Source of the DNA: Fimbriimonadales bacterium
GTDB lineage: Bacteria; Armatimonadota; Fimbriimonadia; Fimbriimonadales; ATM1
Length of the DNA stretch: 64,000 nt
Assembly: GCA_041744215.1 (NCBI GenBank)
Contig: JBGTLG010000030.1
Coordinates: 63,793-127,792 of the forward strand
Direction of reading: 5' to 3'
Each line of letters starts with the position of its first letter. Position 1 is the stretch's first letter. Below the pieces are notes generated by a model. That model was not told the origin of the DNA, ran no database searches, and saw only the letters and a list, made by a program, of their open reading frames with translations. The translations under genes were made by a program, and so were the position numbers. This document shows positions 1-64,000 of this stretch, one piece after another.

Positions 1-232
1 CCTCTGAAATCGCGTCAGTGCTGTATAACCCGGGAACGTCAACTACGCGAAAGCGGGTTCCCTCGTGGGTGAAGGAGCCTTCGGTGCTTTCGACAGTGAC
101 ACCGGGGTAATTGCCTACCTTTTGGAACGATCCCGTCAATGCGTTGAAGACAGTCGTCTTTCCCGCATTCGGGTTACCGACCAGTGCGACACGGGCGATT
201 CGAGGTTCGGATGTCAGAGTTGATTCGACCAA
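1..232 (-). CDS. feoB: Ferrous iron transporter FeoB, N-terminal G-domain fragment (gene runs off the window start)
   Basis: Minus-strand translation reads RIARVALVGNPNAGKTTVFNALTGSFQKVGNYPGVTVESTEGSF..VVDVPGLYS, the FeoB P-loop and switch pattern. It lies directly downstream of feoA. The TTG start at 232 is a guess. Confidence 0.8.
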   Translation of the reverse strand, partial: MVESTLTSEPRIARVALVGNPNAGKTTVFNALTGSFQKVGNYPGVTVESTEGSFTHEGTRFRVVDVPGLYSTDAISE

Positions 233-242
233 CGAGCGAGCC

Positions 243-503
243 TCAACCGAGAATTTCGACCATGATGCCCTCGGTCTCTTTTCTCCTAAGGCACAGGCGA
301 TAGCCGCGCAAAGCAATCTCGATCGGGTCGCCAAGTGGAGCAATCTTGACTACTTCGAACTCGACTCCCTCTGTCAACCCCATATCCTGGAGCCGGCGGA
401 TTTCCTGCGAATCGGTCAGCACGCTGACAACACGCGCGCACGATCCTTTTTTGACTGCGGCGAAGGGGAGATGGTTGGCGGTCAATGTGTCCAAGAATGT
501 CAA
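243..503 (-). CDS. feoA: FeoA-family small iron transport protein
   Basis: The 86-aa ORF contains the SH3-like FeoA pattern (VVSVLTDSQEIRRLQDMGLTEGVEFEVVKIAPLGDPIEI) and is followed by feoB. The exact start is uncertain; the track uses TTG. Confidence 0.75.
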   Translation of the reverse strand: MTFLDTLTANHLPFAAVKKGSCARVVSVLTDSQEIRRLQDMGLTEGVEFEVVKIAPLGDPIEIALRGYRLCLRRKETEGIMVEILG

Positions 504-821
504 GTTACCACAAAATCGACAGTTTTTGATGCGTCCAAATCTCGCTTTGGGTTGCTTAGAGGCGGACGGAGGCGCGGCCTCGGATGAGCGAGTTTAGGCA
601 CCGCCATACGAGTAGTGGAGACGCTGCAATAATGAATGCTAAGGGCTCCTACGGGGCCTATGCCTCGATTCTCTGGAAGGCGTACGTGTTACGGCCTCAA
701 GGTTCGAATTCTGCGATAGGGAAAGACTCCATTGCCAAAACGTCTTCGCGAGCGAGTAAGCTTAACGGTTGGGCACCCTGGAAACTCATGGCTGGCCCGA
801 TCTAACGGAGAAGAGGACAAC

Positions 822-2264
822 ATGCATAACACACGAGTACTGGCTTTCGCGGGCCTGATAGCCTGCTTCGGATTTGGCTGCAATTCCGCCCCTTCGGTCC
901 CTGCGAGCTTAGAGCCGAGCATGATCGCAGACTTCGCGAAGCCGGGGACAGTCGTCATTCAAACGACTTATAACGCGACGCTCTCAGTCCCCTCTGTTGG
1001 CTACAACGAGGCCAATCTTAACCGCTTAGGTGCACAGGTTCAGGCTGCCCTGAGCCAGGGGGCCGACCCCAACCAAATCTTGGACGCGGTCATCGAAGAG
1101 ATGCTCACGAACCTTGAGTCATATCTCGTGCCGACGCAGCCGTATCAGAGCGTCAACGCCCAGATAGACGGCGTAGGCTCGGGCTTCTTCGTCACGGAGG
1201 ATGGCTACGTCGTCACGAATGCCCACGTGGTCACAGACGACCCCGCGCAATTAAAAACTGCGCTGGCCCAAAACGCGCTGGCGCAACTGATCCAAAAGGA
1301 CGTTGAGGATTTCAACCGCGAACTGGGCGGGAGAGCGACCGAGCGACAGATCGAGTTGCTGAAGCAGGCCGCGGTGAACTTCTACGTGAAGTACATGCAG
1401 ATAGGCGACATCAGCCGCGCTGTGGCAGTTCACCTCGGCGCAAACGTCCCCGGGGTTGCATCCATGACTAAGCCCGTTTCAGCGGAAGTCCTGCAAAACG
1501 CGCTCGGAGAACCCATTCCTGGCAAAGACGTGGCGATCCTAAAGGTCAGCGGCCAGGATTTCCCTACTCTCGACATTGGTGACGACTCCTCACTCAACGT
1601 GGGAGACCAGATCTTCCCCTATGGCTACCCTGCCGACGCCACGTTCTTCCCCGCTTTCGACTCTTCAAGCATCAACGAGGCATCTCTCACGACCGGACTC
1701 GTCAGCTCAAGGAAGCAGATGCAAGGCGGTTGGGATGTGATCCAAACAGACGCAGCCATCCGAGGCGGAAACAGCGGGGGGCCCGTTTTTGATAAGAAAG
1801 GAAAGGTCATCGGACTGTCGACTTTCGGGCTTATCGATCAATCCAGCGGTGCTGCTGCCCAAGGCGCAAACTTCGTCGTCCCAATGACCGTCGTAAAGGA
1901 GTTCCTTCAACGAGCGAACGTGACTCCCAAAGAGAGTACGACGAGCGTACTTTGGCGTGAAGCAGTCCTCCTTCGGGCCGAGGATCGTCACAGTGAAGCA
2001 GTGAAACGTCTCCAGCAGATGGAGGCCCTGAAGCCTGGAATGCCCGCAGTTCAAGCGAGACTCCAACAGTCGCAGAAAGCGATCCTTGAGGGCGGAGATA
2101 AGAGCGGGTCGCCGATGCTCCTCATCGTGGCCATTGTGGGAGGCGCAGCTCTCTTGCTCATCGTCCTCGTCTTCGCGATGAAGGCCAAGGGTGGGAAACC
2201 GACGCCTCCAGGCCCCACTCCCCCGCAGGTTCCGGGTGGACAGAACCCACAGCTCCCGCAGTAA
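822..2264 (+). CDS. Trypsin-like (S1C/HtrA-like) serine protease lipoprotein with C-terminal TM helix and Pro-rich tail
   Basis: Catalytic motifs are TNAHVV (His), DVAILKV (Asp) and GNSGGPVF (Ser). The start was trimmed to ATG 822, which has GGAGAAGAGGA upstream and gives MHNTRVLAFAGLIACFGFGC, a signal peptide with lipobox-like Cys. A C-terminal hydrophobic segment LLIVAIVGGAALLLIVLVFA is present. Confidence 0.85.
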   Translation: MHNTRVLAFAGLIACFGFGCNSAPSVPASLEPSMIADFAKPGTVVIQTTYNATLSVPSVGYNEANLNRLGAQVQAALSQGADPNQILDAVIEEMLTNLESYLVPTQPYQSVNAQIDGVGSGFFVTEDGYVVTNAHVVTDDPAQLKTALAQNALAQLIQKDVEDFNRELGGRATERQIELLKQAAVNFYVKYMQIGDISRAVAVHLGANVPGVASMTKPVSAEVLQNALGEPIPGKDVAILKVSGQDFPTLDIGDDSSLNVGDQIFPYGYPADATFFPAFDSSSINEASLTTGLVSSRKQMQGGWDVIQTDAAIRGGNSGGPVFDKKGKVIGLSTFGLIDQSSGAAAQGANFVVPMTVVKEFLQRANVTPKESTTSVLWREAVLLRAEDRHSEAVKRLQQMEALKPGMPAVQARLQQSQKAILEGGDKSGSPMLLIVAIVGGAALLLIVLVFAMKAKGGKPTPPGPTPPQVPGGQNPQLPQ

Positions 2265-2368
2265 GTCCACCGGCCCGGAAGGAGGACTGGAGCTTCGACA
2301 GGCTCAGCGGCACGACCCGCTGGGCCTGTCGAACTTAGCGCGGGCGCTCACACCAGCCGCTGCAGCCC

Positions 2369-2538
2369 GGCTTCGAGCGGCTCCGTACGTGTACAGCGTG
2401 GCTTCGTACATGTACAGAGTGGCTTCGTACATGTACAGAGCGGCTTCGCACATGTACAGAGCGGCTTCGTACATGTACTGAACGGCTTCGTACACGTACT
2501 GAACGGCTTCGTACACGTACTGTGCGGTTCCGTACGCC
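2369..2538. repeat. 21-bp tandem array A, about 7.5 units, consensus GGCTTCGTACATGTACAGAGC
   Basis: Seven full in-phase units were counted by hand at 2379, 2400, 2421, 2442, 2463, 2484 and 2505, with degenerate partial units at both ends. The core GTACATGTAC is a 10-bp palindrome. The array sits between convergent genes. Confidence 0.95.
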
Positions 2539-2603
2539 CCCCAAGGCTGGTGCGCGTCCGGGTTACAGTGGCCCAGGAGGGGCGTACGAGCGAGGGGGAT
2601 CCG

Positions 2604-2951
2604 TCAGCGGGCCTCGATAACTGCGTCGGGAGGGTCACATCCGATCGTCATCAATCCGCCGGCATGAGGCACCAGGACATCCATCTCAAGCTGTTGACCG
2701 TTCATCTCCCCGCGGAGCCTCTTCCAACCTGGCGAGGTCCAGACGATCCGGGCATCCATCATCAGTCGGCTGCCGCCAAGCTTCGCCTTTCGCAACTTGC
2801 AGCCCTCTTTCACGTAGAAGTCGACCCGGACTTTGCCGGGGTGCAAAAAGGGCGCAAAAGGGTACACAAACGCGAGTCCTGCAACAACCAGGACCGCGGC
2901 GATCAAAGTCATTAGGAACCAAAACTGCCACTTCGGACGTGCGTTCTTCAC
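2604..2951 (-). CDS. Small membrane-anchored hypothetical protein, translationally coupled to smpB
   Basis: The 115-aa ORF has an N-terminal TM helix (WQFWFLMTLIAAVLVVAGLAFV). Its ATG overlaps the smpB stop by 4 nt. No family was recognised. Confidence 0.5.
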   Translation of the reverse strand: MKNARPKWQFWFLMTLIAAVLVVAGLAFVYPFAPFLHPGKVRVDFYVKEGCKLRKAKLGGSRLMMDARIVWTSPGWKRLRGEMNGQQLEMDVLVPHAGGLMTIGCDPPDAVIEAR

Positions 2952-3415
2952 TTCTCTTTGCGCTCCATCTCCCGGCGTTCATCCTTCTTCGCGATCGACT
3001 CCCGCTTATCGTACGACTTCTTTCCTCGCCCAACGGAAACCTCAACCTTCGCGCGCCCATTTCGAAAGTAAAGCTTGGTGGGAATGAGTGAAAACCCGCG
3101 CTCTTCACCCTTCCTACGGAGCGCGTCGATCTCGCGCCTCTTCATAAGCAGTTTCCGGGGCCGGCGACGTTCGACTTGATACGACGTCGCCATGGCGTAG
3201 GGGGCGACATCCATGTCGATGAGCCAGAGTTCCCTTTCGCGGACAGTGCAATACGCACCCACCAGGCTAACATCGCCTGCGAGAATGCTCTTGACCTCGG
3301 ATCCAACCAAGACGATGCCCGCTTCGTGTGAATCTAGGATCTCGTATTCGTGGCGCGCCTTACGGTTGTGAATCGTCGGAGGCCCAGGCGAACGTGTGCC
3401 TTTTGACTTCGACAT
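2948..3415 (-). CDS. smpB: SsrA-binding protein SmpB
   Basis: Contains NRKARHEYEILDSHEAGIVLVGSEVKS..LIPTKLYF..GRAKVEVSVGRGKKSYDKRE. The start was trimmed to ATG 3415 (MSKSKG); the longer track ORF has an implausible N-terminal extension. Confidence 0.9.
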   Translation of the reverse strand: MSKSKGTRSPGPPTIHNRKARHEYEILDSHEAGIVLVGSEVKSILAGDVSLVGAYCTVRERELWLIDMDVAPYAMATSYQVERRRPRKLLMKRREIDALRRKGEERGFSLIPTKLYFRNGRAKVEVSVGRGKKSYDKRESIAKKDERREMERKEK

Positions 3416-3454
3416 GACCCGTCTAGAGGTTACCTCCGGGGTACGATTCTCATC

Positions 3455-4012
3455 ATGAGGCCGATGATCCTGATTGCCGCCCTTGCCGCGCTCCTGACGG
3501 CCTGCAGCCGACCAGTGCCGTATCTTGTGAAGGGTGAGGAGATCGCCGCACAACTGCACTCGCGGATGAAGGACTTGGATCGCACCAAGAAGCCGCCGCC
3601 CCCACTTCTGCCTGTTCCTCCGGCTAAGTCAACATTCGATGCTCAAGTTGTTGCTCGTGAGTCAGCAAACATCAAGGAGCTGGTGATCAAAGACCAAGTG
3701 CTCGGAACCGGTCCCGTGGCGGTCGATGGCAAGTACGTAACCGTTCACTATGTCGGCACGCTGCCTGACGGGTTCATGTTCGACACATCGTTTGCGACCG
3801 GACGTGAACCGTTTACGTTCCTGCTTGGCACGGGTGCGGTGATTCAGGGTTGGCATCAAGGATTGCGAGGGATGAGGGTCGGGGGTACTCGCCGCCTGGT
3901 GATTCCAGCGAATCTCGCGTATGGAGCCCAAACGAATGATCCAGACCGAATTCCGGCAAATGCGGCTCTAATCTTCGATATCCACCTCCTGTTCGTTGGA
4001 GCGCACCCATAA
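3455..4012 (+). CDS. FKBP-type peptidyl-prolyl cis-trans isomerase, probable lipoprotein
   Basis: The FKBP core is VTVHYVGTLPDGFMFDTSF..REPFTFLLGTGAVIQGWHQGLRGMRVGGTRRLVIPANLAYG. The N-terminus LIAALAALLTACS has a lipobox. Confidence 0.85.
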   Translation: MRPMILIAALAALLTACSRPVPYLVKGEEIAAQLHSRMKDLDRTKKPPPPLLPVPPAKSTFDAQVVARESANIKELVIKDQVLGTGPVAVDGKYVTVHYVGTLPDGFMFDTSFATGREPFTFLLGTGAVIQGWHQGLRGMRVGGTRRLVIPANLAYGAQTNDPDRIPANAALIFDIHLLFVGAHP

Positions 4013-4013
4013 G

Positions 4014-4715
4014 ATGCTTCGCATCTCCGATCTGCACGTTTATTACGGAAACATCCACGCCCTCCAGGGACTTGATATTGAAGTCAATCAAGGTGAAATC
4101 GTCTCGATTATTGGGTCGAACGGAGCAGGCAAGAGCACTTTGTTGCGCACGATTTCAGGTTTGCTCCGTCCACGCCAGGGCTCCGTAAGCTACTGCGACG
4201 AAGCCATTCACACGCTCGCCCCGCACGAAATCGTTAGACGCGGGATCGTACACTCACCTGAGGGGAGGAAGATTTTCACTAACATGTCCGTCGGTGAAAA
4301 TCTCAAGCTCGGCTCATACCTTCGCAGGGACACTGATGTTGCCTCCGACGTTGAGCACGTTCTCCAGCGATTTCCAAGGCTAAAAGAGCGCATCAAGCAA
4401 AACGGCGGCACACTAAGTGGTGGCGAGCAGCAGATGCTCGCTATCGGACGTGCCCTTATGGCGAAGCCCCGAGTACTGCTTCTCGACGAGCCGAGCCTCG
4501 GCCTGGCCCCAAATCTTGTATCAGAAATCTTTAGAATCGTGAAACTCATCAATGACGACGGGGTCACCGTTCTACTCGTGGAACAGAACGCCAATCGTGC
4601 GCTCGAGTTAGCTCACCGAGCCTATGTGCTTGAAACCGGCTCGATCGTCCTCCAAGACACCGGCGCAGCGCTGCTTGCCAACCCGAAAGTGAAGGAGGCC
4701 TACCTCGGCGCGTAG
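4014..4715 (+). CDS. livF: LivF-like branched-chain amino acid ABC transporter ATP-binding protein (orphan ATPase)
   Basis: Walker A is GSNGAGKST, the signature is LSGGEQQMLAIGRAL and Walker B is LLLDEPSLGLAP. The N-terminus MLRISDLHVYYGNIHALQG is LivF-like. ATG 4014 lies 1 nt after the FKBP stop. No permease or binding-protein genes are nearby. Confidence 0.8.
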   Translation: MLRISDLHVYYGNIHALQGLDIEVNQGEIVSIIGSNGAGKSTLLRTISGLLRPRQGSVSYCDEAIHTLAPHEIVRRGIVHSPEGRKIFTNMSVGENLKLGSYLRRDTDVASDVEHVLQRFPRLKERIKQNGGTLSGGEQQMLAIGRALMAKPRVLLLDEPSLGLAPNLVSEIFRIVKLINDDGVTVLLVEQNANRALELAHRAYVLETGSIVLQDTGAALLANPKVKEAYLGA

Positions 4716-4718
4716 CGG

Positions 4719-5186
4719 ATGGCCAGGGTTACCGTTTCCGAGATGACGAAAGAGCACGTGCCTGCCGTGCTTGCGATCGAAGCAAAGTGTAATCCTGCTC
4801 CGTGGAGTGAGGCCTCGTTCCGCTCTGAGCTAGGCAATCCGCAGGCACACTACACCGTCGCTCTAGCCGGATCCAAACTGGTTGGCTACTGCGGTTGTTG
4901 GGACGTCATTGACGAGGTGCATGTAACCAATATCGGCGTGGATCCAGACTTCCGAAGACAGGGTGCGGGCAGGCTGCTCATGACGCACATGCTCGCAGTC
5001 GCGGTTGACAGAGGGATGCGATGCTCAACGCTAGAGGTCCGCGAAGGAAACGCGGCGGCGATCCTGCTCTACGAAGCGCTTGGTTATGAAAAGTGCGCGA
5101 TTCGAAGGGGCTACTACCCGAATGATCGCGAAAATGCCGTTGTGATGTGGCTCTATGACCTCAGGAGCAGGACATGGAGTACGTAG
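4719..5186 (+). CDS. rimI: GNAT acetyltransferase, RimI-type (ribosomal-protein-alanine N-acetyltransferase)
   Basis: The GNAT acetyl-CoA motif is VDPDFRRQGAGRLLM. It shows the classic rimI-tsaD adjacency, with overlapping stop and start. Confidence 0.8.
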   Translation: MARVTVSEMTKEHVPAVLAIEAKCNPAPWSEASFRSELGNPQAHYTVALAGSKLVGYCGCWDVIDEVHVTNIGVDPDFRRQGAGRLLMTHMLAVAVDRGMRCSTLEVREGNAAAILLYEALGYEKCAIRRGYYPNDRENAVVMWLYDLRSRTWST

Positions 5187-6190
5187 CTGGCCCGGTGCTT
5201 GGCATAGAGACAAGCTGTGATGACACGTCAGCCGCCATCGTTGTCGGGAAGAGGATTCTCTCCAACGTCGTCTCCTCTCAGGCGGATCTCCAGAAGAAGT
5301 GGGGCGGAATTGTGCCCGAGGCCGCAGCGCGTAGCCATACCGAAGCAATGCTGCCGGCCATCTCGGAAGCGCTGCGCGGCAGTGCCGTCGGTCTCACCGA
5401 TCTGACTGGAATCGCCGTCACAAACAGGCCTGGCCTAGTAGGAGCACTGAGCGTCGGGGTCACCACGGCCAAGGCGCTATCTCTTGCGCTTGGGATCCCG
5501 CTCGTAGGGGTTCATCACCTTGAGAGCCACACACTTTCTCCACTCATCGAGTCGGATGTCCCATTCCCTCACGTTTGTCTGTTAGTGTCGGGCGGGCATA
5601 CCGAGTTGATTCTCGTGAAACGCCCTGGCGTGTACTCCAAACTTGGCGGGACGATCGATGACGCTGCGGGGGAGGCATTCGACAAGGCTGCCAGAACGCT
5701 CGGGCTCGGTTACCCGGGCGGTCCCGCGATCCAGGAGACTGGCGCCGCGGGAGACGCGAAGCGCTATTCCCTGCCCCGAGGCTTGAAGGACCCGTCTTTC
5801 AATTTCAGCTTCTCCGGCTTGAAGACGGCAGTGATGCTCCTGGCCGAGCGCGAAGGTGAGGCACTCGACCGCCCGTCAGCTGCGGCCTCGTTCGAGGCGA
5901 CCGTTGCAGAAGTCCTGTCACATCGCGCAATTTTTGCGTGCCGCGAAACGGGGGCGAGAGCCGTCACTTTAGTGGGCGGTGTCGCGGCGAATCTACGTCT
6001 TCGCGCGACTCTCGCGCGAGCAGCAAGCGAGGCGAGAGTTGACTTTTTCGTTCCAGGAGCATCACTATGCACAGACAATGCGGCGATGGTCGCCCACGTC
6101 GGTGCTTGGCGACTCAGTACGAGCAGAGGCGATGACTTTGATCTGGACACCGAAGCGGTAAGCTCTTTGCCAACAGGAGAAGCTATATGA
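5174..6190 (+). CDS. tsaD: tRNA N6-adenosine threonylcarbamoyltransferase TsaD
   Basis: Contains GIETSCDDTSAAIV, GVHHLESH (metal-binding His pair) and VSGGHTEL, with the full length typical of Kae1/TsaD. Confidence 0.93.
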   Translation: MEYVAGPVLGIETSCDDTSAAIVVGKRILSNVVSSQADLQKKWGGIVPEAAARSHTEAMLPAISEALRGSAVGLTDLTGIAVTNRPGLVGALSVGVTTAKALSLALGIPLVGVHHLESHTLSPLIESDVPFPHVCLLVSGGHTELILVKRPGVYSKLGGTIDDAAGEAFDKAARTLGLGYPGGPAIQETGAAGDAKRYSLPRGLKDPSFNFSFSGLKTAVMLLAEREGEALDRPSAAASFEATVAEVLSHRAIFACRETGARAVTLVGGVAANLRLRATLARAASEARVDFFVPGASLCTDNAAMVAHVGAWRLSTSRGDDFDLDTEAVSSLPTGEAI

Positions 6191-6717
6191 GTGAGTCAAC
6201 CGAATCTAAGTCACCAGGAATGGATCCGCGCGTGCTCGGCGTTTGGGCCGCTATCGCCATAGTAATCTTTGCTCTTCTTTGGCTGATGTTCTCATTCCGA
6301 GCGCTGAGCGGTGAGTTGGCCCAGCAGAAGGATGCACACGCCGTAGCATTAAAAGCCGAGCAAGAGGCTGCCGCAGCCGCTCTCGACGCGGACCGGCGTG
6401 CCGGGACCGCAAGGCTGGCTGAAGGTATGGGCACGGTGTTCGCGCCTCTTATCCTCAACAACCCGGATGGCGGCGCGACGCTCAAGCTGGTCTGCGAGTC
6501 CTTGGCCAGCTCGAGAACGGTGGAACTCGTTATCGTCACCGACACCGACGGAAAAGTCTTAGCGACGAGCAACGCTTCATTCGCAGATCGAAGTTTCCCT
6601 GAGATGTCGTCGCAGGGGACAGCCGAAGTGAAGGAAGATGATGGCTGGCTCGTTACCCGGCCCGTGACGTTCAACAACAACCGAATCGGGGCGATCAGGA
6701 TCAAAGTCAAGTACTAA
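6187..6717 (+). CDS. Hypothetical single-pass membrane protein with extracytoplasmic alpha/beta domain
   Basis: The ATG overlaps the tsaD stop. It has a TM helix VLGVWAAIAIVIFALLWLMF followed by an Ala/Glu-rich helix and a small domain. The antisense 175-aa ORF is Ser-rich and was judged a shadow. Confidence 0.55.
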   Translation: MSESTESKSPGMDPRVLGVWAAIAIVIFALLWLMFSFRALSGELAQQKDAHAVALKAEQEAAAAALDADRRAGTARLAEGMGTVFAPLILNNPDGGATLKLVCESLASSRTVELVIVTDTDGKVLATSNASFADRSFPEMSSQGTAEVKEDDGWLVTRPVTFNNNRIGAIRIKVKY

Positions 6718-7736
6718 GCATCACCGGCCAGCACGGGCTCCGGCCCATGAGGGCCGCCGAGCAAGATGTTGTCTAGCGTTGCGATTGCGTAAGCTCGAAG
6801 GCTGGGATCAGGGTCAGAGTCCGCCGCAGTGCGCAATGCCTGCCGGACCTTTTCTTGGTACCCAGGTAGCCATTCGCACAGGTGAATCATCCCATGAATG
6901 GCACTTCTACGCCCGTAGGGCTGTTCACCGTGAAGCAAAACGTCAATCAGAACATCTCCGGCTCCCTCAGTAGCGACATGGTCTCCAAGCACGTCGCCTG
7001 CTTTGTAAATGGTCCTAACGATGTCGTCCGGCGTCGTGCGCATCAGCACTCGGATTGCTTCAAGCGCTTCTTCAGCCTCTTGAGTAGTCCTACAAACATT
7101 CGGGAGGTCTTCGAAGATGTCCAGCGCACACCACTGCGCTGTGCGCCTGTATGGGTGTCCGTCTTCCCGAATGATCCGGATAAGGCAAGGCGTAAACAGG
7201 CCAGATGCCGCATGCGCGTCGATTTCTTGCATGGCCGTGTATGCGACATCTCGATCTTCGCAGAAGAGCAGACGAACGAGCGGGTCGGGGCTCAATTCGT
7301 TCAGGTGTCCGTCAAATCTCCTTGTAAGCCCGAGCGTCCTGCTGATCGCAAACTGCCGGCTAAAAAGCGGCTCAAGTTCCCGGCTCAGGTTTGAGAGCAT
7401 TCCCTCCGTCGTAGCGCCCTTCGCTTCCGCCTTCAAAAGCTCGCACCGGCCAAAGACCCCAAATGGTGTCTCGGCGACGAGGACCTCGAACGCCTCGCCG
7501 TGCGTTTCGTATCGGAGCGATTGCCTAAACTCGGTCGGCTTCACGTTGTACTGTGCAGCGACGCTTTGCTTTGGCCAAATGAACTGCCGGCGATGACCCG
7601 GATTTACTGGTGGGACGGGCCCGCGGTTGCGGCCGCTCTCTGCCTCTAGAAACTCCTCAAGGCTCGCGCACAAGCTGTCCGGCGTCCAATCCACGAGAAC
7701 AGTTTGGTCGGAATGGGGGCGAAAGGTCAAGCGCAA
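6714..7736 (-). CDS. Hypothetical protein with HEAT/ARM-like helical C-terminus
   Basis: The long ORF has native-looking composition, and its C-terminal half is helical-repeat-like (..SDPDPSLRAYAIATLDNILLG..). The track start at 7865 would overlap the divergent grpE start. A TTG at 7736 was provisionally assigned, with alternatives TTG 7730 and GTG 7694. Confidence 0.45.
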   Translation of the reverse strand: MRLTFRPHSDQTVLVDWTPDSLCASLEEFLEAESGRNRGPVPPVNPGHRRQFIWPKQSVAAQYNVKPTEFRQSLRYETHGEAFEVLVAETPFGVFGRCELLKAEAKGATTEGMLSNLSRELEPLFSRQFAISRTLGLTRRFDGHLNELSPDPLVRLLFCEDRDVAYTAMQEIDAHAASGLFTPCLIRIIREDGHPYRRTAQWCALDIFEDLPNVCRTTQEAEEALEAIRVLMRTTPDDIVRTIYKAGDVLGDHVATEGAGDVLIDVLLHGEQPYGRRSAIHGMIHLCEWLPGYQEKVRQALRTAADSDPDPSLRAYAIATLDNILLGGPHGPEPVLAGDA

Positions 7737-7761
7737 GGCCGAAGGTACAATCGGACAAGTT

Positions 7762-8340
7762 ATGTCGACAGAGAATGCACAGACCCCTCCGACTGACGCG
7801 GAGGACGTGCAATTCCCCAGTGAACTGGCCGATACGCTCAATGAACAGGCGACGGCCCGCGACACGGAAATGGCGGCCCTCCAAGATCGCGTCTCCCACC
7901 TGGAAGCGAAGTTAGCCGAGGCTCGGGACGGAATGCTCCGTGCCGTTGCGGATCTTCAAAACGTGCGCCGCCGGTCCGCGCAAGAATCGATACAGGCACG
8001 AGAAACTGCCGCGGGTGAAGTAGCCGCGAAGTTGCTACCAGTTCTTGATAACTTCGAGCGCACTCTGGCGGCTGCCGAGGCGGGCGCAAGCCTCGAATCC
8101 GTTCTGAATGGCGTGACGTTAGTTGATCGACAGATCCGCGAAGCGCTTGAGCAACACCACGTACGGCCGATCGCGGCGTTGGGACACCCATTCGATCCAA
8201 ACCTCCACGAAGCCGTCATTGATGAGCACAGCCCGCATCCGGTCGGCACCGTCATCGGCGAGCTTGAGAAGGGCTACCTAATCGGCGACCGAGTCCTGCG
8301 CGCAGCGAAGGTGAAGGTGAGTAAGGGCGACACGGAATGA
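7762..8340 (+). CDS. grpE: Nucleotide exchange factor GrpE
   Basis: Contains a coiled-coil N-terminus, LRAVADLQNVRRRSAQE, LLPVLDNFERTL, and C-terminal GTVIGELEKGYLIGDRVLRAAKVKV. The start was trimmed to ATG 7762. No dnaK or dnaJ is adjacent. Confidence 0.9.
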   Translation: MSTENAQTPPTDAEDVQFPSELADTLNEQATARDTEMAALQDRVSHLEAKLAEARDGMLRAVADLQNVRRRSAQESIQARETAAGEVAAKLLPVLDNFERTLAAAEAGASLESVLNGVTLVDRQIREALEQHHVRPIAALGHPFDPNLHEAVIDEHSPHPVGTVIGELEKGYLIGDRVLRAAKVKVSKGDTE

Positions 8341-9704
8341 GCCTGTTCGGCACCGATGGGGTCCGTGGCGTCGCAAACGTACAATTGACTCCCGACTTCG
8401 CTCTGCGCCTTGGTTCGGCAGCCGGAACGTGGTGTCGGCAGACGAACGGAAGTCGCGTGGTGATCGGCATGGACACGCGCCGGAGCGGCTCAATGCTTTC
8501 CTCGGCGCTTGGGGCTGGTTTCTGTTCTGCTGGGATCAACGTCACCACGCTCGGCGTCGCGCCTACTCCAACTGTCTCTTTTGCTGCCCGTTGTGGGGGA
8601 TACGATCTAGCTGCAGTCGTTTCTGCGAGTCACAACCCTGCTGAAGACAATGGGATCAAGTTTCTGGGACCTGATGGAGGCAAACTTTCAATTGACGACG
8701 AGCGCGAAATTGAGCGGCTGGTCGGTGCTCCAACTTCAGCGACTGGAGCCGCAATAGGCAACATCGAAGCCGACGCTTCCTGGGCTGATCGATATGCGCT
8801 GTGGCTGTCCGAGCATTTGCCAGGTCGGCTTGACGGCCTAAGAGTAGCGGTGGACTGCGCTAACGGTGCAGCATATGCTGTCGCGCCGAAACTATTGGGG
8901 GGACTCGGTGCGCAGGTGAGCTGTGTGGGAACGCAACCAGATGGCGACAACATAAACGCAAGCTGTGGCGCCACGCATCCAAACGTGGTTTCGGAATTGA
9001 CCCTCGCAAATAGTTGCGATATCGGCGTCTCGTTCGACGGCGACGCGGACCGCTGCGTGTTCTGTGATGAGGCCGGACGTCTCATCAATGGCGACCGGTT
9101 TATGGCCTATTGGGCCCTTGACGCGCTAAAGAATGAACGCCTTGAGCCCCCGGTCGTGGTGGGAACCGTGATGAGCAACATGGGCTTTGAAGCGGCGCTG
9201 ACCTCACACGGAGTACGGTTCGAACGAACGTCGGTTGGCGATCGAAATGTAGCAGCACGGATGGATGAACTATCAGCAAAGATTGGTGGTGAGCAAAGCG
9301 GACATATAATTTTGCGTGAGTTTGCACCCACGGGTGACGGGATGTTGACGATGATCGAGATGCTTCGTTTGCTACAGGCAGCTGGCTGTAAGGCATCAGA
9401 GTTGGAACCTCGCTTCGAGAACTGGCCGCAGGTGATGGTCAATGTTCATGTTGACGCGACCGACGCGTGGGAGAAGGACGCCAACGTCAGCGACTCAATC
9501 CAAGCGGCTAGACGAAAGCTCGGCGAAAACGGACGAATTGTGGTGAGGGCAAGCGGTACGCAACCGATGGTCAGAGTGATGGTTGAGGCTACAAGCTCTA
9601 AAGACCGGGACGAAGCCCTGGAGCTTATTGTGGACACCCTCGCGCGCGAGCTCGGCGGAAAACCGGGAAGGAGGATCGAGCTTACTCATGCTCTTGGCGA
9701 TTGA
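8337..9704 (+). CDS. glmM: Phosphoglucosamine mutase GlmM
   Basis: Contains FGTDGVRG, the active-site loop SASHNPAEDNGIKF, the metal loop FDGDADRC and GEQSGHI. Confidence 0.93.
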   Translation: MSLFGTDGVRGVANVQLTPDFALRLGSAAGTWCRQTNGSRVVIGMDTRRSGSMLSSALGAGFCSAGINVTTLGVAPTPTVSFAARCGGYDLAAVVSASHNPAEDNGIKFLGPDGGKLSIDDEREIERLVGAPTSATGAAIGNIEADASWADRYALWLSEHLPGRLDGLRVAVDCANGAAYAVAPKLLGGLGAQVSCVGTQPDGDNINASCGATHPNVVSELTLANSCDIGVSFDGDADRCVFCDEAGRLINGDRFMAYWALDALKNERLEPPVVVGTVMSNMGFEAALTSHGVRFERTSVGDRNVAARMDELSAKIGGEQSGHIILREFAPTGDGMLTMIEMLRLLQAAGCKASELEPRFENWPQVMVNVHVDATDAWEKDANVSDSIQAARRKLGENGRIVVRASGTQPMVRVMVEATSSKDRDEALELIVDTLARELGGKPGRRIELTHALGD

Positions 9705-10449
9705 TGTTGGCAACACGCATACGGTTGTCGGAAGATTTGATGGCGCCAACTGGTCATCGGTCTGGAGGCTCCCCACGCAGGCGGAACTGACTGAAGACTT
9801 TCTCGCGGCTACATACTTTTCACTTTGCCGCGAGAGTGGACTTGACCCAATTCCCAAAGCAGCCATTTGCGCGAGTGTCGTCCCCGCGCTAAACGAACCA
9901 CTGCGCCTCTTTGCAGAACGACATTTACACACGTCAATGGTGTTCGTCGCATTTGATACCATCTCAGATCTCGTTGTTAACTACCGCCCGCCCTCTGCAG
10001 TTGGCGCTGACAGGATCGCGAATGCAGTATCTGCGCTTCGTAAGTATGGTGCGCCTTGCATCATCGTTGACTTTGGAACCGCAACCACGTTTGACGTCAT
10101 TTCAGCCAAAGGCGCTTATGAAGGGGGCACCATTCTCCCCGGTGTTGAGTTGTCGCTGGGCGCACTCTCATCTCGCGCCGCAAAGTTACCAACAGTGGAA
10201 CTCACTGCGCCCGTTTCGGTGATCGGTCGGGACACAGTGAGCAGCATACAGTCAGGCTTCATATACGGCTACGCTGGCGCGATAGACAGTCTCGCAACTC
10301 GCATCCGTGCTGAGCTTGGCGCCGATGCCAAAGTCATTGCGACAGGCGGCTTAGCGGCAATGTTTTCAAAGCACTGCGCGATGATTGATGCGGTGGACAC
10401 TAATCTTACGTTAGATGGCCTTCGCTTCATCGCAGAGACGCTGCCCTAA
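9688..10449 (+). CDS. coaX: Type III pantothenate kinase CoaX
   Basis: Begins MLLAIDVGNTHTVVG and contains GADRIANAV and DFGTATTFD. ATG 9688 is preceded by GGAAGGAGGA and overlaps the glmM 3' end. Confidence 0.9.
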   Translation: MLLAIDVGNTHTVVGRFDGANWSSVWRLPTQAELTEDFLAATYFSLCRESGLDPIPKAAICASVVPALNEPLRLFAERHLHTSMVFVAFDTISDLVVNYRPPSAVGADRIANAVSALRKYGAPCIIVDFGTATTFDVISAKGAYEGGTILPGVELSLGALSSRAAKLPTVELTAPVSVIGRDTVSSIQSGFIYGYAGAIDSLATRIRAELGADAKVIATGGLAAMFSKHCAMIDAVDTNLTLDGLRFIAETLP

Positions 10450-11300
10450 TGATCTGGTTGGCATATTCCTGTTAGTATTTCGCGGACCCCATCCCGTCCA
10501 CTTCTTTTGCTTCTTCCGGCAAGATAGGCACACCCCATGCTGAATTGGACACCGCTCTCGCCGCTATATCGAATTGCCTTAGCCACTTTCCCTGCGAGAA
10601 TCCAATCCGCATACTCCTCGGCCCTATCTCCGGCCAGTATTACTTGCGCAGCTTCTCGCACAACCGTGTTGATAGGTTGGAGTAGCAGGCGGTCTGAATA
10701 GTCTACCGTTGCTTCGAGATCGTAAAGGTACACAACATCTCGAAGAATGGTGCTCGCTGTTTTCGGGCCCAACGTTCGAATCTGCACAAGCCTATCGAAT
10801 GCTGATTCGCATCGGTGCGTTTCGCTAATCTCGTTGCGTAACCACTCAACAATGTTGGCGTGGCCGAACTCCTCGTGAATCTCAAAGCCGAGGCCAGCTA
10901 TACCTTCTATCACCGGTCTATTCGACTGCTCTAGGCTTCGTCTGCCTTCGTCCGCACAGATTTCTTCATAGCTCAACCATAACGACTCCGAGTCACAAGA
11001 CGCCATGAACTCCATGAAGTCGCTTCCTTCTATGGTGCGATCGAGCGCACGCAGCATCATTCTTGACAAGACATCTCTGTCTTGCCCGCGTCGAAAGATA
11101 GCATAGTGGCCAAGCAACAACCGTAACGCGTTTTCAGGGGAAATCAATGCTTCGCGCACCGCCCCAGGGGTCAGTGCGTGCGCACGCACTACCCGTGAAG
11201 CCGTGGGAATCAGTATTTCTGACGCGTACTTATCAGCCGGCCAACTCGCGAGTGTTTGAATCAGTCGTTTCGCGCGCGAATCAAGTATGCCAGGCTGCAC
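10446..11300 (-). CDS. Hypothetical cytosolic protein with helix-hairpin-helix (HhH-GPD-like) segment
   Basis: LVQIRTLGPKTASTILRDVV followed by LLLQPINTVVREAAQ resembles the HhH plus VDTH region of EndoIII/Ogg-type glycosylases. The GTG start lies 9 nt after the stop of the upstream gene and is preceded by GGAG. The assignment rests on motif resemblance only. Confidence 0.45.
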   Translation of the reverse strand: MQPGILDSRAKRLIQTLASWPADKYASEILIPTASRVVRAHALTPGAVREALISPENALRLLLGHYAIFRRGQDRDVLSRMMLRALDRTIEGSDFMEFMASCDSESLWLSYEEICADEGRRSLEQSNRPVIEGIAGLGFEIHEEFGHANIVEWLRNEISETHRCESAFDRLVQIRTLGPKTASTILRDVVYLYDLEATVDYSDRLLLQPINTVVREAAQVILAGDRAEEYADWILAGKVAKAIRYSGESGVQFSMGCAYLAGRSKRSGRDGVREILTGICQPDH

Positions 11301-11309
11301 TTACTCCAA

Positions 11310-12584
11310 TCAGAACCTCGATGTGCTTGCCAAACCAACATAGATTGGCAGCGTCGGAGTTTGCGAACCGCCTCCCGCCGCCCCTCGTCGGACGACATCA
11401 AAGACCATCCAAGCAAACTCCCCAATGGCGATTCGATTGTTACGCATCTGCGCAAGCGTGTTCACAAAGCCAACAGTATAGGCGCCATGAACACTGTTCT
11501 CATGCACTGTGGAGTTGCACGTTTCGCCAGGAGCCGCGCCCATAGATTGAGCAATCTTTCCTACCTGCGGGATGTCGCCACCAAAAACTCGACCGTCAGG
11601 GTTGAGCTTCCGATCCACCTGATAAAATGTAAAGATGTTCGCCCCCTTCGGAACGAACTGAGCGTATAGGTCGTGCTTCGAGGCCCAGCCACCATCTGCA
11701 AACCCAACTCGATCACGACCGCTTTCGTCATTCTGCACGGGTCCTGTGTAGTAAATCAGGACTGTTCCCCCGTCGGGCATGGCGTCTGCAAGAGTCTTTG
11801 CAGCAGTAGAGAACTGCGCGCTTGTAGGATTCTTTAGTGTCGTGACATTCTCTTCTGCGTAACCTGCATGCCGGACGAGTGCGTCCTTAAGCAAGTCAAC
11901 ATCAGCTGTGGCATACGCATGGCTGCCTTCACCAACGCCGATGATTAAGGCGAATTTGTAATCCAGCGCGGGAACGATGCCGAAGGGATTGTCAAGACCC
12001 GGAAGCGCCATTCCGACCGTGTCAATGTTTCCCGTCCCTCGCAGGACTCCGCTGAGAACTCTCATGTCCTCGTAATCAATCACGTCTCGGTCAACCTTGA
12101 ATGATCGAGCAGGATCGATTTGTTGGAGCCTCTCCTGAACCACAGCGGCTTCTTGCGCTCGGTTGTCGGCCGCAAGCGCCGCTGCCAAAAAGAGCATCGA
12201 TTCGATACTCTCCTGACCCTTTGCGGTGAGACTACGGAACTCTTCAATCGACTTAGCCAGAAGATCTTTCCGCTCCGTCGGGTTTGCTGCGTTTGCTGCC
12301 ATTTTGAATGCGCTATAGGCTGCCGCAAAGTTTGGTGAGTAGGCTGCCCCGTCTCTCCATGGGCGTCTGTTGGTGATACTTGTGCCGATCTGGCTGGGGC
12401 GATCGGAGTCGGCGGCTCTGTCACTTATTGCGTCGAGGAAAAACTGGCGCGCGCCAGCCCAGTTGCTTTTTCGCGACTCCGCGAGGCCCTTCTCATATGC
12501 GACGCTCCACTTGTCTGCGAGAGCCGTCGAAGCAAGAATTGTGCCGAGGAAAACCAGAGTTATCGTTAGTGACCGTCTTGACAT
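11310..12584 (-). CDS. Secreted TPR-like plus caspase-fold (clan CD / CHAT-like architecture) protein, apparently lacking the catalytic dyad
   Basis: The signal peptide is MSRRSLTITLVFLGTILASTALA. The N-terminal half is helical-repeat. The C-terminal half matches the caspase p20 pattern (KFALIIGVG..DVDLLKDALVRHAGYAEENVTTLKNPTSAQF..DGGTVLIYYTG..ANIFTFYQVD). AGGGAG precedes the ATG. Confidence 0.6.
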   Translation of the reverse strand: MSRRSLTITLVFLGTILASTALADKWSVAYEKGLAESRKSNWAGARQFFLDAISDRAADSDRPSQIGTSITNRRPWRDGAAYSPNFAAAYSAFKMAANAANPTERKDLLAKSIEEFRSLTAKGQESIESMLFLAAALAADNRAQEAAVVQERLQQIDPARSFKVDRDVIDYEDMRVLSGVLRGTGNIDTVGMALPGLDNPFGIVPALDYKFALIIGVGEGSHAYATADVDLLKDALVRHAGYAEENVTTLKNPTSAQFSTAAKTLADAMPDGGTVLIYYTGPVQNDESGRDRVGFADGGWASKHDLYAQFVPKGANIFTFYQVDRKLNPDGRVFGGDIPQVGKIAQSMGAAPGETCNSTVHENSVHGAYTVGFVNTLAQMRNNRIAIGEFAWMVFDVVRRGAAGGGSQTPTLPIYVGLASTSRF

Positions 12585-12590
12585 ATCGCT

Positions 12591-13727
12591 TTATCTCCCT
12601 CCAAGCAAGAAAGACATTGAAACCGTGAAGTCTGGTCGGCCCTGTCCACTGGCAGCGGCAAATCCCAAATCGACAGAGTAGTCTTCTTTGGTGGGCCTGT
12701 AACCCAGGCCAAATGTTAGGACATCTCGGCTTGCGAAGTTGGTACCGCCCTTGTCTGTGATTCGGAAACCGAGGCGGACAGGGATGTAGCCAAAACCATG
12801 CGCCCAGTTGTACTCAAAGCCCAGGCCTGCTGCGATCTGACTACTTCGCGACAGGATCTTTCCCCCGTTCGCTGGAAAGAAATACATCGCATCGACTCCG
12901 CCTATCAAGTAGTCGCGGCCGCCCCTCAAGTTGTCGGCACGCCAGACGACGCCTCCCTGCAGCCGAGCCGGAATTGCGCTCGCGAAAGCGTCCACTTCAC
13001 CCATACCCATGAGTCTTATCTCGCTACGATAGCTAAACCCAAACTGGACGTTCGACTTTTCTTGGGGCGCGAACTGTACACCAACGATCCCACCGATGCC
13101 CCAACCGCTACCGCTGACATCGACATCTTCTAGAACGGTGTTGTTTTGATCTTGGGAGAACACTCGATTCGAGATCGCTTGATTCGCGATAACAATCCCG
13201 CCACCGAAGTTAACACGACCGTTGCTCTTGCCGTATGCGATCGTGAAGAAGTCAGTGGAGGACCTCAGGAGTTCGTTCTTCGTGATGGTTTGACCAGGAT
13301 TATCCGGGTTGGTCAGGTTGCTGCCGCTGCCAAAATCGCGGAGGTGTCCGCCCAGCGCGTAGCTGACGCCAAGCGTGCCGCCCGCCATCGGCATTACGAT
13401 GCCCGCAAACGTGATTCCGGATCCGCCATAAGCACTTGTCGATGATCGATCCGGTGCGTCATAACGCCCCGTGAGCGACGTTGTAGCGTCCGGCCGGTTT
13501 CTAAAGTTGATCTCTGCACGGGAGTCCTTAATCGCGCCGAGTCCCGCGGGGTTCCAGAATGTGGAACTGACGTCGGAAGAGTTTGAGTAGATCGCCCCAC
13601 CCATACCGAGGGCTCGTCCTCCCATCTCAAAAGCAGTGAACAAGTCAGGTACGTCGGCAAAGGCGACGCCGGTCAATGTCGCAACGACTGCAACCGATGC
13701 CGGTCGCTTCCATGCATGAGTTTTCAT
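12591..13727 (-). CDS. FadL/PorV-like outer-membrane beta-barrel protein
   Basis: Has a signal peptide, then the N-terminal motif GGRALGMGGA..SSTFWNPAGLG typical of the FadL/PorV/UPF0164-type barrels. Alternating Gly/aromatic beta-strand patterns continue throughout, and the C-terminus is hydrophobic (VSMSFLLGGR). Confidence 0.65.
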   Translation of the reverse strand: MKTHAWKRPASVAVVATLTGVAFADVPDLFTAFEMGGRALGMGGAIYSNSSDVSSTFWNPAGLGAIKDSRAEINFRNRPDATTSLTGRYDAPDRSSTSAYGGSGITFAGIVMPMAGGTLGVSYALGGHLRDFGSGSNLTNPDNPGQTITKNELLRSSTDFFTIAYGKSNGRVNFGGGIVIANQAISNRVFSQDQNNTVLEDVDVSGSGWGIGGIVGVQFAPQEKSNVQFGFSYRSEIRLMGMGEVDAFASAIPARLQGGVVWRADNLRGGRDYLIGGVDAMYFFPANGGKILSRSSQIAAGLGFEYNWAHGFGYIPVRLGFRITDKGGTNFASRDVLTFGLGYRPTKEDYSVDLGFAAASGQGRPDFTVSMSFLLGGR

Positions 13728-13766
13728 CCTCTTAGTTTTTCCTTCCCTGAGATTGATGTGATTGAC

Positions 13767-14789
13767 TTATCGCAACCATGGTAGCAATGGCCGCGACGTG
13801 CTACGCGCGCGGCTGGTGGTCAGAGGGACTTCCTGCGTAGTGGCCGGGTTGCCAGCCTTATCCACACAAGAGATCACCAATTTGAAATCAGTAACGCCTC
13901 CAGGCAATATCACTCTGACGAGACCCGTCCACCGCGAAGTTGTCGTGTTTCGCTCTGTGTAGCTAATGCGACTCACACGTTTTATGAACTGTCCGCCCAT
14001 CGTCCGCAACTCGACGATGATCGCACCGATGTCAACGGAGTCAGGTGCTGAGTCGATAACGTCGAACGAGACTCCCATCTGACCATTGGGAACAACCAGT
14101 TGATTCGCTCGTGGGAACAGCACAAGGAGCTCCGGTGAAGCACGATCCAAGATGACCTTTATCTCTTTCGTTTCCGAGTTTCCAGCGAGGTCCTTAGCAG
14201 TAATCTTGATTGTTTGTTCGCCGTCTTGCTCAATGTTCGATGGATCCCAGATTACGGACACGTTGTTCCCGCCACCAGTATTGTTGGGGATGTCCTCGTC
14301 ATTGACCGTCACGCGCCACTCTTCCATGTTCAATTCTTGGATGAGTGCGGTTATCGTCAGAGGGCTGGCATTGATGAATGAGTTGGTTGCAGGCGAGAAG
14401 TCGACAATTTCGGGTTTGCTGGTGTCCAGCGTCACTTGCAGTGTGATGGGCGGTAACGGCGTGCCTCCATGGGTGGAGGTTATCGTGACGTCATAAAGTC
14501 CCTCGGGGAATGAAGTGCCGGGATTCCAAGTGGCAGAACCCTCGCCATTACCCTCTGCATTTGGCTCAATCTGAACCACAGGCAGGGTAGTAGATGGGTT
14601 GCCCCCCGGATTCTTCTCGATTTTGACCGTAACGCGAACTTGCTGGCTTGCTCCGGTCACGCGGAGGCGGAAAGTGTTAGACGTGCCAACGAATTCACCG
14701 TCGATCGGGCTGGTCAACGTCAAGGTCTGAGCGAATCCCGACGCAGTGAAGGCGGCTAAGACCATAGTTAAAAGCAATTTTCTGATCAT
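13767..14789 (-). CDS. Secreted protein with about three bacterial Ig-like domains
   Basis: The start was trimmed to ATG 14789 (MIRKLLLTMVLAAFTASGFAQ signal peptide, AAGGTGA upstream). Domain boundaries repeat in the style VTLDTSKPEIV and VILDRASPELLV, and composition is beta-rich. Confidence 0.6.
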   Translation of the reverse strand: MIRKLLLTMVLAAFTASGFAQTLTLTSPIDGEFVGTSNTFRLRVTGASQQVRVTVKIEKNPGGNPSTTLPVVQIEPNAEGNGEGSATWNPGTSFPEGLYDVTITSTHGGTPLPPITLQVTLDTSKPEIVDFSPATNSFINASPLTITALIQELNMEEWRVTVNDEDIPNNTGGGNNVSVIWDPSNIEQDGEQTIKITAKDLAGNSETKEIKVILDRASPELLVLFPRANQLVVPNGQMGVSFDVIDSAPDSVDIGAIIVELRTMGGQFIKRVSRISYTERNTTTSRWTGLVRVILPGGVTDFKLVISCVDKAGNPATTQEVPLTTSRARSTSRPLLPWLR

Positions 14790-14854
14790 CTGATTCACCT
14801 TGAGCCCCGACCGCAGGGGCGCCTCTGTATACGCCAAAAGCGTCCAGTTCTCTA

Positions 14855-15688
14855 CTATGGACGGACAGCGGCGCGGTTTGATTGTTCCGAATTATGCACC
14901 AAGAAGCGCACAAACTCGTGGACTCCCCCGGAATCGTGCCGGGCTACGATCCGATCTGCCTCAGCCTGAACCTCGGGCGGGGCGTTCGCCACGGCCGCCG
15001 AGAACGCTGCCCAGCGGAGCATGGGGATGTCATTGTGGTAGTCCCCGATCGCGGCCGTTTGGCTCCTCAGAACCCCGAGATGCCCTGCTACAGCCGCCAA
15101 ACCCGTGCCCTTGTCGGAGGAGGACCCGATCAGCTCAAGGTACTCGGGCTCGGATCGAACCACAGAAACCCCTTTATCAGCAAAGATGGCAGCTGCCTCC
15201 AGCGATAGATCTTTTGCCTGAGAAGGTGCGGCCATGGCAATGACCTTGTGAGCGGAGGAAGCCAGCATCTCCTCACGCGTGGCGACCCGATGCTCGGCGC
15301 GACGCACCCGCCCAAGGTAGATCTCTGTCCAAGCGTTCGACTCCGGTATGAGAATCTCGTTGTCTTTATAAATGTGGGCGTGGACCCCGTTGTCCCAAAA
15401 GAAGCGAAGTGCTCGCTGGACGATAGCTGCCGGAAGGCGCGATTCGGTTATCACGCGACCGTACCTAGAGACTACGTACGCTCCGTTACACGAGATCAGA
15501 GGAGTATCCAACCCAAGTTCCTCCGCGTACTGGAGCATTCCACTAGCAACTCGTCCGCTCGCCAGCACGACTTGGATGCCGGCGGCTAGGGCGATGTTCA
15601 CCGCTTCAGCAGAGTCTGGTGGGATCGATCGGTCAGAGTCAAGGAGCGTGAAATCAAGATCGACGGCGAGCAAGCGAACTGCGGACAC
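14855..15688 (-). CDS. Cof-type HAD-IIB phosphatase
   Basis: HAD motif I is LLAVDLDFTLLD and motif IV is IGDYHNDIPMLRWA. The GTG start at 15688 overlaps the TAG stop of the upstream aminotransferase by 1 nt. The longer track ORF would overlap that gene by about 110 nt. Confidence 0.8.
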   Translation of the reverse strand: MSAVRLLAVDLDFTLLDSDRSIPPDSAEAVNIALAAGIQVVLASGRVASGMLQYAEELGLDTPLISCNGAYVVSRYGRVITESRLPAAIVQRALRFFWDNGVHAHIYKDNEILIPESNAWTEIYLGRVRRAEHRVATREEMLASSAHKVIAMAAPSQAKDLSLEAAAIFADKGVSVVRSEPEYLELIGSSSDKGTGLAAVAGHLGVLRSQTAAIGDYHNDIPMLRWAAFSAAVANAPPEVQAEADRIVARHDSGGVHEFVRFLVHNSEQSNRAAVRP

Positions 15689-16809
15689 TAAACGGTTGCA
15701 CGCTCTTCGGCAAAGTGCATCGCGACGTCGGCTGCGTATTCGACCTGTTCCGTTGTTAGATGAGCCTGAATCGGCAGTGAAAGGACCTCCTTGCACGCAC
15801 GCTCGGATTCTGGGAAGTCCCCTTCACGATAGCCCAGGTAAGTGTACGCTGGTTGAACATGCAAAGGCATCGGGTAGTACACAGCTGACGCAACTCCGTG
15901 CTCGCGCAGATATGCCATGAATGCGTCCCGATTCGAATGCCTGACCGTGTACTGGTGGTAGGTATGGTAGGTCGTTTTCGGCTGTACTCTCGGAGTCCGT
16001 ATCTGAGAGTCTTCAAGCCGCTTGCTGTAAATGTCTGCATGCGCGTTGCGTAACTCATTCCATTGCGCCAGCTTCTGGAACTTGCACCTTAGGACTGCCG
16101 CTTGAATTTCGTCGAGCCTGCTCGTGTGCCCGATATAGTCATAGTGATACTGTTGTCGTCCCATTCCATGGACGCGCAAACTCCTCGCCCTCTCTGCGAC
16201 GCCATCGTCATTGGTGATTAGCATTCCAGCGTCACCTGCCGCACCCAAATTCTTTGTCGGAAAGAAACTCAAAGCAGCGGCTCTACCCCAAGATCCACAC
16301 GGCAGTCTGTTGCGTGTGCTGCCAATCGCCTGGGCGGCATCTTCCAACACCGAGAGGTTATTGTTCGCAGCGATCTCCATAATCGCTTCCATTTCGGCCA
16401 TTTGTCCAAAGAGATGGATCGGCAGAATAGCTTTCGTCTTGCCTGTGATCGCACCTTTTAGGCGACTCACGTCCATGTTGAATGTGTGCGGATCGATATC
16501 AACGAACACCGGGCGGCCGCCGTTCTGAATGATGGCCTCAATTGTCGCCACAAACGTGAATGGCGTCGTAATCACCTCGTCGCCTGACTGAATGCCCATC
16601 GCCTGCAAGCCAATTTTTAGGGCATCAGTGCCACTATTCATGGCGACGCCGTACTTCACGCCGCAAGACGCGGCGATCTCCTCTTCCAAAAGCCGCACGT
16701 TGTCTGCAGATGCGTACATCCCGCTCTCAAGAACTCCGAGAACTGCAGCGTCGATTTCCTCTTTGAGTTCCTGATACTGTGATTTGAGGTCTACGAGTGG
16801 TACTTTCAC
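15688..16809 (-). CDS. DegT/DnrJ/EryC1/StrS-family PLP-dependent sugar aminotransferase
   Basis: VPLVDLKSQYQELKEEIDAAV and the rest are family-typical. The start was refined to GTG 16809, 6 nt after AAGGAG, which overlaps the upstream stop codon. Confidence 0.9.
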   Translation of the reverse strand: MKVPLVDLKSQYQELKEEIDAAVLGVLESGMYASADNVRLLEEEIAASCGVKYGVAMNSGTDALKIGLQAMGIQSGDEVITTPFTFVATIEAIIQNGGRPVFVDIDPHTFNMDVSRLKGAITGKTKAILPIHLFGQMAEMEAIMEIAANNNLSVLEDAAQAIGSTRNRLPCGSWGRAAALSFFPTKNLGAAGDAGMLITNDDGVAERARSLRVHGMGRQQYHYDYIGHTSRLDEIQAAVLRCKFQKLAQWNELRNAHADIYSKRLEDSQIRTPRVQPKTTYHTYHQYTVRHSNRDAFMAYLREHGVASAVYYPMPLHVQPAYTYLGYREGDFPESERACKEVLSLPIQAHLTTEQVEYAADVAMHFAEERATV

Positions 16810-16819
16810 TTTGGTCTCC

Positions 16820-17851
16820 TTAGCTGAAGCCCCCAAGCAGGCTGAATTCCTTCACAACACATCCTGCGCCGAGCACCGTGTCTCTAACAACTGCATTCGG
16901 CCCAATCTCGCATCCGTCGCCGATGATGCTGTTTTCAATTCTTGCGGACGACCCAACTCTCACACCATCGAATATCGCGCTCGCGCTGATGTACGCTTCG
17001 TCTTCAATTCTGACTCCCTGTCCAACAGAACTGTGGCAGGAAACTGTGGCCGAATCCGCGACCTCTGCCGTGGCGTGAATAGCAGCGTCTCCCCGCTTTA
17101 GGAATGGCCTAGGTGACTGGATTTCTCCTGCGACCACAGCGGCTACAGCCTCTAAGTACTGCGACGGCCGCCCTATGTCAATCCACCGCGCCTGCTGTAT
17201 GTCGCCATAAATGCGCCTGCCCTCCGAAACGAACAGCGGAAACACCTCACGCTCAATGTTGCAGCGCCGCTGTGGGATGGACTCTAGTGCTGACTTGTTC
17301 ATAACGTACAGACCAGCATTGATTGCGTCGAATTCACCCGTCGGATCTCCTCCGATGGCCCGCTTTTGCTCTTCACTCGGTTCACGAAACCCTTCCACGC
17401 GGCAGTCTTCATCAATTGGAACGACGCCGTATGGATGCGGCCGCTCAACCTTGCGAAGCGTCAATGTCACTTCAGCTTGTCTCCGGCGATGGAGTTCAAT
17501 GATCTCAGCAATGTCGAACGCGTGTATCGTGTCTCCATTGAAAACGACGCAGTCATCGCCTGGCATCTGATCATAAGCGTTTCGAATTGCCCCCGCCGTA
17601 TCGAGAGGAACATCTTCGACCGCATAGGTTAGCGACACGCCGAAGTGTCGACCGTCACCAAATTGGCGATCCACCGCTTCGCTCATGTAGTTCGTCGCAA
17701 AGCACACTTCAGTAATCCCGGCGGTTCGCAGATATGCTAACTGATACTCCAACAGCGGAGAATCTACGAGCGGCATCAACGGCTTTGGCCGCATCAGCGT
17801 TAGTGGTCGCAGGCGAGTCCCAACCCCGCCGGCAATCACTATTCCTCGCAT
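16820..17851 (-). CDS. Sugar-1-phosphate nucleotidyltransferase with C-terminal left-handed beta-helix domain
   Basis: The N-terminus MRGIVIAGGVGTRLRPLTLMRPKPLMPL is the NTP-transferase G-x-G-T-R-L signature. The C-terminus contains hexapeptide-like repeats. Confidence 0.85.
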   Translation of the reverse strand: MRGIVIAGGVGTRLRPLTLMRPKPLMPLVDSPLLEYQLAYLRTAGITEVCFATNYMSEAVDRQFGDGRHFGVSLTYAVEDVPLDTAGAIRNAYDQMPGDDCVVFNGDTIHAFDIAEIIELHRRRQAEVTLTLRKVERPHPYGVVPIDEDCRVEGFREPSEEQKRAIGGDPTGEFDAINAGLYVMNKSALESIPQRRCNIEREVFPLFVSEGRRIYGDIQQARWIDIGRPSQYLEAVAAVVAGEIQSPRPFLKRGDAAIHATAEVADSATVSCHSSVGQGVRIEDEAYISASAIFDGVRVGSSARIENSIIGDGCEIGPNAVVRDTVLGAGCVVKEFSLLGGFS

Positions 17852-17866
17852 GGGATTAGGATACCG

Positions 17867-17909
17867 AAAAAATGTCTAACGCCCCGGGCATAAAGTAAGT
17901 CCAGGGCGT
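17867..17909 (-). terminator. Candidate intrinsic terminator after the 17929-20157 gene
   Basis: On the minus strand there is the hairpin ACGCCCTGG-loop-CCGGGGCGT (one mismatch), then TAGACA and TTTTTT. Confidence 0.4.
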
Positions 17910-17928
17910 CCGAGTGCGGTACAAGCGA

Positions 17929-20157
17929 TCAGCGAGTGATCGTCCAGACAACTTGATCGACCCTCATCAACCAACCAAACGAGAATAGTGTCCCCGGGTC
18001 TATAAGAGCGACACGCGCTCTCATAGCTCTCGTGCCAGGCTGAATGAAGCGAGCCGGATTGCTCGGGGTGACCTCAACAAGTTGGTCGGACGATGTCGCC
18101 GAGCGTGTGTCGACAACCACCCATTGATTGGCCTGATAGTCGAACATCGAAATCCTCTGAGTGACAGCGCTTGCCGGAAGTCCCGAAGTAGATGAGATGA
18201 TGCCGAACTTCAGCGACGATGGGCTTTCAATCGAGGCGACCGACTCAACCTGGAGGTGCGTTGAGGGAGTACCGAGTCCAAGCGGCGGGGCCTCCCGGAC
18301 GAGGAGCCTGGAGCCGTCGTTGTCAAGGAGGTCAGGCAGTCCGGCACCTGGCTGCTCTATACCGAACAAGACTTGGTATGACGTGGGCCCGACCGAGCCA
18401 GACAGCGGCGCCTGAACCTGAGCACGGAGCAGATAGGGGACGGTGCCCGGCTTGAACTGACCAAGCATAACTGTCGAGGGTGCACCTGCTGGCGCGACGT
18501 CGGCGTCGAACTCAAAGTTGTACGCCGAAGAGTACTTCAGCGAGTTGGCGTTCGGGTTCTGGGCGTGCGTTTGCGTCGACCAGGTCACCTTGCCATTTGC
18601 GTAGGTGCCAGCCCAGTTGTTCCCAGCATCCTGATCGACGTCTCGGAACACGATGTTCGAGATGTTTGCACCAGCGAGTACCGGAACCGAAAACTCGCGG
18701 ATTTGTCGATCGAGGTCGTGGACGTAGACGACGTACAGGTAGCGATAGTTGCCTCCACCGAGGTCAAGGACTTTCACGCCAACCCAAGCGTCACCCTCGG
18801 TTCGCGGCGTCGCAATCTGCGCATTTGGGTCCCAGTACTTTAGCGCCGGATCCCTAACGATTGCGGCGGCATTGGTACTGAACGACCATTGGGAACCCGT
18901 CCAGTTCGCTGTTGCCCGCCGGTACCCAATGTTGTTGTACTTGTCGATGTCGTTTTGTAGGATGTAGTACGCCTCGTAAAGGAACTCCGCGCCTGCCACG
19001 TTTAGGTCTGCGTCGAGAACTTCAAGCCTGTGGTCGACAGCGTTGCTGACGCTGCCTGAGTTGTTGCGACGGACACAGTCGTCAACGTAGTTGGAGAACC
19101 ACGATCCGCGGCACTCCCAATAGCCCGTAAACGGATTTACCTCTTTGCGCTCGCCGAGGTAAGTGCGGTCGCCGTTGTTTCCGGTGCCGTACGTGTCCGT
19201 ACAATTCAAGCCTAACTGGTTGCCGCCACCTGGCGGCTGCTGACAAGAGCCGCACCCAGAGGAGTTGGTAGACAGAAAGCCGTGCTTTAGCCAGCTGAGT
19301 CCAACGTGCTCGAATCTGTTGTTGTGAAGCCGGTACAGGTTCATCGCGATGACGGGATGGTTCTGATTCATCGGAGCAAACCAGCTAATCGGGAAGGCAC
19401 CTACATTGCAGGACGTCGTTGACATCGATAGCCCATTCCGACCATTGGGGAAAGTTCCAAGCCGCCCTAACGACGTCAAGCTGCTCATATTGAACAGTTG
19501 GCAATCAACTGGATTGGGATTGTCTTCGCCACCACCGCCGCCGCCATCGGAGGCGAAAGCCGGAGGGTCGATTTTGCCTGCGATAAGTTCGAGATTCGCT
19601 GTGAGGCTCACCCAACCCACCAATTGTCCTGCTAGCTCAGGTCGGCCAAACGCGCGCGCAGTAGCTTGGCTGAGGCTCAGGTCCGCAAACGCGATCATGA
19701 GTTGCCGAGTGAATGGATTCAGGTTGACTTTCGCGTGCTTCAAATCCAGGGAAAGCCGGCCAACATTGATGGTGAATGCGGACTCCGGGTCGGAGCCTGC
19801 TGTAGATAAAGATGGATTATGGAAAGAGTGGCGATTGCGACCGACATTCAGCGCAAAGCCACCGTCGTGACGAACCTCGCCGCCGACGAAGCGGACGATG
19901 CTGCCGTTGTCCCCTTCGATAATGAGGGTAGACCTTGGGGTGATTGCTAACCCGAACGCTCTCTCCATTTCAACGGATGGTTCAGCGGTTGCCCTGACAT
20001 CTGTAATGTTCATTCCCAGATCTCGGAGCAGACTATCGAGCAGCGAAATCGACATATCGCCGCCTTTCACCTGCCACGTCTGCTGTGCCATCGCGTTCTG
20101 GGTCGCAAGTGCGAAGCTAGCTACGGATACGGCGACGATAAAGTTCTTGAATCTCAT
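17929..20157 (-). CDS. Large secreted hypothetical protein with a Cys-rich central region
   Basis: The start was trimmed to ATG 20157 (GGAAGGAG upstream), giving the signal peptide MRFKNFIVAVSVASFALATQNAMA. Nine Cys cluster in the central region (..VDCQLF..TSCNVG..SSGCGSCQQ..LNCTDTYG..YWECRG..DDCVRR..). No family was recognised. Confidence 0.6.
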   Translation of the reverse strand: MRFKNFIVAVSVASFALATQNAMAQQTWQVKGGDMSISLLDSLLRDLGMNITDVRATAEPSVEMERAFGLAITPRSTLIIEGDNGSIVRFVGGEVRHDGGFALNVGRNRHSFHNPSLSTAGSDPESAFTINVGRLSLDLKHAKVNLNPFTRQLMIAFADLSLSQATARAFGRPELAGQLVGWVSLTANLELIAGKIDPPAFASDGGGGGGEDNPNPVDCQLFNMSSLTSLGRLGTFPNGRNGLSMSTTSCNVGAFPISWFAPMNQNHPVIAMNLYRLHNNRFEHVGLSWLKHGFLSTNSSGCGSCQQPPGGGNQLGLNCTDTYGTGNNGDRTYLGERKEVNPFTGYWECRGSWFSNYVDDCVRRNNSGSVSNAVDHRLEVLDADLNVAGAEFLYEAYYILQNDIDKYNNIGYRRATANWTGSQWSFSTNAAAIVRDPALKYWDPNAQIATPRTEGDAWVGVKVLDLGGGNYRYLYVVYVHDLDRQIREFSVPVLAGANISNIVFRDVDQDAGNNWAGTYANGKVTWSTQTHAQNPNANSLKYSSAYNFEFDADVAPAGAPSTVMLGQFKPGTVPYLLRAQVQAPLSGSVGPTSYQVLFGIEQPGAGLPDLLDNDGSRLLVREAPPLGLGTPSTHLQVESVASIESPSSLKFGIISSTSGLPASAVTQRISMFDYQANQWVVVDTRSATSSDQLVEVTPSNPARFIQPGTRAMRARVALIDPGTLFSFGWLMRVDQVVWTITR

Positions 20158-20271
20158 CTCAAGGGTTCTCCTTCCCAATAGGTGCTGAGTGCCAAGCAAA
20201 GGCACTGACTTATTCTGACGCAACTTCGGGGGCATTCCGTTCAGAAGCAGCGCCACTTCTCTAAACTGGTA

Positions 20272-22170
20272 TCAGTACGGGGTATCGATTTCAGGAGCCA
20301 ATCTCTTCAGCCTGCTGAAGAGCGCACGAGCCGTCTCATCGTCGCCTCTTGCGCGGTAGAGAAACGCATTTGCATACCACTTCGCCACATCCTCAGCGGG
20401 AGCGCGAATTCCTTCCTGGAGTAGCTCGTCAACCTTTCCTGTCTCCCTCGCAAGCAGGGCCCAAAGGGCGAGAAGCTGAAAATCGAGCGGCCTGGCCCGA
20501 CGAGCCTCCTCAGCGAGGTCGAAGGCTTCCTCCAGTCTCCCCGCAGCGCGCAATTGGGCCGAAGCGCTGAGCAGATTTCCCGGCGTCCGGTGCGTTTCGA
20601 CCAGCCGCAGCATCAACGCGGCGGAGTCGCCGCCCCGACCGGCAGCAACCAGAGCATCGTTCAGGCCGTAAATCCGCATCGGGTAAGTGGGAAGAGCCGG
20701 GTCGGTCTCCTCGACCACGCGAGTCAGCTCTCGGATAGCCTCCTCGTCGCGGCCTGCCAGCGCGAGAGCGCGGCCGTATGAAAAGCGCAGTTCTGAGTCA
20801 GCGTGATTCACGCTTACCGCGCGCTCGAGGTGCGTGGCTGCTTGCTCGGCCTCGCCAGAAAACAGCAGCAGCGCGCCCAGTCGCGCCTCCCACTTCTCCA
20901 CAAGCACCGGCGAGAGCGAAATCACGCGGCGATAGTGCTCCAGGCTCGCGGTCAGCTCCTCAACTGAAGGACCGGATTGGCCGCTTTGGTACGCCGCCTC
21001 GCCTTGGCGCACGTGGAACATAACGAACGATGCGTAGCCAAGAAACACCACGAGGCATACTACAAAGCCCGCGTACGCCCACCCGGCCGCTGTCCGCTTC
21101 CCTTGCGAGCGCAACTGCCACCTTTGAAGGCGCGTGTTCGGACTCGTGAACAACCGAAGCCCAGAGAGCAGCAGATAGGCACAAATCGCAGATAGTCCCA
21201 GCGCGAGGAGAAACGGCACCGCCTCATACAACCCTCGGAGCGCATAGAGAGCGAACACAAAGGAGCCAGCCGCGAAGAACTCCTCCCCCCAACTCAAATC
21301 GTACTCGCGCTTCTTTCGCTCGGGACGCCGCGATGCTACACCTGGCTTGCCAAAACCCCAGTACAGCGCCCCCTTTGGACAAACATCAACGCAGTCCATG
21401 CACTTCATGCACCCCGAATCCACCACCATCCCGTGCTCCCGCACCTCCTCGTGCACCCGTACGTTCGACGTGCAAGCCGTCGTACAGTGCCCGCAGCCGT
21501 CGCAAGCGTCGGTCACACGAATCTTCCCTGGAGCGACCGCGTCGGCGTAATAGAAAATCCCACCATACGGGCAGCCATACGTGCAAAAGCCCTTGTTGCC
21601 GAGTAGCGCGACGATCAGAAACCCACACACAGCGAACGTCAGGATCGCGATGCCGACGGTGGGAAAGGGACTCCAAAAGTCGTCCGTCGTAAAGTGCGCA
21701 ACCCAGCGCGGCGCCTCGCCACCCGAAGCCATCCGCAAAACCGTTGGCCACGCAAACATATAAAACGCCGCGAGCAGCGGCACGAACACCAAAAGCCTCG
21801 AACGAAACGGCTTCGGGCGGATGCCGATCTTGCGCAAGAACCAGCCGCACAAATCCTGTAGCGCAACCACATGGCAGCCCCAGCCGCAAAAGAAACGCCC
21901 CAGCACCAACGTTGAAAGGATCAGCAGCGCAAACAGCACGAACCCTGCGTTCACATAGCCCAACTCCAGCGTCTGCATCGCCTCGCTAGGCTCGACGGGC
22001 GTGATCGTCGTGCCCGCCAGCTTCCAGTGGACAATGTGCGCCGCGATGAGCACGTGCACCCCGATCAGCACCGCAGCGCGCCAACGCCCGCGACGAGACG
22101 AGCGTGGCTTGCCCGCACTTGAGCGCTGCGAGTGGATCAGTGGAAGCGGTCTGGTCAGACGACGACTCAC
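20272..22170 (-). CDS. Membrane polyferredoxin (NapH/FixG-like 4Fe-4S protein) fused to a C-terminal TPR domain
   Basis: It has multiple TM helices. Cys clusters are FFCGWGCH, GFCTYGCPYG, CDGCGHCTTAC and CMKCMDCVDVCP. The C-terminal roughly 250 aa are TPR-like helical repeats. Confidence 0.7.
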   Translation of the reverse strand: MSRRLTRPLPLIHSQRSSAGKPRSSRRGRWRAAVLIGVHVLIAAHIVHWKLAGTTITPVEPSEAMQTLELGYVNAGFVLFALLILSTLVLGRFFCGWGCHVVALQDLCGWFLRKIGIRPKPFRSRLLVFVPLLAAFYMFAWPTVLRMASGGEAPRWVAHFTTDDFWSPFPTVGIAILTFAVCGFLIVALLGNKGFCTYGCPYGGIFYYADAVAPGKIRVTDACDGCGHCTTACTSNVRVHEEVREHGMVVDSGCMKCMDCVDVCPKGALYWGFGKPGVASRRPERKKREYDLSWGEEFFAAGSFVFALYALRGLYEAVPFLLALGLSAICAYLLLSGLRLFTSPNTRLQRWQLRSQGKRTAAGWAYAGFVVCLVVFLGYASFVMFHVRQGEAAYQSGQSGPSVEELTASLEHYRRVISLSPVLVEKWEARLGALLLFSGEAEQAATHLERAVSVNHADSELRFSYGRALALAGRDEEAIRELTRVVEETDPALPTYPMRIYGLNDALVAAGRGGDSAALMLRLVETHRTPGNLLSASAQLRAAGRLEEAFDLAEEARRARPLDFQLLALWALLARETGKVDELLQEGIRAPAEDVAKWYANAFLYRARGDDETARALFSRLKRLAPEIDTPY

Positions 22171-22303
22171 GCGGTCAGTTTATCGCCAACCGCACTCGCC
22201 CACGCGCGGCAGCGGCAGATCCGTGCATCCCGCCACACCGCAGGGTACTGTCACGATGTCGAATGGGGGGCGTCCGCCCGCCAACGACGAAGGAGAAGTG
22301 ACG

Positions 22304-22969
22304 ATGAGTTTAGAGAACCGGATCGAAGCGCTCGAGAGGGAGCTAACGGCGCTAAAGCGGCGCAACCGCGCGATTGGTGTATTCGCCCTCTTCGCGATCT
22401 CAGTCCCTGCGTTGCTGGCGTTCACCAACGTCCAAGAGAAGGTCATCAGGGCAGAGAGGTTCGAAGTTGTCCGCGACGGCAAGACGGTGGCTAATCTCTT
22501 TGCCGACGCCGATGGCGGCTACCTGGGCATCTATAACAAGGATGAGAAGTGGGTCGCGGGCCTCTTTGCAAGCCGCGCCGGCGGCGGCTTCCTGAGGATC
22601 CTGAACAAGGATGAGAAAGGGGTCGCAAACCTCTTTGCCGACGCCGATGGCGGCAGCCTGTCCATCTTCAACAAGGATGAGAAACAGGTCGCGGGCGTCG
22701 TTGCCGGCCCCGATGGCGGCCTCCTGGCCATCTTCAACAAGGATAACAAAGGGGTCGTAAACCTCGCTGCCCACCCCGATGGAGGCAGCGTGTCCATCTC
22801 CAACAAGGATGAGCAACGGGCCGCTGCTCTCGTTACCGGCCCCGATGGCGGCATCCTGGGCATCTATGACAAGGATGGGAAACCGGTCGCGGGCCTCTCG
22901 CCTGAACCCGCCGGCGGCGAGTTCTTTCTCTGGACGCCGGGAGGCCAGGTGCGATTCAAAGCGCCGTAA
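22304..22969 (+). CDS. Membrane-anchored repeat protein (coiled coil, TM helix, seven 22-23-aa repeats)
   Basis: ATG 22304 is preceded by GAAGGAGAAG. The sequence begins MSLENRIEALERELTALKRRNRAIGVFALFAISVPALLAF, then carries repeats of form DGGxLxIxNKDEKxVAxLxA. An alternative ATG lies at 22256. Confidence 0.6.
   Translation: MSLENRIEALERELTALKRRNRAIGVFALFAISVPALLAFTNVQEKVIRAERFEVVRDGKTVANLFADADGGYLGIYNKDEKWVAGLFASRAGGGFLRILNKDEKGVANLFADADGGSLSIFNKDEKQVAGVVAGPDGGLLAIFNKDNKGVVNLAAHPDGGSVSISNKDEQRAAALVTGPDGGILGIYDKDGKPVAGLSPEPAGGEFFLWTPGGQVRFKAP
22470..22920 (+). repeat. Coding tandem repeats of about 66-69 bp inside the 22304-22969 gene
   Basis: DNA strings such as CTCTTTGCCGACGCCGATGGCGG recur (22497, 22631), and the peptide module recurs seven times. 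Boundaries are approximate. Confidence 0.8.
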
Positions 22970-23026
22970 GAGCGGGCCCGCCACCTCGAAACAAACAAGG
23001 AGGCGGGCCACACCGTCAGCGTGAGA

Positions 23027-23716
23027 TCACGGCGTCGTAACGACGCTCACAATCGCAGAAACATCGCCCACGCGGTTGTTTCCCTGCATCCCCTGAACGC
23101 GGTACTCCCGAACCTCGGGCGTCCCAGGGTCAACAGGATCGACCAGATCGACGAACACAGCCGTCTGCGAAATCCCGATCTGAGTCCAGTTCCCGCCGCC
23201 GCGACGCATGTCCACCGCGATCACCGAGTAACCGCCCTTGTACAGCTTCAGCGCGACGTCGTGATCGATCATCGAAGTCGCCTTCAGAATCGCAGGCGTG
23301 TTCGGGCCGCTCGGCTCCACCGGCACGATCCCATAGTCCTCGCCGACCGCCTGCGTATAGTCCGCATCGGCCTTGATCGTGTTCGCGAAACCGCGCGTGC
23401 GAGGGCGAATCCCCGGCTCGAACACCTCGTCCGGCAGTGAAAGTACCGGCGGGCTCGGAGGCGGCGTGAAGGGTGAGTCCGGATCGCCGAAAAGCATATC
23501 GTTGCGCCACTGCGTCCAAGCCTCCACGTACCCACGCAGCGCGTCGTCGTAGTCCACCATCAGCGTCACCAGAATGTTGTCGACGTTGGCCCGCTCGATG
23601 TCTCCGGCGGTCAAGCCGTGATCCGTCCCGGTCGCCGTGCATTGCGCGGCGAATGTCGAATGAAAAGGCGGCAGCTCCGCCAAGCGTGTCGGATACCAAT
23701 CCCTGTTGATAGCCAT
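23027..23716 (-). CDS. Hypothetical protein, helical N-domain plus FN3-like beta-sandwich C-domain, no signal peptide
   Basis: The 229-aa ORF has native composition, and GGAGAGGA precedes the ATG. The C-terminus ..EVREYRVQGMQGNNRVGDVSAIVSVV resembles an FN3 G-strand. The competing 288-aa frame is Arg/Gly-rich and was rejected. Confidence 0.55.
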   Translation of the reverse strand: MAINRDWYPTRLAELPPFHSTFAAQCTATGTDHGLTAGDIERANVDNILVTLMVDYDDALRGYVEAWTQWRNDMLFGDPDSPFTPPPSPPVLSLPDEVFEPGIRPRTRGFANTIKADADYTQAVGEDYGIVPVEPSGPNTPAILKATSMIDHDVALKLYKGGYSVIAVDMRRGGGNWTQIGISQTAVFVDLVDPVDPGTPEVREYRVQGMQGNNRVGDVSAIVSVVTTP

Positions 23717-23792
23717 CGGTTTTCCTCTCCAATTTAAGATTTTCGATGCGTGTCCGCCCCAGCGAACGCGCCTCGTCGGAAACTGTACTCCA

Positions 23793-24002
23793 TGGCGCAG
23801 ACTGTACTGAGCGTCGCGCGGAGCGTACGGAGCCGCACATTACATGTACAAAGCCGCTCAGTACATGTACGAAGCCATCCACGGAATGTACGGAGTCATT
23901 CCGTACATGCACGGAGCCACCCAGTACACGTACGAAGCCACTCTGTACAGGTACGAAGCCGCTCGGTACGTGTACGAAGCCGCCCGGTACACGCACAAAG
24001 CG
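23793..24002. repeat. 21-bp tandem array B, same family as array A but in reverse-complement orientation
   Basis: Eight in-phase units run from 23835 to 24002, for example GCTCAGTACATGTACGAAGCC at 23856. This differs by 1 nt from the reverse complement of array A unit GGCTTCGTACATGTACAGAGC. Degenerate units extend left to about 23793. Confidence 0.93.
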
Positions 24003-24063
24003 GCGCGTTGGCGTCTACCGGCGGCGTTTGCCGGGCCAGCGACGGCTGGCTTAGAGCGCGGGA

Positions 24064-24876
24064 CTAGGTCGGCTGGCCGATGGGGCCGTAGAGATCGGGG
24101 CGGCGCGCTCCCCAGAGGTCCATCTCGTACTCGCCTTCGATCTGGACTAGGTGCTTAATGCGGGCACGCTCAAGCTTGACGTCTTCCATGAGAATGACTT
24201 CATCGGTGTGGTCGGCGCTGGCCAGGATTGCGCCGCTCGGGCTGATGATCTTGCTCTTTCCGATGAAGGAGAACCCGTTTTCGGTGCCGATTCGGTTGGC
24301 GGCGGCAAGAAACACGTGGTTCTCGACGCACCGCGCCGGGCAAACGATATCGCTCGCCATTTCGGCCGACTCAGGCCAGTTCGTCGGGACGACGATCAGG
24401 TCTGCGCCTTTGAGTGCGAGCGTCCGGGGGCCCTCGGGGAATCGCACGTCGAAGCAGATTTGGACGCCGACACGCCCAAATGGTAGGGGGAAGACGGGTA
24501 GGGAGTCGCCAGGGTGGGCGAAGCGGTCGAGGCCGAGATAGGGGAGATGGACTTTTCTGTACTCGCCGACGAGGCCTTGCGGTCCAAAGATCGCCGCGGA
24601 GTTGAAAAGGTCCTCGCCGAGTTTCTCGGCGTAACCGACGATCGCGTATCCCTTGGTCTCCCTGCACGCGGAGGTGATCGGCTGCCATTCCTTGCCGTTG
24701 GGAGCGACGGCATGCGCGAGCGCTTCCTCAAGGCTCTTGAAGCAATAGCCGGTCAGGGCGCACTCCGGGAAGACGATGAGGTCTGCCTTGGTCGAAACGA
24801 TCTGCTCAGCGATTCTGGTGGCGTTGTGCGCAACGTCAGCGAAGCGTGGCTCGAATTGGGAAACGGCTAACTTCAT
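24064..24876 (-). CDS. Carbon-nitrogen hydrolase (nitrilase superfamily)
   Basis: The Glu-Lys-Cys triad context is FPECALTGY, YRKVHLP and GVQICFDVRFPE. Confidence 0.85.
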   Translation of the reverse strand: MKLAVSQFEPRFADVAHNATRIAEQIVSTKADLIVFPECALTGYCFKSLEEALAHAVAPNGKEWQPITSACRETKGYAIVGYAEKLGEDLFNSAAIFGPQGLVGEYRKVHLPYLGLDRFAHPGDSLPVFPLPFGRVGVQICFDVRFPEGPRTLALKGADLIVVPTNWPESAEMASDIVCPARCVENHVFLAAANRIGTENGFSFIGKSKIISPSGAILASADHTDEVILMEDVKLERARIKHLVQIEGEYEMDLWGARRPDLYGPIGQPT

Positions 24877-24894
24877 GTGTCGCCTTCCGGCTCT

Positions 24895-25332
24895 TCAGGA
24901 TTCGATAAGAAGCAGGGTGTCTCCTTCCTGTACAAGCTGTCCGTCTTCCGCGACGAGCGCGCGAACGACGCCGCTGATCGGCGACTCGACTTCGTTAAAG
25001 ACTTTCATTGCTTCAATGACTCCGATGACTTGGCCGATGGTGATCCTGTCGCCCACTTCCACGAACGGCGGATCGCTGGGAATCGGTCGGCGGTAGTATG
25101 TCCCGACCATTGGGGCTGGGATGGGGATCCCCTGTCGAGGTGATTCGAGGGGGGTTGTTGCCGCATGTGCGGGCAAGTGCGTTCCAGGGACGGCGTTAGC
25201 CGCATCGTGATTGGCTTGCGGATCTCGCCGCACCTCAATCACTTGGTCGCCGTTCTTTACACGGATTGACGTGAGTGCGTGCCGGGCGAGCAATTCACCG
25301 AGTTTGTCGACTTGGGAGGGCAGATCCGACAT
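24895..25332 (-). CDS. accB: Biotin carboxyl carrier protein (AccB-like)
   Basis: The biotinyl-lysine motif is IEAMKVFNEV, and PAPMVGTYYR is present. The start was trimmed to ATG 25332 (MSDLPSQVDKLGELL) because the upstream part of the track ORF reads through a tRNA gene. No accC is adjacent. Confidence 0.85.
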   Translation of the reverse strand: MSDLPSQVDKLGELLARHALTSIRVKNGDQVIEVRRDPQANHDAANAVPGTHLPAHAATTPLESPRQGIPIPAPMVGTYYRRPIPSDPPFVEVGDRITIGQVIGVIEAMKVFNEVESPISGVVRALVAEDGQLVQEGDTLLLIES

Positions 25333-25342
25333 GGCGAGATTA

Positions 25343-25418
25343 TGGCGCGGACGAAGGGACTCGAACCCCCAACCCCCAGTGCCGAAGACTGGTGCTCTAT
25401 CCGTTGAGCTACGTCCGC
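25343..25418 (-). tRNA. tRNA-Arg (anticodon TCG), CCA encoded
   Basis: The hand-folded cloverleaf is GCGGACG/TA/GCTC/AACGGATA/GAGC/A/CCAGT/CTTCGGC/ACTGG/GGGTT/GGGGG/TTCGAGT/CCCTT/CGTCCGC/G/CCA, 76 nt in total. Confidence 0.85.
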
Positions 25419-25429
25419 GCGGGACTGTC

Positions 25430-25435
25430 ATTCTA
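25430..25435 (-). promoter_or_regulatory. Candidate -10 box (TAGAAT) for the tRNA-Arg/accB transcript
   Basis: Minus-strand TAGAAT lies 11 nt upstream of the tRNA-Arg 5' end. The -35 is weak. Confidence 0.4.
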
Positions 25436-25448
25436 CCGCCGGGTGGGC

Positions 25449-25454
25449 TATAAT
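25449..25454 (+). promoter_or_regulatory. Candidate -10 box (TATAAT) for tRNA-Pro
   Basis: A perfect TATAAT lies 12 nt upstream of the tRNA-Pro 5' end, back to back with the minus-strand TAGAAT. Confidence 0.5.
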
Positions 25455-25466
25455 CGCGCCCTATGT

Positions 25467-25544
25467 CGGGGCGTAGCGCAGTCTGGATAGCGCGCTTCCA
25501 TGGGGTGGAAGAGGTCGCTGGTTCGAATCCAGTCGCCCCGACCA
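25467..25544 (+). tRNA. tRNA-Pro (anticodon GGG), CCA encoded
   Basis: The hand-folded cloverleaf is CGGGGCG/TA/GCGC/AGTCTGGATA/GCGC/G/CTTCC/ATGGGGT/GGAAG/AGGTC/GCTGG/TTCGAAT/CCAGT/CGCCCCG/A/CCA, 78 nt. The C1-G72 pair and G37 fit bacterial tRNA-Pro. Confidence 0.85.
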
Positions 25545-25571
25545 TGTTTCTCCCCTTTTCACGCTACCTCC

Positions 25572-25601
25572 TTGACGGAAGAGCGGGATTTCGGCCATAA
25601 T
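25572..25601 (+). promoter_or_regulatory. Candidate sigma-70 promoter for rpmE-rpmG-rpmF
   Basis: TTGACG (25572-25577), an 18-nt spacer and CATAAT (25596-25601) are present. The GAAGGGAG SD precedes the rpmE ATG. Confidence 0.45.
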
Positions 25602-25635
25602 TGCTGACCGCGTCGTCCGAAGGGAGCCACGTCTT

Positions 25636-25854
25636 ATGAAAGCGGAAACCCATCCAAACTATGTCACTTGCGAAGTCTGGTGTGCCTGCACGCCGGAGCG
25701 GCCTGTCACGACGATACTGTCGAACGTGCCGAAGTTAACGGTGGACATTTGCTCCAACTGTCACCCGTTCTTCACGGGCCAGCAGAAGCTGGTCGACTCG
25801 GCAGGCCGTGTCGAGAAGTTCCTCCGTAAGTACGGAAAGAAAGAGGCGAAGTAA
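25636..25854 (+). CDS. rpmE: 50S ribosomal protein L31
   Basis: Begins MKAETHPNY and contains [19 protein letters not shown]. Confidence 0.9.
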
Positions 25855-25856
25855 CC

Positions 25857-26024
25857 ATGGCGAAGAAAGGCGAACATCGCGAAGTGATCCGGCTTGTCTG
25901 CACCGAAGACGGTCGCAGCACGTACACCACGACTAAGAACAAGCAGAAGACGAAGGAGCGGCTGGAACTCATGAAGTACAGCCCGGCCCTTCGCAAGCAC
26001 ACGCTCCATAGGGAGAAGAAGTAA
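25857..26024 (+). CDS. rpmG: 50S ribosomal protein L33
   Basis: This gene is not in the ORF track because it is under 60 aa. Hand translation gives [55 protein letters not shown], the L33 pattern. Its stop overlaps the rpmF ATG (TAATG). Confidence 0.85.
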
Positions 26025-26212
26025 TGCCGAACCCTAAGAGAAAACACTCGCACGCGCGAAGCGCCAAGCGGCGGACCACCTGGACGACTGAAATGCCAGA
26101 GGTCACGCCGAACAAGATGGTGGGTGGCGAGCCCTTCATCAAGCCTCACTGCGCGACTCCGGACGGCTACTACAAGGGTCGGCGGCTGCCAGGCTTCAAA
26201 GACAAAGAGTAG
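26024..26212 (+). CDS. rpmF: 50S ribosomal protein L32
   Basis: Begins [17 protein letters not shown], the L32 N-terminal signature. Confidence 0.85.
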   Translation: MPNPKRKHSHARSAKRRTTWTTEMPEVTPNKMVGGEPFIKPHCATPDGYYKGRRLPGFKDKE

Positions 26213-26230
26213 CTCAGAATCCGCGATTTG

Positions 26231-26277
26231 AAGCTCCCTGAAATCCTTGAAGATTTGGGGAGCTTTCCACTTGTTTT
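26231..26277 (+). terminator. Candidate intrinsic terminator after rpmF
   Basis: The imperfect hairpin AAGCTCCC-tg-AAATC-cttgaa-GATTT-g-GGGAGCTT is followed by TCCACTTGTTTTC. Confidence 0.35.
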
Positions 26278-26365
26278 CAACACAATCCTCGTCAAAAGAA
26301 CGACAAAACGGTTTGACTTGGGTCGGAGATGGCTGGTACCATGCCGCCTAGCAAGGAGAGGATCT

Positions 26366-27016
26366 ATGCGTTCCATCGCACTTATAGCGTGCGTCTTTGG
26401 CCTGACGTTGGTCGGCCCGACGGCAATCGCAAACGATACGAAACAAGCCAAACAGGCCAAGTCTCAGCCTGCAAAAGTCGTCACTCGCAAGGCGACCTTC
26501 AAGGAAATCCCCTACAAGACCGAGTTCCGATTCGACAGAACGGTAACCGGCGGACGCCAGAAAGTCGGCCAGAAGGGCGTACCTGGGAAAATTCAACAGG
26601 TCGTCGAGATAACGACCGTCAATGGGAAGGAAACCTCGCGCAAAGTGATTCATGAGCGCCAGGTCCACCCGCCAGTGAACGAGGTTATCCTCATCGCGAA
26701 CGCCGGGGTTGCCCAAACGCGAGGCTCTTTCACCAGGACGAAGACCATGGAGGTCGTCTCGACCGCCTATTCCCCTCTGGAGCCCGGACTGGACTGGAAC
26801 ACTCGCAGTGGCATGCGGGCGCGGAGAGGCATCATAGCAGTCGACCCGAAGGTCATACCGCTCGGAACCCGCGTCTATGTCGAGGGTTACGGCTTCGCGA
26901 TTGCAGCCGACACCGGCGGCGCGATCAAGGGCAACAAGATCGACGTATGTATCATCGACCTCGACGAGATGAGGCGCTGGGGGCGCAGAACAGTCAAGAT
27001 TCACATTCTTGATTAG
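26366..27016 (+). CDS. Secreted G5-domain plus 3D-domain protein (RpfB/YabE-like cell-wall-binding/lytic protein)
   Basis: ATG 26366 follows AAGGAGAG and gives the signal peptide MRSIALIACVFGLTLVGPTAIA. The G5-like segment is KTEFRFDRTVTGGRQKVGQKGVPGK. The 3D-domain tail is VIPLGTRVYVEGYGFAIAADTGGAIKGNKIDV. Confidence 0.8.
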   Translation: MRSIALIACVFGLTLVGPTAIANDTKQAKQAKSQPAKVVTRKATFKEIPYKTEFRFDRTVTGGRQKVGQKGVPGKIQQVVEITTVNGKETSRKVIHERQVHPPVNEVILIANAGVAQTRGSFTRTKTMEVVSTAYSPLEPGLDWNTRSGMRARRGIIAVDPKVIPLGTRVYVEGYGFAIAADTGGAIKGNKIDVCIIDLDEMRRWGRRTVKIHILD

Positions 27017-27830
27017 TCCCGACCTCACCGACCCGGGAACCCTCAAACGATTTATCGCGAAGCATGACCTCGCCCCGAAAAAGGGGCTTGGCCAGCATTG
27101 GCTGTTCTCTGCGAAAGCTGTGGATGCCATCATCGCCGAGTCCCGAGGTGCGGGCGGTATCCTCGAAATCGGACCCGGCGCTGGCGTGCTCACTCAGAGA
27201 GCGACCCAGGTCGCGACCACGGTCGCGATCGACTTAGACCCACGTGTCGAAGGTGCGCTCAACGAGTCGGCCCCGGCTGCGCACTTCATCCTTGGAGATG
27301 TCTTGAGGGTGGATTTGCTCGCGATCCTCCTCGAACTGGACCGTCCTCGGCTGGTGATGTCTAATCTTCCCTACTACATCTCCACCGCCGTCATCGAGCG
27401 GCTCATCACGTGTGCGGACTCTATTGATTGGGCGGTGCTGATGCTCCAAAGAGAGGTGGGCGAGAGAATCGCCGCGCCGCCAGGCGATCGCAGGCGCGGA
27501 GCGATCAGCGTGGAAACCCAAGCGGCATTCGATGTAAAGGTGGTCGCAAAGGTCCCCCCGGGCGCATTCTTGCCGCCGCCAAAAGTGGAGTCCGCGGTGC
27601 TCAGGCTCGACCAAAGAGCTCCGACCCGGTTAGAGACGCACCTCGTGAGAGCGGCATTCAGGCAACCGCGCAAGACCCTGCTCAACAATCTTCTCTCGGC
27701 GAGGTACGCGAAACCCGAGGTCGAAACAGCGATCAGCCAGTTAGCGATTCGTCCCGATTGCCGCCCGCATCATCTTGACTTGGATCAGTGGACCGGTTTG
27801 GGAGATCGACTCCGCAGCCCCAAGAGTTGA
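27009..27830 (+). CDS. rsmA: 16S rRNA (adenine1518/1519-N6)-dimethyltransferase RsmA/KsgA
   Basis: Contains KKGLGQHWL, the SAM motif ILEIGPGAGVLT, and NLPYYIST. Confidence 0.9.
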   Translation: MISPDLTDPGTLKRFIAKHDLAPKKGLGQHWLFSAKAVDAIIAESRGAGGILEIGPGAGVLTQRATQVATTVAIDLDPRVEGALNESAPAAHFILGDVLRVDLLAILLELDRPRLVMSNLPYYISTAVIERLITCADSIDWAVLMLQREVGERIAAPPGDRRRGAISVETQAAFDVKVVAKVPPGAFLPPPKVESAVLRLDQRAPTRLETHLVRAAFRQPRKTLLNNLLSARYAKPEVETAISQLAIRPDCRPHHLDLDQWTGLGDRLRSPKS

Positions 27831-28173
27831 AACCGAACTCCCCGACGTACGCGCCGAGAAGCGTTCCACCGACCACAAGGGCTGGTGGCTGCCACCAAGG
27901 CAGAATCCCGAGCGCCATCACAACGATCATCACGGGCACACAGATGATCGTGCAACACCCGGCGATTACCGTAGCGTGGTTCACGCGATCTTTCAATCGG
28001 GTCGGCGCGAGGAGCCGAACCAGCTTCCTGCTCGTCCGTTCCGGAAACCGGCCACTCGCCTCGATAATCTCGCCCTTCCGCGACTCGCTGCGCCGGTGAA
28101 CTCCATTGACGAGCGACCACCCGAGCGCGAGTAGGGCGGCGAAGGCGAATAGAATCAACTCAGGCGATAGCAT
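27733..28173 (-). CDS. Hypothetical small multi-pass membrane protein
   Basis: It has three hydrophobic segments (LILFAFAALLALGWSLV, VIAGCCTIICVPVMIVVMALGIL, ALVVGGTLLGAYVG). The 3' end overlaps rsmA convergently by about 98 nt, so its extent is uncertain. Confidence 0.4.
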   Translation of the reverse strand: MLSPELILFAFAALLALGWSLVNGVHRRSESRKGEIIEASGRFPERTSRKLVRLLAPTRLKDRVNHATVIAGCCTIICVPVMIVVMALGILPWWQPPALVVGGTLLGAYVGEFGFNSWGCGVDLPNRSTDPSQDDAGGNRDESLTG

Positions 28174-28247
28174 AGAGGCGAAAACGGATTATGGATCAAC
28201 CGCGAACGCAGGCATCCATTGTTTCCGTCCCGCGTATCGTCTACAAA

Positions 28248-29066
28248 ATGCGAGCCAAACCCTCAGCCTTCACGCTCATCGAACTCCTCGTGGTCATCGC
28301 GATCATCGCGATTCTCGCCGCGATCCTGTTCCCCGTCTTCCAGCGAGCGAAGGAGACAGCGGTACGGACTTCCGGTATGTCCAACATGCGCCAGCTCGGC
28401 CAGGGTGTCTACCTCTATCTCACCGACCACGACGAAACCTACATGCCCTCCACGAACTACGATGCGCCGATCGACGACCCGAGCCGCATATGGACAAATC
28501 CCGTCTTCCCCTACGTCGGCAGCAAGCAGGTGTTCATCGCGCCGGGATCGACCAACAGCCGCTTCGCATCCGGATGGGCCAACCGCCATGAGCAGAGCAT
28601 CGGAATGAACGACATCGTCGCCTTCGCCACATTCGGCCTGCCGCCTGACAGAATCTGCTTTCCCGGCGAACTCAAGCTCGGCTGCTCCGCGTTCAGCGCG
28701 CCCGCGCAGACAAGCTCGATGGAATCGCCGTCGGAGGTTGGGCTGTTCGCGACCACCCCCCACGGTCCCCCAGGCACCAAGTACCGGGGCTATGTGTTCG
28801 GTTCGGACAATGGCACGGTGTACCGCCCGCACTTCACAGTGTTCACCGACCTCTCGCTTGCCGTCCCGCTCGCGGCGGATCGCGACCTCGTGATCGAACT
28901 CGGCCACCTTGATCCCAACCTCCTCAAGCCGATCTACGCCCGGTACCTCAAAACGGGCGAAGACAGAGGAACGACGCCGGTGATCTTCGCCGATTGCCAC
29001 GCGAAGTCTTACTCAGCCGCCGCGATCCGGTCGGGCTCCTCCGGGATCGTCTGGCGGTTCCGCTAA
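28248..29066 (+). CDS. Prepilin-type N-terminal cleavage/methylation domain protein (pseudopilin-like, solitary)
   Basis: Begins [36 protein letters not shown], and a C-terminal FADCHAKSY segment is present. The start was trimmed to ATG 28248. Confidence 0.8.
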
Positions 29067-29128
29067 CGCCGCTTCGGTCCGCTGTCGCCAGCCTGGCGGA
29101 ACGCAAATCTTCAGCAATGGACGGCACC

Positions 29129-29296
29129 CCGCACCCGCGGAACGATACTCCGCACCCGCGGAACGATACTCCGCACCCGCGGAACGATACTCCGCACCCG
29201 CGGAACGATACTCCGCACCCGCGGAACGATACTCCGCACCCGCGAGAAGGTACGCCGCACCCGCGGAACGATACTCCGCACCCGCGGAACGGTTCC
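29129..29296. repeat. 21-bp tandem array C, 8 units, consensus CCGCACCCGCGGAACGATACT
   Basis: Hand-counted unit starts are 29129, 29150, 29171, 29192, 29213, 29234, 29255 and 29276. Units 1-5 and 7 are identical, and units 6 and 8 diverge in their 3' halves. The unit contains the palindrome CCGCGG. The array ends 49 bp upstream of the obg start. Confidence 0.95.
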
Positions 29297-29344
29297 GCGT
29301 GACTGCCGGACGGTTCTGCAAGCCCTTCGGAGTATCCTCTTGCC

Positions 29345-30601
29345 GTGTTCTTAGACGAGGCGGTTATCCACGTGCGCTCTGGCAAGGGCGGAGACGGGTC
29401 CGCCCATTTCCGCAAGGAGAAGCATGTGCCTCGCGGCGGGCCGGACGGCGGAGACGGCGGGCGCGGCGGCGACGTGGCGCTCATCGCCGAGCCGAAGAAG
29501 AACACGCTCATCGACTTCAGACACGAAACGAAGTTCCGCGCCGAGGACGGCCGCGACGGCGCAGGCTCAACGCGAACCGGGCGCAACGGCAAGCCGGTCG
29601 AGCTTGTGGTTCCTGTTGGGACGCGAGTGTTCGACGACGAGAGTGGTCGGCTGATGGCGGATCTGGTCGAGCCTGGGACTCGGTTCGTGGTCTGCAAGGG
29701 CGGTCGCGGCGGTCGGGGCAACACGCATTTCACGACGAGCGTCCGGCAGGCGCCGACTTTTGCGGAAAAGGGCGAGCCGGCGGTGGGGCTGCGGCTTCGG
29801 CTCGAGCTGAGTTTGCTCGCGGATGTGGGGCTGTTGGGGCTGCCGAATGCGGGGAAATCGACCCTGATCAGCCGCGTCAGCGCGGCGAAGCCGAAGATTG
29901 CCGACTACCCGTTTACGACGCTGACGCCGCAACTCGGGATCGTGCGTGTGGGCGAGACGAGCTTTGTTATGGCGGACCTGCCGGGGTTGATCGAGGGCGC
30001 GAGCGAGGGCAAGGGGCTTGGGCTGCGGTTCTTGCGCCACGCCGAGCGGACGCGTGTGGTGCTGCACGTTGTGGAGTGCGCGCCGATCGACGAGAGCGCA
30101 CCGCTGGCAAACTTGCGCCTGGTGCGTGCGGAATTGTTTCGATACTCGGAGGAGTTGGCTTCGCGGCCATCGGTGGTGGCGATGACGAAGATCGACTTGA
30201 TGCCGGACCGCGCCGAGGTGTTGCGAGAATTGGAGAAGGAGGGACTCGAGGTGTTCCCAGTTTCGGCGGTGACCGGCGAAGGGCTGGATGCGCTGCTGTT
30301 TCGGCTTGCCGCGCTCGTCGACTCGACGCCGAGGCCGATCATGCCGGTGGAGATCGAGCTAGAGGCGGATGACGCCGCGGCTTGGGAAGTGCTTTCGGGC
30401 GAGGAGGGGTACGTGGTGACTGGTGGCGAGATTGAGCGGTGGGTCGCGATGACGGATACTTCGAATATGGAAGCGCTGCAACACTTGCATCGCCGCCTGA
30501 AGAAAGCCGGAGTCATCGACGCTCTTGCGGATGCCGGAGCTGTTGAAGGCGACACGGTGAAGATTGGGCAGGTCGCCTTTAGCTACGCGGAGGATCGATG
30601 A
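29345..30601 (+). CDS. obg: GTPase Obg/CgtA
   Basis: Has a GTG start and begins MFLDEAVIHVRSGKGGDGSAHFRKEKHVPRGGPDGGDGGRGGDV (Obg fold). The G1 motif is GLPNAGKSTL, and a C-terminal OCT-like domain is present. Confidence 0.93.
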   Translation: MFLDEAVIHVRSGKGGDGSAHFRKEKHVPRGGPDGGDGGRGGDVALIAEPKKNTLIDFRHETKFRAEDGRDGAGSTRTGRNGKPVELVVPVGTRVFDDESGRLMADLVEPGTRFVVCKGGRGGRGNTHFTTSVRQAPTFAEKGEPAVGLRLRLELSLLADVGLLGLPNAGKSTLISRVSAAKPKIADYPFTTLTPQLGIVRVGETSFVMADLPGLIEGASEGKGLGLRFLRHAERTRVVLHVVECAPIDESAPLANLRLVRAELFRYSEELASRPSVVAMTKIDLMPDRAEVLRELEKEGLEVFPVSAVTGEGLDALLFRLAALVDSTPRPIMPVEIELEADDAAAWEVLSGEEGYVVTGGEIERWVAMTDTSNMEALQHLHRRLKKAGVIDALADAGAVEGDTVKIGQVAFSYAEDR

Positions 30602-31194
30602 GGCTCGGCATCTTTGGGGGCACGTTCGATCCGATCCATAACGGTCACGTTCGGCTTGCGATCGAAGCTGCGGAGGCTCTCGATTTGGATCGCGTCGTGC
30701 TTGAGGTCGCCAAGCAATCTCCTCTGAAGGAGTCTTGCTTCGCTTCGGAGGAGGACAGGCTGCAGATGGTGGAGCTGGCGGTCGAGGGAGAGCCCGGGTT
30801 GGCGGTGGGTCGGTTCGAGTTATCGCGGCCTGCGCCGAGCTACGCGGTGGATACCGTGGAGCACTACCGAAAGCAGAGCTTGGATTTGTGGCTCTTGCTT
30901 GGCGCGGACTCGCTGATGGCGCTGGATGAGTGGAAGGATCCAGATTTGCTCCTTGAGATGTGTCGTCTGGGCGTTGCGGAGCGGCCTGGTCACGTGCTGA
31001 AGCCGGAGTCAGTTTCTGTGATGCGCCGAGGCAGAGTTGACATTTTCGAGATGCGGCAGATGGACGTGAGCTCTACTGAGATTCGCGAGCGAATCGCCGA
31101 CGGTCGCTCTATCCGTGGGCTCGTGAGTGATTCGGTACTCCGTTTCATCGAAGAGAAGCGTCTTTATCGTCGAGACCGAGAGAAATTCATTTGA
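30598..31194 (+). CDS. nadD: Nicotinate-nucleotide adenylyltransferase NadD
   Basis: Contains GIFGGTFDPIHNGH and ISSTEIRERI. Its start overlaps the obg stop by 4 nt. Confidence 0.9.
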   Translation: MRLGIFGGTFDPIHNGHVRLAIEAAEALDLDRVVLEVAKQSPLKESCFASEEDRLQMVELAVEGEPGLAVGRFELSRPAPSYAVDTVEHYRKQSLDLWLLLGADSLMALDEWKDPDLLLEMCRLGVAERPGHVLKPESVSVMRRGRVDIFEMRQMDVSSTEIRERIADGRSIRGLVSDSVLRFIEEKRLYRRDREKFI

Positions 31195-31550
31195 CTTCAG
31201 AAGAGAAAGCGAAACAGATTGGAGAGATCGCTGAGTCGGCAAAAGCCGAGCGGATTGAGTTGATTGAGGTTGGCGCAAAGACCGTCATGGCTGAGTACTT
31301 CGTTGTTTGCAGCGGCAATAGCGACGTCCACTTGCGTGCGATAGCGGATCGTGTTTCGGAGAAGATGCGCGAGGCGAAATCGAAACCGCGCAGCGTGGAG
31401 GGCGCTGCGACGGGCTGGATCCTGATGGACTTTGGGGACGTAGTTCTACACGTCATGAAGGAAGACCAGCGGCAGTACTATGACCTTGAGTCTCTCTGGG
31501 CCGCAGCTCCGAAACGCGATCTCGGCGAGGTCGATGATGCAACCGCTTGA
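31191..31550 (+). CDS. rsfS: Ribosome silencing factor RsfS
   Basis: Contains YFVVCSGNSDVHLRAIADRV..WILMDFGDVVLHVM, and shows the classic nadD-rsfS coupling with a 4-nt overlap. Confidence 0.88.
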   Translation: MTSEEKAKQIGEIAESAKAERIELIEVGAKTVMAEYFVVCSGNSDVHLRAIADRVSEKMREAKSKPRSVEGAATGWILMDFGDVVLHVMKEDQRQYYDLESLWAAAPKRDLGEVDDATA

Positions 31551-32190
31551 CCCAGTGTTGGACGAGATCGAGGCGGCGCGGCGGAAGGCACACGTTTTTG
31601 AGTCGCGCGGCGAGCACGACGCGGCGGTAGCGGTGCTGGTTGAGATCGCCGAGAAGTATCCTGAACACCCGCTAGCGCGGGAGGCGCAAGCAGACGCGTT
31701 GATTGCAGCGGGCAACCTGGAGGAGGCGAAGGCGATCCTTGCAGAGATTGTTGCTTCGCACCCTGGGAGGATAGAGACAGAGCGGAAGCACGCGAAGCTG
31801 GTACTCAAACTTGAAGAGCGGAATCTGTCAGCGAGCCTGCTCCTCGGGGAAGGCGACTTTTCCACGCTCATGAACCCTGCGGGCGCGAAGCGCACAGCAG
31901 GCACAGCCGCGCTGTTAAGCTTCCTTGCACCAGGCTTCGGGCAGATTTACAATGGGCAGCTGAGTCGAGGGCTGACGCTGCTCGCGATCGCGGGGGTTCT
32001 TTGGACCCTTTTCTTCACCCTCGGGTCCTCTGAATCAAGTGGATTGACAACATTTGGGTGGATACTTGGGCTCATCATTCTCACGTTCTACATCGGCTGT
32101 TTGTTCGACGCTGCGACGTCCGCTCCGAGGGCGACGTCGACCGAGCGCCCCGAACGGCCAACGCCGCCAGTGGATAAGCCATTTGAATAA
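31534..32190 (+). CDS. TPR-like N-domain plus C-terminal two-TM membrane domain protein
   Basis: The start was trimmed to ATG 31534, overlapping the rsfS end. It has helical repeats and then LSFLAPGFGQIYNGQLSRGLTLLAIAGVLW with a second TM helix. Confidence 0.6.
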   Translation: MMQPLDPVLDEIEAARRKAHVFESRGEHDAAVAVLVEIAEKYPEHPLAREAQADALIAAGNLEEAKAILAEIVASHPGRIETERKHAKLVLKLEERNLSASLLLGEGDFSTLMNPAGAKRTAGTAALLSFLAPGFGQIYNGQLSRGLTLLAIAGVLWTLFFTLGSSESSGLTTFGWILGLIILTFYIGCLFDAATSAPRATSTERPERPTPPVDKPFE

Positions 32191-32246
32191 GGACCTAATC
32201 GAATCGATGTTCTGTACAATAATTGAGGAACGTGGAAGAGGCGACC

Positions 32247-32996
32247 ATGGCTCAGCCTGAAAAACGCACGCATGTTGTTGAGGCGCACTGGGAACACGCG
32301 ATCACCTGGGGCGTTCTCGGTATCGTCAGTCTGCTTATCGGAGTTTTCTTCGTGGTGTACGGCTACGACTGGCTCGGGGTCGACTTCACGAGCCTCAGCT
32401 TTCCGTTTCTGGCGGCCGGGCCCTTGCTGCTTGGTTATGCAGGATATCGGGTGTGGGTAAGCAGGAAGGAGCCAGCGTATACATCTCAGTGTCCCTACTG
32501 CAGCACGTACATTGAGTTCACCAGCGCTCCCGAGGAGGACTTCCTTTGCGACTCTTGCAACCGTCGGGTTCCGGTGCAGGGCGGCAAGGTTTTGGAGGTC
32601 TCAGGCGTACGCTGCGGTTTCTGCGGTGCGCTCAACTACATGAGTGATAAGACCGAAGTGCTTATCTGTGAGCAATGCGACCGAGAGATTCCATTGCTCA
32701 ACCCGATTACCGGCGAGATGAGGCACGCCCCACGGGGCTTTGCGCGAGTTGACGACGACGGTGTCTATGAGTTGAAGCTGACCGACATTGGGCGGGAGCG
32801 CGAGGCAGTGATAACGTCTCTCCAGCATATGCTGGCGCTCAACCGCAATCAAGTCAAGGACATGCTCGAAAACGTGCCTGTGACGCTGCTGACTGGGATC
32901 AATAGGCGTAAGGCTGAGATGCTCCGTGCCCAGTTAGAGGCGAGCGGCGCGACCGCTGACTTCGCTCAAATCGGCAACGCGGCACCTACCGTTTAG
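32247..32996 (+). CDS. Membrane protein with two zinc ribbons and a C-terminal ribosomal L7/L12-CTD-like domain
   Basis: It has two N-terminal TM helices. The zinc ribbons are CPYCSTY..CDSCNRR and CGFCGAL..CEQCDRE. The C-terminal roughly 65 aa, YELKLTDIGREREAVITSLQHMLALNRNQVKDMLENVPVTLLTGINRRKAEMLRAQLEASGATADF, parallel the L12 CTD pattern (FDV.L...KI.VIK.VR..TGLGLKEAKDLVE.AP..LKEGVSKEEAE.LK..LEEAGA.VE). Confidence 0.6.
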   Translation: MAQPEKRTHVVEAHWEHAITWGVLGIVSLLIGVFFVVYGYDWLGVDFTSLSFPFLAAGPLLLGYAGYRVWVSRKEPAYTSQCPYCSTYIEFTSAPEEDFLCDSCNRRVPVQGGKVLEVSGVRCGFCGALNYMSDKTEVLICEQCDREIPLLNPITGEMRHAPRGFARVDDDGVYELKLTDIGREREAVITSLQHMLALNRNQVKDMLENVPVTLLTGINRRKAEMLRAQLEASGATADFAQIGNAAPTV

Positions 32997-32997
32997 C

Positions 32998-33032
32998 GGA
33001 CGCCGCGTTCGGGTAACATGGCGCGTCCTTTG
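32998..33032 (+). terminator. Weak candidate terminator after the obg operon
   Basis: The imperfect stem GGACGC(C)GCG ... CGCGTCC is followed by TTTGGGGG. Confidence 0.3.
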
Positions 33033-33094
33033 GGGGTAAAACTGCCTTCCAAAGGCCCATAAAGCCGATCCTGTCAGGGGGCATCACGCGCACT

Positions 33095-36000
33095 ATGATT
33101 TCGAAAGAACTCCCACGATCCGGGGCTGTCTTGCTCCGTACGCTTGGCTCGCGCCTGGCGTTGTTCATTTTCCTGCTACTTCCGTCTCTCGCTTTGGCCG
33201 CCGGTGGCGAAAACGTCGAGCTGGTGTTCACACAAAGCGATCGAAACTTCCTCCTCGCTTCGCTGGCGATGTCGGTCCTCGCGATCGTAGTCGGCTTCTG
33301 GCTGCGGGCGTGGGTTCTGCGGCAAGACCCTGGTAGCGAAGAGATGCAAGACGTCAGCGCGGCGATCCAAGATGGCGCATTGGCGTACCTGCGGAAGCAG
33401 GTGATGACGATGCTGGTTTTCGTCGTCCTGCTCGCTGTTGGGCTGTTCTTCCTACACATGAATGATTACGCGGGGCGCGTGATCTTCGGAATTCCTGTTA
33501 GCGTTTGGCTGGCGATTTCCTTCGTCTTGGGCGTAGCGGCATCCTACTTCGCTGGATATGTCGGCATGATCATGGCCGTAAAGGCGAACACCCGAGTGGC
33601 AGGTGCCGCGCGAACGAGCGCTGGCCGCGCCTTGGAAGTGGCGTTCCGCGCGGGCGGTGTAGCGGGAATGGTGACGGTCGGCATGGGTCTTCTTGGCGCC
33701 ACCGCGATCTTCCTGTTTGCAGGCAGTGAGGCCATGAAGCTTCTGATCGGATTCGGATTCGGCGGCTCTCTCGCAGCGCTCTTCATGCGTGTTGGCGGCG
33801 GCATTTACACGAAGGCTGCCGACGTGGGCGCAGACCTGGTCGGCAAAGTTGAGGCGGGTATTCCTGAGGATGACGCCCGCAACCCAGCGACGATCGCAGA
33901 CAACGTTGGCGACAACGTCGGCGACTGCGCTGGTATGGCTGCCGACATCTTTGAATCCTACGAGGTTACGCTTGTTGCCGCGATCATTCTTGGTGCAGCG
34001 ACAGCTTCAATCTTTGACCAGTCGACGTGGATGAAGTTGATCCTCTTTGCGCTGATGGCTCGCGGTGTTGGCATCATCGCCTCAATTCTCGGAATCTTCT
34101 TTGTCCGCGGCAGCGACGACGAGCGTGTCGATCCGCTGTCGCCCATTCGGCGCGGTTTCTGGTTCTCGGCGGGAGTGGCCGTTTTAGGGACGCTTCTACT
34201 CTCCTACTTTATGATGCAGGACGTACGAACGCAGTTCTACGTTGATACCAAAGGCAACGCACACGGCGGTCTGACCGACATCCCACTGGAAGACCTGCGC
34301 GTCATTGGCATCCTTGATGCCGCGGAGATGCAAGAAAAGAACAAGGCGATGATGGAGGGCGGACAAGCTGACGCCAGCAAAGTCTTTACTGACGAAGAAC
34401 TTTTGATCGCCTCGAACGCACTCATCACTGAATTCGGTACACAGCAGGCGGAATCTTACAACCAGCAGAAAGCGGCCTATGACCAGATGGTCAAAGAAGC
34501 GGAAGAAAAGGGCGAGACTCCTCCGCCAAACACCCTCGGCCCTGCGCCAGTCGCCCCCGCGCCACTCACGATCGAAGAAGTACGGCGCGTTCGCGGCGAA
34601 CCGATTGGCGCGTACACGGTAGTTGCTGAGAACGCCCCACGCGGTTCTGTGGCGCTGTTCATCTTCGGACAAACGCTTGGCCCGGGCCTCACGGTTTCGG
34701 ATCCGCTCCTCGTCAAGCAAGAGCGGGCGGCAAACCCGTTCCAGCAAGACAGCGAAACGCAAGAAGCGTGGGAGTTCACTTCACAAGCGCGTTTGGATAT
34801 GCAACCGGATGGCCCACAGCCGCTCGAGCGAGTCAAGGTGGGTATCGCCTTCGACCGCGCGGGAGACCTCTTCTGGACCTTAGAGAAGCCAGTTAGCGAT
34901 GATGCAATGCTCTCGCTGCCGCAATTGAGCTACTCCAAAGAGAAGCATGAGTCTGATCCGATGGGTGGCCAAAAGGTCTTAGCCGATGGTACTGCACTCG
35001 CAGTTTCCAAAGAGACGAAAACTGTCGAATGGTGGCGGTTCTTCCTGGCAATCGCGTTCGGTGTGATCATGGCGTTCTTCATCGAATTGTTGACGGACTA
35101 CTTCGTCAGCTTCGAAAAGAAGCCAGTGCGCGAGGTTGCTGCGGCTTCGAGCGCAGGCCCTGCACCCATGATCATCCAGGGGTTCGCGTATGGCATGGAG
35201 AGTAGCGTCTGGTCTGTCTTCGCAATAGTCATTTCGCTGCTGGCACCATTGTTCATCTTCCCGCCAGGTGATTACGGCGGGTTCATTCTAAGTTTCTACG
35301 GGATCGCTCTGGTGGGACTCGGTCTTTTAACTACGACAGGTTACATCCTCGCGATGGACACTTTCGGCCCGATCAGCGACAACGCGCAAGGCGTCTACGA
35401 GATGTCGGGCGCAGCCCACAATGAAGTCAAGGAAGAAGGCAAAATGGCTGGCGGACGTGCGGTGCAGCGGCTCGATGCCGCCGGCAACACGACGAAAGCG
35501 CTGACGAAAGGATTCGCCATCGCGACGGCTGTCGTCGCAGCGGTTGCGCTCTTCCACGCATACTTGGACAGCGCCAATCTTGAAGCGGTCGGTCTAAGAC
35601 TGGAGATCCCGCAGATCTTCATCGGACTTCTGATCGGCGGCGCGACTCCATTCTTGTTCTCAGCGTTCTCAATCAACGCGGTTGGTCGTGCAGCATTCCA
35701 GCTAATCGGCGAAGTACGAAGGCAGTTCGCCGCAGATCCTGGGATCATGAAAGGGACCAGCAAGCCTAACTATGCTAAGTGCGTCGAAATCGTGACCGCC
35801 GCCGCGCAGAAGGAACTGCTCGGTCCGGGCATCCTCGCGATCGCGCTGCCGGTTCTGGTTGGGTTTGGACTCAGCATCGGCGCGCAGCCCGTCACGATTG
35901 GTGGCAGCGAGTACAACCTTGTTGGCGCGCAGGCGTTAGGCGGGTTCCTAGCTGGCGCGATCCTGTCTGGCCAGTTGCTTGCTGTGCTACTCGCTAACTC

Positions 36001-36361
36001 AGGCGGTCTGTGGGACAACGCAAAGAAGCTGATCGAGGATGGACTGCACGGAGGCAAGGGCTCGGATGCTCACAAAGCCGGCGTCGTATGCGATACCGTC
36101 GGAGACCCGTTCAAGGATACGGCCGGACCTGCGCTGAACCCGCTGATCAAAGTCATGAATCTCGTCGCCCTTCTGTTGGCGCCGGTTGTGATTCTGCCGC
36201 TTGCGAACACGACGCTGATGGTGATCGTCGCCATCGCTGTGATCTTCCTCGGCATCGCGATCTACTGGTCAAAGCGCGGCTCGATTGGCAGTGAGATCGC
36301 CGCAAACACTGCGGCGGCAGATGCCCGAGCTGCTGCGAAGCGAGACAGTGACGATCAGTAA
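33095..36361 (+). CDS. hppA: Membrane-bound ion-translocating pyrophosphatase (M-PPase) with a large internal insert
   Basis: Contains DNVGDNVGDCAGMAADIFESY, LTDYFVSFEKKPVREVA, GGLWDNAKKLIEDG and VCDTVGDPFKDTAGPALNPLIKV. At 1088 aa it is far longer than typical family members. Confidence 0.9.
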   Translation: MISKELPRSGAVLLRTLGSRLALFIFLLLPSLALAAGGENVELVFTQSDRNFLLASLAMSVLAIVVGFWLRAWVLRQDPGSEEMQDVSAAIQDGALAYLRKQVMTMLVFVVLLAVGLFFLHMNDYAGRVIFGIPVSVWLAISFVLGVAASYFAGYVGMIMAVKANTRVAGAARTSAGRALEVAFRAGGVAGMVTVGMGLLGATAIFLFAGSEAMKLLIGFGFGGSLAALFMRVGGGIYTKAADVGADLVGKVEAGIPEDDARNPATIADNVGDNVGDCAGMAADIFESYEVTLVAAIILGAATASIFDQSTWMKLILFALMARGVGIIASILGIFFVRGSDDERVDPLSPIRRGFWFSAGVAVLGTLLLSYFMMQDVRTQFYVDTKGNAHGGLTDIPLEDLRVIGILDAAEMQEKNKAMMEGGQADASKVFTDEELLIASNALITEFGTQQAESYNQQKAAYDQMVKEAEEKGETPPPNTLGPAPVAPAPLTIEEVRRVRGEPIGAYTVVAENAPRGSVALFIFGQTLGPGLTVSDPLLVKQERAANPFQQDSETQEAWEFTSQARLDMQPDGPQPLERVKVGIAFDRAGDLFWTLEKPVSDDAMLSLPQLSYSKEKHESDPMGGQKVLADGTALAVSKETKTVEWWRFFLAIAFGVIMAFFIELLTDYFVSFEKKPVREVAAASSAGPAPMIIQGFAYGMESSVWSVFAIVISLLAPLFIFPPGDYGGFILSFYGIALVGLGLLTTTGYILAMDTFGPISDNAQGVYEMSGAAHNEVKEEGKMAGGRAVQRLDAAGNTTKALTKGFAIATAVVAAVALFHAYLDSANLEAVGLRLEIPQIFIGLLIGGATPFLFSAFSINAVGRAAFQLIGEVRRQFAADPGIMKGTSKPNYAKCVEIVTAAAQKELLGPGILAIALPVLVGFGLSIGAQPVTIGGSEYNLVGAQALGGFLAGAILSGQLLAVLLANSGGLWDNAKKLIEDGLHGGKGSDAHKAGVVCDTVGDPFKDTAGPALNPLIKVMNLVALLLAPVVILPLANTTLMVIVAIAVIFLGIAIYWSKRGSIGSEIAANTAAADARAAAKRDSDDQ

Positions 36362-36367
36362 TCGTCC

Positions 36368-37252
36368 ATGTCAATCCTGATCGATAAGTCAACGCGCGTT
36401 GTCGTCCAAGGCGTGACTGGACGCGAAGGGAGCTTCCATGCGCGTCAGATGATCGAGTACGGTACAAGCGTGGTCGCGGGCGTGACACCCGGCAAAGGCG
36501 GCTCGTCATTTGACGGTGTGCCGGTGTTCAATACCGTGAAAGAAGCCGTCGGCCAGACGGGTGCAACCGCGAGCGTGATCTTCGTCCCGCCGCCGTTCGC
36601 ACCGGACGCGATCCTTGAGGCGGAGGCTGCAGGGGTTCGCTTCATCGTCGCCATCACAGAAGGGATTCCGCAGCACGATATGTTGCGTGTGGTTAACCGG
36701 ATCCACGAGAACGGCACTTCGCGGCTCTTGGGCCCGAACTGTCCTGGCATGATCACCGTTGACGAGTGCAAGATTGGGATCATGCCAGGGCATATCTTTT
36801 CTAGCGGCCCCGTCGGACTGGTTTCTCGCAGCGGAACCCTTACTTATGAGATTGTCAATGAACTCACAAAGTCAGGCCTGGGTCAGACTTCGTGTGTCGG
36901 CATCGGAGGAGACCCTCTGCTTGGCACGCGATTCATCGATGTACTGCCAATGTTTGAAGCTGACGCTGCTACGGAGGCGATCGTAATGATAGGAGAGATA
37001 GGAGGCAATGACGAAGAGGTCGCCGCCGAGTACATAAAGACGATGGGCAAGCCAGTCGTTTCCTTCATTTCTGGCCGCACGGCTCCTCCTGGTAAGCGTA
37101 TGGGACATGCAGGCGCAATCATTAGTGGAGGGGTTGGCGGACCAGACAGCAAAGTGAGCGCATTGAAGTCTGCGGGAGCGCTTGTCGCAGAAACAACAAC
37201 ACAAATTCCTGAAATGGTGCGCGAAGTGCTTCGCAAATCATCTGGAGTGTGA
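36368..37252 (+). CDS. sucD: Succinyl-CoA synthetase alpha subunit
   Basis: Contains [33 protein letters not shown] and the phosphohistidine loop GHAGAII. No sucC lies upstream. Confidence 0.93.
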
Positions 37253-37265
37253 TATATTCTTTCTT

Positions 37266-37790
37266 ATGCCTGACGTAGGCGCAGACCGAGTCGAGCTGCT
37301 CGGCGATATGTTCGCTCATTTTGTCCGCGTGTCACTTTGTCAAGAGGTCGTTGATGGCCTTCAGAGACATGGAATCACGTACACACATTACGAGGCGCTT
37401 CGATACGTGATCGCCAAACCAGGATCGACAGTAGGTGAGATTTCTAAAGGTCTGATGATCGGATATCCTAAGGCGACTCTGCTGGTCGGCCGTCTCCATG
37501 AACTCGGCCTTCTATCGAAGCGCGGAGTTCGATCGGACAAGAGAATCGCCCGCATATACTCCACTCCAGAGGGTGAGAACCTGGCGAGTCGAGTCGCCAA
37601 GCTTCGGACGCGGAAGATGGAGAAAGTCCTGAAGAAGATGCAATCAGATGCGCGGGACTCATTCGGGAGGTCGCTCGAACAGTTTCTATTGGCAGCAGAT
37701 CAATCTGGCGAGTTGCGGGAGTCTTTCAAGCGCGTTGGTCTCTCTCCAGAGCTTTTGCTTGATTCGGATGTTGACTCGTTTACACCATGA
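37266..37790 (+). CDS. MarR-family transcriptional regulator
   Basis: The winged-HTH pattern is THYEALRYVIAKPGSTVGEISKGLMIGYPKATLLVGRLHELGLLSKRGVRSDKRIARIYSTPEG. The start was trimmed to ATG 37266. Confidence 0.75.
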   Translation: MPDVGADRVELLGDMFAHFVRVSLCQEVVDGLQRHGITYTHYEALRYVIAKPGSTVGEISKGLMIGYPKATLLVGRLHELGLLSKRGVRSDKRIARIYSTPEGENLASRVAKLRTRKMEKVLKKMQSDARDSFGRSLEQFLLAADQSGELRESFKRVGLSPELLLDSDVDSFTP

Positions 37791-38914
37791 AATCGCTGTA
37801 CTTTGACAACGCAGCATCGACGCGAATCGCACCTGAAGTTCTGGACGCGATGATGCCGTTCATGACTGACTGTTACGCGAATGCGAGCGCGTTGCATTGT
37901 CAAGCTCAGCGAGCGAAGGCAGCAGTGGAGGAGGCCCGAGAAACCGTCGCAGAACTTCTCGGTGCAGACGATTCAAGTGAGATCATTTTTACGTCTGGGG
38001 CTACTGAGGGCAATAACCAGGTTCTCCACACCTTTGATGGCAAGCTGTTAGTGTCGGCGATTGAGCATCCCAGCATCGCGAATCCGGCCGCGGAGTCTGG
38101 CCGCTCCGACGAGATTCCTGTCTTGGGAGATGGCACGCTCAACTACGACGCGTACGCGACGCTGATACGCCAGGGCGCCGACCTGGTCAGCGTGATGCTT
38201 GTGAACAACGAAATTGGGTCGGTCCAGGACATTGATCGAATCGGTGGGATCGCAGAGTCGGCAGGGGCGCGATTCCACAGTGACATCACTCAGGGAGTCG
38301 GGAAGGAACCTCTAAACCTCTCAGGTCGACCGATTGATTACGCAACGCTGTCGGGCCACAAGATCCACGCGCCGAAAGGTGTAGGGGCGCTGTGGGCCCG
38401 TGCAGGGGCACCCCTACGCCGATTCATGATCGGTGGGACCCATGAGCACATGCGCCGATCTGGCACGCTCAACGTGCCGGGCATAGTCGGACTGGGCGTG
38501 GCTGCCAGGCTGCTGATAGAGCGAGGCGAGGCAGAGGCAGCCACAATGCGGGCGATGCGAAACAGAATAGCGGCGTCAGTTGTGAGTCAGATCCAGGATG
38601 TCAAGATCAACGGTCAAGAGCTCAACGCCCCTCATATTCTCAGCATGAGCTTCTACCGAACCGAAGGTGAGAGCGTAATCATCAACCTGGACAGCCAGGG
38701 GATCTGTTGCACGGCTGGATCCGCTTGCTCCTCCGGGATGAATCTCAAAAGCCGCGTTTTGACGGCCATTGGTCTCTCGGACGAGTGGCTTCGAGGCACG
38801 ATCCGGGTCAGCCTAAGCCGCTATACGAGTGAAGAAGATGTAGATGAGCTAGTGCGGGCGCTCGTCTCGGCGGTTGGGATGGTGAGGTCGCTGGCGGGCT
38901 ACGCAACGGGATAA
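37787..38914 (+). CDS. Cysteine desulfurase (class V aminotransferase, NifS/IscS-like)
   Basis: Contains YFDNAAST, the PLP-lysine loop LSGHKIHAPKGVGALW and the active-site Cys loop TAGSACSSG. Its ATG overlaps the marR-like stop. Confidence 0.9.
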   Translation: MKSLYFDNAASTRIAPEVLDAMMPFMTDCYANASALHCQAQRAKAAVEEARETVAELLGADDSSEIIFTSGATEGNNQVLHTFDGKLLVSAIEHPSIANPAAESGRSDEIPVLGDGTLNYDAYATLIRQGADLVSVMLVNNEIGSVQDIDRIGGIAESAGARFHSDITQGVGKEPLNLSGRPIDYATLSGHKIHAPKGVGALWARAGAPLRRFMIGGTHEHMRRSGTLNVPGIVGLGVAARLLIERGEAEAATMRAMRNRIAASVVSQIQDVKINGQELNAPHILSMSFYRTEGESVIINLDSQGICCTAGSACSSGMNLKSRVLTAIGLSDEWLRGTIRVSLSRYTSEEDVDELVRALVSAVGMVRSLAGYATG

Positions 38915-38992
38915 ATCACGAACTTTAGGCACGATTTATGCGTCTGATTCGGAGCTTGTGAAAGAAATCACAAGCATTTTCCGCAGGAAATC

Positions 38993-39021
38993 TTGACAGG
39001 TAGCCCGAACTGTGATACCTT
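38993..39021 (+). promoter_or_regulatory. Candidate sigma-70 promoter with long leader for the sigma factor gene
   Basis: TTGACA (38993-38998), a 17-nt spacer and TACCTT are present, preceded by a TGTG extended -10-like element. This implies a 5' UTR of about 180 nt. Confidence 0.35.
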
Positions 39022-39203
39022 GATCAGGCTGAGCCCCACCAGGCCCGAGGTCTGCGCCTCTGGGGCGATCTCTACCCAGCGCGATTCTTTTCGGGGTGTC
39101 GAATGACTTTGGTAGGTCGCCTGAGACGAAATGGCCTGCTCGCGCGTAATAGCGTTGGGGATCTCGCGGAGCACACAACGATTTGGAGAACAACTAGACA
39201 AGA

Positions 39204-40166
39204 ATGAGTACAAACAGCATTCTGCCATCGCTGCCGGATGAAACGCTTGAGGAGGATCTCCTCGAGCCGGCGGAGGTAGAAGAAGAAGAAGAACCGGACG
39301 AGGAAGAGCCCGAACCGCAGCCACCCGACGACTCTGAAGAGCTCGAGATGTGGATGCGGCAAACGCGACGGGCTCAATTGCTCACGCCTGAGCAAGAAGT
39401 GAGCCTCGCTCGGCGGGTGCAGCATGGCGACGACCAAGCCAAGCGGATTCTGATTGAGTCGAACCTTCGGCTGGTCGTCAGCATCGCCAAAAAGTACAAC
39501 GCGAGGGGGATCCCTCTGGCAGATTTGATTCAGGAAGGCAACCTGGGCCTGATTCGCGCAGTCGAGAAGTTCGATTGGCGGAAGGGGTTCCGATTCAGCA
39601 CGTATGCCACCTGGTGGATTCGGCGAGCGATTGCACGCGCAATCATCAACCAAGGCCGGACAATCCGAATTCCGGTTTACGTAGCGGAATTGATCAATAA
39701 GGTCGTTAAGACGCAGAATCGACTCCAGCAGGATTTACAGCGCGACCCGACTGAGGAAGAGATCGCTGCTGAGACGCAAATGCCGGTCGATCGCGTACGT
39801 GAGCTCCTGAGGGTTTCCTCTGAACCGCTGTCCTTGGAGACACCCGTGGGCGAGAAGGACAACTCGTCGCTCGGCGACTTCGTGCCGAACAAAATCATGC
39901 CTGAGCCTACCGATGTCACTACGACCCTTATCAAGCGTCAAGAAATCGACTCGATCTTGGGCCGCCTGACTCAGCGCGAGAAAGACGTCGTAAGCCTTCG
40001 GTTCGGGCTTGATGATGGTCGTCCGAGAACTTTGGAAGAGGTCGGTGTTGCACTGAATGTCACGCGCGAGCGAGTCCGACAGATTGAGCTTCGCGCGATG
40101 AAGAAGTTGCGGCACATCGGCGAAAAGCTTCGTGCGCTTGGCGTTCAGTTGCAGTCCTCGGCGTAG
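39204..40166 (+). CDS. rpoD: RNA polymerase sigma-70 family factor (RpoD/SigA-like, short acidic N-terminus)
   Basis: Region 2 is [57 protein letters not shown], and region 4.2 is [27 protein letters not shown]. Confidence 0.88.
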
Positions 40167-40216
40167 CCACCTGGTGTCTCAAAGCGTCGGCCGCTCGGAT
40201 TTCCTGCAGAGCTTCG

Positions 40217-41344
40217 TCAGCTACCCGAATCTTTGAATTCTCCCGCAAGCGACTCCAACTCAGTTGCGATCACACGACGAATCGCCTCTGATTCGGTCGT
40301 GAGCTTGTGGGATAGTTCCGCCCGGTTCTCAAGGGCGTGGTTGCACACAGCAAGCAGGCCGCTTGCGTCGCCAAAATCCACGCAAGACAGTGGGTAGTCG
40401 AGTAGCTCGAGGAGCCCCGCAGTTTTGTGACTGCCGCTGGGCAGAGGAACGAAAGGCGTCCCGACCGTTGCCGCCAACACACTCATGTGATATCTTCCAC
40501 CCACCAAGAGGCTGGCGTTTGCAATCACTCGGGCGACTTCTTCGTAACTCGCTGACGAAGGGACCTGAACGGTATCCGCGTGTTGTCCGGTTTTGATTCG
40601 ATACCCAATGGTCTTCTGGTCCGCGGGGGCCGAAAGCAGACAGACCACTTTGAGACACTTTTCCTGCGCGAAAGTCCGTACCTGCTGAATGTAAGATTGC
40701 CAGTCCACTTCTCTGAGGATCGCAGATCCCGTCACTGCCAAGTAAGCTTGGCCTTGAAGGTCTATCGGGGAGTGAACTGAGGGCCTTGCTAAGAACGCGG
40801 TATCTGGAATGGATCTGACGCGTTTGACACCCAAACCGGCGATGAAACGCACAGAAGCAGGCTCCCGCATGGCTACGACATGAAACCGGTTGAAGCATCC
40901 TGCGATCGCAGGCTCGAATTGCGGGTCTTTGGTCTCTGCGCTTCCGTTCAGGCAGACCACCCTCTTGTTCACCGCAGCAAGGGCAGCCGGGAGCAGCAGC
41001 AGTCTCGCGCCGGTGGTAAATCGGAGCCCGTCCATCGTTCCTTCGGGTTGAAAAATGGCGCACTCTGCCTCGACAGCGATATCGAAATCTTCGCGATAAA
41101 TCGCCCGCGCCGCTTTCGCGAGCAAATGGTCTCCAGTCGGACTGGGCTCCGAGAGTGCGGCTTCGATCTTTCGCCGCCACCGCAAGTTAATGATTGCGTC
41201 GATGCCTTTCGACTTTCGCAGCGGAACGAGGTGAAAAGTTGCGGTTGGCGCAACTCGCGCGAGTTGCTTCAAGAGCTCTCCACTCGTGGCCTGAGACCCC
41301 CAGTTTCCACGGTCTCCGGTGTAATTGATTACGGAGATTCTCAT
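40217..41344 (-). CDS. Polysaccharide pyruvyl transferase-like protein
   Basis: The N-terminus MRISVINYTGDRGNWGSQA and the C-terminal GGRYHMSVLAATVGTPFVPL resemble the PS_pyruv_trans family. The call is by recollection only. Confidence 0.55.
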   Translation of the reverse strand: MRISVINYTGDRGNWGSQATSGELLKQLARVAPTATFHLVPLRKSKGIDAIINLRWRRKIEAALSEPSPTGDHLLAKAARAIYREDFDIAVEAECAIFQPEGTMDGLRFTTGARLLLLPAALAAVNKRVVCLNGSAETKDPQFEPAIAGCFNRFHVVAMREPASVRFIAGLGVKRVRSIPDTAFLARPSVHSPIDLQGQAYLAVTGSAILREVDWQSYIQQVRTFAQEKCLKVVCLLSAPADQKTIGYRIKTGQHADTVQVPSSASYEEVARVIANASLLVGGRYHMSVLAATVGTPFVPLPSGSHKTAGLLELLDYPLSCVDFGDASGLLAVCNHALENRAELSHKLTTESEAIRRVIATELESLAGEFKDSGS

Positions 41345-41997
41345 TGGCGAAGTGACCGAGACAATTCCGAATGCAAAGCCCGCACCATATCGTCAATGCT
41401 GATGGGCAAAAGGTGTGGCGTATGCGGCTCAGCGAAGACCTTCGCAGGGTCGATGAGTGGGCAACCGACAGGAATGCTGCACTGCGCGAGCACGGCATTC
41501 CGCGTAACACGCATCGCTACTCCGATCAACTTCTCCTTTGACGAGCGCTCCACGACGTCGTTTGGAGAACAGCGTACGAAGCAGTCCGCGGATGGCGGTC
41601 TACAATCGCTCTCGAGCGATTCGCCCAATGCGGCATCGATGCCGAGAGACCGAAGTGCGAGTATAAGGGGTGCGACCAACTCTCGGTACAGGTCGCGAAG
41701 CCTCCTTGCATCCCCGAAAATGGGCCGCGCTATCGAAACCGTTAGGTCGTGACCGTGCAATACACCTCCACCCCCTGTCGGGCGTGTTACCCATCGTACA
41801 GAGTTGGGATCAATGAGCGCTTTCTCACTTTGTTGTGTTCGACCAAGCGAAACCCACGGTCCTTCCCATTGGTAGATGCGCGCAGTCGAGACTCGCTCCG
41901 CTGCGGCAGCCTTAAACATCGTTTTGTCGATGTGCATGTTTTCATCGCCGTCGCCTTCGCCGTTGACCCTGACGTTAGCCAGCGATAGGAGGCTCAT
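41341..41997 (-). CDS. Lipoate-protein ligase / octanoyltransferase family (BPL_LplA_LipB) protein
   Basis: Contains RIYQWEGPWVSLGRTQ, RPTGGGGVLHGHDLTVS and KEKLIGVAMR (candidate catalytic Lys). It lies downstream of the gcvH/P genes. Confidence 0.7.
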   Translation of the reverse strand: MSLLSLANVRVNGEGDGDENMHIDKTMFKAAAAERVSTARIYQWEGPWVSLGRTQQSEKALIDPNSVRWVTRPTGGGGVLHGHDLTVSIARPIFGDARRLRDLYRELVAPLILALRSLGIDAALGESLESDCRPPSADCFVRCSPNDVVERSSKEKLIGVAMRVTRNAVLAQCSIPVGCPLIDPAKVFAEPHTPHLLPISIDDMVRALHSELSRSLRQ

Positions 41998-42162
41998 GGC
42001 GGGATTATGGCGAACTTGCTTCGGTCAGCAAACGCGACCCTGCAGATTCAGTCACTCGGCCAAGCCGGAGGCACACATCCGGTTCCCGCCAGGCTGTCGG
42101 TTGATTTGGAAAATCGACGGAAGTTAGTTGTAGTGTCTTGCGGAGTGTGGCGCGTCGGGTTA

Positions 42163-43635
42163 CTACCGATTCGCCAGTTCCGCTTGTGCATCCGTCCAGC
42201 ATACGTCGAGGGTCTTGGCAGCGAACGCTTCGTCCAACCTGCCCACCGGGGTTACGGTCGGGGCTTTATGGAGCAGCGCGGGATTCGTTTTCGCTTCGTC
42301 AGCTATCTCAAGCATTGCATCGCAGAATGCGTCAATGGTTTCCTTCGTCTCGGTTTCTGTTGGTTCGATCATCAGGGCCTCAGGGACGATCAACGGGAAG
42401 TAGTTTGTCGGAGGGTGAAAGCCGTAGTCAATCAACCGCTTGCTTACGTCAAGAGCGCGTACTCCAAACTTCTTAAGCGGCTTTGCTGTCAAAACGCACT
42501 CGTGCATACAAGTTCGCTCGAAAGCTCGCGGGTACTCATGTTCGATGCGAGCCTGCACATAGTTGGCGTTAAGCACCGCATGCCGGGCAATGTCTGCGAG
42601 TCCTTCCCTACCGTATGCTCTCACATACGCCCATGCGCGGACATTCATGAGGAAGTTGCCATAGAACATATGGACTCGACCCACGGATTGGGGTCGGTCG
42701 TGATCCAGCTTGTATGCGCCGGTTTGCTTCGTTACAACGGGCCGAGGGAGAAAGGGCTCTAGGTGAGACTTGACTCCTATGCAACCACAGCCAGGACCAC
42801 CGCCGCCGTGCGGTGTGCTGAAGGTCTTATGCAGATTGAGATGCATGCAATCGAAACCGTGGTCTCCAGGTCTCGTGACACCGACCATCGCGTTCATGTT
42901 CGCTCCATCGCAAAACACTTGTGCGCCAGCCTCGTGAATGAGCTTGCAGATTTCAGTGATGTTGTCTTCAAACAACCCGAGAGTGCTCGGGTTGGTGAGC
43001 ATCATTGCCGCTACTTCCGGCGACAGATGCGCTTTGAGATCTTCAATGTCGGTGCTTCCCCGCTCGTTCGTTCTGACCGATTGGACACGGTAGCCAGCAC
43101 GAGTGGCACTCGCGGGATTTGTACCATGCGCGCTGTCGGGGACAAGCACTATGTCGCGGTGGCCTTCTCCTCGTGAATCATGGTAGGCGCGAATGAGCAG
43201 TAGGCAAAGCAACTCTCCGCTCGCACCTGCGGGGGGCTGCATTGTCGCCGTGTCAAATCCGGTGATCTCTGCCATCCACGTCTGCAGATCGTGGATCACC
43301 TGTAGGTTTCCTTGGACAGTGCTCTCGGGCTGCAGGGGATGTGTCAATGCGTATTTTGGATTCGACGCCACAACCTCATTTACTCTCGGGTTGTATTTCA
43401 TCGTGCATGAGCCCAAAGGGTAAAAGCCGGTATCTATTCCGTAATTGCGATGACTGAGATTTGTGAAGTGGCGGACAACTTCCAGTTCGCCCATTTCGGG
43501 AAGTTCTGCCGATTCGCGAAGGTTGCCTGCACCTACGAGTTCCTCCAGTTCAAGTGTTGGGACGCCTGTAGCTGGCGGCGTACACCCAGTTCGTCCGTCA
43601 CGTGAACGCTCGAAGATCAAAGGAAAGTCGCTCAC
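42163..43635 (-). CDS. gcvPB: Glycine dehydrogenase (decarboxylating) subunit 2
   Basis: Shows full-length GcvPB-like sequence (..NLHKTFSTPHGGGGPG..) and overlaps gcvPA by 4 nt. Confidence 0.93.
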   Translation of the reverse strand: MSDFPLIFERSRDGRTGCTPPATGVPTLELEELVGAGNLRESAELPEMGELEVVRHFTNLSHRNYGIDTGFYPLGSCTMKYNPRVNEVVASNPKYALTHPLQPESTVQGNLQVIHDLQTWMAEITGFDTATMQPPAGASGELLCLLLIRAYHDSRGEGHRDIVLVPDSAHGTNPASATRAGYRVQSVRTNERGSTDIEDLKAHLSPEVAAMMLTNPSTLGLFEDNITEICKLIHEAGAQVFCDGANMNAMVGVTRPGDHGFDCMHLNLHKTFSTPHGGGGPGCGCIGVKSHLEPFLPRPVVTKQTGAYKLDHDRPQSVGRVHMFYGNFLMNVRAWAYVRAYGREGLADIARHAVLNANYVQARIEHEYPRAFERTCMHECVLTAKPLKKFGVRALDVSKRLIDYGFHPPTNYFPLIVPEALMIEPTETETKETIDAFCDAMLEIADEAKTNPALLHKAPTVTPVGRLDEAFAAKTLDVCWTDAQAELANR

Positions 43636-44951
43636 GCATTGACCGCCTTTGCGACCGCTGCTACAAACTCATCAATCTCCGCTTTCGTTCTCACCTCAGT
43701 AACAGCTATCAGCAGAGCATTTGGCATCTCAGGGTAGTAATCCGACAGCGGTAATCCGGCTAAGAACCCGTCAGCCATTAGCATATCTCGGATTTTATGC
43801 GCGTCTTTGCCAACGTTTAGCGCGAACTCATAAGCGAACGGCTCGTCGAACACCAAACTCACTCCTGGAAGTTTGCAAAGTTCGCGCTTTGCATAATGTG
43901 CGTTTTGTACACAACGCTCTGCAACCTGGCGAAAGCCCGTCTTACCCAGTGCGCTCATCCATACGGTTGCGACAAGAGCCATTAGCGCCTGGTTTGTGCA
44001 AATGTTGCTTGTGGCCTTTTCGCGTCGAATATCTTGCTCGCGGGGGCGAAGCGTCATCACAAATCCTCGCCTTCCGTCCTTGTCTTGAGTCCGGCCGACG
44101 ATGCGACCGGGAATTGAACGAACGAGGCTTCGCTTGACGCAGAAAAATCCTACGAGCGGGCCTCCGTAACCCATAGGCACTCCTAGTGCCTGGGCCTCGC
44201 CAACCACGATGTCTGCGCCGAGGTCACCAGGCGGAACGAGGACACCGAGGGCGATAGGGTCTGCTGCGACGATTACGAGCGCTCCCTTTGCGTGCGCCTG
44301 CTCAATGACCGTTCGAAGGTCGGTGACCCTTCCAAAAAAGTCTGGGTACTGCACAGCTACGCAAGCGGTTTCGTCATCGATTACAGATGCGATATCCTCG
44401 ACTTCGACTACGCTGCAGCCGACAGGTCGAGAGAATGTCTGCACACACTCTCGGTAGTGAGGATGGATCGCTTTCGACACAACGAAGCGTGTGCGACCAG
44501 TTACACTGTTCGCCATAATGCACGCCTCGGCAAGCGCAGTCGCACCATCGTACATGGATGCATTTGCGACTTCCATTCCCGTGATCGCGCAGATCATCGA
44601 CTGGAATTCATAGATCGTCTGCAGGTACCCCTGGCTCGCTTCCGGCTGATATGGAGTGTATGCAGTTAGGAACTCGCCCCGGGTTACTAACTGCATGACG
44701 ATCGACGGCACGTAGTGCTCGTAGATCCCTGCGCCCAGAAAGCTGATGAGCGACCCGAGCGACACATTTTTGGAAGCGATTTGGCCCATCTCACGGACCA
44801 ATGCGTACTCGTCCAGAGCTTTCGGGATGTCCAGATCGCCTTCTACCCGCAAATCGCTTGGGATCTCGTGAAACAGGTCCTCAATTGTAGTGACCCCTAT
44901 CGTCTTCAACATCTCTCGACGATCGGCTTCTGTATGCGGAATGTATCCCAT
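43632..44951 (-). CDS. gcvPA: Glycine dehydrogenase (decarboxylating) subunit 1
   Basis: Begins MGYIPHTEADRREMLKTIGV and contains FLGAGIYEHYVP and TPYQPEASQG. Confidence 0.93.
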   Translation of the reverse strand: MGYIPHTEADRREMLKTIGVTTIEDLFHEIPSDLRVEGDLDIPKALDEYALVREMGQIASKNVSLGSLISFLGAGIYEHYVPSIVMQLVTRGEFLTAYTPYQPEASQGYLQTIYEFQSMICAITGMEVANASMYDGATALAEACIMANSVTGRTRFVVSKAIHPHYRECVQTFSRPVGCSVVEVEDIASVIDDETACVAVQYPDFFGRVTDLRTVIEQAHAKGALVIVAADPIALGVLVPPGDLGADIVVGEAQALGVPMGYGGPLVGFFCVKRSLVRSIPGRIVGRTQDKDGRRGFVMTLRPREQDIRREKATSNICTNQALMALVATVWMSALGKTGFRQVAERCVQNAHYAKRELCKLPGVSLVFDEPFAYEFALNVGKDAHKIRDMLMADGFLAGLPLSDYYPEMPNALLIAVTEVRTKAEIDEFVAAVAKAVNA

Positions 44952-44960
44952 AAGTCGGGG

Positions 44961-45335
44961 CTACTCCGACAGTAATGCGGTGTAGGCGTCCGCATTCATC
45001 AGGCCACTCGGATCGCCGTCCAGCTTGATTTTGACGATCCAGCCGGCACCGTAGGGATCCTGATTAATCAACTCACTGGTGCCTTCCAATTGTGGGTTAA
45101 TCTCCAGTATCTCCCCTTTGACGGGGCTGTATATATCCGAGACAGTCTTCACGGACTCGATGGTCCCGAAACTATCTCCGGGTGCGACGGCCCGGCCCGG
45201 TGACGGGAGGTCCACGTAAACGATGTCGCCCAACTCTGATTGGGCGTATTCGGTGATTCCGACTGTTGCGGTGTCGCCTTCGAGGCGCACCCATTCGTGC
45301 GACTTGGCGTAGTGTAGATCCGTGGGAACGTTCAA
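44961..45335 (-). CDS. gcvH: Glycine cleavage system H protein
   Basis: Contains YAKSHEWVRLEGDTATVGITEYAQ and the lipoyl-lysine motif ESVKTVSD. The start was refined to TTG 45335, 7 nt after CAGGAGAA. Confidence 0.9.
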   Translation of the reverse strand: MNVPTDLHYAKSHEWVRLEGDTATVGITEYAQSELGDIVYVDLPSPGRAVAPGDSFGTIESVKTVSDIYSPVKGEILEINPQLEGTSELINQDPYGAGWIVKIKLDGDPSGLMNADAYTALLSE

Positions 45336-45425
45336 GACAGAATTCTCCTGAGAAGAGCCTATCTTACACCACGGAACCGGGGGATTGGAGGTGCGATGTG
45401 GACCATTTCGCACACCGCCTGTCGA

Positions 45426-46328
45426 TTACCAGACGCCTACGTCGCGCCAGTCCTGGGGACGGTCTCTCCAATTCTCCTTGACTTTGACGTAGAGCCCCAA
45501 AAAGACCTGATTGCCCAGGAGCTTCTCGATATCCTTCCGTGCCTCCTGGCCAATCTGCCTGACCATTCGCCCATCGTGTCCGACCAGGATTGGCTTCTGA
45601 CTCTTGCGCTCAACAAAAATGGTTGCTTCTATCCGAGTCAGAGGCTTTTCGGTAGCGGGGTCTGCGTCCTCCCATGAGTCGATGTTTACGGCAATGCCAT
45701 GGGGCACTTCTTCTCTCGTATGTCGAAGCGCCTTCTCGCGGATGAGTTCTGCCGCCATGTCCCGCGTGCTTTGGTTTGTGTAGAAATCGGGATCAGGATA
45801 GAGTGGATCGCCTTCGGGCAGCTTGACAATCAGCATCACCAGCAGCTTATCGATGTTCTCTCCAGTTACCGCGTTCGTATACATCATCTCGGCAGGTTGG
45901 GTCAGCGCCTCATATGCCTCGTAATTGGCGACAACGTGTTCAGCTCGCAGTCGATCCATCTTGTTTAGTGCAACGACCACGCGATTCATGCCGCGCTGCC
46001 GTAACAGCTCCGCGATTCTCCGATCCTCGGTCGAAGGAGGATTGCTAACATCGACTACAAAGAGGACAACATCGCACTCATCCACGGTTTGGACGCCTTC
46101 GTCGACCATCTTTTTCGCCAGTTTTGTGTGGGGCTCGTGAATACCTGGAGTGTCACGAAAAACAATTTGAGCTCCGGGTTTGTTTGCGACTCCAAGAATT
46201 GACTTTCTCGTCGTTTGGGGCTTTGGCGAAGTGATCGCTACCTTTTCGCCGACGACAAAGTTCATTAGCGTGCTTTTGCCGGCGTTTGGGCGACCCACGA
46301 CCGCCACGGTGCCAGATCGGAAGGCCAT
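45426..46328 (-). CDS. era: GTPase Era
   Basis: Contains VAVVGRPNAGKSTLMN and DTPGIH, a KH domain tail, and the C-terminal WRD motif region. Confidence 0.93.
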   Translation of the reverse strand: MAFRSGTVAVVGRPNAGKSTLMNFVVGEKVAITSPKPQTTRKSILGVANKPGAQIVFRDTPGIHEPHTKLAKKMVDEGVQTVDECDVVLFVVDVSNPPSTEDRRIAELLRQRGMNRVVVALNKMDRLRAEHVVANYEAYEALTQPAEMMYTNAVTGENIDKLLVMLIVKLPEGDPLYPDPDFYTNQSTRDMAAELIREKALRHTREEVPHGIAVNIDSWEDADPATEKPLTRIEATIFVERKSQKPILVGHDGRMVRQIGQEARKDIEKLLGNQVFLGLYVKVKENWRDRPQDWRDVGVW

Positions 46329-46331
46329 GGC

Positions 46332-49300
46332 CTATTCCTTCGCCCTAAACCTAACGCCTATCTTGCCGGGCGACTCCGCATCCTCAGATTTGGGCCTTTC
46401 CCTCGTCTTCGTGGGGCCAGTCTTCGAAGGTGCACGTGACCGGGGCTGGGGCTTGGGTTTAGGTTTAGGTTTCTGTTCGCTTCTTGTTCTTAACTGCCCG
46501 CGCGGCTTCGGTGCATCAACGGTGTCTTCCTCGTGCGTATCCTCCTCTTCCAAGGGCTGGTCGCCGAACATCACCATTAGTTCATCTGCGTCGCTCAATC
46601 CAACCAACGACACCTCGTGGTGGAAGGCGTCGTCGTCGAGCGTATCTGGTTCTTGATCTGGGATAGTCTCAAGTGTGAGCAAGGCATCGGAACTGAGATC
46701 CGCGAGACGATTGACTTCCTCTTCTTCGCCCACCAGAAGGACCTGAGTTGCCCCATCCGTTGCCTGGCTTCGGAAGTGGGTTGCGTCTGCGCTGACTATC
46801 TGGTTGCTGACGATATCGTACGCATGCAATCGATCTGGCAATGTCGCTGTTCTGTGACCCGAGCCCGAAAAGTGAATGCTGAGATGGGGTTTTCGCACAT
46901 GCACAACGTCACCGTGGTAGTTCCATATCTGGACACCTGCCATTTGACAGAGACCTCGAATGATCTTTTCGTTCACGAGCGGCTCACCCAAAAACACGCT
47001 TCGCCAGGTTTGTGATTGATCTTCATCCGAGGTTATCTCTCGCACCACTAAGCTCGGCAGACCCGTCTGTGTATATTCTCCGAGCACAACGCATCCTTCT
47101 TCTGGTATTGCAAAGAAGCTGGGCTCAAGCTGATCAACGACGCTGAGAGCGCGTTCTTCGAGTAGTTCAGTAAGCGGGTGCTTTCTGTTAAGAATTGTGG
47201 TGCCCGCTCTGCTGCTAAACGGTTGCGGACGTATCGCGATCCCAGTGATCTCGCGCACACGTTCGAGCGCTGGTCGGCCCGACTCAAACTGCCCGGCCGA
47301 GTAGACCCAAAAGAGCGTCTTTCCGTCACGCTGCAGCCGATTCTTGATGGCCGCGCGGACTTCAGGACGTGTATCCCAGGCGTTTAGGAAGATGTAGATC
47401 TTTGCCTCTGGGAACCGAAGCCGATGGGCCAAGTCGCTAAGGAGGTAGAAACCAGCGCTAACCCCTGCCCTCAAGACGGCTTCACGTGAGTCTTGTATGA
47501 GCTGCTTGAAGGCTCTTTGGTCGCTCAGGTAGGCGATACTGCGCTCATCGATGAGGACCGCTACGTCAGGATCGGAAGCAGGCGCAGCCGTCGCTTTTAT
47601 CAAAGCATCCCTCACTCGCCGTGCTCGCTGCCAAATCGCAGGTGTGTTTAGCCAACCGTTCCCCCATAGATCCATCCACGCGATGCCGGTCCCGTGTGCC
47701 ACTGCACTACCGAGTCCGCGCCAGTGGGCAGCTTCGAGCGCTTGCGGAGTTGCCATTGCAGGATTGAAGTCATCCGGTTCTGCGCCTTCACTAATCGGTG
47801 TCTTGAAGTCTTCTTCGCTTATGAACAGTTTCCCGTTTAGCGCAAAGCTGTCGATCGGTCCGGGAAAGGAAGCCGCGCCACCCATCTGTCTGTCGCGATA
47901 AGACGGCGGACCGCAGATGATATCAATCTCACGCGTTCGAAGCAACTTACCGAGACTGAGGTGTCCGCTTGCAGGGTGTGACCACTCGAAGGTGTACCCG
48001 TAGCTCACTGCAACGAGGAGCCGTCCTTCCGATGCTCGCTTCACTTCGTGCGCAAGGTTTTGGATGCGTGCAACGTGCGCGTCGCTGAGAAACAGATGGT
48101 AGTCCACCCATCTGCGTTCTTTCCTGCTTTCTCTGAGGAAGCTCTCGCCGGATATCGGTACTGTCCCAAACTCGGGAATCTTCAGAGTGTCAAACCGCGC
48201 GCGCCCATCGAACCATGCGGCCTGAAGTGCAACAGTGTCGTTGCCGTATCTCCATCGCGCCCACAAGCGAAACGCATCTTCTGCTGATCTGCTCGTGTCG
48301 TATCCCCAACCATCGGCGAAGAACCACTCACCACGATCCAAGTGTATCCCGAGAATCCTGGCACCGTTCTCGAGTGATAACAAGCCGCGGGCAAAAGCTC
48401 CGAGAAGTCGCTTTGCTTCACCCCAAAAGCTCTCATCCGAGACGCTCGGCTCTGCAAGTGTTCCATCTTGAAAGCGAAATGCGGCGGATGGGAACCGCTT
48501 GTCCCAACCCGGCGCGCCGGCGAACACAACCCGGAACATCACTCTAGCCGCCGGATCGATCTCAACTACCCTGTTAAGAAGATACGTTGCTATGTCGAAT
48601 GCATCTTGCACAAGATCGTTGTCGACCGGAAACTCAATCATCAAGCTGTGCACATGCACACCAGCATCTGCCGCTCTTGCAACTTCGGACAACACAATTT
48701 CGGCTCTGCGCTCATCACTTGGGTTGCCGAAGAATATGAACGGTGGTATGACTTCGTGCCCGATCACGATCGTCGGTCTGCCACCTATACGCGCGACTCG
48801 AGGTGCATCGACAGGTGTCGGAATCGGCGGATACTCTGGCGAAAACGGCTTCGGTTTCGGCTTAGTGGAGGGTAGCGGTTCTCTCTCTGCCGGCGCCCGC
48901 TTCGGCCGGACTGTCGCCTCTTTCCGACCTGCATTGTCGGAGCGTGACGTCCGCTTGCTCGTGACCGCCTTCTGCGGCCCTCGGGAACGTGTTTTCTCTA
49001 CAGGCGGAGGCTGTTCGCCCTTAGCACGGAAACGAACTTTCAAGCCGATGCTTGCGGGCGCAGGGTCAGTCTGCTCGATCGGGGCGATTTTCTCAGCCTC
49101 AGGCTTCTTCCTGGTGCGCGTCTTTAATGTAGGCTGCGCACCCGATTCGCTTATCGGCGGTGCCTCGGGTGCCGTCTTTCTCGCGCTGACGCGTCGAGCG
49201 GTCTTCGGCTTTTGTTCGTCGGCATCCTTGTTACGGGCACTCTCGGAAGTAGTCTTTGGTTTCGTCGTTCGAGTGCGCTTCGCTTTTGTCGCATCATCGT

Positions 49301-49361
49301 TTGACTGAGGCGCCGCCACTTCTTCAGTCAAAGCGTCCTCGTCATTTTTCTTTCTGGGCAT
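46332..49361 (-). CDS. Large hypothetical protein with a GH42-like (TIM-barrel plus trimerisation-like) core flanked by Lys/Arg/Pro-rich disordered tails
   Basis: The roughly 185-aa N-terminal and 90-aa C-terminal segments are low-complexity and basic. A core segment, KIYIFLNAWDTRPEVRAAIKNRLQRDGKTLFWVYSAGQF, resembles the GH42 trimerisation domain. The stop lies 3 nt before the era start. The fold call is weak. Confidence 0.5.
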   Translation of the reverse strand: MPRKKNDEDALTEEVAAPQSNDDATKAKRTRTTKPKTTSESARNKDADEQKPKTARRVSARKTAPEAPPISESGAQPTLKTRTRKKPEAEKIAPIEQTDPAPASIGLKVRFRAKGEQPPPVEKTRSRGPQKAVTSKRTSRSDNAGRKEATVRPKRAPAEREPLPSTKPKPKPFSPEYPPIPTPVDAPRVARIGGRPTIVIGHEVIPPFIFFGNPSDERRAEIVLSEVARAADAGVHVHSLMIEFPVDNDLVQDAFDIATYLLNRVVEIDPAARVMFRVVFAGAPGWDKRFPSAAFRFQDGTLAEPSVSDESFWGEAKRLLGAFARGLLSLENGARILGIHLDRGEWFFADGWGYDTSRSAEDAFRLWARWRYGNDTVALQAAWFDGRARFDTLKIPEFGTVPISGESFLRESRKERRWVDYHLFLSDAHVARIQNLAHEVKRASEGRLLVAVSYGYTFEWSHPASGHLSLGKLLRTREIDIICGPPSYRDRQMGGAASFPGPIDSFALNGKLFISEEDFKTPISEGAEPDDFNPAMATPQALEAAHWRGLGSAVAHGTGIAWMDLWGNGWLNTPAIWQRARRVRDALIKATAAPASDPDVAVLIDERSIAYLSDQRAFKQLIQDSREAVLRAGVSAGFYLLSDLAHRLRFPEAKIYIFLNAWDTRPEVRAAIKNRLQRDGKTLFWVYSAGQFESGRPALERVREITGIAIRPQPFSSRAGTTILNRKHPLTELLEERALSVVDQLEPSFFAIPEEGCVVLGEYTQTGLPSLVVREITSDEDQSQTWRSVFLGEPLVNEKIIRGLCQMAGVQIWNYHGDVVHVRKPHLSIHFSGSGHRTATLPDRLHAYDIVSNQIVSADATHFRSQATDGATQVLLVGEEEEVNRLADLSSDALLTLETIPDQEPDTLDDDAFHHEVSLVGLSDADELMVMFGDQPLEEEDTHEEDTVDAPKPRGQLRTRSEQKPKPKPKPQPRSRAPSKTGPTKTRERPKSEDAESPGKIGVRFRAKE

Positions 49362-49455
49362 GATGTTGTCTTAAAAAATCGTTTGTTCGTGCAGGGCCCC
49401 CTGTCGTGGAAGAAACGACCTGCGGGACCGCTTCGAAGTCCCTTGATTCTACCCT

Positions 49456-51741
49456 TTAGTAGCTCGGACCCGTGCCTCCACCTACTGGTTGTCCGAGCCT
49501 ACCTGTACCAAACGCGGAATCAAATGGAAGTCCCTTGATCCTTATGAAGAAGGCGATCTGTCGCCCGGGACTGAAGCCAGTATTGTCCTCCAAAATTTGA
49601 AGGATAGCCTCCGTGCAGTGCATATCGTAGGCGAACGAGAACTGCCTCGAATCAAACTGCCGTGTGAAGCCATTCCACTGAAGTAGCACGGATGCGCTGA
49701 GCCTGCCCCATCGAAGCGCGTCGGCAAACAGATTCACACTCCCCCACCGCCCGCTGCCTGCGTCATAGTTTGCCGATGCCGCAAACGTAAAGTCGCCTTG
49801 CCGGTACATTGTATCAAGCCTAACTGATCCCCACCGCTGAGCGAAGGCATTGTAGTTCGCAAGCGCGCGAAAACGGAATCTGTCCGTCGGTTCATATTCC
49901 AAGCGGATCGCGGGTGACTGCCACGCAATCTGGCCCTCTCTTTCTCGGTTGATATCGTAGCCCGTCTGCCCTCCGATCTTCAAACCTTGTGCCGGATGCG
50001 CAAGCGCATCGAAGCTAACGACATTTGACCTGCCACCTCGATCGAAGAACAGTGGAGTAAATCCGTGTTGTCGCGTATAGTTGTACCGGAGGTTGATCGA
50101 GAATGCTCGCTCATGCTGGTAGGTCGTGCGAATGTTCGCGCTTGGTGTGAACTGCGCTGTATTGTCGCCATATAACCCTTGCTTGAGTCCAGCGTCGTAT
50201 TCTACGCCGAACCCATTGATGGGAACGCCTGTTTTTGTCGTCCTGAGGTCAAAGAACAAACGGGCGACCTGTAGACTTTGCGCATTGTCAATGAAGTTCC
50301 CTACCGATAGAAGTGCGGAGAAATTTGGGAAGTTTGCCTGTGGTCCGAGTAGCCGGGTCTTGTCGGTGCGAAAGGACAGCTCGGGAGCACGATCGATCCC
50401 TCCCAAAAAGCTCAGGTTTGTTCCGATCGGTATCGCACGGTTGAAGTCGAGTTGTGCGGAAAACCTTGGCATCGCGAGTGAGTCTTGGAAGCGCACATCT
50501 AACACTTTTCGCGTTGAGATTGTTGTTCCGCCAACGGATGCCCGCACCTCGGATAGGTTTAGATTGAGGCTCGTCGTGTGACGCGAATCCCAGCGTCGAT
50601 AGTCGGAAAGGGAGAAGTTAGATTGGGTACTTCTGAAATCACCAGTTTCGTTTATCAAGTGGTTGAGGCCCAGACGCGAGGTGCCGTTTGTTCCCAGGAA
50701 GTTCGGGAGAAAGGCCAACCGAATATCAGTTAGCTTCGACGTCGGTCCACCGAAGAATCGAAAACTGCGGGATTCCACATTGCCATCAAACTCGCCGAAT
50801 GAGAAGCGTTGGCGGTGCTTTGCGCTCGCACTGTATCGAATCGTGTTGAAGCCATCCTCAAATCCTGCAATCGCTCGCACCTCCCCCTTGGACTCTGGCG
50901 TCGCATATAGATAATCGCCCCCGAGTGCGACTCCTTTCTTGGTCGTCAAGTCCGTCCGAAAGATGAATAGGTTCTGCCTTATTGCGAGGGGAAACTTGAA
51001 TCGAAGGTAATAGCCGTCATCTATAGACTGTCCAACTTCTGGCAGATACTCTCTGGTACTGCGGTCCAGAGGGATGTCTAATCTCGGCAGACCAAAAACC
51101 GTCCGCCCGAGAACTCTCAGCCTCATATTCTTGAAAGTCAATCTGCGATCAGGAATGACGATCAACTCTTGAGTCTCAATCTCGTAGTGCGGGCGATCGT
51201 AACTGCAGGTCGTAGCAGCGGCGATTCGCGCCTCCAAAAGCCCTTCACGTCCAGTCGCAGATTCCGCTCGGAGATAAATGTCGGTCGTGATGAAGCCTTC
51301 CAGTCTTTGTGGCTTCACGTCTGCGGTTCCAGATTGCAACTTGAAGGTTCGATTCTGAAAGTCAATCTCCATGTATTCAGCTTTGACAGTTTCCGATTGT
51401 CCAACAACATCGACCTCACCGCGCAGTTGAAAGACATTGGTTTCCAAGTCTCCATGAACTTCTTTCGCGCGCACGTCATAGCCTCGATACTCGAAGTGCG
51501 CCTCTGTCGCGACGATCTTGCCCTCAGCCAGTCGGTACTCTCGAAACGACTTAATCCTCAGAGTGTAAGAAGATGCGTCTGAGGGCGGAGGCAGCCTCTG
51601 GTCTCTTGCCGAAGGATCCGTGCTCAATGTCGGCTGATTGCCGCGTTGCTGTTCAACCGGGCTAGTAGTCGGGGGCTCCTGACCAGCCGCGGCCATCGAC
51701 ACCGACGCGACGACGAAAGCCGAGACTATTCGGAGCGCCAT
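49456..51741 (-). CDS. lptD: LPS-assembly outer-membrane protein LptD-like
   Basis: It has a signal peptide and an OstA-like N-domain. It contains AATTCSYDRPHYEIETQELIVIPDRRLTFKNMRLRVLGRTVFGLPRLDIPL (compare the LptD TTC..P.W..i pattern), a long beta-barrel, and lies downstream of lptF/G. Confidence 0.72.
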   Translation of the reverse strand: MALRIVSAFVVASVSMAAAGQEPPTTSPVEQQRGNQPTLSTDPSARDQRLPPPSDASSYTLRIKSFREYRLAEGKIVATEAHFEYRGYDVRAKEVHGDLETNVFQLRGEVDVVGQSETVKAEYMEIDFQNRTFKLQSGTADVKPQRLEGFITTDIYLRAESATGREGLLEARIAAATTCSYDRPHYEIETQELIVIPDRRLTFKNMRLRVLGRTVFGLPRLDIPLDRSTREYLPEVGQSIDDGYYLRFKFPLAIRQNLFIFRTDLTTKKGVALGGDYLYATPESKGEVRAIAGFEDGFNTIRYSASAKHRQRFSFGEFDGNVESRSFRFFGGPTSKLTDIRLAFLPNFLGTNGTSRLGLNHLINETGDFRSTQSNFSLSDYRRWDSRHTTSLNLNLSEVRASVGGTTISTRKVLDVRFQDSLAMPRFSAQLDFNRAIPIGTNLSFLGGIDRAPELSFRTDKTRLLGPQANFPNFSALLSVGNFIDNAQSLQVARLFFDLRTTKTGVPINGFGVEYDAGLKQGLYGDNTAQFTPSANIRTTYQHERAFSINLRYNYTRQHGFTPLFFDRGGRSNVVSFDALAHPAQGLKIGGQTGYDINREREGQIAWQSPAIRLEYEPTDRFRFRALANYNAFAQRWGSVRLDTMYRQGDFTFAASANYDAGSGRWGSVNLFADALRWGRLSASVLLQWNGFTRQFDSRQFSFAYDMHCTEAILQILEDNTGFSPGRQIAFFIRIKGLPFDSAFGTGRLGQPVGGGTGPSY

Positions 51742-52817
51742 ATCGCCACCAGAGCTGCGAGCAAGAACAAGACGTTAGGCGCCCAAGCTCCGACCGCGAC
51801 GGGCAAAAGCGCATGATTCCGAGCCAGCACTTGCGCAAGCAGAACCCAAAGATTGTAATAAATGACGACAGCAATCACGCTGACCAGGACTCCGACGAAA
51901 GCGCCGCCACGGGCGAATCGAATGGCAAACACAGGGCCGAACAAAGCAAACACTAGACAGGAAAACGGTATCGCATATCTGCTTTGGAGTTCCAACTCGT
52001 ACTCTCTCGCTTGATCGAAGATCCCTCGCGATTTTAGTTCGGTCACCGTACGGCTCAACTCACCTGCTGTCTGCTCATCTGGGAGTGGTGTACCAAAGAA
52101 GGCGTCGATGGCAATTCGTTGGCTGATGATGTGCCGATCACGAACCTCAAACTGGATGAGCCTCGTTCCTTCGAATTGATACACGACCGGCCGCTGCAAA
52201 GTGAGTAGTCCATCACCGTAGACTCCATCGTCAGCCATCATGAACCAGTATTCGCCGCGCTTGGGGTGATGAAAGAGAAAGACGTTGCTCAGCATCACCT
52301 TGCCACTCTCACCTTTTTGTATCGCGCCGATCGACACGTGGTAGCGACCATCGTCAAACTTCAGGATGACGTTTGATCGCACACCGATCGCTTCAGCACT
52401 CATCATGATCTTTCGAAATGTATCTTTGAACCGCGCCTCCGTTATTGGCATAACGCGCTCAACAAGATAGAAGTTGAGACCTGCTGCCAGCAAGCCCAAG
52501 AAGACTACTGGAACCAGCACACGTCTGATCGCGATTCCCGCAGCTCGCATAGCAGTGAGCTCGCTTTCCCGGGTCAGCCTCGTAAGCGCCAACGAGGTGG
52601 CGATCGTCGTGCCAACCGGGAGCGTCAGCTTGAGTGTGCTCGGAATGCTAAAGACCAGCAGTTGGCCAACCGCCGACCACGGGACGTCTTTTGAGAACAG
52701 TTGCTCTGAGTAGGTGATCAGCGTGTTCGCGAGGAACATCAGCACGACCGCGCCCGTGCCGATGATGAACGGCACCAGCAATTCTTTGAAGACATAGCGG
52801 TCGAGGATTCGAATCAA
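51726..52817 (-). CDS. LptF/LptG-family LPS export permease
   Basis: The YjgP/YjgQ N-terminus is IRILDRYVFKELLVPFIIG, with six TM segments. The TTG start at 52817 overlaps the upstream TGA stop (TTGA). Confidence 0.8.
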   Translation of the reverse strand: MIRILDRYVFKELLVPFIIGTGAVVLMFLANTLITYSEQLFSKDVPWSAVGQLLVFSIPSTLKLTLPVGTTIATSLALTRLTRESELTAMRAAGIAIRRVLVPVVFLGLLAAGLNFYLVERVMPITEARFKDTFRKIMMSAEAIGVRSNVILKFDDGRYHVSIGAIQKGESGKVMLSNVFLFHHPKRGEYWFMMADDGVYGDGLLTLQRPVVYQFEGTRLIQFEVRDRHIISQRIAIDAFFGTPLPDEQTAGELSRTVTELKSRGIFDQAREYELELQSRYAIPFSCLVFALFGPVFAIRFARGGAFVGVLVSVIAVVIYYNLWVLLAQVLARNHALLPVAVGAWAPNVLFLLAALVAIWRSE

Positions 52818-53596
52818 TAGGCAGGGCTTCGGAGTATACGGTATAGCACCAACCCAGAAAGGGTCAACAGCCCGAGAATCGCGGGGACGGCGTAGGCAGC
52901 CGCCAGCGAGAAGGCCAGCGCCGGGGCTACCACCAGGCTTGCCACCGCAACCAGCCAAAGCCAGAAGACCTTCAAGGGCGTGCCTTTTAGCACTTGGCCG
53001 CCACCAGCCAAGTTGATGAGGAGGGCAACTTTACAGTGCTGACAGTATCTCTCGCTCGGCTTGTTAGTAGCGTTGCACTTTGGGCATCGAACATCTCTCT
53101 GCGAGACGGTTTTGCCATGGAGTGCCCGCCAACTCTCCAGGGTACGGCGCTCGTCCTCGAGCAGGTTTGGGGCGACGCCAACCGCTTCGTCCATCAATGC
53201 GACTGCAGACCCCACCATGCCACGTTTGTAGCACATTCTTGCAAGTTGGACTTTTGCGCCAACGTTTGTATTCTTGGTATCGAGTTGCCTGTACGCTGAC
53301 CGCATGATGTCAAGGTCAATCATTAGGTGCGCTCGTCGATTTAGCTGGCCCCTAACGAGCGGATACATGCCTCCTGCTACCAAAAGTGAAAAGCACGCTG
53401 CCATCGCAATTGCGACGTGGGAGGTTGTTACTGCGAGCACGCACAGTCCGAAAACGAGCCCGATGGAAAAGAACCCCTCTACGTTTCCAATCTCGTCAGA
53501 AATCATCCAGCCAATGATCGAAACGACCCATGCGGCAGCTGGGATCATTGAGACGATCGCAAAAGGAAGTACGGGATTCTCAAGAACGCTTTCCAT
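52814..53596 (-). CDS. Hypothetical membrane protein with cytoplasmic TPR-like segment and zinc ribbon
   Basis: It has N- and C-terminal TM helices and the central motif CPKCNATNKPSERYCQHC. Confidence 0.5.
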   Translation of the reverse strand: MESVLENPVLPFAIVSMIPAAAWVVSIIGWMISDEIGNVEGFFSIGLVFGLCVLAVTTSHVAIAMAACFSLLVAGGMYPLVRGQLNRRAHLMIDLDIMRSAYRQLDTKNTNVGAKVQLARMCYKRGMVGSAVALMDEAVGVAPNLLEDERRTLESWRALHGKTVSQRDVRCPKCNATNKPSERYCQHCKVALLINLAGGGQVLKGTPLKVFWLWLVAVASLVVAPALAFSLAAAYAVPAILGLLTLSGLVLYRILRSPAY

Positions 53597-53676
53597 GCTC
53601 AGTCGTTAAACGCGCGACCGCGCCAAACGTCGGACGGAGTCGCGTACACCGTAGGTTCCCAGACGGTTTGGAAATT

Positions 53677-54369
53677 CTACTTTGTTTCTTCGGATAGCGG
53701 GGCATCGCGGGAGTGCTGTGGTTCAGGCAATTCGTTGCCGTCCGGTGCCACGGTAGAATTTTTCCGCCCAAACTTGTACTCGGTTCCCTTCAGCAAGCGA
53801 TCAATGTTGGAGCGGTGCTTATAAACAAGCAATGACGCCGCAACGCAGTAAAGGCCCCATGCGAGGATCGGCGCGCCTAGCAGGTACGCCGTCACGGGCG
53901 CGGTGATAACGGCAACTATGCTGGCAAGACTTACATAGCGCGTGAGAACAAAGGTAGTTAGCCAAACCGCGAACGTGAGCCCGCCGGCCAAAGGCGTAGT
54001 CGCCAGGACGACACCAAGCGCCGTCGCGACTCCTTTGCCACCGCGAAAACGGAGAAGCGGTGAAAATGTGTGGCCCATGACCGCGCACAACCCAACAAGG
54101 ATCGCTGCGCTTGGGGAGAACCCGTCGACGCCGAGATAGTGTCCACCTAGTAGGGCAGGAACATATGACTTCAGCACGTCGAGAATGAAAGCAGGCAGGC
54201 CAAGTTTCGGACCACAGATTCTCCAAACGTTCGTCGCGCCGATGTTGCCGCTGCCGACCTTCCTCAGATCGACGCCTCGAGTCATCGCGAGCCATAGTCC
54301 GAACGGCAGAGAGCCAATTAGGTAAGAGCCGACGCACGCGACCGACCAAGCGAGCACGTTGCTCGTCAT
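53677..54369 (-). CDS. plsY: Glycerol-3-phosphate acyltransferase PlsY
   Basis: Contains GSLPFGLWL and GSGNIGATNVWR, plus FRGGKGVAT. Confidence 0.9.
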   Translation of the reverse strand: MTSNVLAWSVACVGSYLIGSLPFGLWLAMTRGVDLRKVGSGNIGATNVWRICGPKLGLPAFILDVLKSYVPALLGGHYLGVDGFSPSAAILVGLCAVMGHTFSPLLRFRGGKGVATALGVVLATTPLAGGLTFAVWLTTFVLTRYVSLASIVAVITAPVTAYLLGAPILAWGLYCVAASLLVYKHRSNIDRLLKGTEYKFGRKNSTVAPDGNELPEPQHSRDAPLSEETK

Positions 54370-57080
54370 AAACTCTCCTCACCAAGAATAGACTCGAACA
54401 CAGCTTGAACTTCTTTGTGACACTCATCCACAATTCTCAGTAGCTCATTGGCGCCACCCACCTTGACCCAATCCGCTATCCTTGCGAGTTTGTCCGGGTT
54501 CTCAGGCAGGACGGAGTCAGAGTCTAGTTCGAGCAGGTACATCGCATTGCGCAAAAGAGAGAAGAGCTCATGCGCGCTCGTCAAGGTATCCCTCTCGAGA
54601 ATTGTGATAGCGTTCTCGTCTGCCAGTCGCCTTAACGAGTGAACGGTTCCAGTGCAGTTCCGTGCTGAAGTGTGCGTTCTCAGTTTGAGCACAGCGGTCA
54701 ACCACTCGATATCGAATAGCGATCCCGGACCTAACTTGAGATCACGTCCGGCTTCACTTGGCTGCGTCCGCTCAGCATGTACGCGCTTTCGCATATGTGC
54801 AGCCTCCGCTTCATCCGGTGATGACCACGGCCGAGAATACGTTGCCTGCAACAACCGGTCTGTACTTTCCGAGCGCTTCCGGAGCGACCGTGCACGAGCG
54901 TACGCAAGGCGCTCCCAGGGCTCCATGGCCGAGTTAGCGTATTCAGTGAGGCCAGAGAGAGAGCGCACTATGAGGCCGCTACGACCTTCAGGACGCAGGC
55001 GCACATCAACAGGAAGGGGGCTCCCGATCCCAATCCGCCTCAAAACTCGCATCCACTCCTCACCCGCCCGCTCCACAGCAGGGTGGATATCGTCGCCATG
55101 TGCGAGGAGCATAACATCCCAATCGGAGCAGAGCAGCAATTCTTCCGCACCGTAGCTGCCGAGAGCAATGATATCGACATCCGAGCCGCCACATCTGTCC
55201 AGTAAGGACAAAAGCATCAAGTCTGTGGCTGCAGTTTGGAACTGGCTTGATCTCTTTGCGTCGCCGTGAAGTGCGAGTTTGACAGAAGCCGTGACTGAAA
55301 GGCGCCGCGCAAGCGCCCCGGCTGCAATATCCCACCGATCATCAGCAGTCTCAAGTTGTGCTCTCCAATGCGCGAGAAGTCGGACATCGTCTTCGGGCGT
55401 AAACTCAACTTCTTCGGAAAACGCGACATCCCACAGTTCGCTGTGAAAGGCAACTTCACTAACTACGCGTGGCGCGCGTTCAACCAGCAGCCTTACTCTG
55501 GCAGTAGTATCCGCATCCAGCGGTCCGTCTCTCTTTTGGTCCACATCTCCGCTCACTGCCGCAAGCAGCTTCGTCAGGGACTCAGCTTCTCGACTTCCCG
55601 CTGAGTACGAGAAGTCTCCAATCACCCGATTCGAGTATGCAGCGACCGAAGCGAGACGCGGAAAACGATCTACCAAAATGCGTCGTACGATCGCCTTTCG
55701 CTTTCGCACCTCGCCGTCAAGCGTCGCCCAGTCAGGAAAGCGCATCAGCCGCGCGAGGACTGCCCGATCGCGGTCAGATTTCGGGAGCGTGTGCGTGTGG
55801 AATGAGTGTGTCAGTTGGATTCGGTGTTCCACCTGCCTAAAGAACCGATAGGCTGCGGCGAGATCGGTTGACTCTTTTTCGCTGAGGGCACGAGCACGAA
55901 AAAGGTGTGCCGCCGCTGACATTGTAGACGCTCCGCGCAACGGCAAGTTTTCCCTTCCTGCGACGAGCTGGAGAGTCTGCACAACAAACTCGATGTCGCG
56001 AATACCACCGCTGCCGTGTTTTAGATTTCCATCAAAGTCCGATGCGGACGAGGCCTCCACTTCAGCGCGCATTTTCGTTTCAAGCAACGATTCGAAGAAC
56101 CAATCGGATCTCGCGCCTTTGTAAAGATGTTGATTTGCGATCTCAAGGAACCGTTCGCCGAGTTTCAGTCCCCCAGCTATCGGGCGCGCGCGGACAAGAG
56201 CTTGCAGTTCCCACGGCTCTGCGTAGTTCTCCAAATACCGACTCAATGCGCTGATTGTGTGGGCTACGGGCCCCGCTTTTCCAAATGGTCTGAGTCTTAG
56301 ATCGATGCGATAAAGGTCGCCGCGCCCCATCTTGCCATTGAGAGCTCGCACGAACTTTTCGCAGAACCGTACCGTTCGATCGACGTCTTCCGTGGCGTCA
56401 TCAAGAACAAAGATAAGATCGATGTCAGAGGAGTAGTTCAGCTCTCTCGATCCATGCTTTCCCATTGCAACAACGCTCAAACACTCGGGATCAATACAGT
56501 CCTCGGAGGAACACGCGTCGAGGGCCGCTTGTAGCAACCCGTCTGCCAATTCAGACAGCTCGAGCCAAATCGACTCGGCGGGCAAATCACCGGATAGGTC
56601 ATGCCATACAATCCTCGCGAGCGTTCGCTTCTGAAGAAACCGTAACTGATCCAACTTGTGGCTTAACGAGATCGCGGACTTGAACAGACGTGTAGCTTCG
56701 TTCTTCACGTTCGCGGCTACGACAGGTTCGTACACATCGTGAGCATCGAAGAGAAGCGTAGCCGCGTCTGGATCGCGGATCAATTCGTTGGAGACGACTT
56801 GGCTCGATGCGAAAACGGTGAGAAGGCGGACCGCGAGTGGCGGCGAGTCATCGATCGCCGCTGCGCGAGTCTCGTGACTACCTCCTGATGTTAGCCATCT
56901 CTCAAAATTGGACAGCGCTCGATCTGGATCCGGGGTTGCCTCAATGATTGTACGAAGTCTTTGCCACATTCCTTCTCTGCCGAAGTCTCCAAAGCGACCT
57001 TTCAGCGCGTCGAGCCGCGTTGCATCGAACAGCGACTCCTCGGCAGAACGTTTAGGCACTGACGTAAGCACCCCGCACAC
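54366..57080 (-). CDS. glnE: Bifunctional glutamine synthetase adenylyltransferase/adenylyl-removing enzyme GlnE
   Basis: The two nucleotidyltransferase cores are GKHGSRELNYSSDIDLIFV and GSYGAEELLLCSDWDVMLL. The start is uncertain: GTG 57080, 57071 or 57059, all overlapping the end of the upstream GH4 gene. Confidence 0.85.
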   Translation of the reverse strand: MCGVLTSVPKRSAEESLFDATRLDALKGRFGDFGREGMWQRLRTIIEATPDPDRALSNFERWLTSGGSHETRAAAIDDSPPLAVRLLTVFASSQVVSNELIRDPDAATLLFDAHDVYEPVVAANVKNEATRLFKSAISLSHKLDQLRFLQKRTLARIVWHDLSGDLPAESIWLELSELADGLLQAALDACSSEDCIDPECLSVVAMGKHGSRELNYSSDIDLIFVLDDATEDVDRTVRFCEKFVRALNGKMGRGDLYRIDLRLRPFGKAGPVAHTISALSRYLENYAEPWELQALVRARPIAGGLKLGERFLEIANQHLYKGARSDWFFESLLETKMRAEVEASSASDFDGNLKHGSGGIRDIEFVVQTLQLVAGRENLPLRGASTMSAAAHLFRARALSEKESTDLAAAYRFFRQVEHRIQLTHSFHTHTLPKSDRDRAVLARLMRFPDWATLDGEVRKRKAIVRRILVDRFPRLASVAAYSNRVIGDFSYSAGSREAESLTKLLAAVSGDVDQKRDGPLDADTTARVRLLVERAPRVVSEVAFHSELWDVAFSEEVEFTPEDDVRLLAHWRAQLETADDRWDIAAGALARRLSVTASVKLALHGDAKRSSQFQTAATDLMLLSLLDRCGGSDVDIIALGSYGAEELLLCSDWDVMLLAHGDDIHPAVERAGEEWMRVLRRIGIGSPLPVDVRLRPEGRSGLIVRSLSGLTEYANSAMEPWERLAYARARSLRKRSESTDRLLQATYSRPWSSPDEAEAAHMRKRVHAERTQPSEAGRDLKLGPGSLFDIEWLTAVLKLRTHTSARNCTGTVHSLRRLADENAITILERDTLTSAHELFSLLRNAMYLLELDSDSVLPENPDKLARIADWVKVGGANELLRIVDECHKEVQAVFESILGEESL

Positions 57081-58380
57081 GGTCCACCCTCATCGGTGGG
57101 ATGTAGTCACCATGGGCTTCGATAAGTTCAGTGACCATGCCCCAGATTTCGTCTATCGTAAGCTCAGCTGAGGTGTGTGGGTCAAGCAGTGCCGCCTGGT
57201 AGACGTAATCCTGAATTCCTGTGAGCGCAGCCTCAACGGTGAGGGACTGCACGTTCACGTTCGTCATAATCATCGCAGCAAGTTGAGGAGGCAACGCTCC
57301 GATCCGCGTCGGCTGAATCCCGTTCTTGTCGACGAGGCATGGCACTTCAACGCAGCACTCTCGGGGCAGATTGTCAATAAGTCCGTCATTCGGAACGTTA
57401 CCATAAACGACGCGGGGAACACCGCTCTCCATCGAATGCATGATCAGCGAGCCGTACTCACTTGTGCGCACATGTTTGAGTGGATCGTCGCCCTCATACT
57501 CAACGCGTCGATTCTCCCAGACTGCCAATATGTCTTCGCAGCGGCGAATGTATTCATCGAGCGGAATGTTAAACGCTTCAATCAAATCTGGACGGTCGCG
57601 CCGAATGAAGTGATTGCAATATTCGCTAAAGTGTTCGCTACTCTCAGTAACAAAGTATCCGAGTCGTGTGAGCATTTCATATCTCACACGGTTGTTCTCT
57701 GGATCCGTACCTTGCTCTGCGATCTTCATCAGTTCAGGGTACAGATCCCGTCCCTTGTGCGTGAACCGGAGATAGAATGCGAGATGGTTGATGCCAGCAC
57801 ACAGGTAATCAATCTCATCCGCAGGTACACCGAGATCACGCGCCAACTCCCTTGCCGTTCCCTGAACGCTGTGGCAAAGCCCCACGGCCCGGATGTTTGT
57901 TGCTCGTGCGATCGCCCAGCAATTCATTGCCATTGGGTTTACGTATTGCAGCATGAGCGCGTTAGGGCATAGTTCCTCCATGTCTTTGCAGATGTCGAGG
58001 AGCACAGGAATCGTCCGCAGTCCCCTCATGATCCCACCAATGCCGGTAGTGTCCGCTATAGTTTGTCGAAGTCCGTACTTTTTCGGGATCTCGAAGTCGA
58101 TAACTGTGGCGGGCCTGTATCCGCCCACCTGAATCGCAGTGATAACATAGTCCGCGCCGTCAAGCGCTGCTCGCCGGTCTTCGGTTGCCATAATCGTTGG
58201 GTTGGAACCGGTTGCCTCTGCCAGTTTTTCGGTCATCCGCTTCGCGGTGTACAGCCGATCCGGGTCGATGTCCATCAGCCGAATGTCCGAAGATTGAAAC
58301 TCCTCGAACAGAAGTGTATCGCCGATAAGGCTCTTCGCAAAAACGACCGATCCGGCGCCAATGAGAGCAATCCTTGGCAT
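57052..58380 (-). CDS. Glycoside hydrolase family 4 alpha-glucosidase/alpha-galactosidase
   Basis: The NAD-binding N-terminus is MPRIALIGAGSVVF. VNPMAMN and GLCHSVQGT are present. Confidence 0.88.
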   Translation of the reverse strand: MPRIALIGAGSVVFAKSLIGDTLLFEEFQSSDIRLMDIDPDRLYTAKRMTEKLAEATGSNPTIMATEDRRAALDGADYVITAIQVGGYRPATVIDFEIPKKYGLRQTIADTTGIGGIMRGLRTIPVLLDICKDMEELCPNALMLQYVNPMAMNCWAIARATNIRAVGLCHSVQGTARELARDLGVPADEIDYLCAGINHLAFYLRFTHKGRDLYPELMKIAEQGTDPENNRVRYEMLTRLGYFVTESSEHFSEYCNHFIRRDRPDLIEAFNIPLDEYIRRCEDILAVWENRRVEYEGDDPLKHVRTSEYGSLIMHSMESGVPRVVYGNVPNDGLIDNLPRECCVEVPCLVDKNGIQPTRIGALPPQLAAMIMTNVNVQSLTVEAALTGIQDYVYQAALLDPHTSAELTIDEIWGMVTELIEAHGDYIPPMRVDRVRGAYVSA

Positions 58381-58389
58381 TATCGGAGT

Positions 58390-61149
58390 CTACCGCTTGG
58401 CCACGTTGAGCCACATGATGCTCCGGCGCAAGCCGTACTTGAGAATAAAGCCCACGTCGTCGTGGTCGCCCATCGGAGCTTCTTCTATGCCCAGGCCGCG
58501 ATAACCGACTTGGAGGTTGTTGTCTGTCGCACCCTGCGCGCCGTCAACCCATCGATATGACCACAGCACGTCGTTGTCATACCAACAGGCGGCGGAGTCG
58601 CTCCGCGAGTTCGTCCATTCATCGTAGTAGCGCTTAACAAGCCATCCGCCACGAACGGTCTTATCCGCGATCTGATGTGCTACATATTGCTGGGTCCACG
58701 GAGCGTCCTTGTTGGTCCGAAGCCCAGGACCAAAGACGTAGACTCGCCCACCAGCGCCAGCATCCTCGGAATCATCAAAGAGCGGAAGTAAACGTCCGCT
58801 GCCACGGGCATTGCCCTCCTCCCCTTCAACCCACTCGAAGCGATTCTCTCGGAACACCTCACCATCAAAATCGCACCAACGTACTTGCCACCGAGAGGTC
58901 TTCGCCTCACTTTGATCCTGCGTAGTTGCAAAGATAACTTGGTTGGTCTTCGTATCGACGCAGAATCCAGGCGCAGTCTTGCTATTGAATGGCAGTGAGC
59001 GCGCCTCAGACCATTCCTGACCTCCGAGAAAGACCGAGTACTCCAGCTCGCCGTTGTCTTTATGGAGAACTACGATCGCCTTATCCTTGACAACTCCGCA
59101 CGTCACGCGTCTCCCCGTTGAGTCAGGAAGGATTCCTGAGTTGCCCGGCTCGGTACCGAACAACTCCTGCCACTTAATCCCTTTGCTCGTTGGTGCCAAC
59201 ACCATGTAGCTTTCTCCGAGCGACATTCCACATGGATCCCCTATCACTTCCTTTCCCCAAATGGTGTGAGGTCCGTCCCAAGACGTCCCCGCTGTGTGGA
59301 ACATCGCAACGAGCGATCCCGGATTCTCTTCCGAAACAGTTGCAGGTTCGCCGGGCTTCGGCTCCGTGGGGAGCTGTGCGAAGAGATTTACCGCACGACC
59401 CGCGTGAACGAACAGCCACGGAGACGAGTGGGCCTTCGCGACGGTCTGCCGGGTACCTGCGTGTGTGCTGTACCCATAGTTGATGTCCGCACGTATGTTT
59501 CGTTCTCCGAAAACCCCGTTCCAGTTCCAATCGATGAGCGTTGTGTCCCCGTTCGGCTGCAGACGGAACCGATAAGGGCCCTTTTCGAGGAACTTGACCA
59601 CTTCGTAAGGAAACGGAAGGACCTCGTCGAGTTGAGTCTCGCGGATGACGTACGAAGCTAATGCACCTCGGCTGTAGTGGATCGCGGATCCTTTGTCATC
59701 GAACGAGTAGCTGTACGCATAGCTCATCAGGCTCGTGTACGTTGGGCAGTGGCTTGGCCCCCAATGCCCAGTGTGATCCAAGCCGAGCTGGTGGCCAAAC
59801 TCGTGTGCGAACACCGCGAACATTGACGCATCTCCGACTGCGCCCATATCGCCCATCTGGTTGGCTTGTCCGCCGCCGCCTTTCGTTATGTGCATCCAGT
59901 GAGCAATTCCGCGGTGCTCTTGCGGCATTGTCTCTCGCCCGACCTGAGGCCATCCCTTTCCTTTTACGCTTTCCAGGGATGTTGGCTCGAGGTAGATCAA
60001 GTGCAAAAACACTCCCTGGGTCAGGTTCAGATTTTCGACCGGCAGATCCCGGTAGAACTGGCGCACGCGTTCAAGCTCCTTTTTTGCCCTCTCTTCGTCG
60101 ACGTTCTCGTTTCGTTGGATGTAGCAAATGACATCGGGCTGCAAGGGTGAACAGCCCAACGCCTTCAGATCGAGCCCGCGGTAACCTCTGATCTCCCAGC
60201 CATCGAGTAATCCGTCGTTGTCCGTATCGCGGTCCCATGGATCAGTCCCTAGCAACTGCTCTTCTGCGTTGGTAAGGCCGTCACGATCCCAGTCGTCGTC
60301 CCCGGGGGAGAGTGAAAAGAGCACTTCGATGTCCCAGGATTCATGCTTTCGAGACCCATATCGGATTTTGACTAGGTCGCTGCGACCGTCTCCGTCCATG
60401 TCGCCGGTACGCAACACATAGGGCTCTTCCTCATCTGCAAGGCCCTTTAGTGGAATCGCCTCTGCGCCCTCAAGCAAGTGGCCCCCGGCAATGACTCTTC
60501 CTTCCCAAAGACAAACCGGCTCCCCCGGATCGCCGTTACGCAAAATCCGGTGGTCTAAAAGCCTCGGGCCATAGGAGCGGAGCTCTCCACCAGCCATCTG
60601 AACGATCCATCGTTTTCCGTCGAACTCGAACCATCTGACTCCGGCGGGCAGTGCTATGTCGACCTTTTGCGGCTCGTTGTCAAAGATGAATCTGAGTCCC
60701 GCACCGGACTTAGACGAGATGACTGTAAACCCCTTGCGCGATATACCCATCACCGGCTCAAGGAGCGGTGGATCGAAACGATGAACTTCCGTCACTACCT
60801 GATACTTAGCACCCTCCATAGTGTGCGCCACTCGAACGGAGCCATCCGCAAAGACAGCGGCGACGTCTCCTCCCTGGGTTCCCAGAAACTCGCCTGCTGT
60901 CGCGGCCAAGCAATCCGGCCCAAAGTTGGTTCGCGCTTGGACTCCAAACGCAGGCTTCTGCCCGTCAACATTCCGCGACACGTCAATGATCCCGCCTCCG
61001 GGCGGGTAAACACAGAGTAAATCGGCTAGGCCGTCGCCATCCGCGTCAGCAACCAGAGGAATTCTTGGAGGCGCGGCGAAATTGAACGCAATCAGCTGCG
61101 GCGGAGTAAAGAACTGAGTCGTAGCAGCAAGCACGAGGACGGAGACCAT
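58390..61149 (-). CDS. Secreted multidomain metzincin-type zinc metalloprotease with FG-GAP/VCBS-like and thrombospondin-type-3-like Ca-binding repeats
   Basis: Contains [11 protein letters not shown] plus the Met-turn SLMSY, and [11 protein letters not shown] and [12 protein letters not shown] (FG-GAP-like). [36 protein letters not shown] is TSP3-like. The N-terminus is short and hydrophobic. Confidence 0.75.
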
Positions 61150-61161
61150 TGGAGACGCATT

Positions 61162-62058
61162 GTGGACGATAGAGACCTCATCGATGAGGTTTCAGACCAG
61201 CGGCGCCCCGTTAACATTCCGTTAACGGAATCGACCCCACAATCAGCAGTGGAGCCCGCCGCGGTCGTAGATGACGTAACCCTGCCGCCCTCCTACCCGG
61301 TCGAGGAGACCAAAGTCCGGGCAGCCGAGGTCGACTTTTTCTACGGCACGTTCCAAGCGCTCAAGTCGGTCTCAATCGACATCCCGAAGAACAGGATCAC
61401 CGCCCTGATCGGGCCCTCCGGCTGTGGCAAGACGACCTTCCTCCGCTGCATCAATCGTATGAACGATCTGATCGACGGCACCAAATTGCTTGGCAAGATC
61501 GAGCTGGACGGAAAGGACATATATGATCGCTCTATTGACGTCGTGCACCTGCGCAAGCGGGTTGGGATGGTGTTTCAGCGCCCGAATCCATTTCCGATGT
61601 CGATCTTCGATAACATGGCGTACGGGCCCCGCCTGCACGGCATCCGTAGGCGCGGCGATCTCGAAGACCTCGTTGAGAAGTGTCTGCGCCGCGCGTTTCT
61701 ATGGGAGGAGGTCAAAGATAAGCTCCATGAGCCAGGAACTAATCTCTCTGGCGGCCAGCAGCAACGACTATGCATAGCACGCGTCTTGACAGTAGAGCCG
61801 GACGTAATCTTAATGGATGAGCCTTGTTCAGCGCTCGACCCAGTTGCCACTTCGAAGATCGAGGACTTGATGATGGAGTTGCGTGACGAGTACACGGTCA
61901 TCATCGTGACGCACAATATGCAGCAAGCTCAGAGAGCGAGCGACTACACTGGCTTCTTTCTTCTTGGCGAGTTAGTCGAGTTTCAAGGAACATCGAATCT
62001 TTTCGTTGTGCCTCAGAAGAAGGAAACAGAGGACTACATTAGCGGCCGTTTCGGTTGA
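61162..62058 (+). CDS. pstB: Phosphate ABC transporter ATP-binding protein PstB (orphan)
   Basis: Contains [57 protein letters not shown] and [15 protein letters not shown] 61162 has GGAG upstream. An alternative GTG at 61249 would give a more typical length. Confidence 0.85.
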
Positions 62059-63949
62059 GCTTGTCGCCATCTGCTCGCATTCGCTCTATGGCCTTGTTAA
62101 CTTCTTGAATGTGGTTTTGAGGAAGCTGTGAGAATTCGACCGGTTTCATCGTCCCGAACGGCCAGGATTCCGCGAACGAATACTCCATTCCGAGTTCGCC
62201 AGCAGAAAACTGAAGTTTGATCCATCGATTAACCATCGGCACGTACTTCGCCTCTGGTGCTTCCCGGACCTCGTCTTCTTCCCACCAATCCTCAAAATCT
62301 TCAGGGAACCTTCTCATGTACTCCCGCCAGGCTACACTTTCGATATCCTCAAAGAAGGTCCTCGCTTCTTCTGACGACCCGACGGTGGACACGAATGCGG
62401 GAAAGTCTTTGGCAAGGAGCCGAATAACACCGTCTGCCGGAAGCCCCTGCGGAAGAGCCACGGTCGCCTCATCCAGGCCGGCGATAGAATAGTCCGAGGT
62501 GCCGATCAGAGATTCGAGTGCGGACTTTAGATAAAGCCGTGCGTAGTAATCGGAATCATCGATGTCGCCCTCAGACTCCTCCTCGTCCCCGTGATCATGC
62601 ATATCCTCGAGGTCTTCTTCGTCTTCGTCCCAGCCCGTAAGTTCGAAGAGGTAGTTTGGTTGACCCTGCTGGAAGAAGAGGCGCTCCAGTAAGGCTCTCT
62701 CCCGAATTCCAAGTGCAGAATACGGCAGGCTTCCCGTGCGCTCGAGCTGGAGCTTGAGATGGGCAGGCAGAGTCTTCCAGAACACCAGGGCCAAGTTTGC
62801 TTCAACATCGCCGTAGCCTACGCTGTAGCCCTCATCAGCGCCCCAGGTTTCCCGGTCCTCGCTCACCAGCGCGATGGCCCAGCAAGCGACCCCCAAAACG
62901 TCATCCCAAGGCAAAGCGTTGGACGAGACTAACAACGCAAGTCGATCCAGATCCCCCTGTCTCCATTCGTGCATCGACCGCAGGAACGCTGCTTCAGCAG
63001 TTAAGTCAAGCGCGTTACGCGACTCTCGAAGCGGATACTTCGCCGTGAGGACACACCAGCCATCTTTGGTCTCGGCGCCGTGATTGAACTCCAACCCTCC
63101 GAGAATCATTGAAGGCATCGGGCGCTCATCCTCGGTTTCCGATGAGTAGTCATAGTAGAGCGGAAGGCGCAGCGCGAGACTGAGCCCCTTTGTTCGACCC
63201 ATATGATGCAGGTGATCCGATACATCGAAGGAGTGTCGATGGTGCTTGTCAGGCGACGAGAGCGCCTCCCTCACTTCTGGCGGCAGATCACGACCTCGCA
63301 ATTCCCAGGACCGGCGCTTACCATCGGCTGTTGGAATTCGACCAGAGATTGTTCCGATCTGAGCGGAGATGGGCCGCATCTCCGCAGTCGTTTCTTCGCT
63401 ACCCGGCACGTACTGCTGTTGCACTACGCACCAACAATCGACGCCGTGTGTACGTGGTGTTTCCGAAGTTGCTTCAAGGTGAAGGTAGTGCGTCTCGGCC
63501 TGCGCGACGTCTCCCATGGCCGCGTACTCAAGAACTAGCCTCGCCTCGTAGGTTGGGTAAGAGTCCCGCTCCCAGGACTTCCTCACGAAGAGGAATGCCT
63601 CTAAGATCGGCCCCTTGTCTACAAACATTTGCCCGAAACCGTCTCTTGAGCCGTAGCCCGTGTCCAACGCTCGGCGGAGCTTCGCCTGCTCTGCCTCGAA
63701 AATCGTAAGGGTTGCCCTCATGCCAGGATTGAATGGACGCTGGAATCTGCGAGGATTCAACGAGTAGACCACCCCGGAGAAATCCGGATACGCCATGAGT
63801 TCGGTCGTTGGCACGTGTGCGAGCAATCGCGCTGTTGCGCGGGCTATAGGAGTACTCCTACGAGCCTCGTGTTCGGAGCGAGCGAACTCGCCCCTTGCTA
63901 TGCCACCCTCCAGGTCAGGCGAGTTGAGTAAGGCTTCCAAGCTTCGCAT
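62039..63949 (-). CDS. Large hypothetical protein with an acidic cluster; may extend beyond the window
   Basis: The 636-aa ORF has native composition, the acidic run [29 protein letters not shown] and the His-rich patch [15 protein letters not shown]. The frame stays open from 63950 to 64000, so the true start may lie off-window. Confidence 0.5.
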
Positions 63950-64000
63950 AACCGAGGCCTTCTTCTCCGCTTCCGATTCGTCGAACGGTTTTGCGTCGCC

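Follow-up and report, generated by a model that had tools for sequence, protein, structure and literature searches.

A Fimbriimonadia gene cassette encoding a FadL-type barrel, a TPR-pseudocaspase and an Ig-like protein: a probable non-enzymatic envelope complex

The stretch of DNA that we analysed (the window, 64,000 nucleotides) carries four consecutive minus-strand genes, in the order A-B-C-D, the first three of which probably serve a non-enzymatic outer-membrane or envelope complex built on the barrel protein B rather than a miniature type IX sortase system. Our more specific proposal, which we regard as possible and somewhat short of likely, is that of a Fimbriimonadia-specific cassette whose core consists of three Sec-exported proteins, A, B, and C, made together and assembled into a stoichiometric, non-enzymatic complex anchored by B. 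The host belongs to the Armatimonadota, class Fimbriimonadia, which bears out the first-pass annotation in its view that the DNA did not come from Bacteroidota.

A compact gene cassette in Fimbriimonadia

13767..14789, minus strand: gene A, 340 aa, starting at the ATG at 14789
12591..13727, minus strand: gene B, 378 aa
12585..12590, minus strand: B-C junction, 6 nt, the tightest and best conserved of the cassette
11310..12584, minus strand: gene C, 424 aa
10446..11300, minus strand: gene D, 284 aa, GTG start

The ORF listing and the sequence reproduce exactly the spacing reported earlier, with 39 nt between A and B (13728-13766), 6 nt between B and C, and 9 nt between C and D (11301-11309). 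Each gene also has its own Shine-Dalgarno (SD)-like motif as proposed, since a purine-rich stretch lies 5' of all four starts (AAGGTG for A, GGGAAGGA and AAGAGG for B, GGAGGGAG for C, and TTGGAG for D). A longer gene A starting at a TTG at 14837 found no support in the family alignment. We found homologues for all four ORFs, and A-B-C are collinear in 64 of the 70 informative loci (those with enough upstream sequence), so that the four-gene arrangement is not due to chance.

Cassette loci occur in at least 80 species of Fimbriimonadia, with identities of ~30-80%, and the A-B-C cassette was found in this single class only; the trio is co-conserved within Fimbriimonadia but not across phyla. Judging from gene spacing, B and C are translationally coupled nearly everywhere (median gap of 7.5 nt over 74 loci, 20 nt or less in 69 of them, overlap in seven). 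The trio is retained despite altered flanks, including CheA/CheW/FliD upstream, DHDPS downstream, or a rearranged PanK-GlmM-GrpE block, and no other conserved neighbour family accompanies it in 85 neighbourhoods. With housekeeping genes controlled for, the evolutionary distances of A, B, and C keep a residual correlation of 0.35-0.54, compared with 0.02-0.15 for PanK, which supports their association weakly. The gene C family is found only where the barrel family of gene B occurs, and gene C stands without adjacent A and B in three species (L040, L045, and L059). Much of the wider region (HDOD...HAD-A-B-C-D-PanK-GlmM-GrpE) is itself syntenic across the class, and inherited gene order may therefore account for some of the A-B-C adjacency.

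Gene B, an outer-membrane barrel with a conserved hatch

13521..13655, minus strand: hatch (plug) of gene B, residues 25-69, the best conserved part of the protein
13545..13553, minus strand: N59-P60-A61 motif of the hatch, invariant in the family alignment columns

The structural model of gene B (AlphaFold, pLDDT 79, pTM 0.77) predicts a 14-strand outer-membrane barrel of the FadL superfamily with an N-terminal hatch bearing the conserved NPA motif, in agreement with the initial FadL-type call. Escherichia coli FadL is its top Foldseek match in the PDB (E 3.5e-12), Bacteroides thetaiotaomicron BamG ranks sixth (9hiv_F, E 7e-11), and the best TM-score belongs to Flavobacterium johnsoniae BamG (9n2d_B, TMq 0.66), whereas PorV comes only at rank 28, after FadL, BamG, and TodX. 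Sequence models give a different picture. Gene B falls just under the cut-off of Pfam Toluene_X (28.5 versus 29.7 bits), and only 10 of 21 relatives match this Toluene_X/FadL model (PF03349), whereas 20 of 21 family members match NCBIfam PorV_fam through the hatch (best E 1.2e-12). Every PorV/PorQ-type match on gene B lies within residues 30-87, and the protein stays far under the corresponding NCBIfam cut-offs (40 bits versus 90 for PorV_fam and 11.7 versus 250 for the PorV equivalog, with PorQ also far out of reach). The barrel is closest to FadL and Bacteroidota BamG in fold and to PorV/PorQ in hatch sequence, and the PorV-like label proposed earlier is fair as far as the hatch is concerned. 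At 2.99 bits per column, the hatch is more informative than any other region, and it places 35 residues ahead of NPA, a motif whose asparagine is Asn33 in E. coli FadL (an N33A mutant is among the structures matched by Foldseek). G126-G127, in strand 3, are also conserved. Otherwise, conservation follows the usual pattern of outer-membrane proteins, with conserved hatch and periplasmic strand halves and variable outer parts, and its mapping on the barrel singled out no partner-binding face.

Gene C, a predicted secreted TPR-pseudocaspase

Residues 1-23 of gene C: signal peptide
12042..12512, minus strand: N-terminal TPR-like helical-repeat domain, residues 25-181, helix pairs in the model
12327..12410, minus strand: invariant loop of the TPR domain, D59...W76-R77-x-G79-x-x-Y82-S83-P84-N85-F86
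11973..12041, minus strand: flexible spacer, residues 182-204
11313..11972, minus strand: caspase-fold (C14-like) domain, residues 205-424, without catalytic dyad
11739..11741, minus strand: Pro282 codon, at the catalytic His position (caspase SGHG reads TG-P-V)
11607..11621, minus strand: Q322-V-D324-R325-K326, counterpart of caspase QACRG, with Asp at the Cys position

Gene C is predicted to encode a Sec-type secreted protein that runs from a TPR domain through a flexible spacer into a caspase (C14) fold (AlphaFold model, pLDDT 82.9). Its family comprises ~108 clusters at 50% identity and has a sharp boundary; all 86 relatives inspected have an N-terminal hydrophobic segment, with a lipobox-like match in one. 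Matches to TPR_2 (15 of 69 relatives), TPR_16 (12 of 69; best E 3.5e-8), and Peptidase_C14 (54 of 69) agree with the TPR and caspase-fold parts recognized in the first-pass annotation. That annotation had left the clan CD type as caspase or gingipain; Foldseek points to a C14-type caspase fold, not a gingipain, with metacaspase-9 (E 7.4e-9) followed by caspase-9 and the paracaspase MALT1, and the family profile finds metacaspase-4 in the PDB (E 1.7e-4). The spacer (pLDDT <50 for residues 184-202) is far longer in relatives such as P0114, P0119, P0104, and P0090, where it reaches 100-300 residues and abounds in Pro, Lys, Ala, and Thr.

Both catalytic positions are lost. In the HMMER alignment the ‘HYSGHG’ of metacaspase-4 stands opposite ‘ffsGaa’ of the gene C profile, and over 84 relatives the His column contains A, V, N, Q, P, or S. 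The QACRG motif becomes Q-V-x-R-P across the family, with N, D, P, S, H, or R in column 324, Q or E in column 322, and an invariant R325. No Cys or His is conserved anywhere in the protein across the 84 relatives; outgroup caspase proteins retain AGHG together with DACFSGG or DTCHS. Because His and Cys are both missing throughout the family, gene C encodes a pseudo-caspase, most likely unable to serve as a PorU-like sortase. Neither T9SS C-terminal-domain (CTD) models nor, in Pfam, NCBIfam, and family scans, any peptidoglycan-binding domain matched it.

The closest described proteins are the pseudo-orthocaspases, prokaryotic caspase homologues with a replaced His-Cys dyad, some of them with TPRs, which presumably act in a scaffold-like manner and not as proteases (Klemencic et al. 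2019, PMC6426788). Their described variants carry fixed substitutions (YS, YA, FS, and QC) and come mostly from Cyanobacteria and Alphaproteobacteria (PMC6426788), whereas gene C varies at both dyad positions, has a Sec signal peptide, and is restricted to Fimbriimonadia, where it is coupled in an operon with the gene of an outer-membrane barrel.

Gene A, a predicted Ig-like secreted protein

Residues 1-20 of gene A: signal peptide
Residues ~21-122, 123-216, and 217-326 of gene A: Ig-like domains, followed by a short basic tail

Gene A, the first of the cassette, was correctly anticipated to encode an Ig-like secreted protein. It exceeds the Pfam Big_13 cut-off (33 versus 27 bits), 27 of 31 relatives match an OmpL47-type Ig-like domain, and its product is a secreted protein of the Sec type comprising three Ig-like domains in tandem, of which the first two are homologous by hhalign (92%) and the third has a match in R28, a surface protein that is itself Ig-like (E 0.002). 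All 70 relatives possess an N-terminal hydrophobic segment and none a lipobox, and T9SS CTD models matched neither gene A nor its family.

A non-enzymatic complex built on the barrel, and its alternatives

A, B, and C all have signal peptides lacking a lipobox (apart from one lipobox-like match among gene C relatives), which would direct them to the envelope. There, B would be the membrane-embedded anchor or channel of the complex; C would be exported to the periplasm, where its TPR domain and the invariant WRxGxxYSPNF loop would dock it on B or A, with its dead caspase domain leashed and serving to bind a ligand or peptide instead of acting as a protease; and A would be the third subunit. Hydrophobic cargo might enter through the FadL-type barrel and reach the periplasmic partners, or the barrel might act as a docking platform, as PorV/PorQ and BamG do. 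Proteolysis or transpeptidation would play no part. FadL-type barrels holding partner proteins have precedents in PorV-PorU and PorQ-PorZ (PMC5562754) and in BamG-BamH and the operon-encoded pair BamG2-BamH2 (PMC12578637, PMC12611786), and bacteria are also known to have caspase homologues that are non-catalytic, in some cases with fused TPRs (PMC6426788). In the FadL-like outer-membrane proteins TP0548, TP0859, and TP0865 of Treponema pallidum, C-terminal, presumptively periplasmic TPR-containing extensions are proposed to make protein-protein contacts for cargo hand-over (PMC8407342). The TPR module is fused to the barrel there, whereas here it belongs to a separate polypeptide with a dead caspase domain, and the likeness is one of architecture, implying no homology of the TPR parts.

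The foremost alternative, though unlikely, is that B is an ordinary, stand-alone FadL-type channel and that A and C are unrelated periplasmic proteins kept nearby by inherited gene order. B has E. coli FadL as its top fold match, retains every checkable sequence hallmark of a plain FadL channel, namely the invariant NPA, a hatch of FadL-like length, and G126-G127, and may simply carry a hydrophobic substrate on its own; the synteny of the wider region in many genomes also fits. The nearly contiguous or overlapping B and C genes, the trio kept intact where flanks change, the correlated distances of its members, and the restriction of the gene C family to places where the B family occurs all argue against it. 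B also differs from the FadL/TodX/OMPP1 family (PF03349; PDB 1T16, 3DWO, and 3BRZ), with which it shares barrel, hatch, and best Foldseek E-values, in its sub-threshold Pfam score, its more PorV/PorQ-like hatch sequence, and its coupling to a secreted TPR-pseudocaspase gene, a feature foreign to characterised FadL channels. Alternatively, C might be a tether whose TPR domain holds B while the pseudo-caspase, as a peptide binder, grips the cell wall or some other layer of the periplasm, which the spacer would span. In clan CD, caspase-fold pockets bind peptide side chains, and C is indeed coupled to a barrel gene and has two folded domains parted by an extended, low-complexity Pro/Lys/Ala-rich spacer. 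However, this spacer ranges from ~20 to ~300 residues among relatives, a poor fit to a fixed-distance tether, and no peptidoglycan-binding domain was detected in C; stem-peptide binding by a dead pocket would be speculative, and we consider this role improbable.

Two Bacteroidota systems also resemble the cassette. As an accessory of the BAM machinery, B would sit against BamA, with A, C, or both mounted on it as a vestibule for folding. The BamG fold matches and the adjacency of partner genes around a FadL-family attachment platform, as in BamG2-BamH2 (PMC12578637, PMC12611786), speak for such a very improbable role, but B does not have the additional ~10-12 N-terminal residues that are conserved in BamG and define it (PMC12578637, PMC12611786), A and C have other folds and are not lipoproteins, whereas BamH-K are surface lipoproteins, and no bamA or bamD gene occurs in the neighbourhoods. 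Scarcely credible is the minimal T9SS-like attachment module suggested by the first-pass annotation, in which A, as Ig-like cargo, would be presented by a PorV-like B to C, a clan-CD sortase, for processing and anchoring. The gene arrangement does recall PorV-PorU/PorQ-PorZ, with a FadL-superfamily barrel gene beside genes for clan-CD-fold and Ig-like secreted proteins, A coming first, a PorV/PorQ-like hatch, and a barrel that might hold soluble partners (PMC5562754). Nonetheless, PorU activity depends on the catalytic Cys C690, the C690A mutant being the inactive form (PMC5562754), and the missing dyad of C largely refutes a sortase module. Its fold is C14-like instead of gingipain-like, A, C, and their families have no detectable T9SS CTD, and B is remote from PorV in both score and fold rank. 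As the annotation had already stated, no further T9SS component appears in those proteins of the window that were compared with Pfam, nor does any in the 85 neighbourhoods; the translocon SprA is described as specific to the FCB group (PMC12611786), to which Armatimonadota do not belong. What may survive of the suggestion is a non-catalytic version, the barrel as platform for operon-encoded partners.

Genes flanking the core

14855..15688, minus strand: gene for a Cof-type HAD-IIB phosphatase, which often belongs to the cassette as its upstream member

Gene D and this phosphatase gene would be frequent, co-transcribed cytoplasmic companions and not core parts. The four-gene operon described initially holds for A-B-C, gene D being a facultative fourth gene present in 34 of 75 loci. 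It appears to encode a cytoplasmic orphan protein with no signal peptide; neither the protein nor its family profile matched Pfam, NCBIfam, or the PDB. Its former HhH-like assignment had only the invariant motif G178-P179-K180 (GPKTAS) as a basis, and no search confirmed it (hhalign against E. coli endonuclease III, 2.9% probability).

The phosphatase ORF reaches a GTG at 15796, with a likely start at GTG 15688 or TTG 15673, and matches the NCBIfam Cof-subfamily (163 bits, cut-off 137) and Pfam Hydrolase_3 (E 2.9e-51). It precedes gene A in 37 of 65 loci (median gap 34 nt, two 4-nt overlaps), including some whose other flanks differ. The upstream NDP-sugar genes noted earlier are real (Man-1-P guanylyltransferase-like, DegT/PseC-like aminotransferase, and the Cof-type HAD), but they adjoin the cassette in only 5-6 of 85 loci, all from the closest relatives.

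Organization and distribution of the gene cassette

The ORF listing and the sequence place the four minus-strand genes exactly where the first-pass annotation had put them:

13767..14789 (-): gene A, Ig-like protein, 340 aa, ATG start
12591..13727 (-): gene B, barrel, 378 aa
11310..12584 (-): gene C, TPR-pseudocaspase, 424 aa
10446..11300 (-): gene D, orphan, 284 aa, GTG start

The genes are separated, as claimed, by 39, 6 and 9 nt. Upstream of each of the four starts lies an SD-like motif rich in purines. For A, the alignment of its family favours a start at the ATG at 14789 over that of a longer TTG-initiated ORF. A gene for a Cof-type HAD-IIB phosphatase (HAD) ends 65 nt upstream of A and, farther upstream on the same strand, genes for a DegT/PseC-like aminotransferase and a mannose-1-phosphate-guanylyltransferase-like protein are found. 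Downstream, D is adjoined by a convergent PanK-GlmM-GrpE block, and the stop codon of D and the convergent gene for pantothenate kinase overlap at their ends by 4 nt (10446..10449), so that no intergenic space is left for terminators. A promoter and terminator scan of positions 9500-20500 returned fewer sites than shuffled sequence and does not define the operon ends.

Homologues of C are limited to the Fimbriimonadia (Armatimonadota). We confirmed 101 C stretches in GTDB species representatives and retained 80 loci, two of which carry labels that look mis-binned. When 1.84 billion representatives were searched exhaustively with HMMER, about 108 C-family clusters emerged, beyond which there was a sharp drop to caspase-domain-only matches in unrelated large proteins; a search with a 69-sequence profile gave no distant C relatives among the matches listed. 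The two oddly labelled loci, L058 (7001-8359, ‘Methanoregulaceae archaeon’) and L062 (5532-6821, ‘Archangium gephyra’), lie on contigs carrying a Fimbriimonadia A-B-C set followed by convergent PanK, accompanied in L058 by GlmM and GrpE and in L062 by an upstream HAD gene, after which the contig ends; both contigs are probably mis-binned in their MAGs.

When the window proteins were compared by tblastn with 88 loci, A-B-C proved collinear on a single strand down to about 30% identity. Both A and B are present in 64 of the 70 loci with enough upstream sequence, three more have partial matches, and three truly lack both: L040 (6977-8293), arranged HAD-C-D, L059 (6968-8308), arranged HAD-C, and L045 (5799-7145), with C alone. 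The trio is thus co-conserved within a single class, the Fimbriimonadia, to which the C family is confined, and not across phyla. The spacing is tightest between B and C (median gap 7.5 nt, at most 20 nt in 69/74 loci), with a median of 31 nt between A and B. D comes after C in 34 of 75 loci; HAD lies before A in 37 of 65, overlapping it by 4 nt in two of them. Clustering of all neighbouring ORFs revealed no further conserved partner. The proposed link to the upstream NDP-sugar genes was rejected, as the nucleotidyltransferase and DegT genes adjoin the cassette in only 5-6 of 85 loci.

The literature on Fimbriimonas and Armatimonadota envelopes yielded nothing on this cassette. The superfamilies of the single proteins are known; we found no description of their combination, nor of any class-wide coupling between a secreted TPR-pseudocaspase and a FadL-type barrel.

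Structure and affinities of the barrel protein

PDB searches with the single sequences of B, C, and D yielded no usable match, and family profiles were required. The AlphaFold model of B is a 14-strand beta-barrel (pTM 0.77) with an N-terminal hatch, or plug region, of ~45 residues, which is the most conserved region of the protein and contains an N59-P60-A61 (NPA) motif invariant in 21 relatives; the alignment also shows a conserved G126-G127 in strand 3. Foldseek retrieved EcFadL first (E 3.5e-12, TMq about 0.6), followed by Bacteroidota BamG (9hiv_F, E 7e-11), which also gave the best TM-score (0.66, 9n2d_B), and then by TodX and CymD (E 1e-8 to 1e-9). All of these rank ahead of PorV (8gl6_F), which comes 28th (E 1.4e-5, TMq 0.49). 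Against Pfam PF03349 (Toluene_X), B scores 28.5 bits (E 6.8e-7; gathering score 29.7 bits), a protein identical to B bears a precomputed PF03349 label, and 10 of 21 B relatives match the model. With the NCBIfam PorV models, B reaches 11.7 bits for the T9SS_OM_PorV equivalog (cut-off 250) and 40.4 bits for the PorV_fam subfamily (cut-off 90), with matches spanning only hatch residues 33-77. PorV_fam is matched by 20 of 21 B family members, all below the cut-off, and the FadL equivalog by one of 21 relatives with a score far below its own. The hatch sequence resembles PorV/PorQ more than FadL. B belongs to the FadL superfamily, with likenesses to FadL and BamG by fold and to PorV/PorQ by hatch sequence. 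Of the original description of B as a FadL/PorV-like barrel, the FadL-superfamily fold and the PorV/PorQ-like hatch stand; assignment to PorV itself is not supported, given the missed cut-offs and the low fold rank.

A secreted caspase-fold protein without the catalytic dyad

The AlphaFold model of C (pLDDT 82.9) comprises a helical region (residues 25-181) made of helix pairs and an alpha/beta domain at the C-terminus, with a disordered stretch (184-202) as the spacer between them. Foldseek matched the C-terminal domain to metacaspase-9 (E 7.4e-9), caspase-9, and MALT1 with probability 1.0, and all top fold matches are C14 proteins (metacaspase, caspase, MALT1). The C family profile matches metacaspase-4 (E 1.7e-4), and PF00656 (Peptidase_C14) is matched by 54 of 69 C relatives, the window protein itself having no Pfam C14 match. 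TPRs are likewise detected at family level (TPR_2 in 15/69 relatives and TPR_16 in 12/69, best E 3.5e-8), with a sub-threshold TPR_16 match in the window C (E 0.052). Its annotation as a TPR-caspase-fold protein is therefore borne out. In many relatives (such as P0114, P0119, P0104, and P0090) a Pro-, Lys-, Ala-, and Thr-rich spacer of 100-300 residues separates the TPR and pseudo-caspase domains, that of the window C having merely about 20 residues (11973..12041); this variation in length implies that the two domains are leashed and not rigidly spaced.

Caspases carry their catalytic His within the motif SGHG, and their Cys within QACRG or DxCxSG. In the HMMER alignment, ‘HYSGHG’ of metacaspase-4 stands opposite ‘ffsGaa’ of the C family, and the His position is occupied by A/V/N/Q/P/S across 84 C relatives (Pro282 in the window C). 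The counterpart of QACRG reads Q322-[V/A]-[N/D/P/S/H]-R325-P in the family and QVDRK in the window C, with a variable residue at the Cys position among the 84 relatives (D324 here). No conserved Cys or His column was found in the caspase domain of these 84 sequences, the only columns with Cys or His in at least 20% of relatives being Cys at 91 and His at 239. In more distant caspase-domain proteins retrieved with this family profile, both residues are retained, within AGHG and DACFSGG. Since the C family has no His-Cys dyad, C is a pseudo-caspase, a pseudo-enzyme comparable to the already described bacterial pseudo-orthocaspases, some of which carry TPRs (PMC6426788). Most of those come from Cyanobacteria or Alphaproteobacteria, and their substitutions are fixed, whereas the corresponding positions of C are variable.

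The Ig-like protein and the orphan protein

A begins with a signal peptide that lacks a lipobox. Its score for Pfam Big_13 lies above the threshold, and 27 of 31 A relatives match an OmpL47-type Ig-like domain, so that its Ig-like character is confirmed. Its domains 1 and 2 are homologous to each other (hhalign, 92%), and domain 3 resembles an Ig-like streptococcal surface protein. Two A relatives matched the NCBIfam PorU model (E about 8e-4); we ascribed these matches to the common Ig-like domain and did not count them as evidence.

D has no signal peptide, and neither the protein nor its 13-member profile matched Pfam, NCBIfam, or the PDB. The only reminder of an HhH is a GPKTAS motif; hhalign against E. 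coli EndoIII aligned the GPKTAS and DWILAGK regions, but with 2.9% probability. The HhH-like label consequently shrinks to a remark at motif level.

A proposed outer-membrane complex and the rival stand-alone channel

The first-pass annotation had raised the possibility of a minimal attachment or cargo-handling system echoing the T9SS module of a PorV shuttle barrel, a PorU sortase, and Ig-like cargo. PorU requires C690 (PMC5562754); C lacks both catalytic residues, has a C14 and not a gingipain-type (C25) fold, and does not match the NCBIfam T9SS_sortase model. T9SS CTD models, including Por_Secre_tail, are matched neither by A or C (E up to 1) nor by the 31 A relatives (E up to 0.1). The T9SS core (SprA/Sov, PorK/L/M/N) was found neither in the 85 neighbourhoods nor, in keeping with the original observation, among the Pfam-scanned window ORFs, which comprise most of the larger ones and include several large ORFs with no Pfam match. 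The SprA translocon is moreover regarded as FCB-specific (PMC12611786). Without a nucleophile, CTD signals, or T9SS genes in the scanned ORFs and the neighbourhoods, and with B well below the PorV thresholds, the analogy fails on its defining points and the sortase mechanism is largely refuted. An attractive but mistaken inference is thereby corrected, as the presence of a clan-CD fold next to a PorV-like barrel need not mean that a sortase is at work.

A, B, and C are all Sec-exported, none is lipidated, and B and C are a tightly coupled pair. The best-supported reading, put tentatively at somewhat under even chances, is that together they make up a non-enzymatic complex in the outer membrane, with the FadL-type barrel B as its base. 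B could be a channel whose periplasmic partners would take hydrophobic cargo, for which the FadLs of T. pallidum with fused TPR extensions offer a comparison (PMC8407342). Alternatively, it could serve as a docking platform, as FadL-family barrels do in Bacteroidota, where recent structures reveal them to be more than lipid channels and to hold partners, namely in PorV-PorU, PorQ-PorZ, and BamG-BamH (PMC5562754, PMC12578637, PMC12611786). The specific proposal that B is a dedicated platform holding a dead caspase-fold receptor and the Ig-like protein at the outer membrane is improbable. If true, it would be the first PorV/PorQ- or BamG-style barrel-plus-partner module from beyond the FCB superphylum, its host being a Terrabacteria diderm, platform use of FadL barrels would be ancient and general, and a pseudo-caspase could be a binding subunit of such a platform. 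Membership of B in BamG itself is not supported. In addition to the FadL hatch, BamG has a conserved extension of about 10-12 residues at its N-terminus (PMC12578637, PMC12611786), whereas B has none: its mature N-terminus lies 35 residues ahead of the NPA motif, a distance close to that in E. coli FadL, where the asparagine of the motif is Asn33 (N33A mutant). The BamG partner is a surface lipoprotein, whereas a lipobox occurs in 0/70 A and 1/86 C relatives; no bamA was found in the cassette neighbourhoods.

The main rival, in which B works alone as an ordinary FadL channel and its neighbours are retained by synteny, seems rather unlikely. FadL is the closest fold to B, as this rival would have it, and conservation mapped on the predicted topology follows a generic outer-membrane-protein pattern that does not separate platform from channel. 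On the side of a complex, the cassette is kept where its flanks differ; a mirror-tree test weakly supports co-evolution of A, B, and C, a signal that fast-evolving envelope proteins can also produce trivially. The three-gene, class-wide cassette offers a defined test of whether the FadL-barrel partner principle exists outside the FCB group, and of the role of a secreted bacterial caspase homologue that is catalytically dead.

Other ORFs in the window

Several further ORFs of the window were recorded:

17929..20256 (-): 775-aa ORF, hydrophobic segment at the N-terminus, immediately upstream of the sugar genes
20272..22170 (-): 632-aa protein with 4Fe-4S ferredoxin-type domains
33095..36361 (+): H+-pyrophosphatase, 1088 aa
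46332..49361 (-): 1009-aa ORF
49456..51741 (-): 761-aa ORF
51726..52958 (-): LptF/LptG-family permease (E 3.7e-69)
58390..61149 (-): 919-aa ORF
62039..63949 (-): 636-aa ORF

The 775-aa ORF has no Pfam or NCBIfam match and a homologue only in the closest relative, L009 (74% identity). The 1009-, 761-, 919-, and 636-aa ORFs have no Pfam match at E 1e-5. The permease gene implies that this member of the Armatimonadota has an outer membrane of the LPS type, and the 761-aa ORF may be envelope-related, given its position directly upstream of that gene. Pfam H_PPase (645 positions) matches the H+-pyrophosphatase in two stretches, which suggests a large insertion or an N-terminal extension. The 632-aa protein has the unusual architecture of ferredoxin-type domains together with TPRs at its C-terminus.
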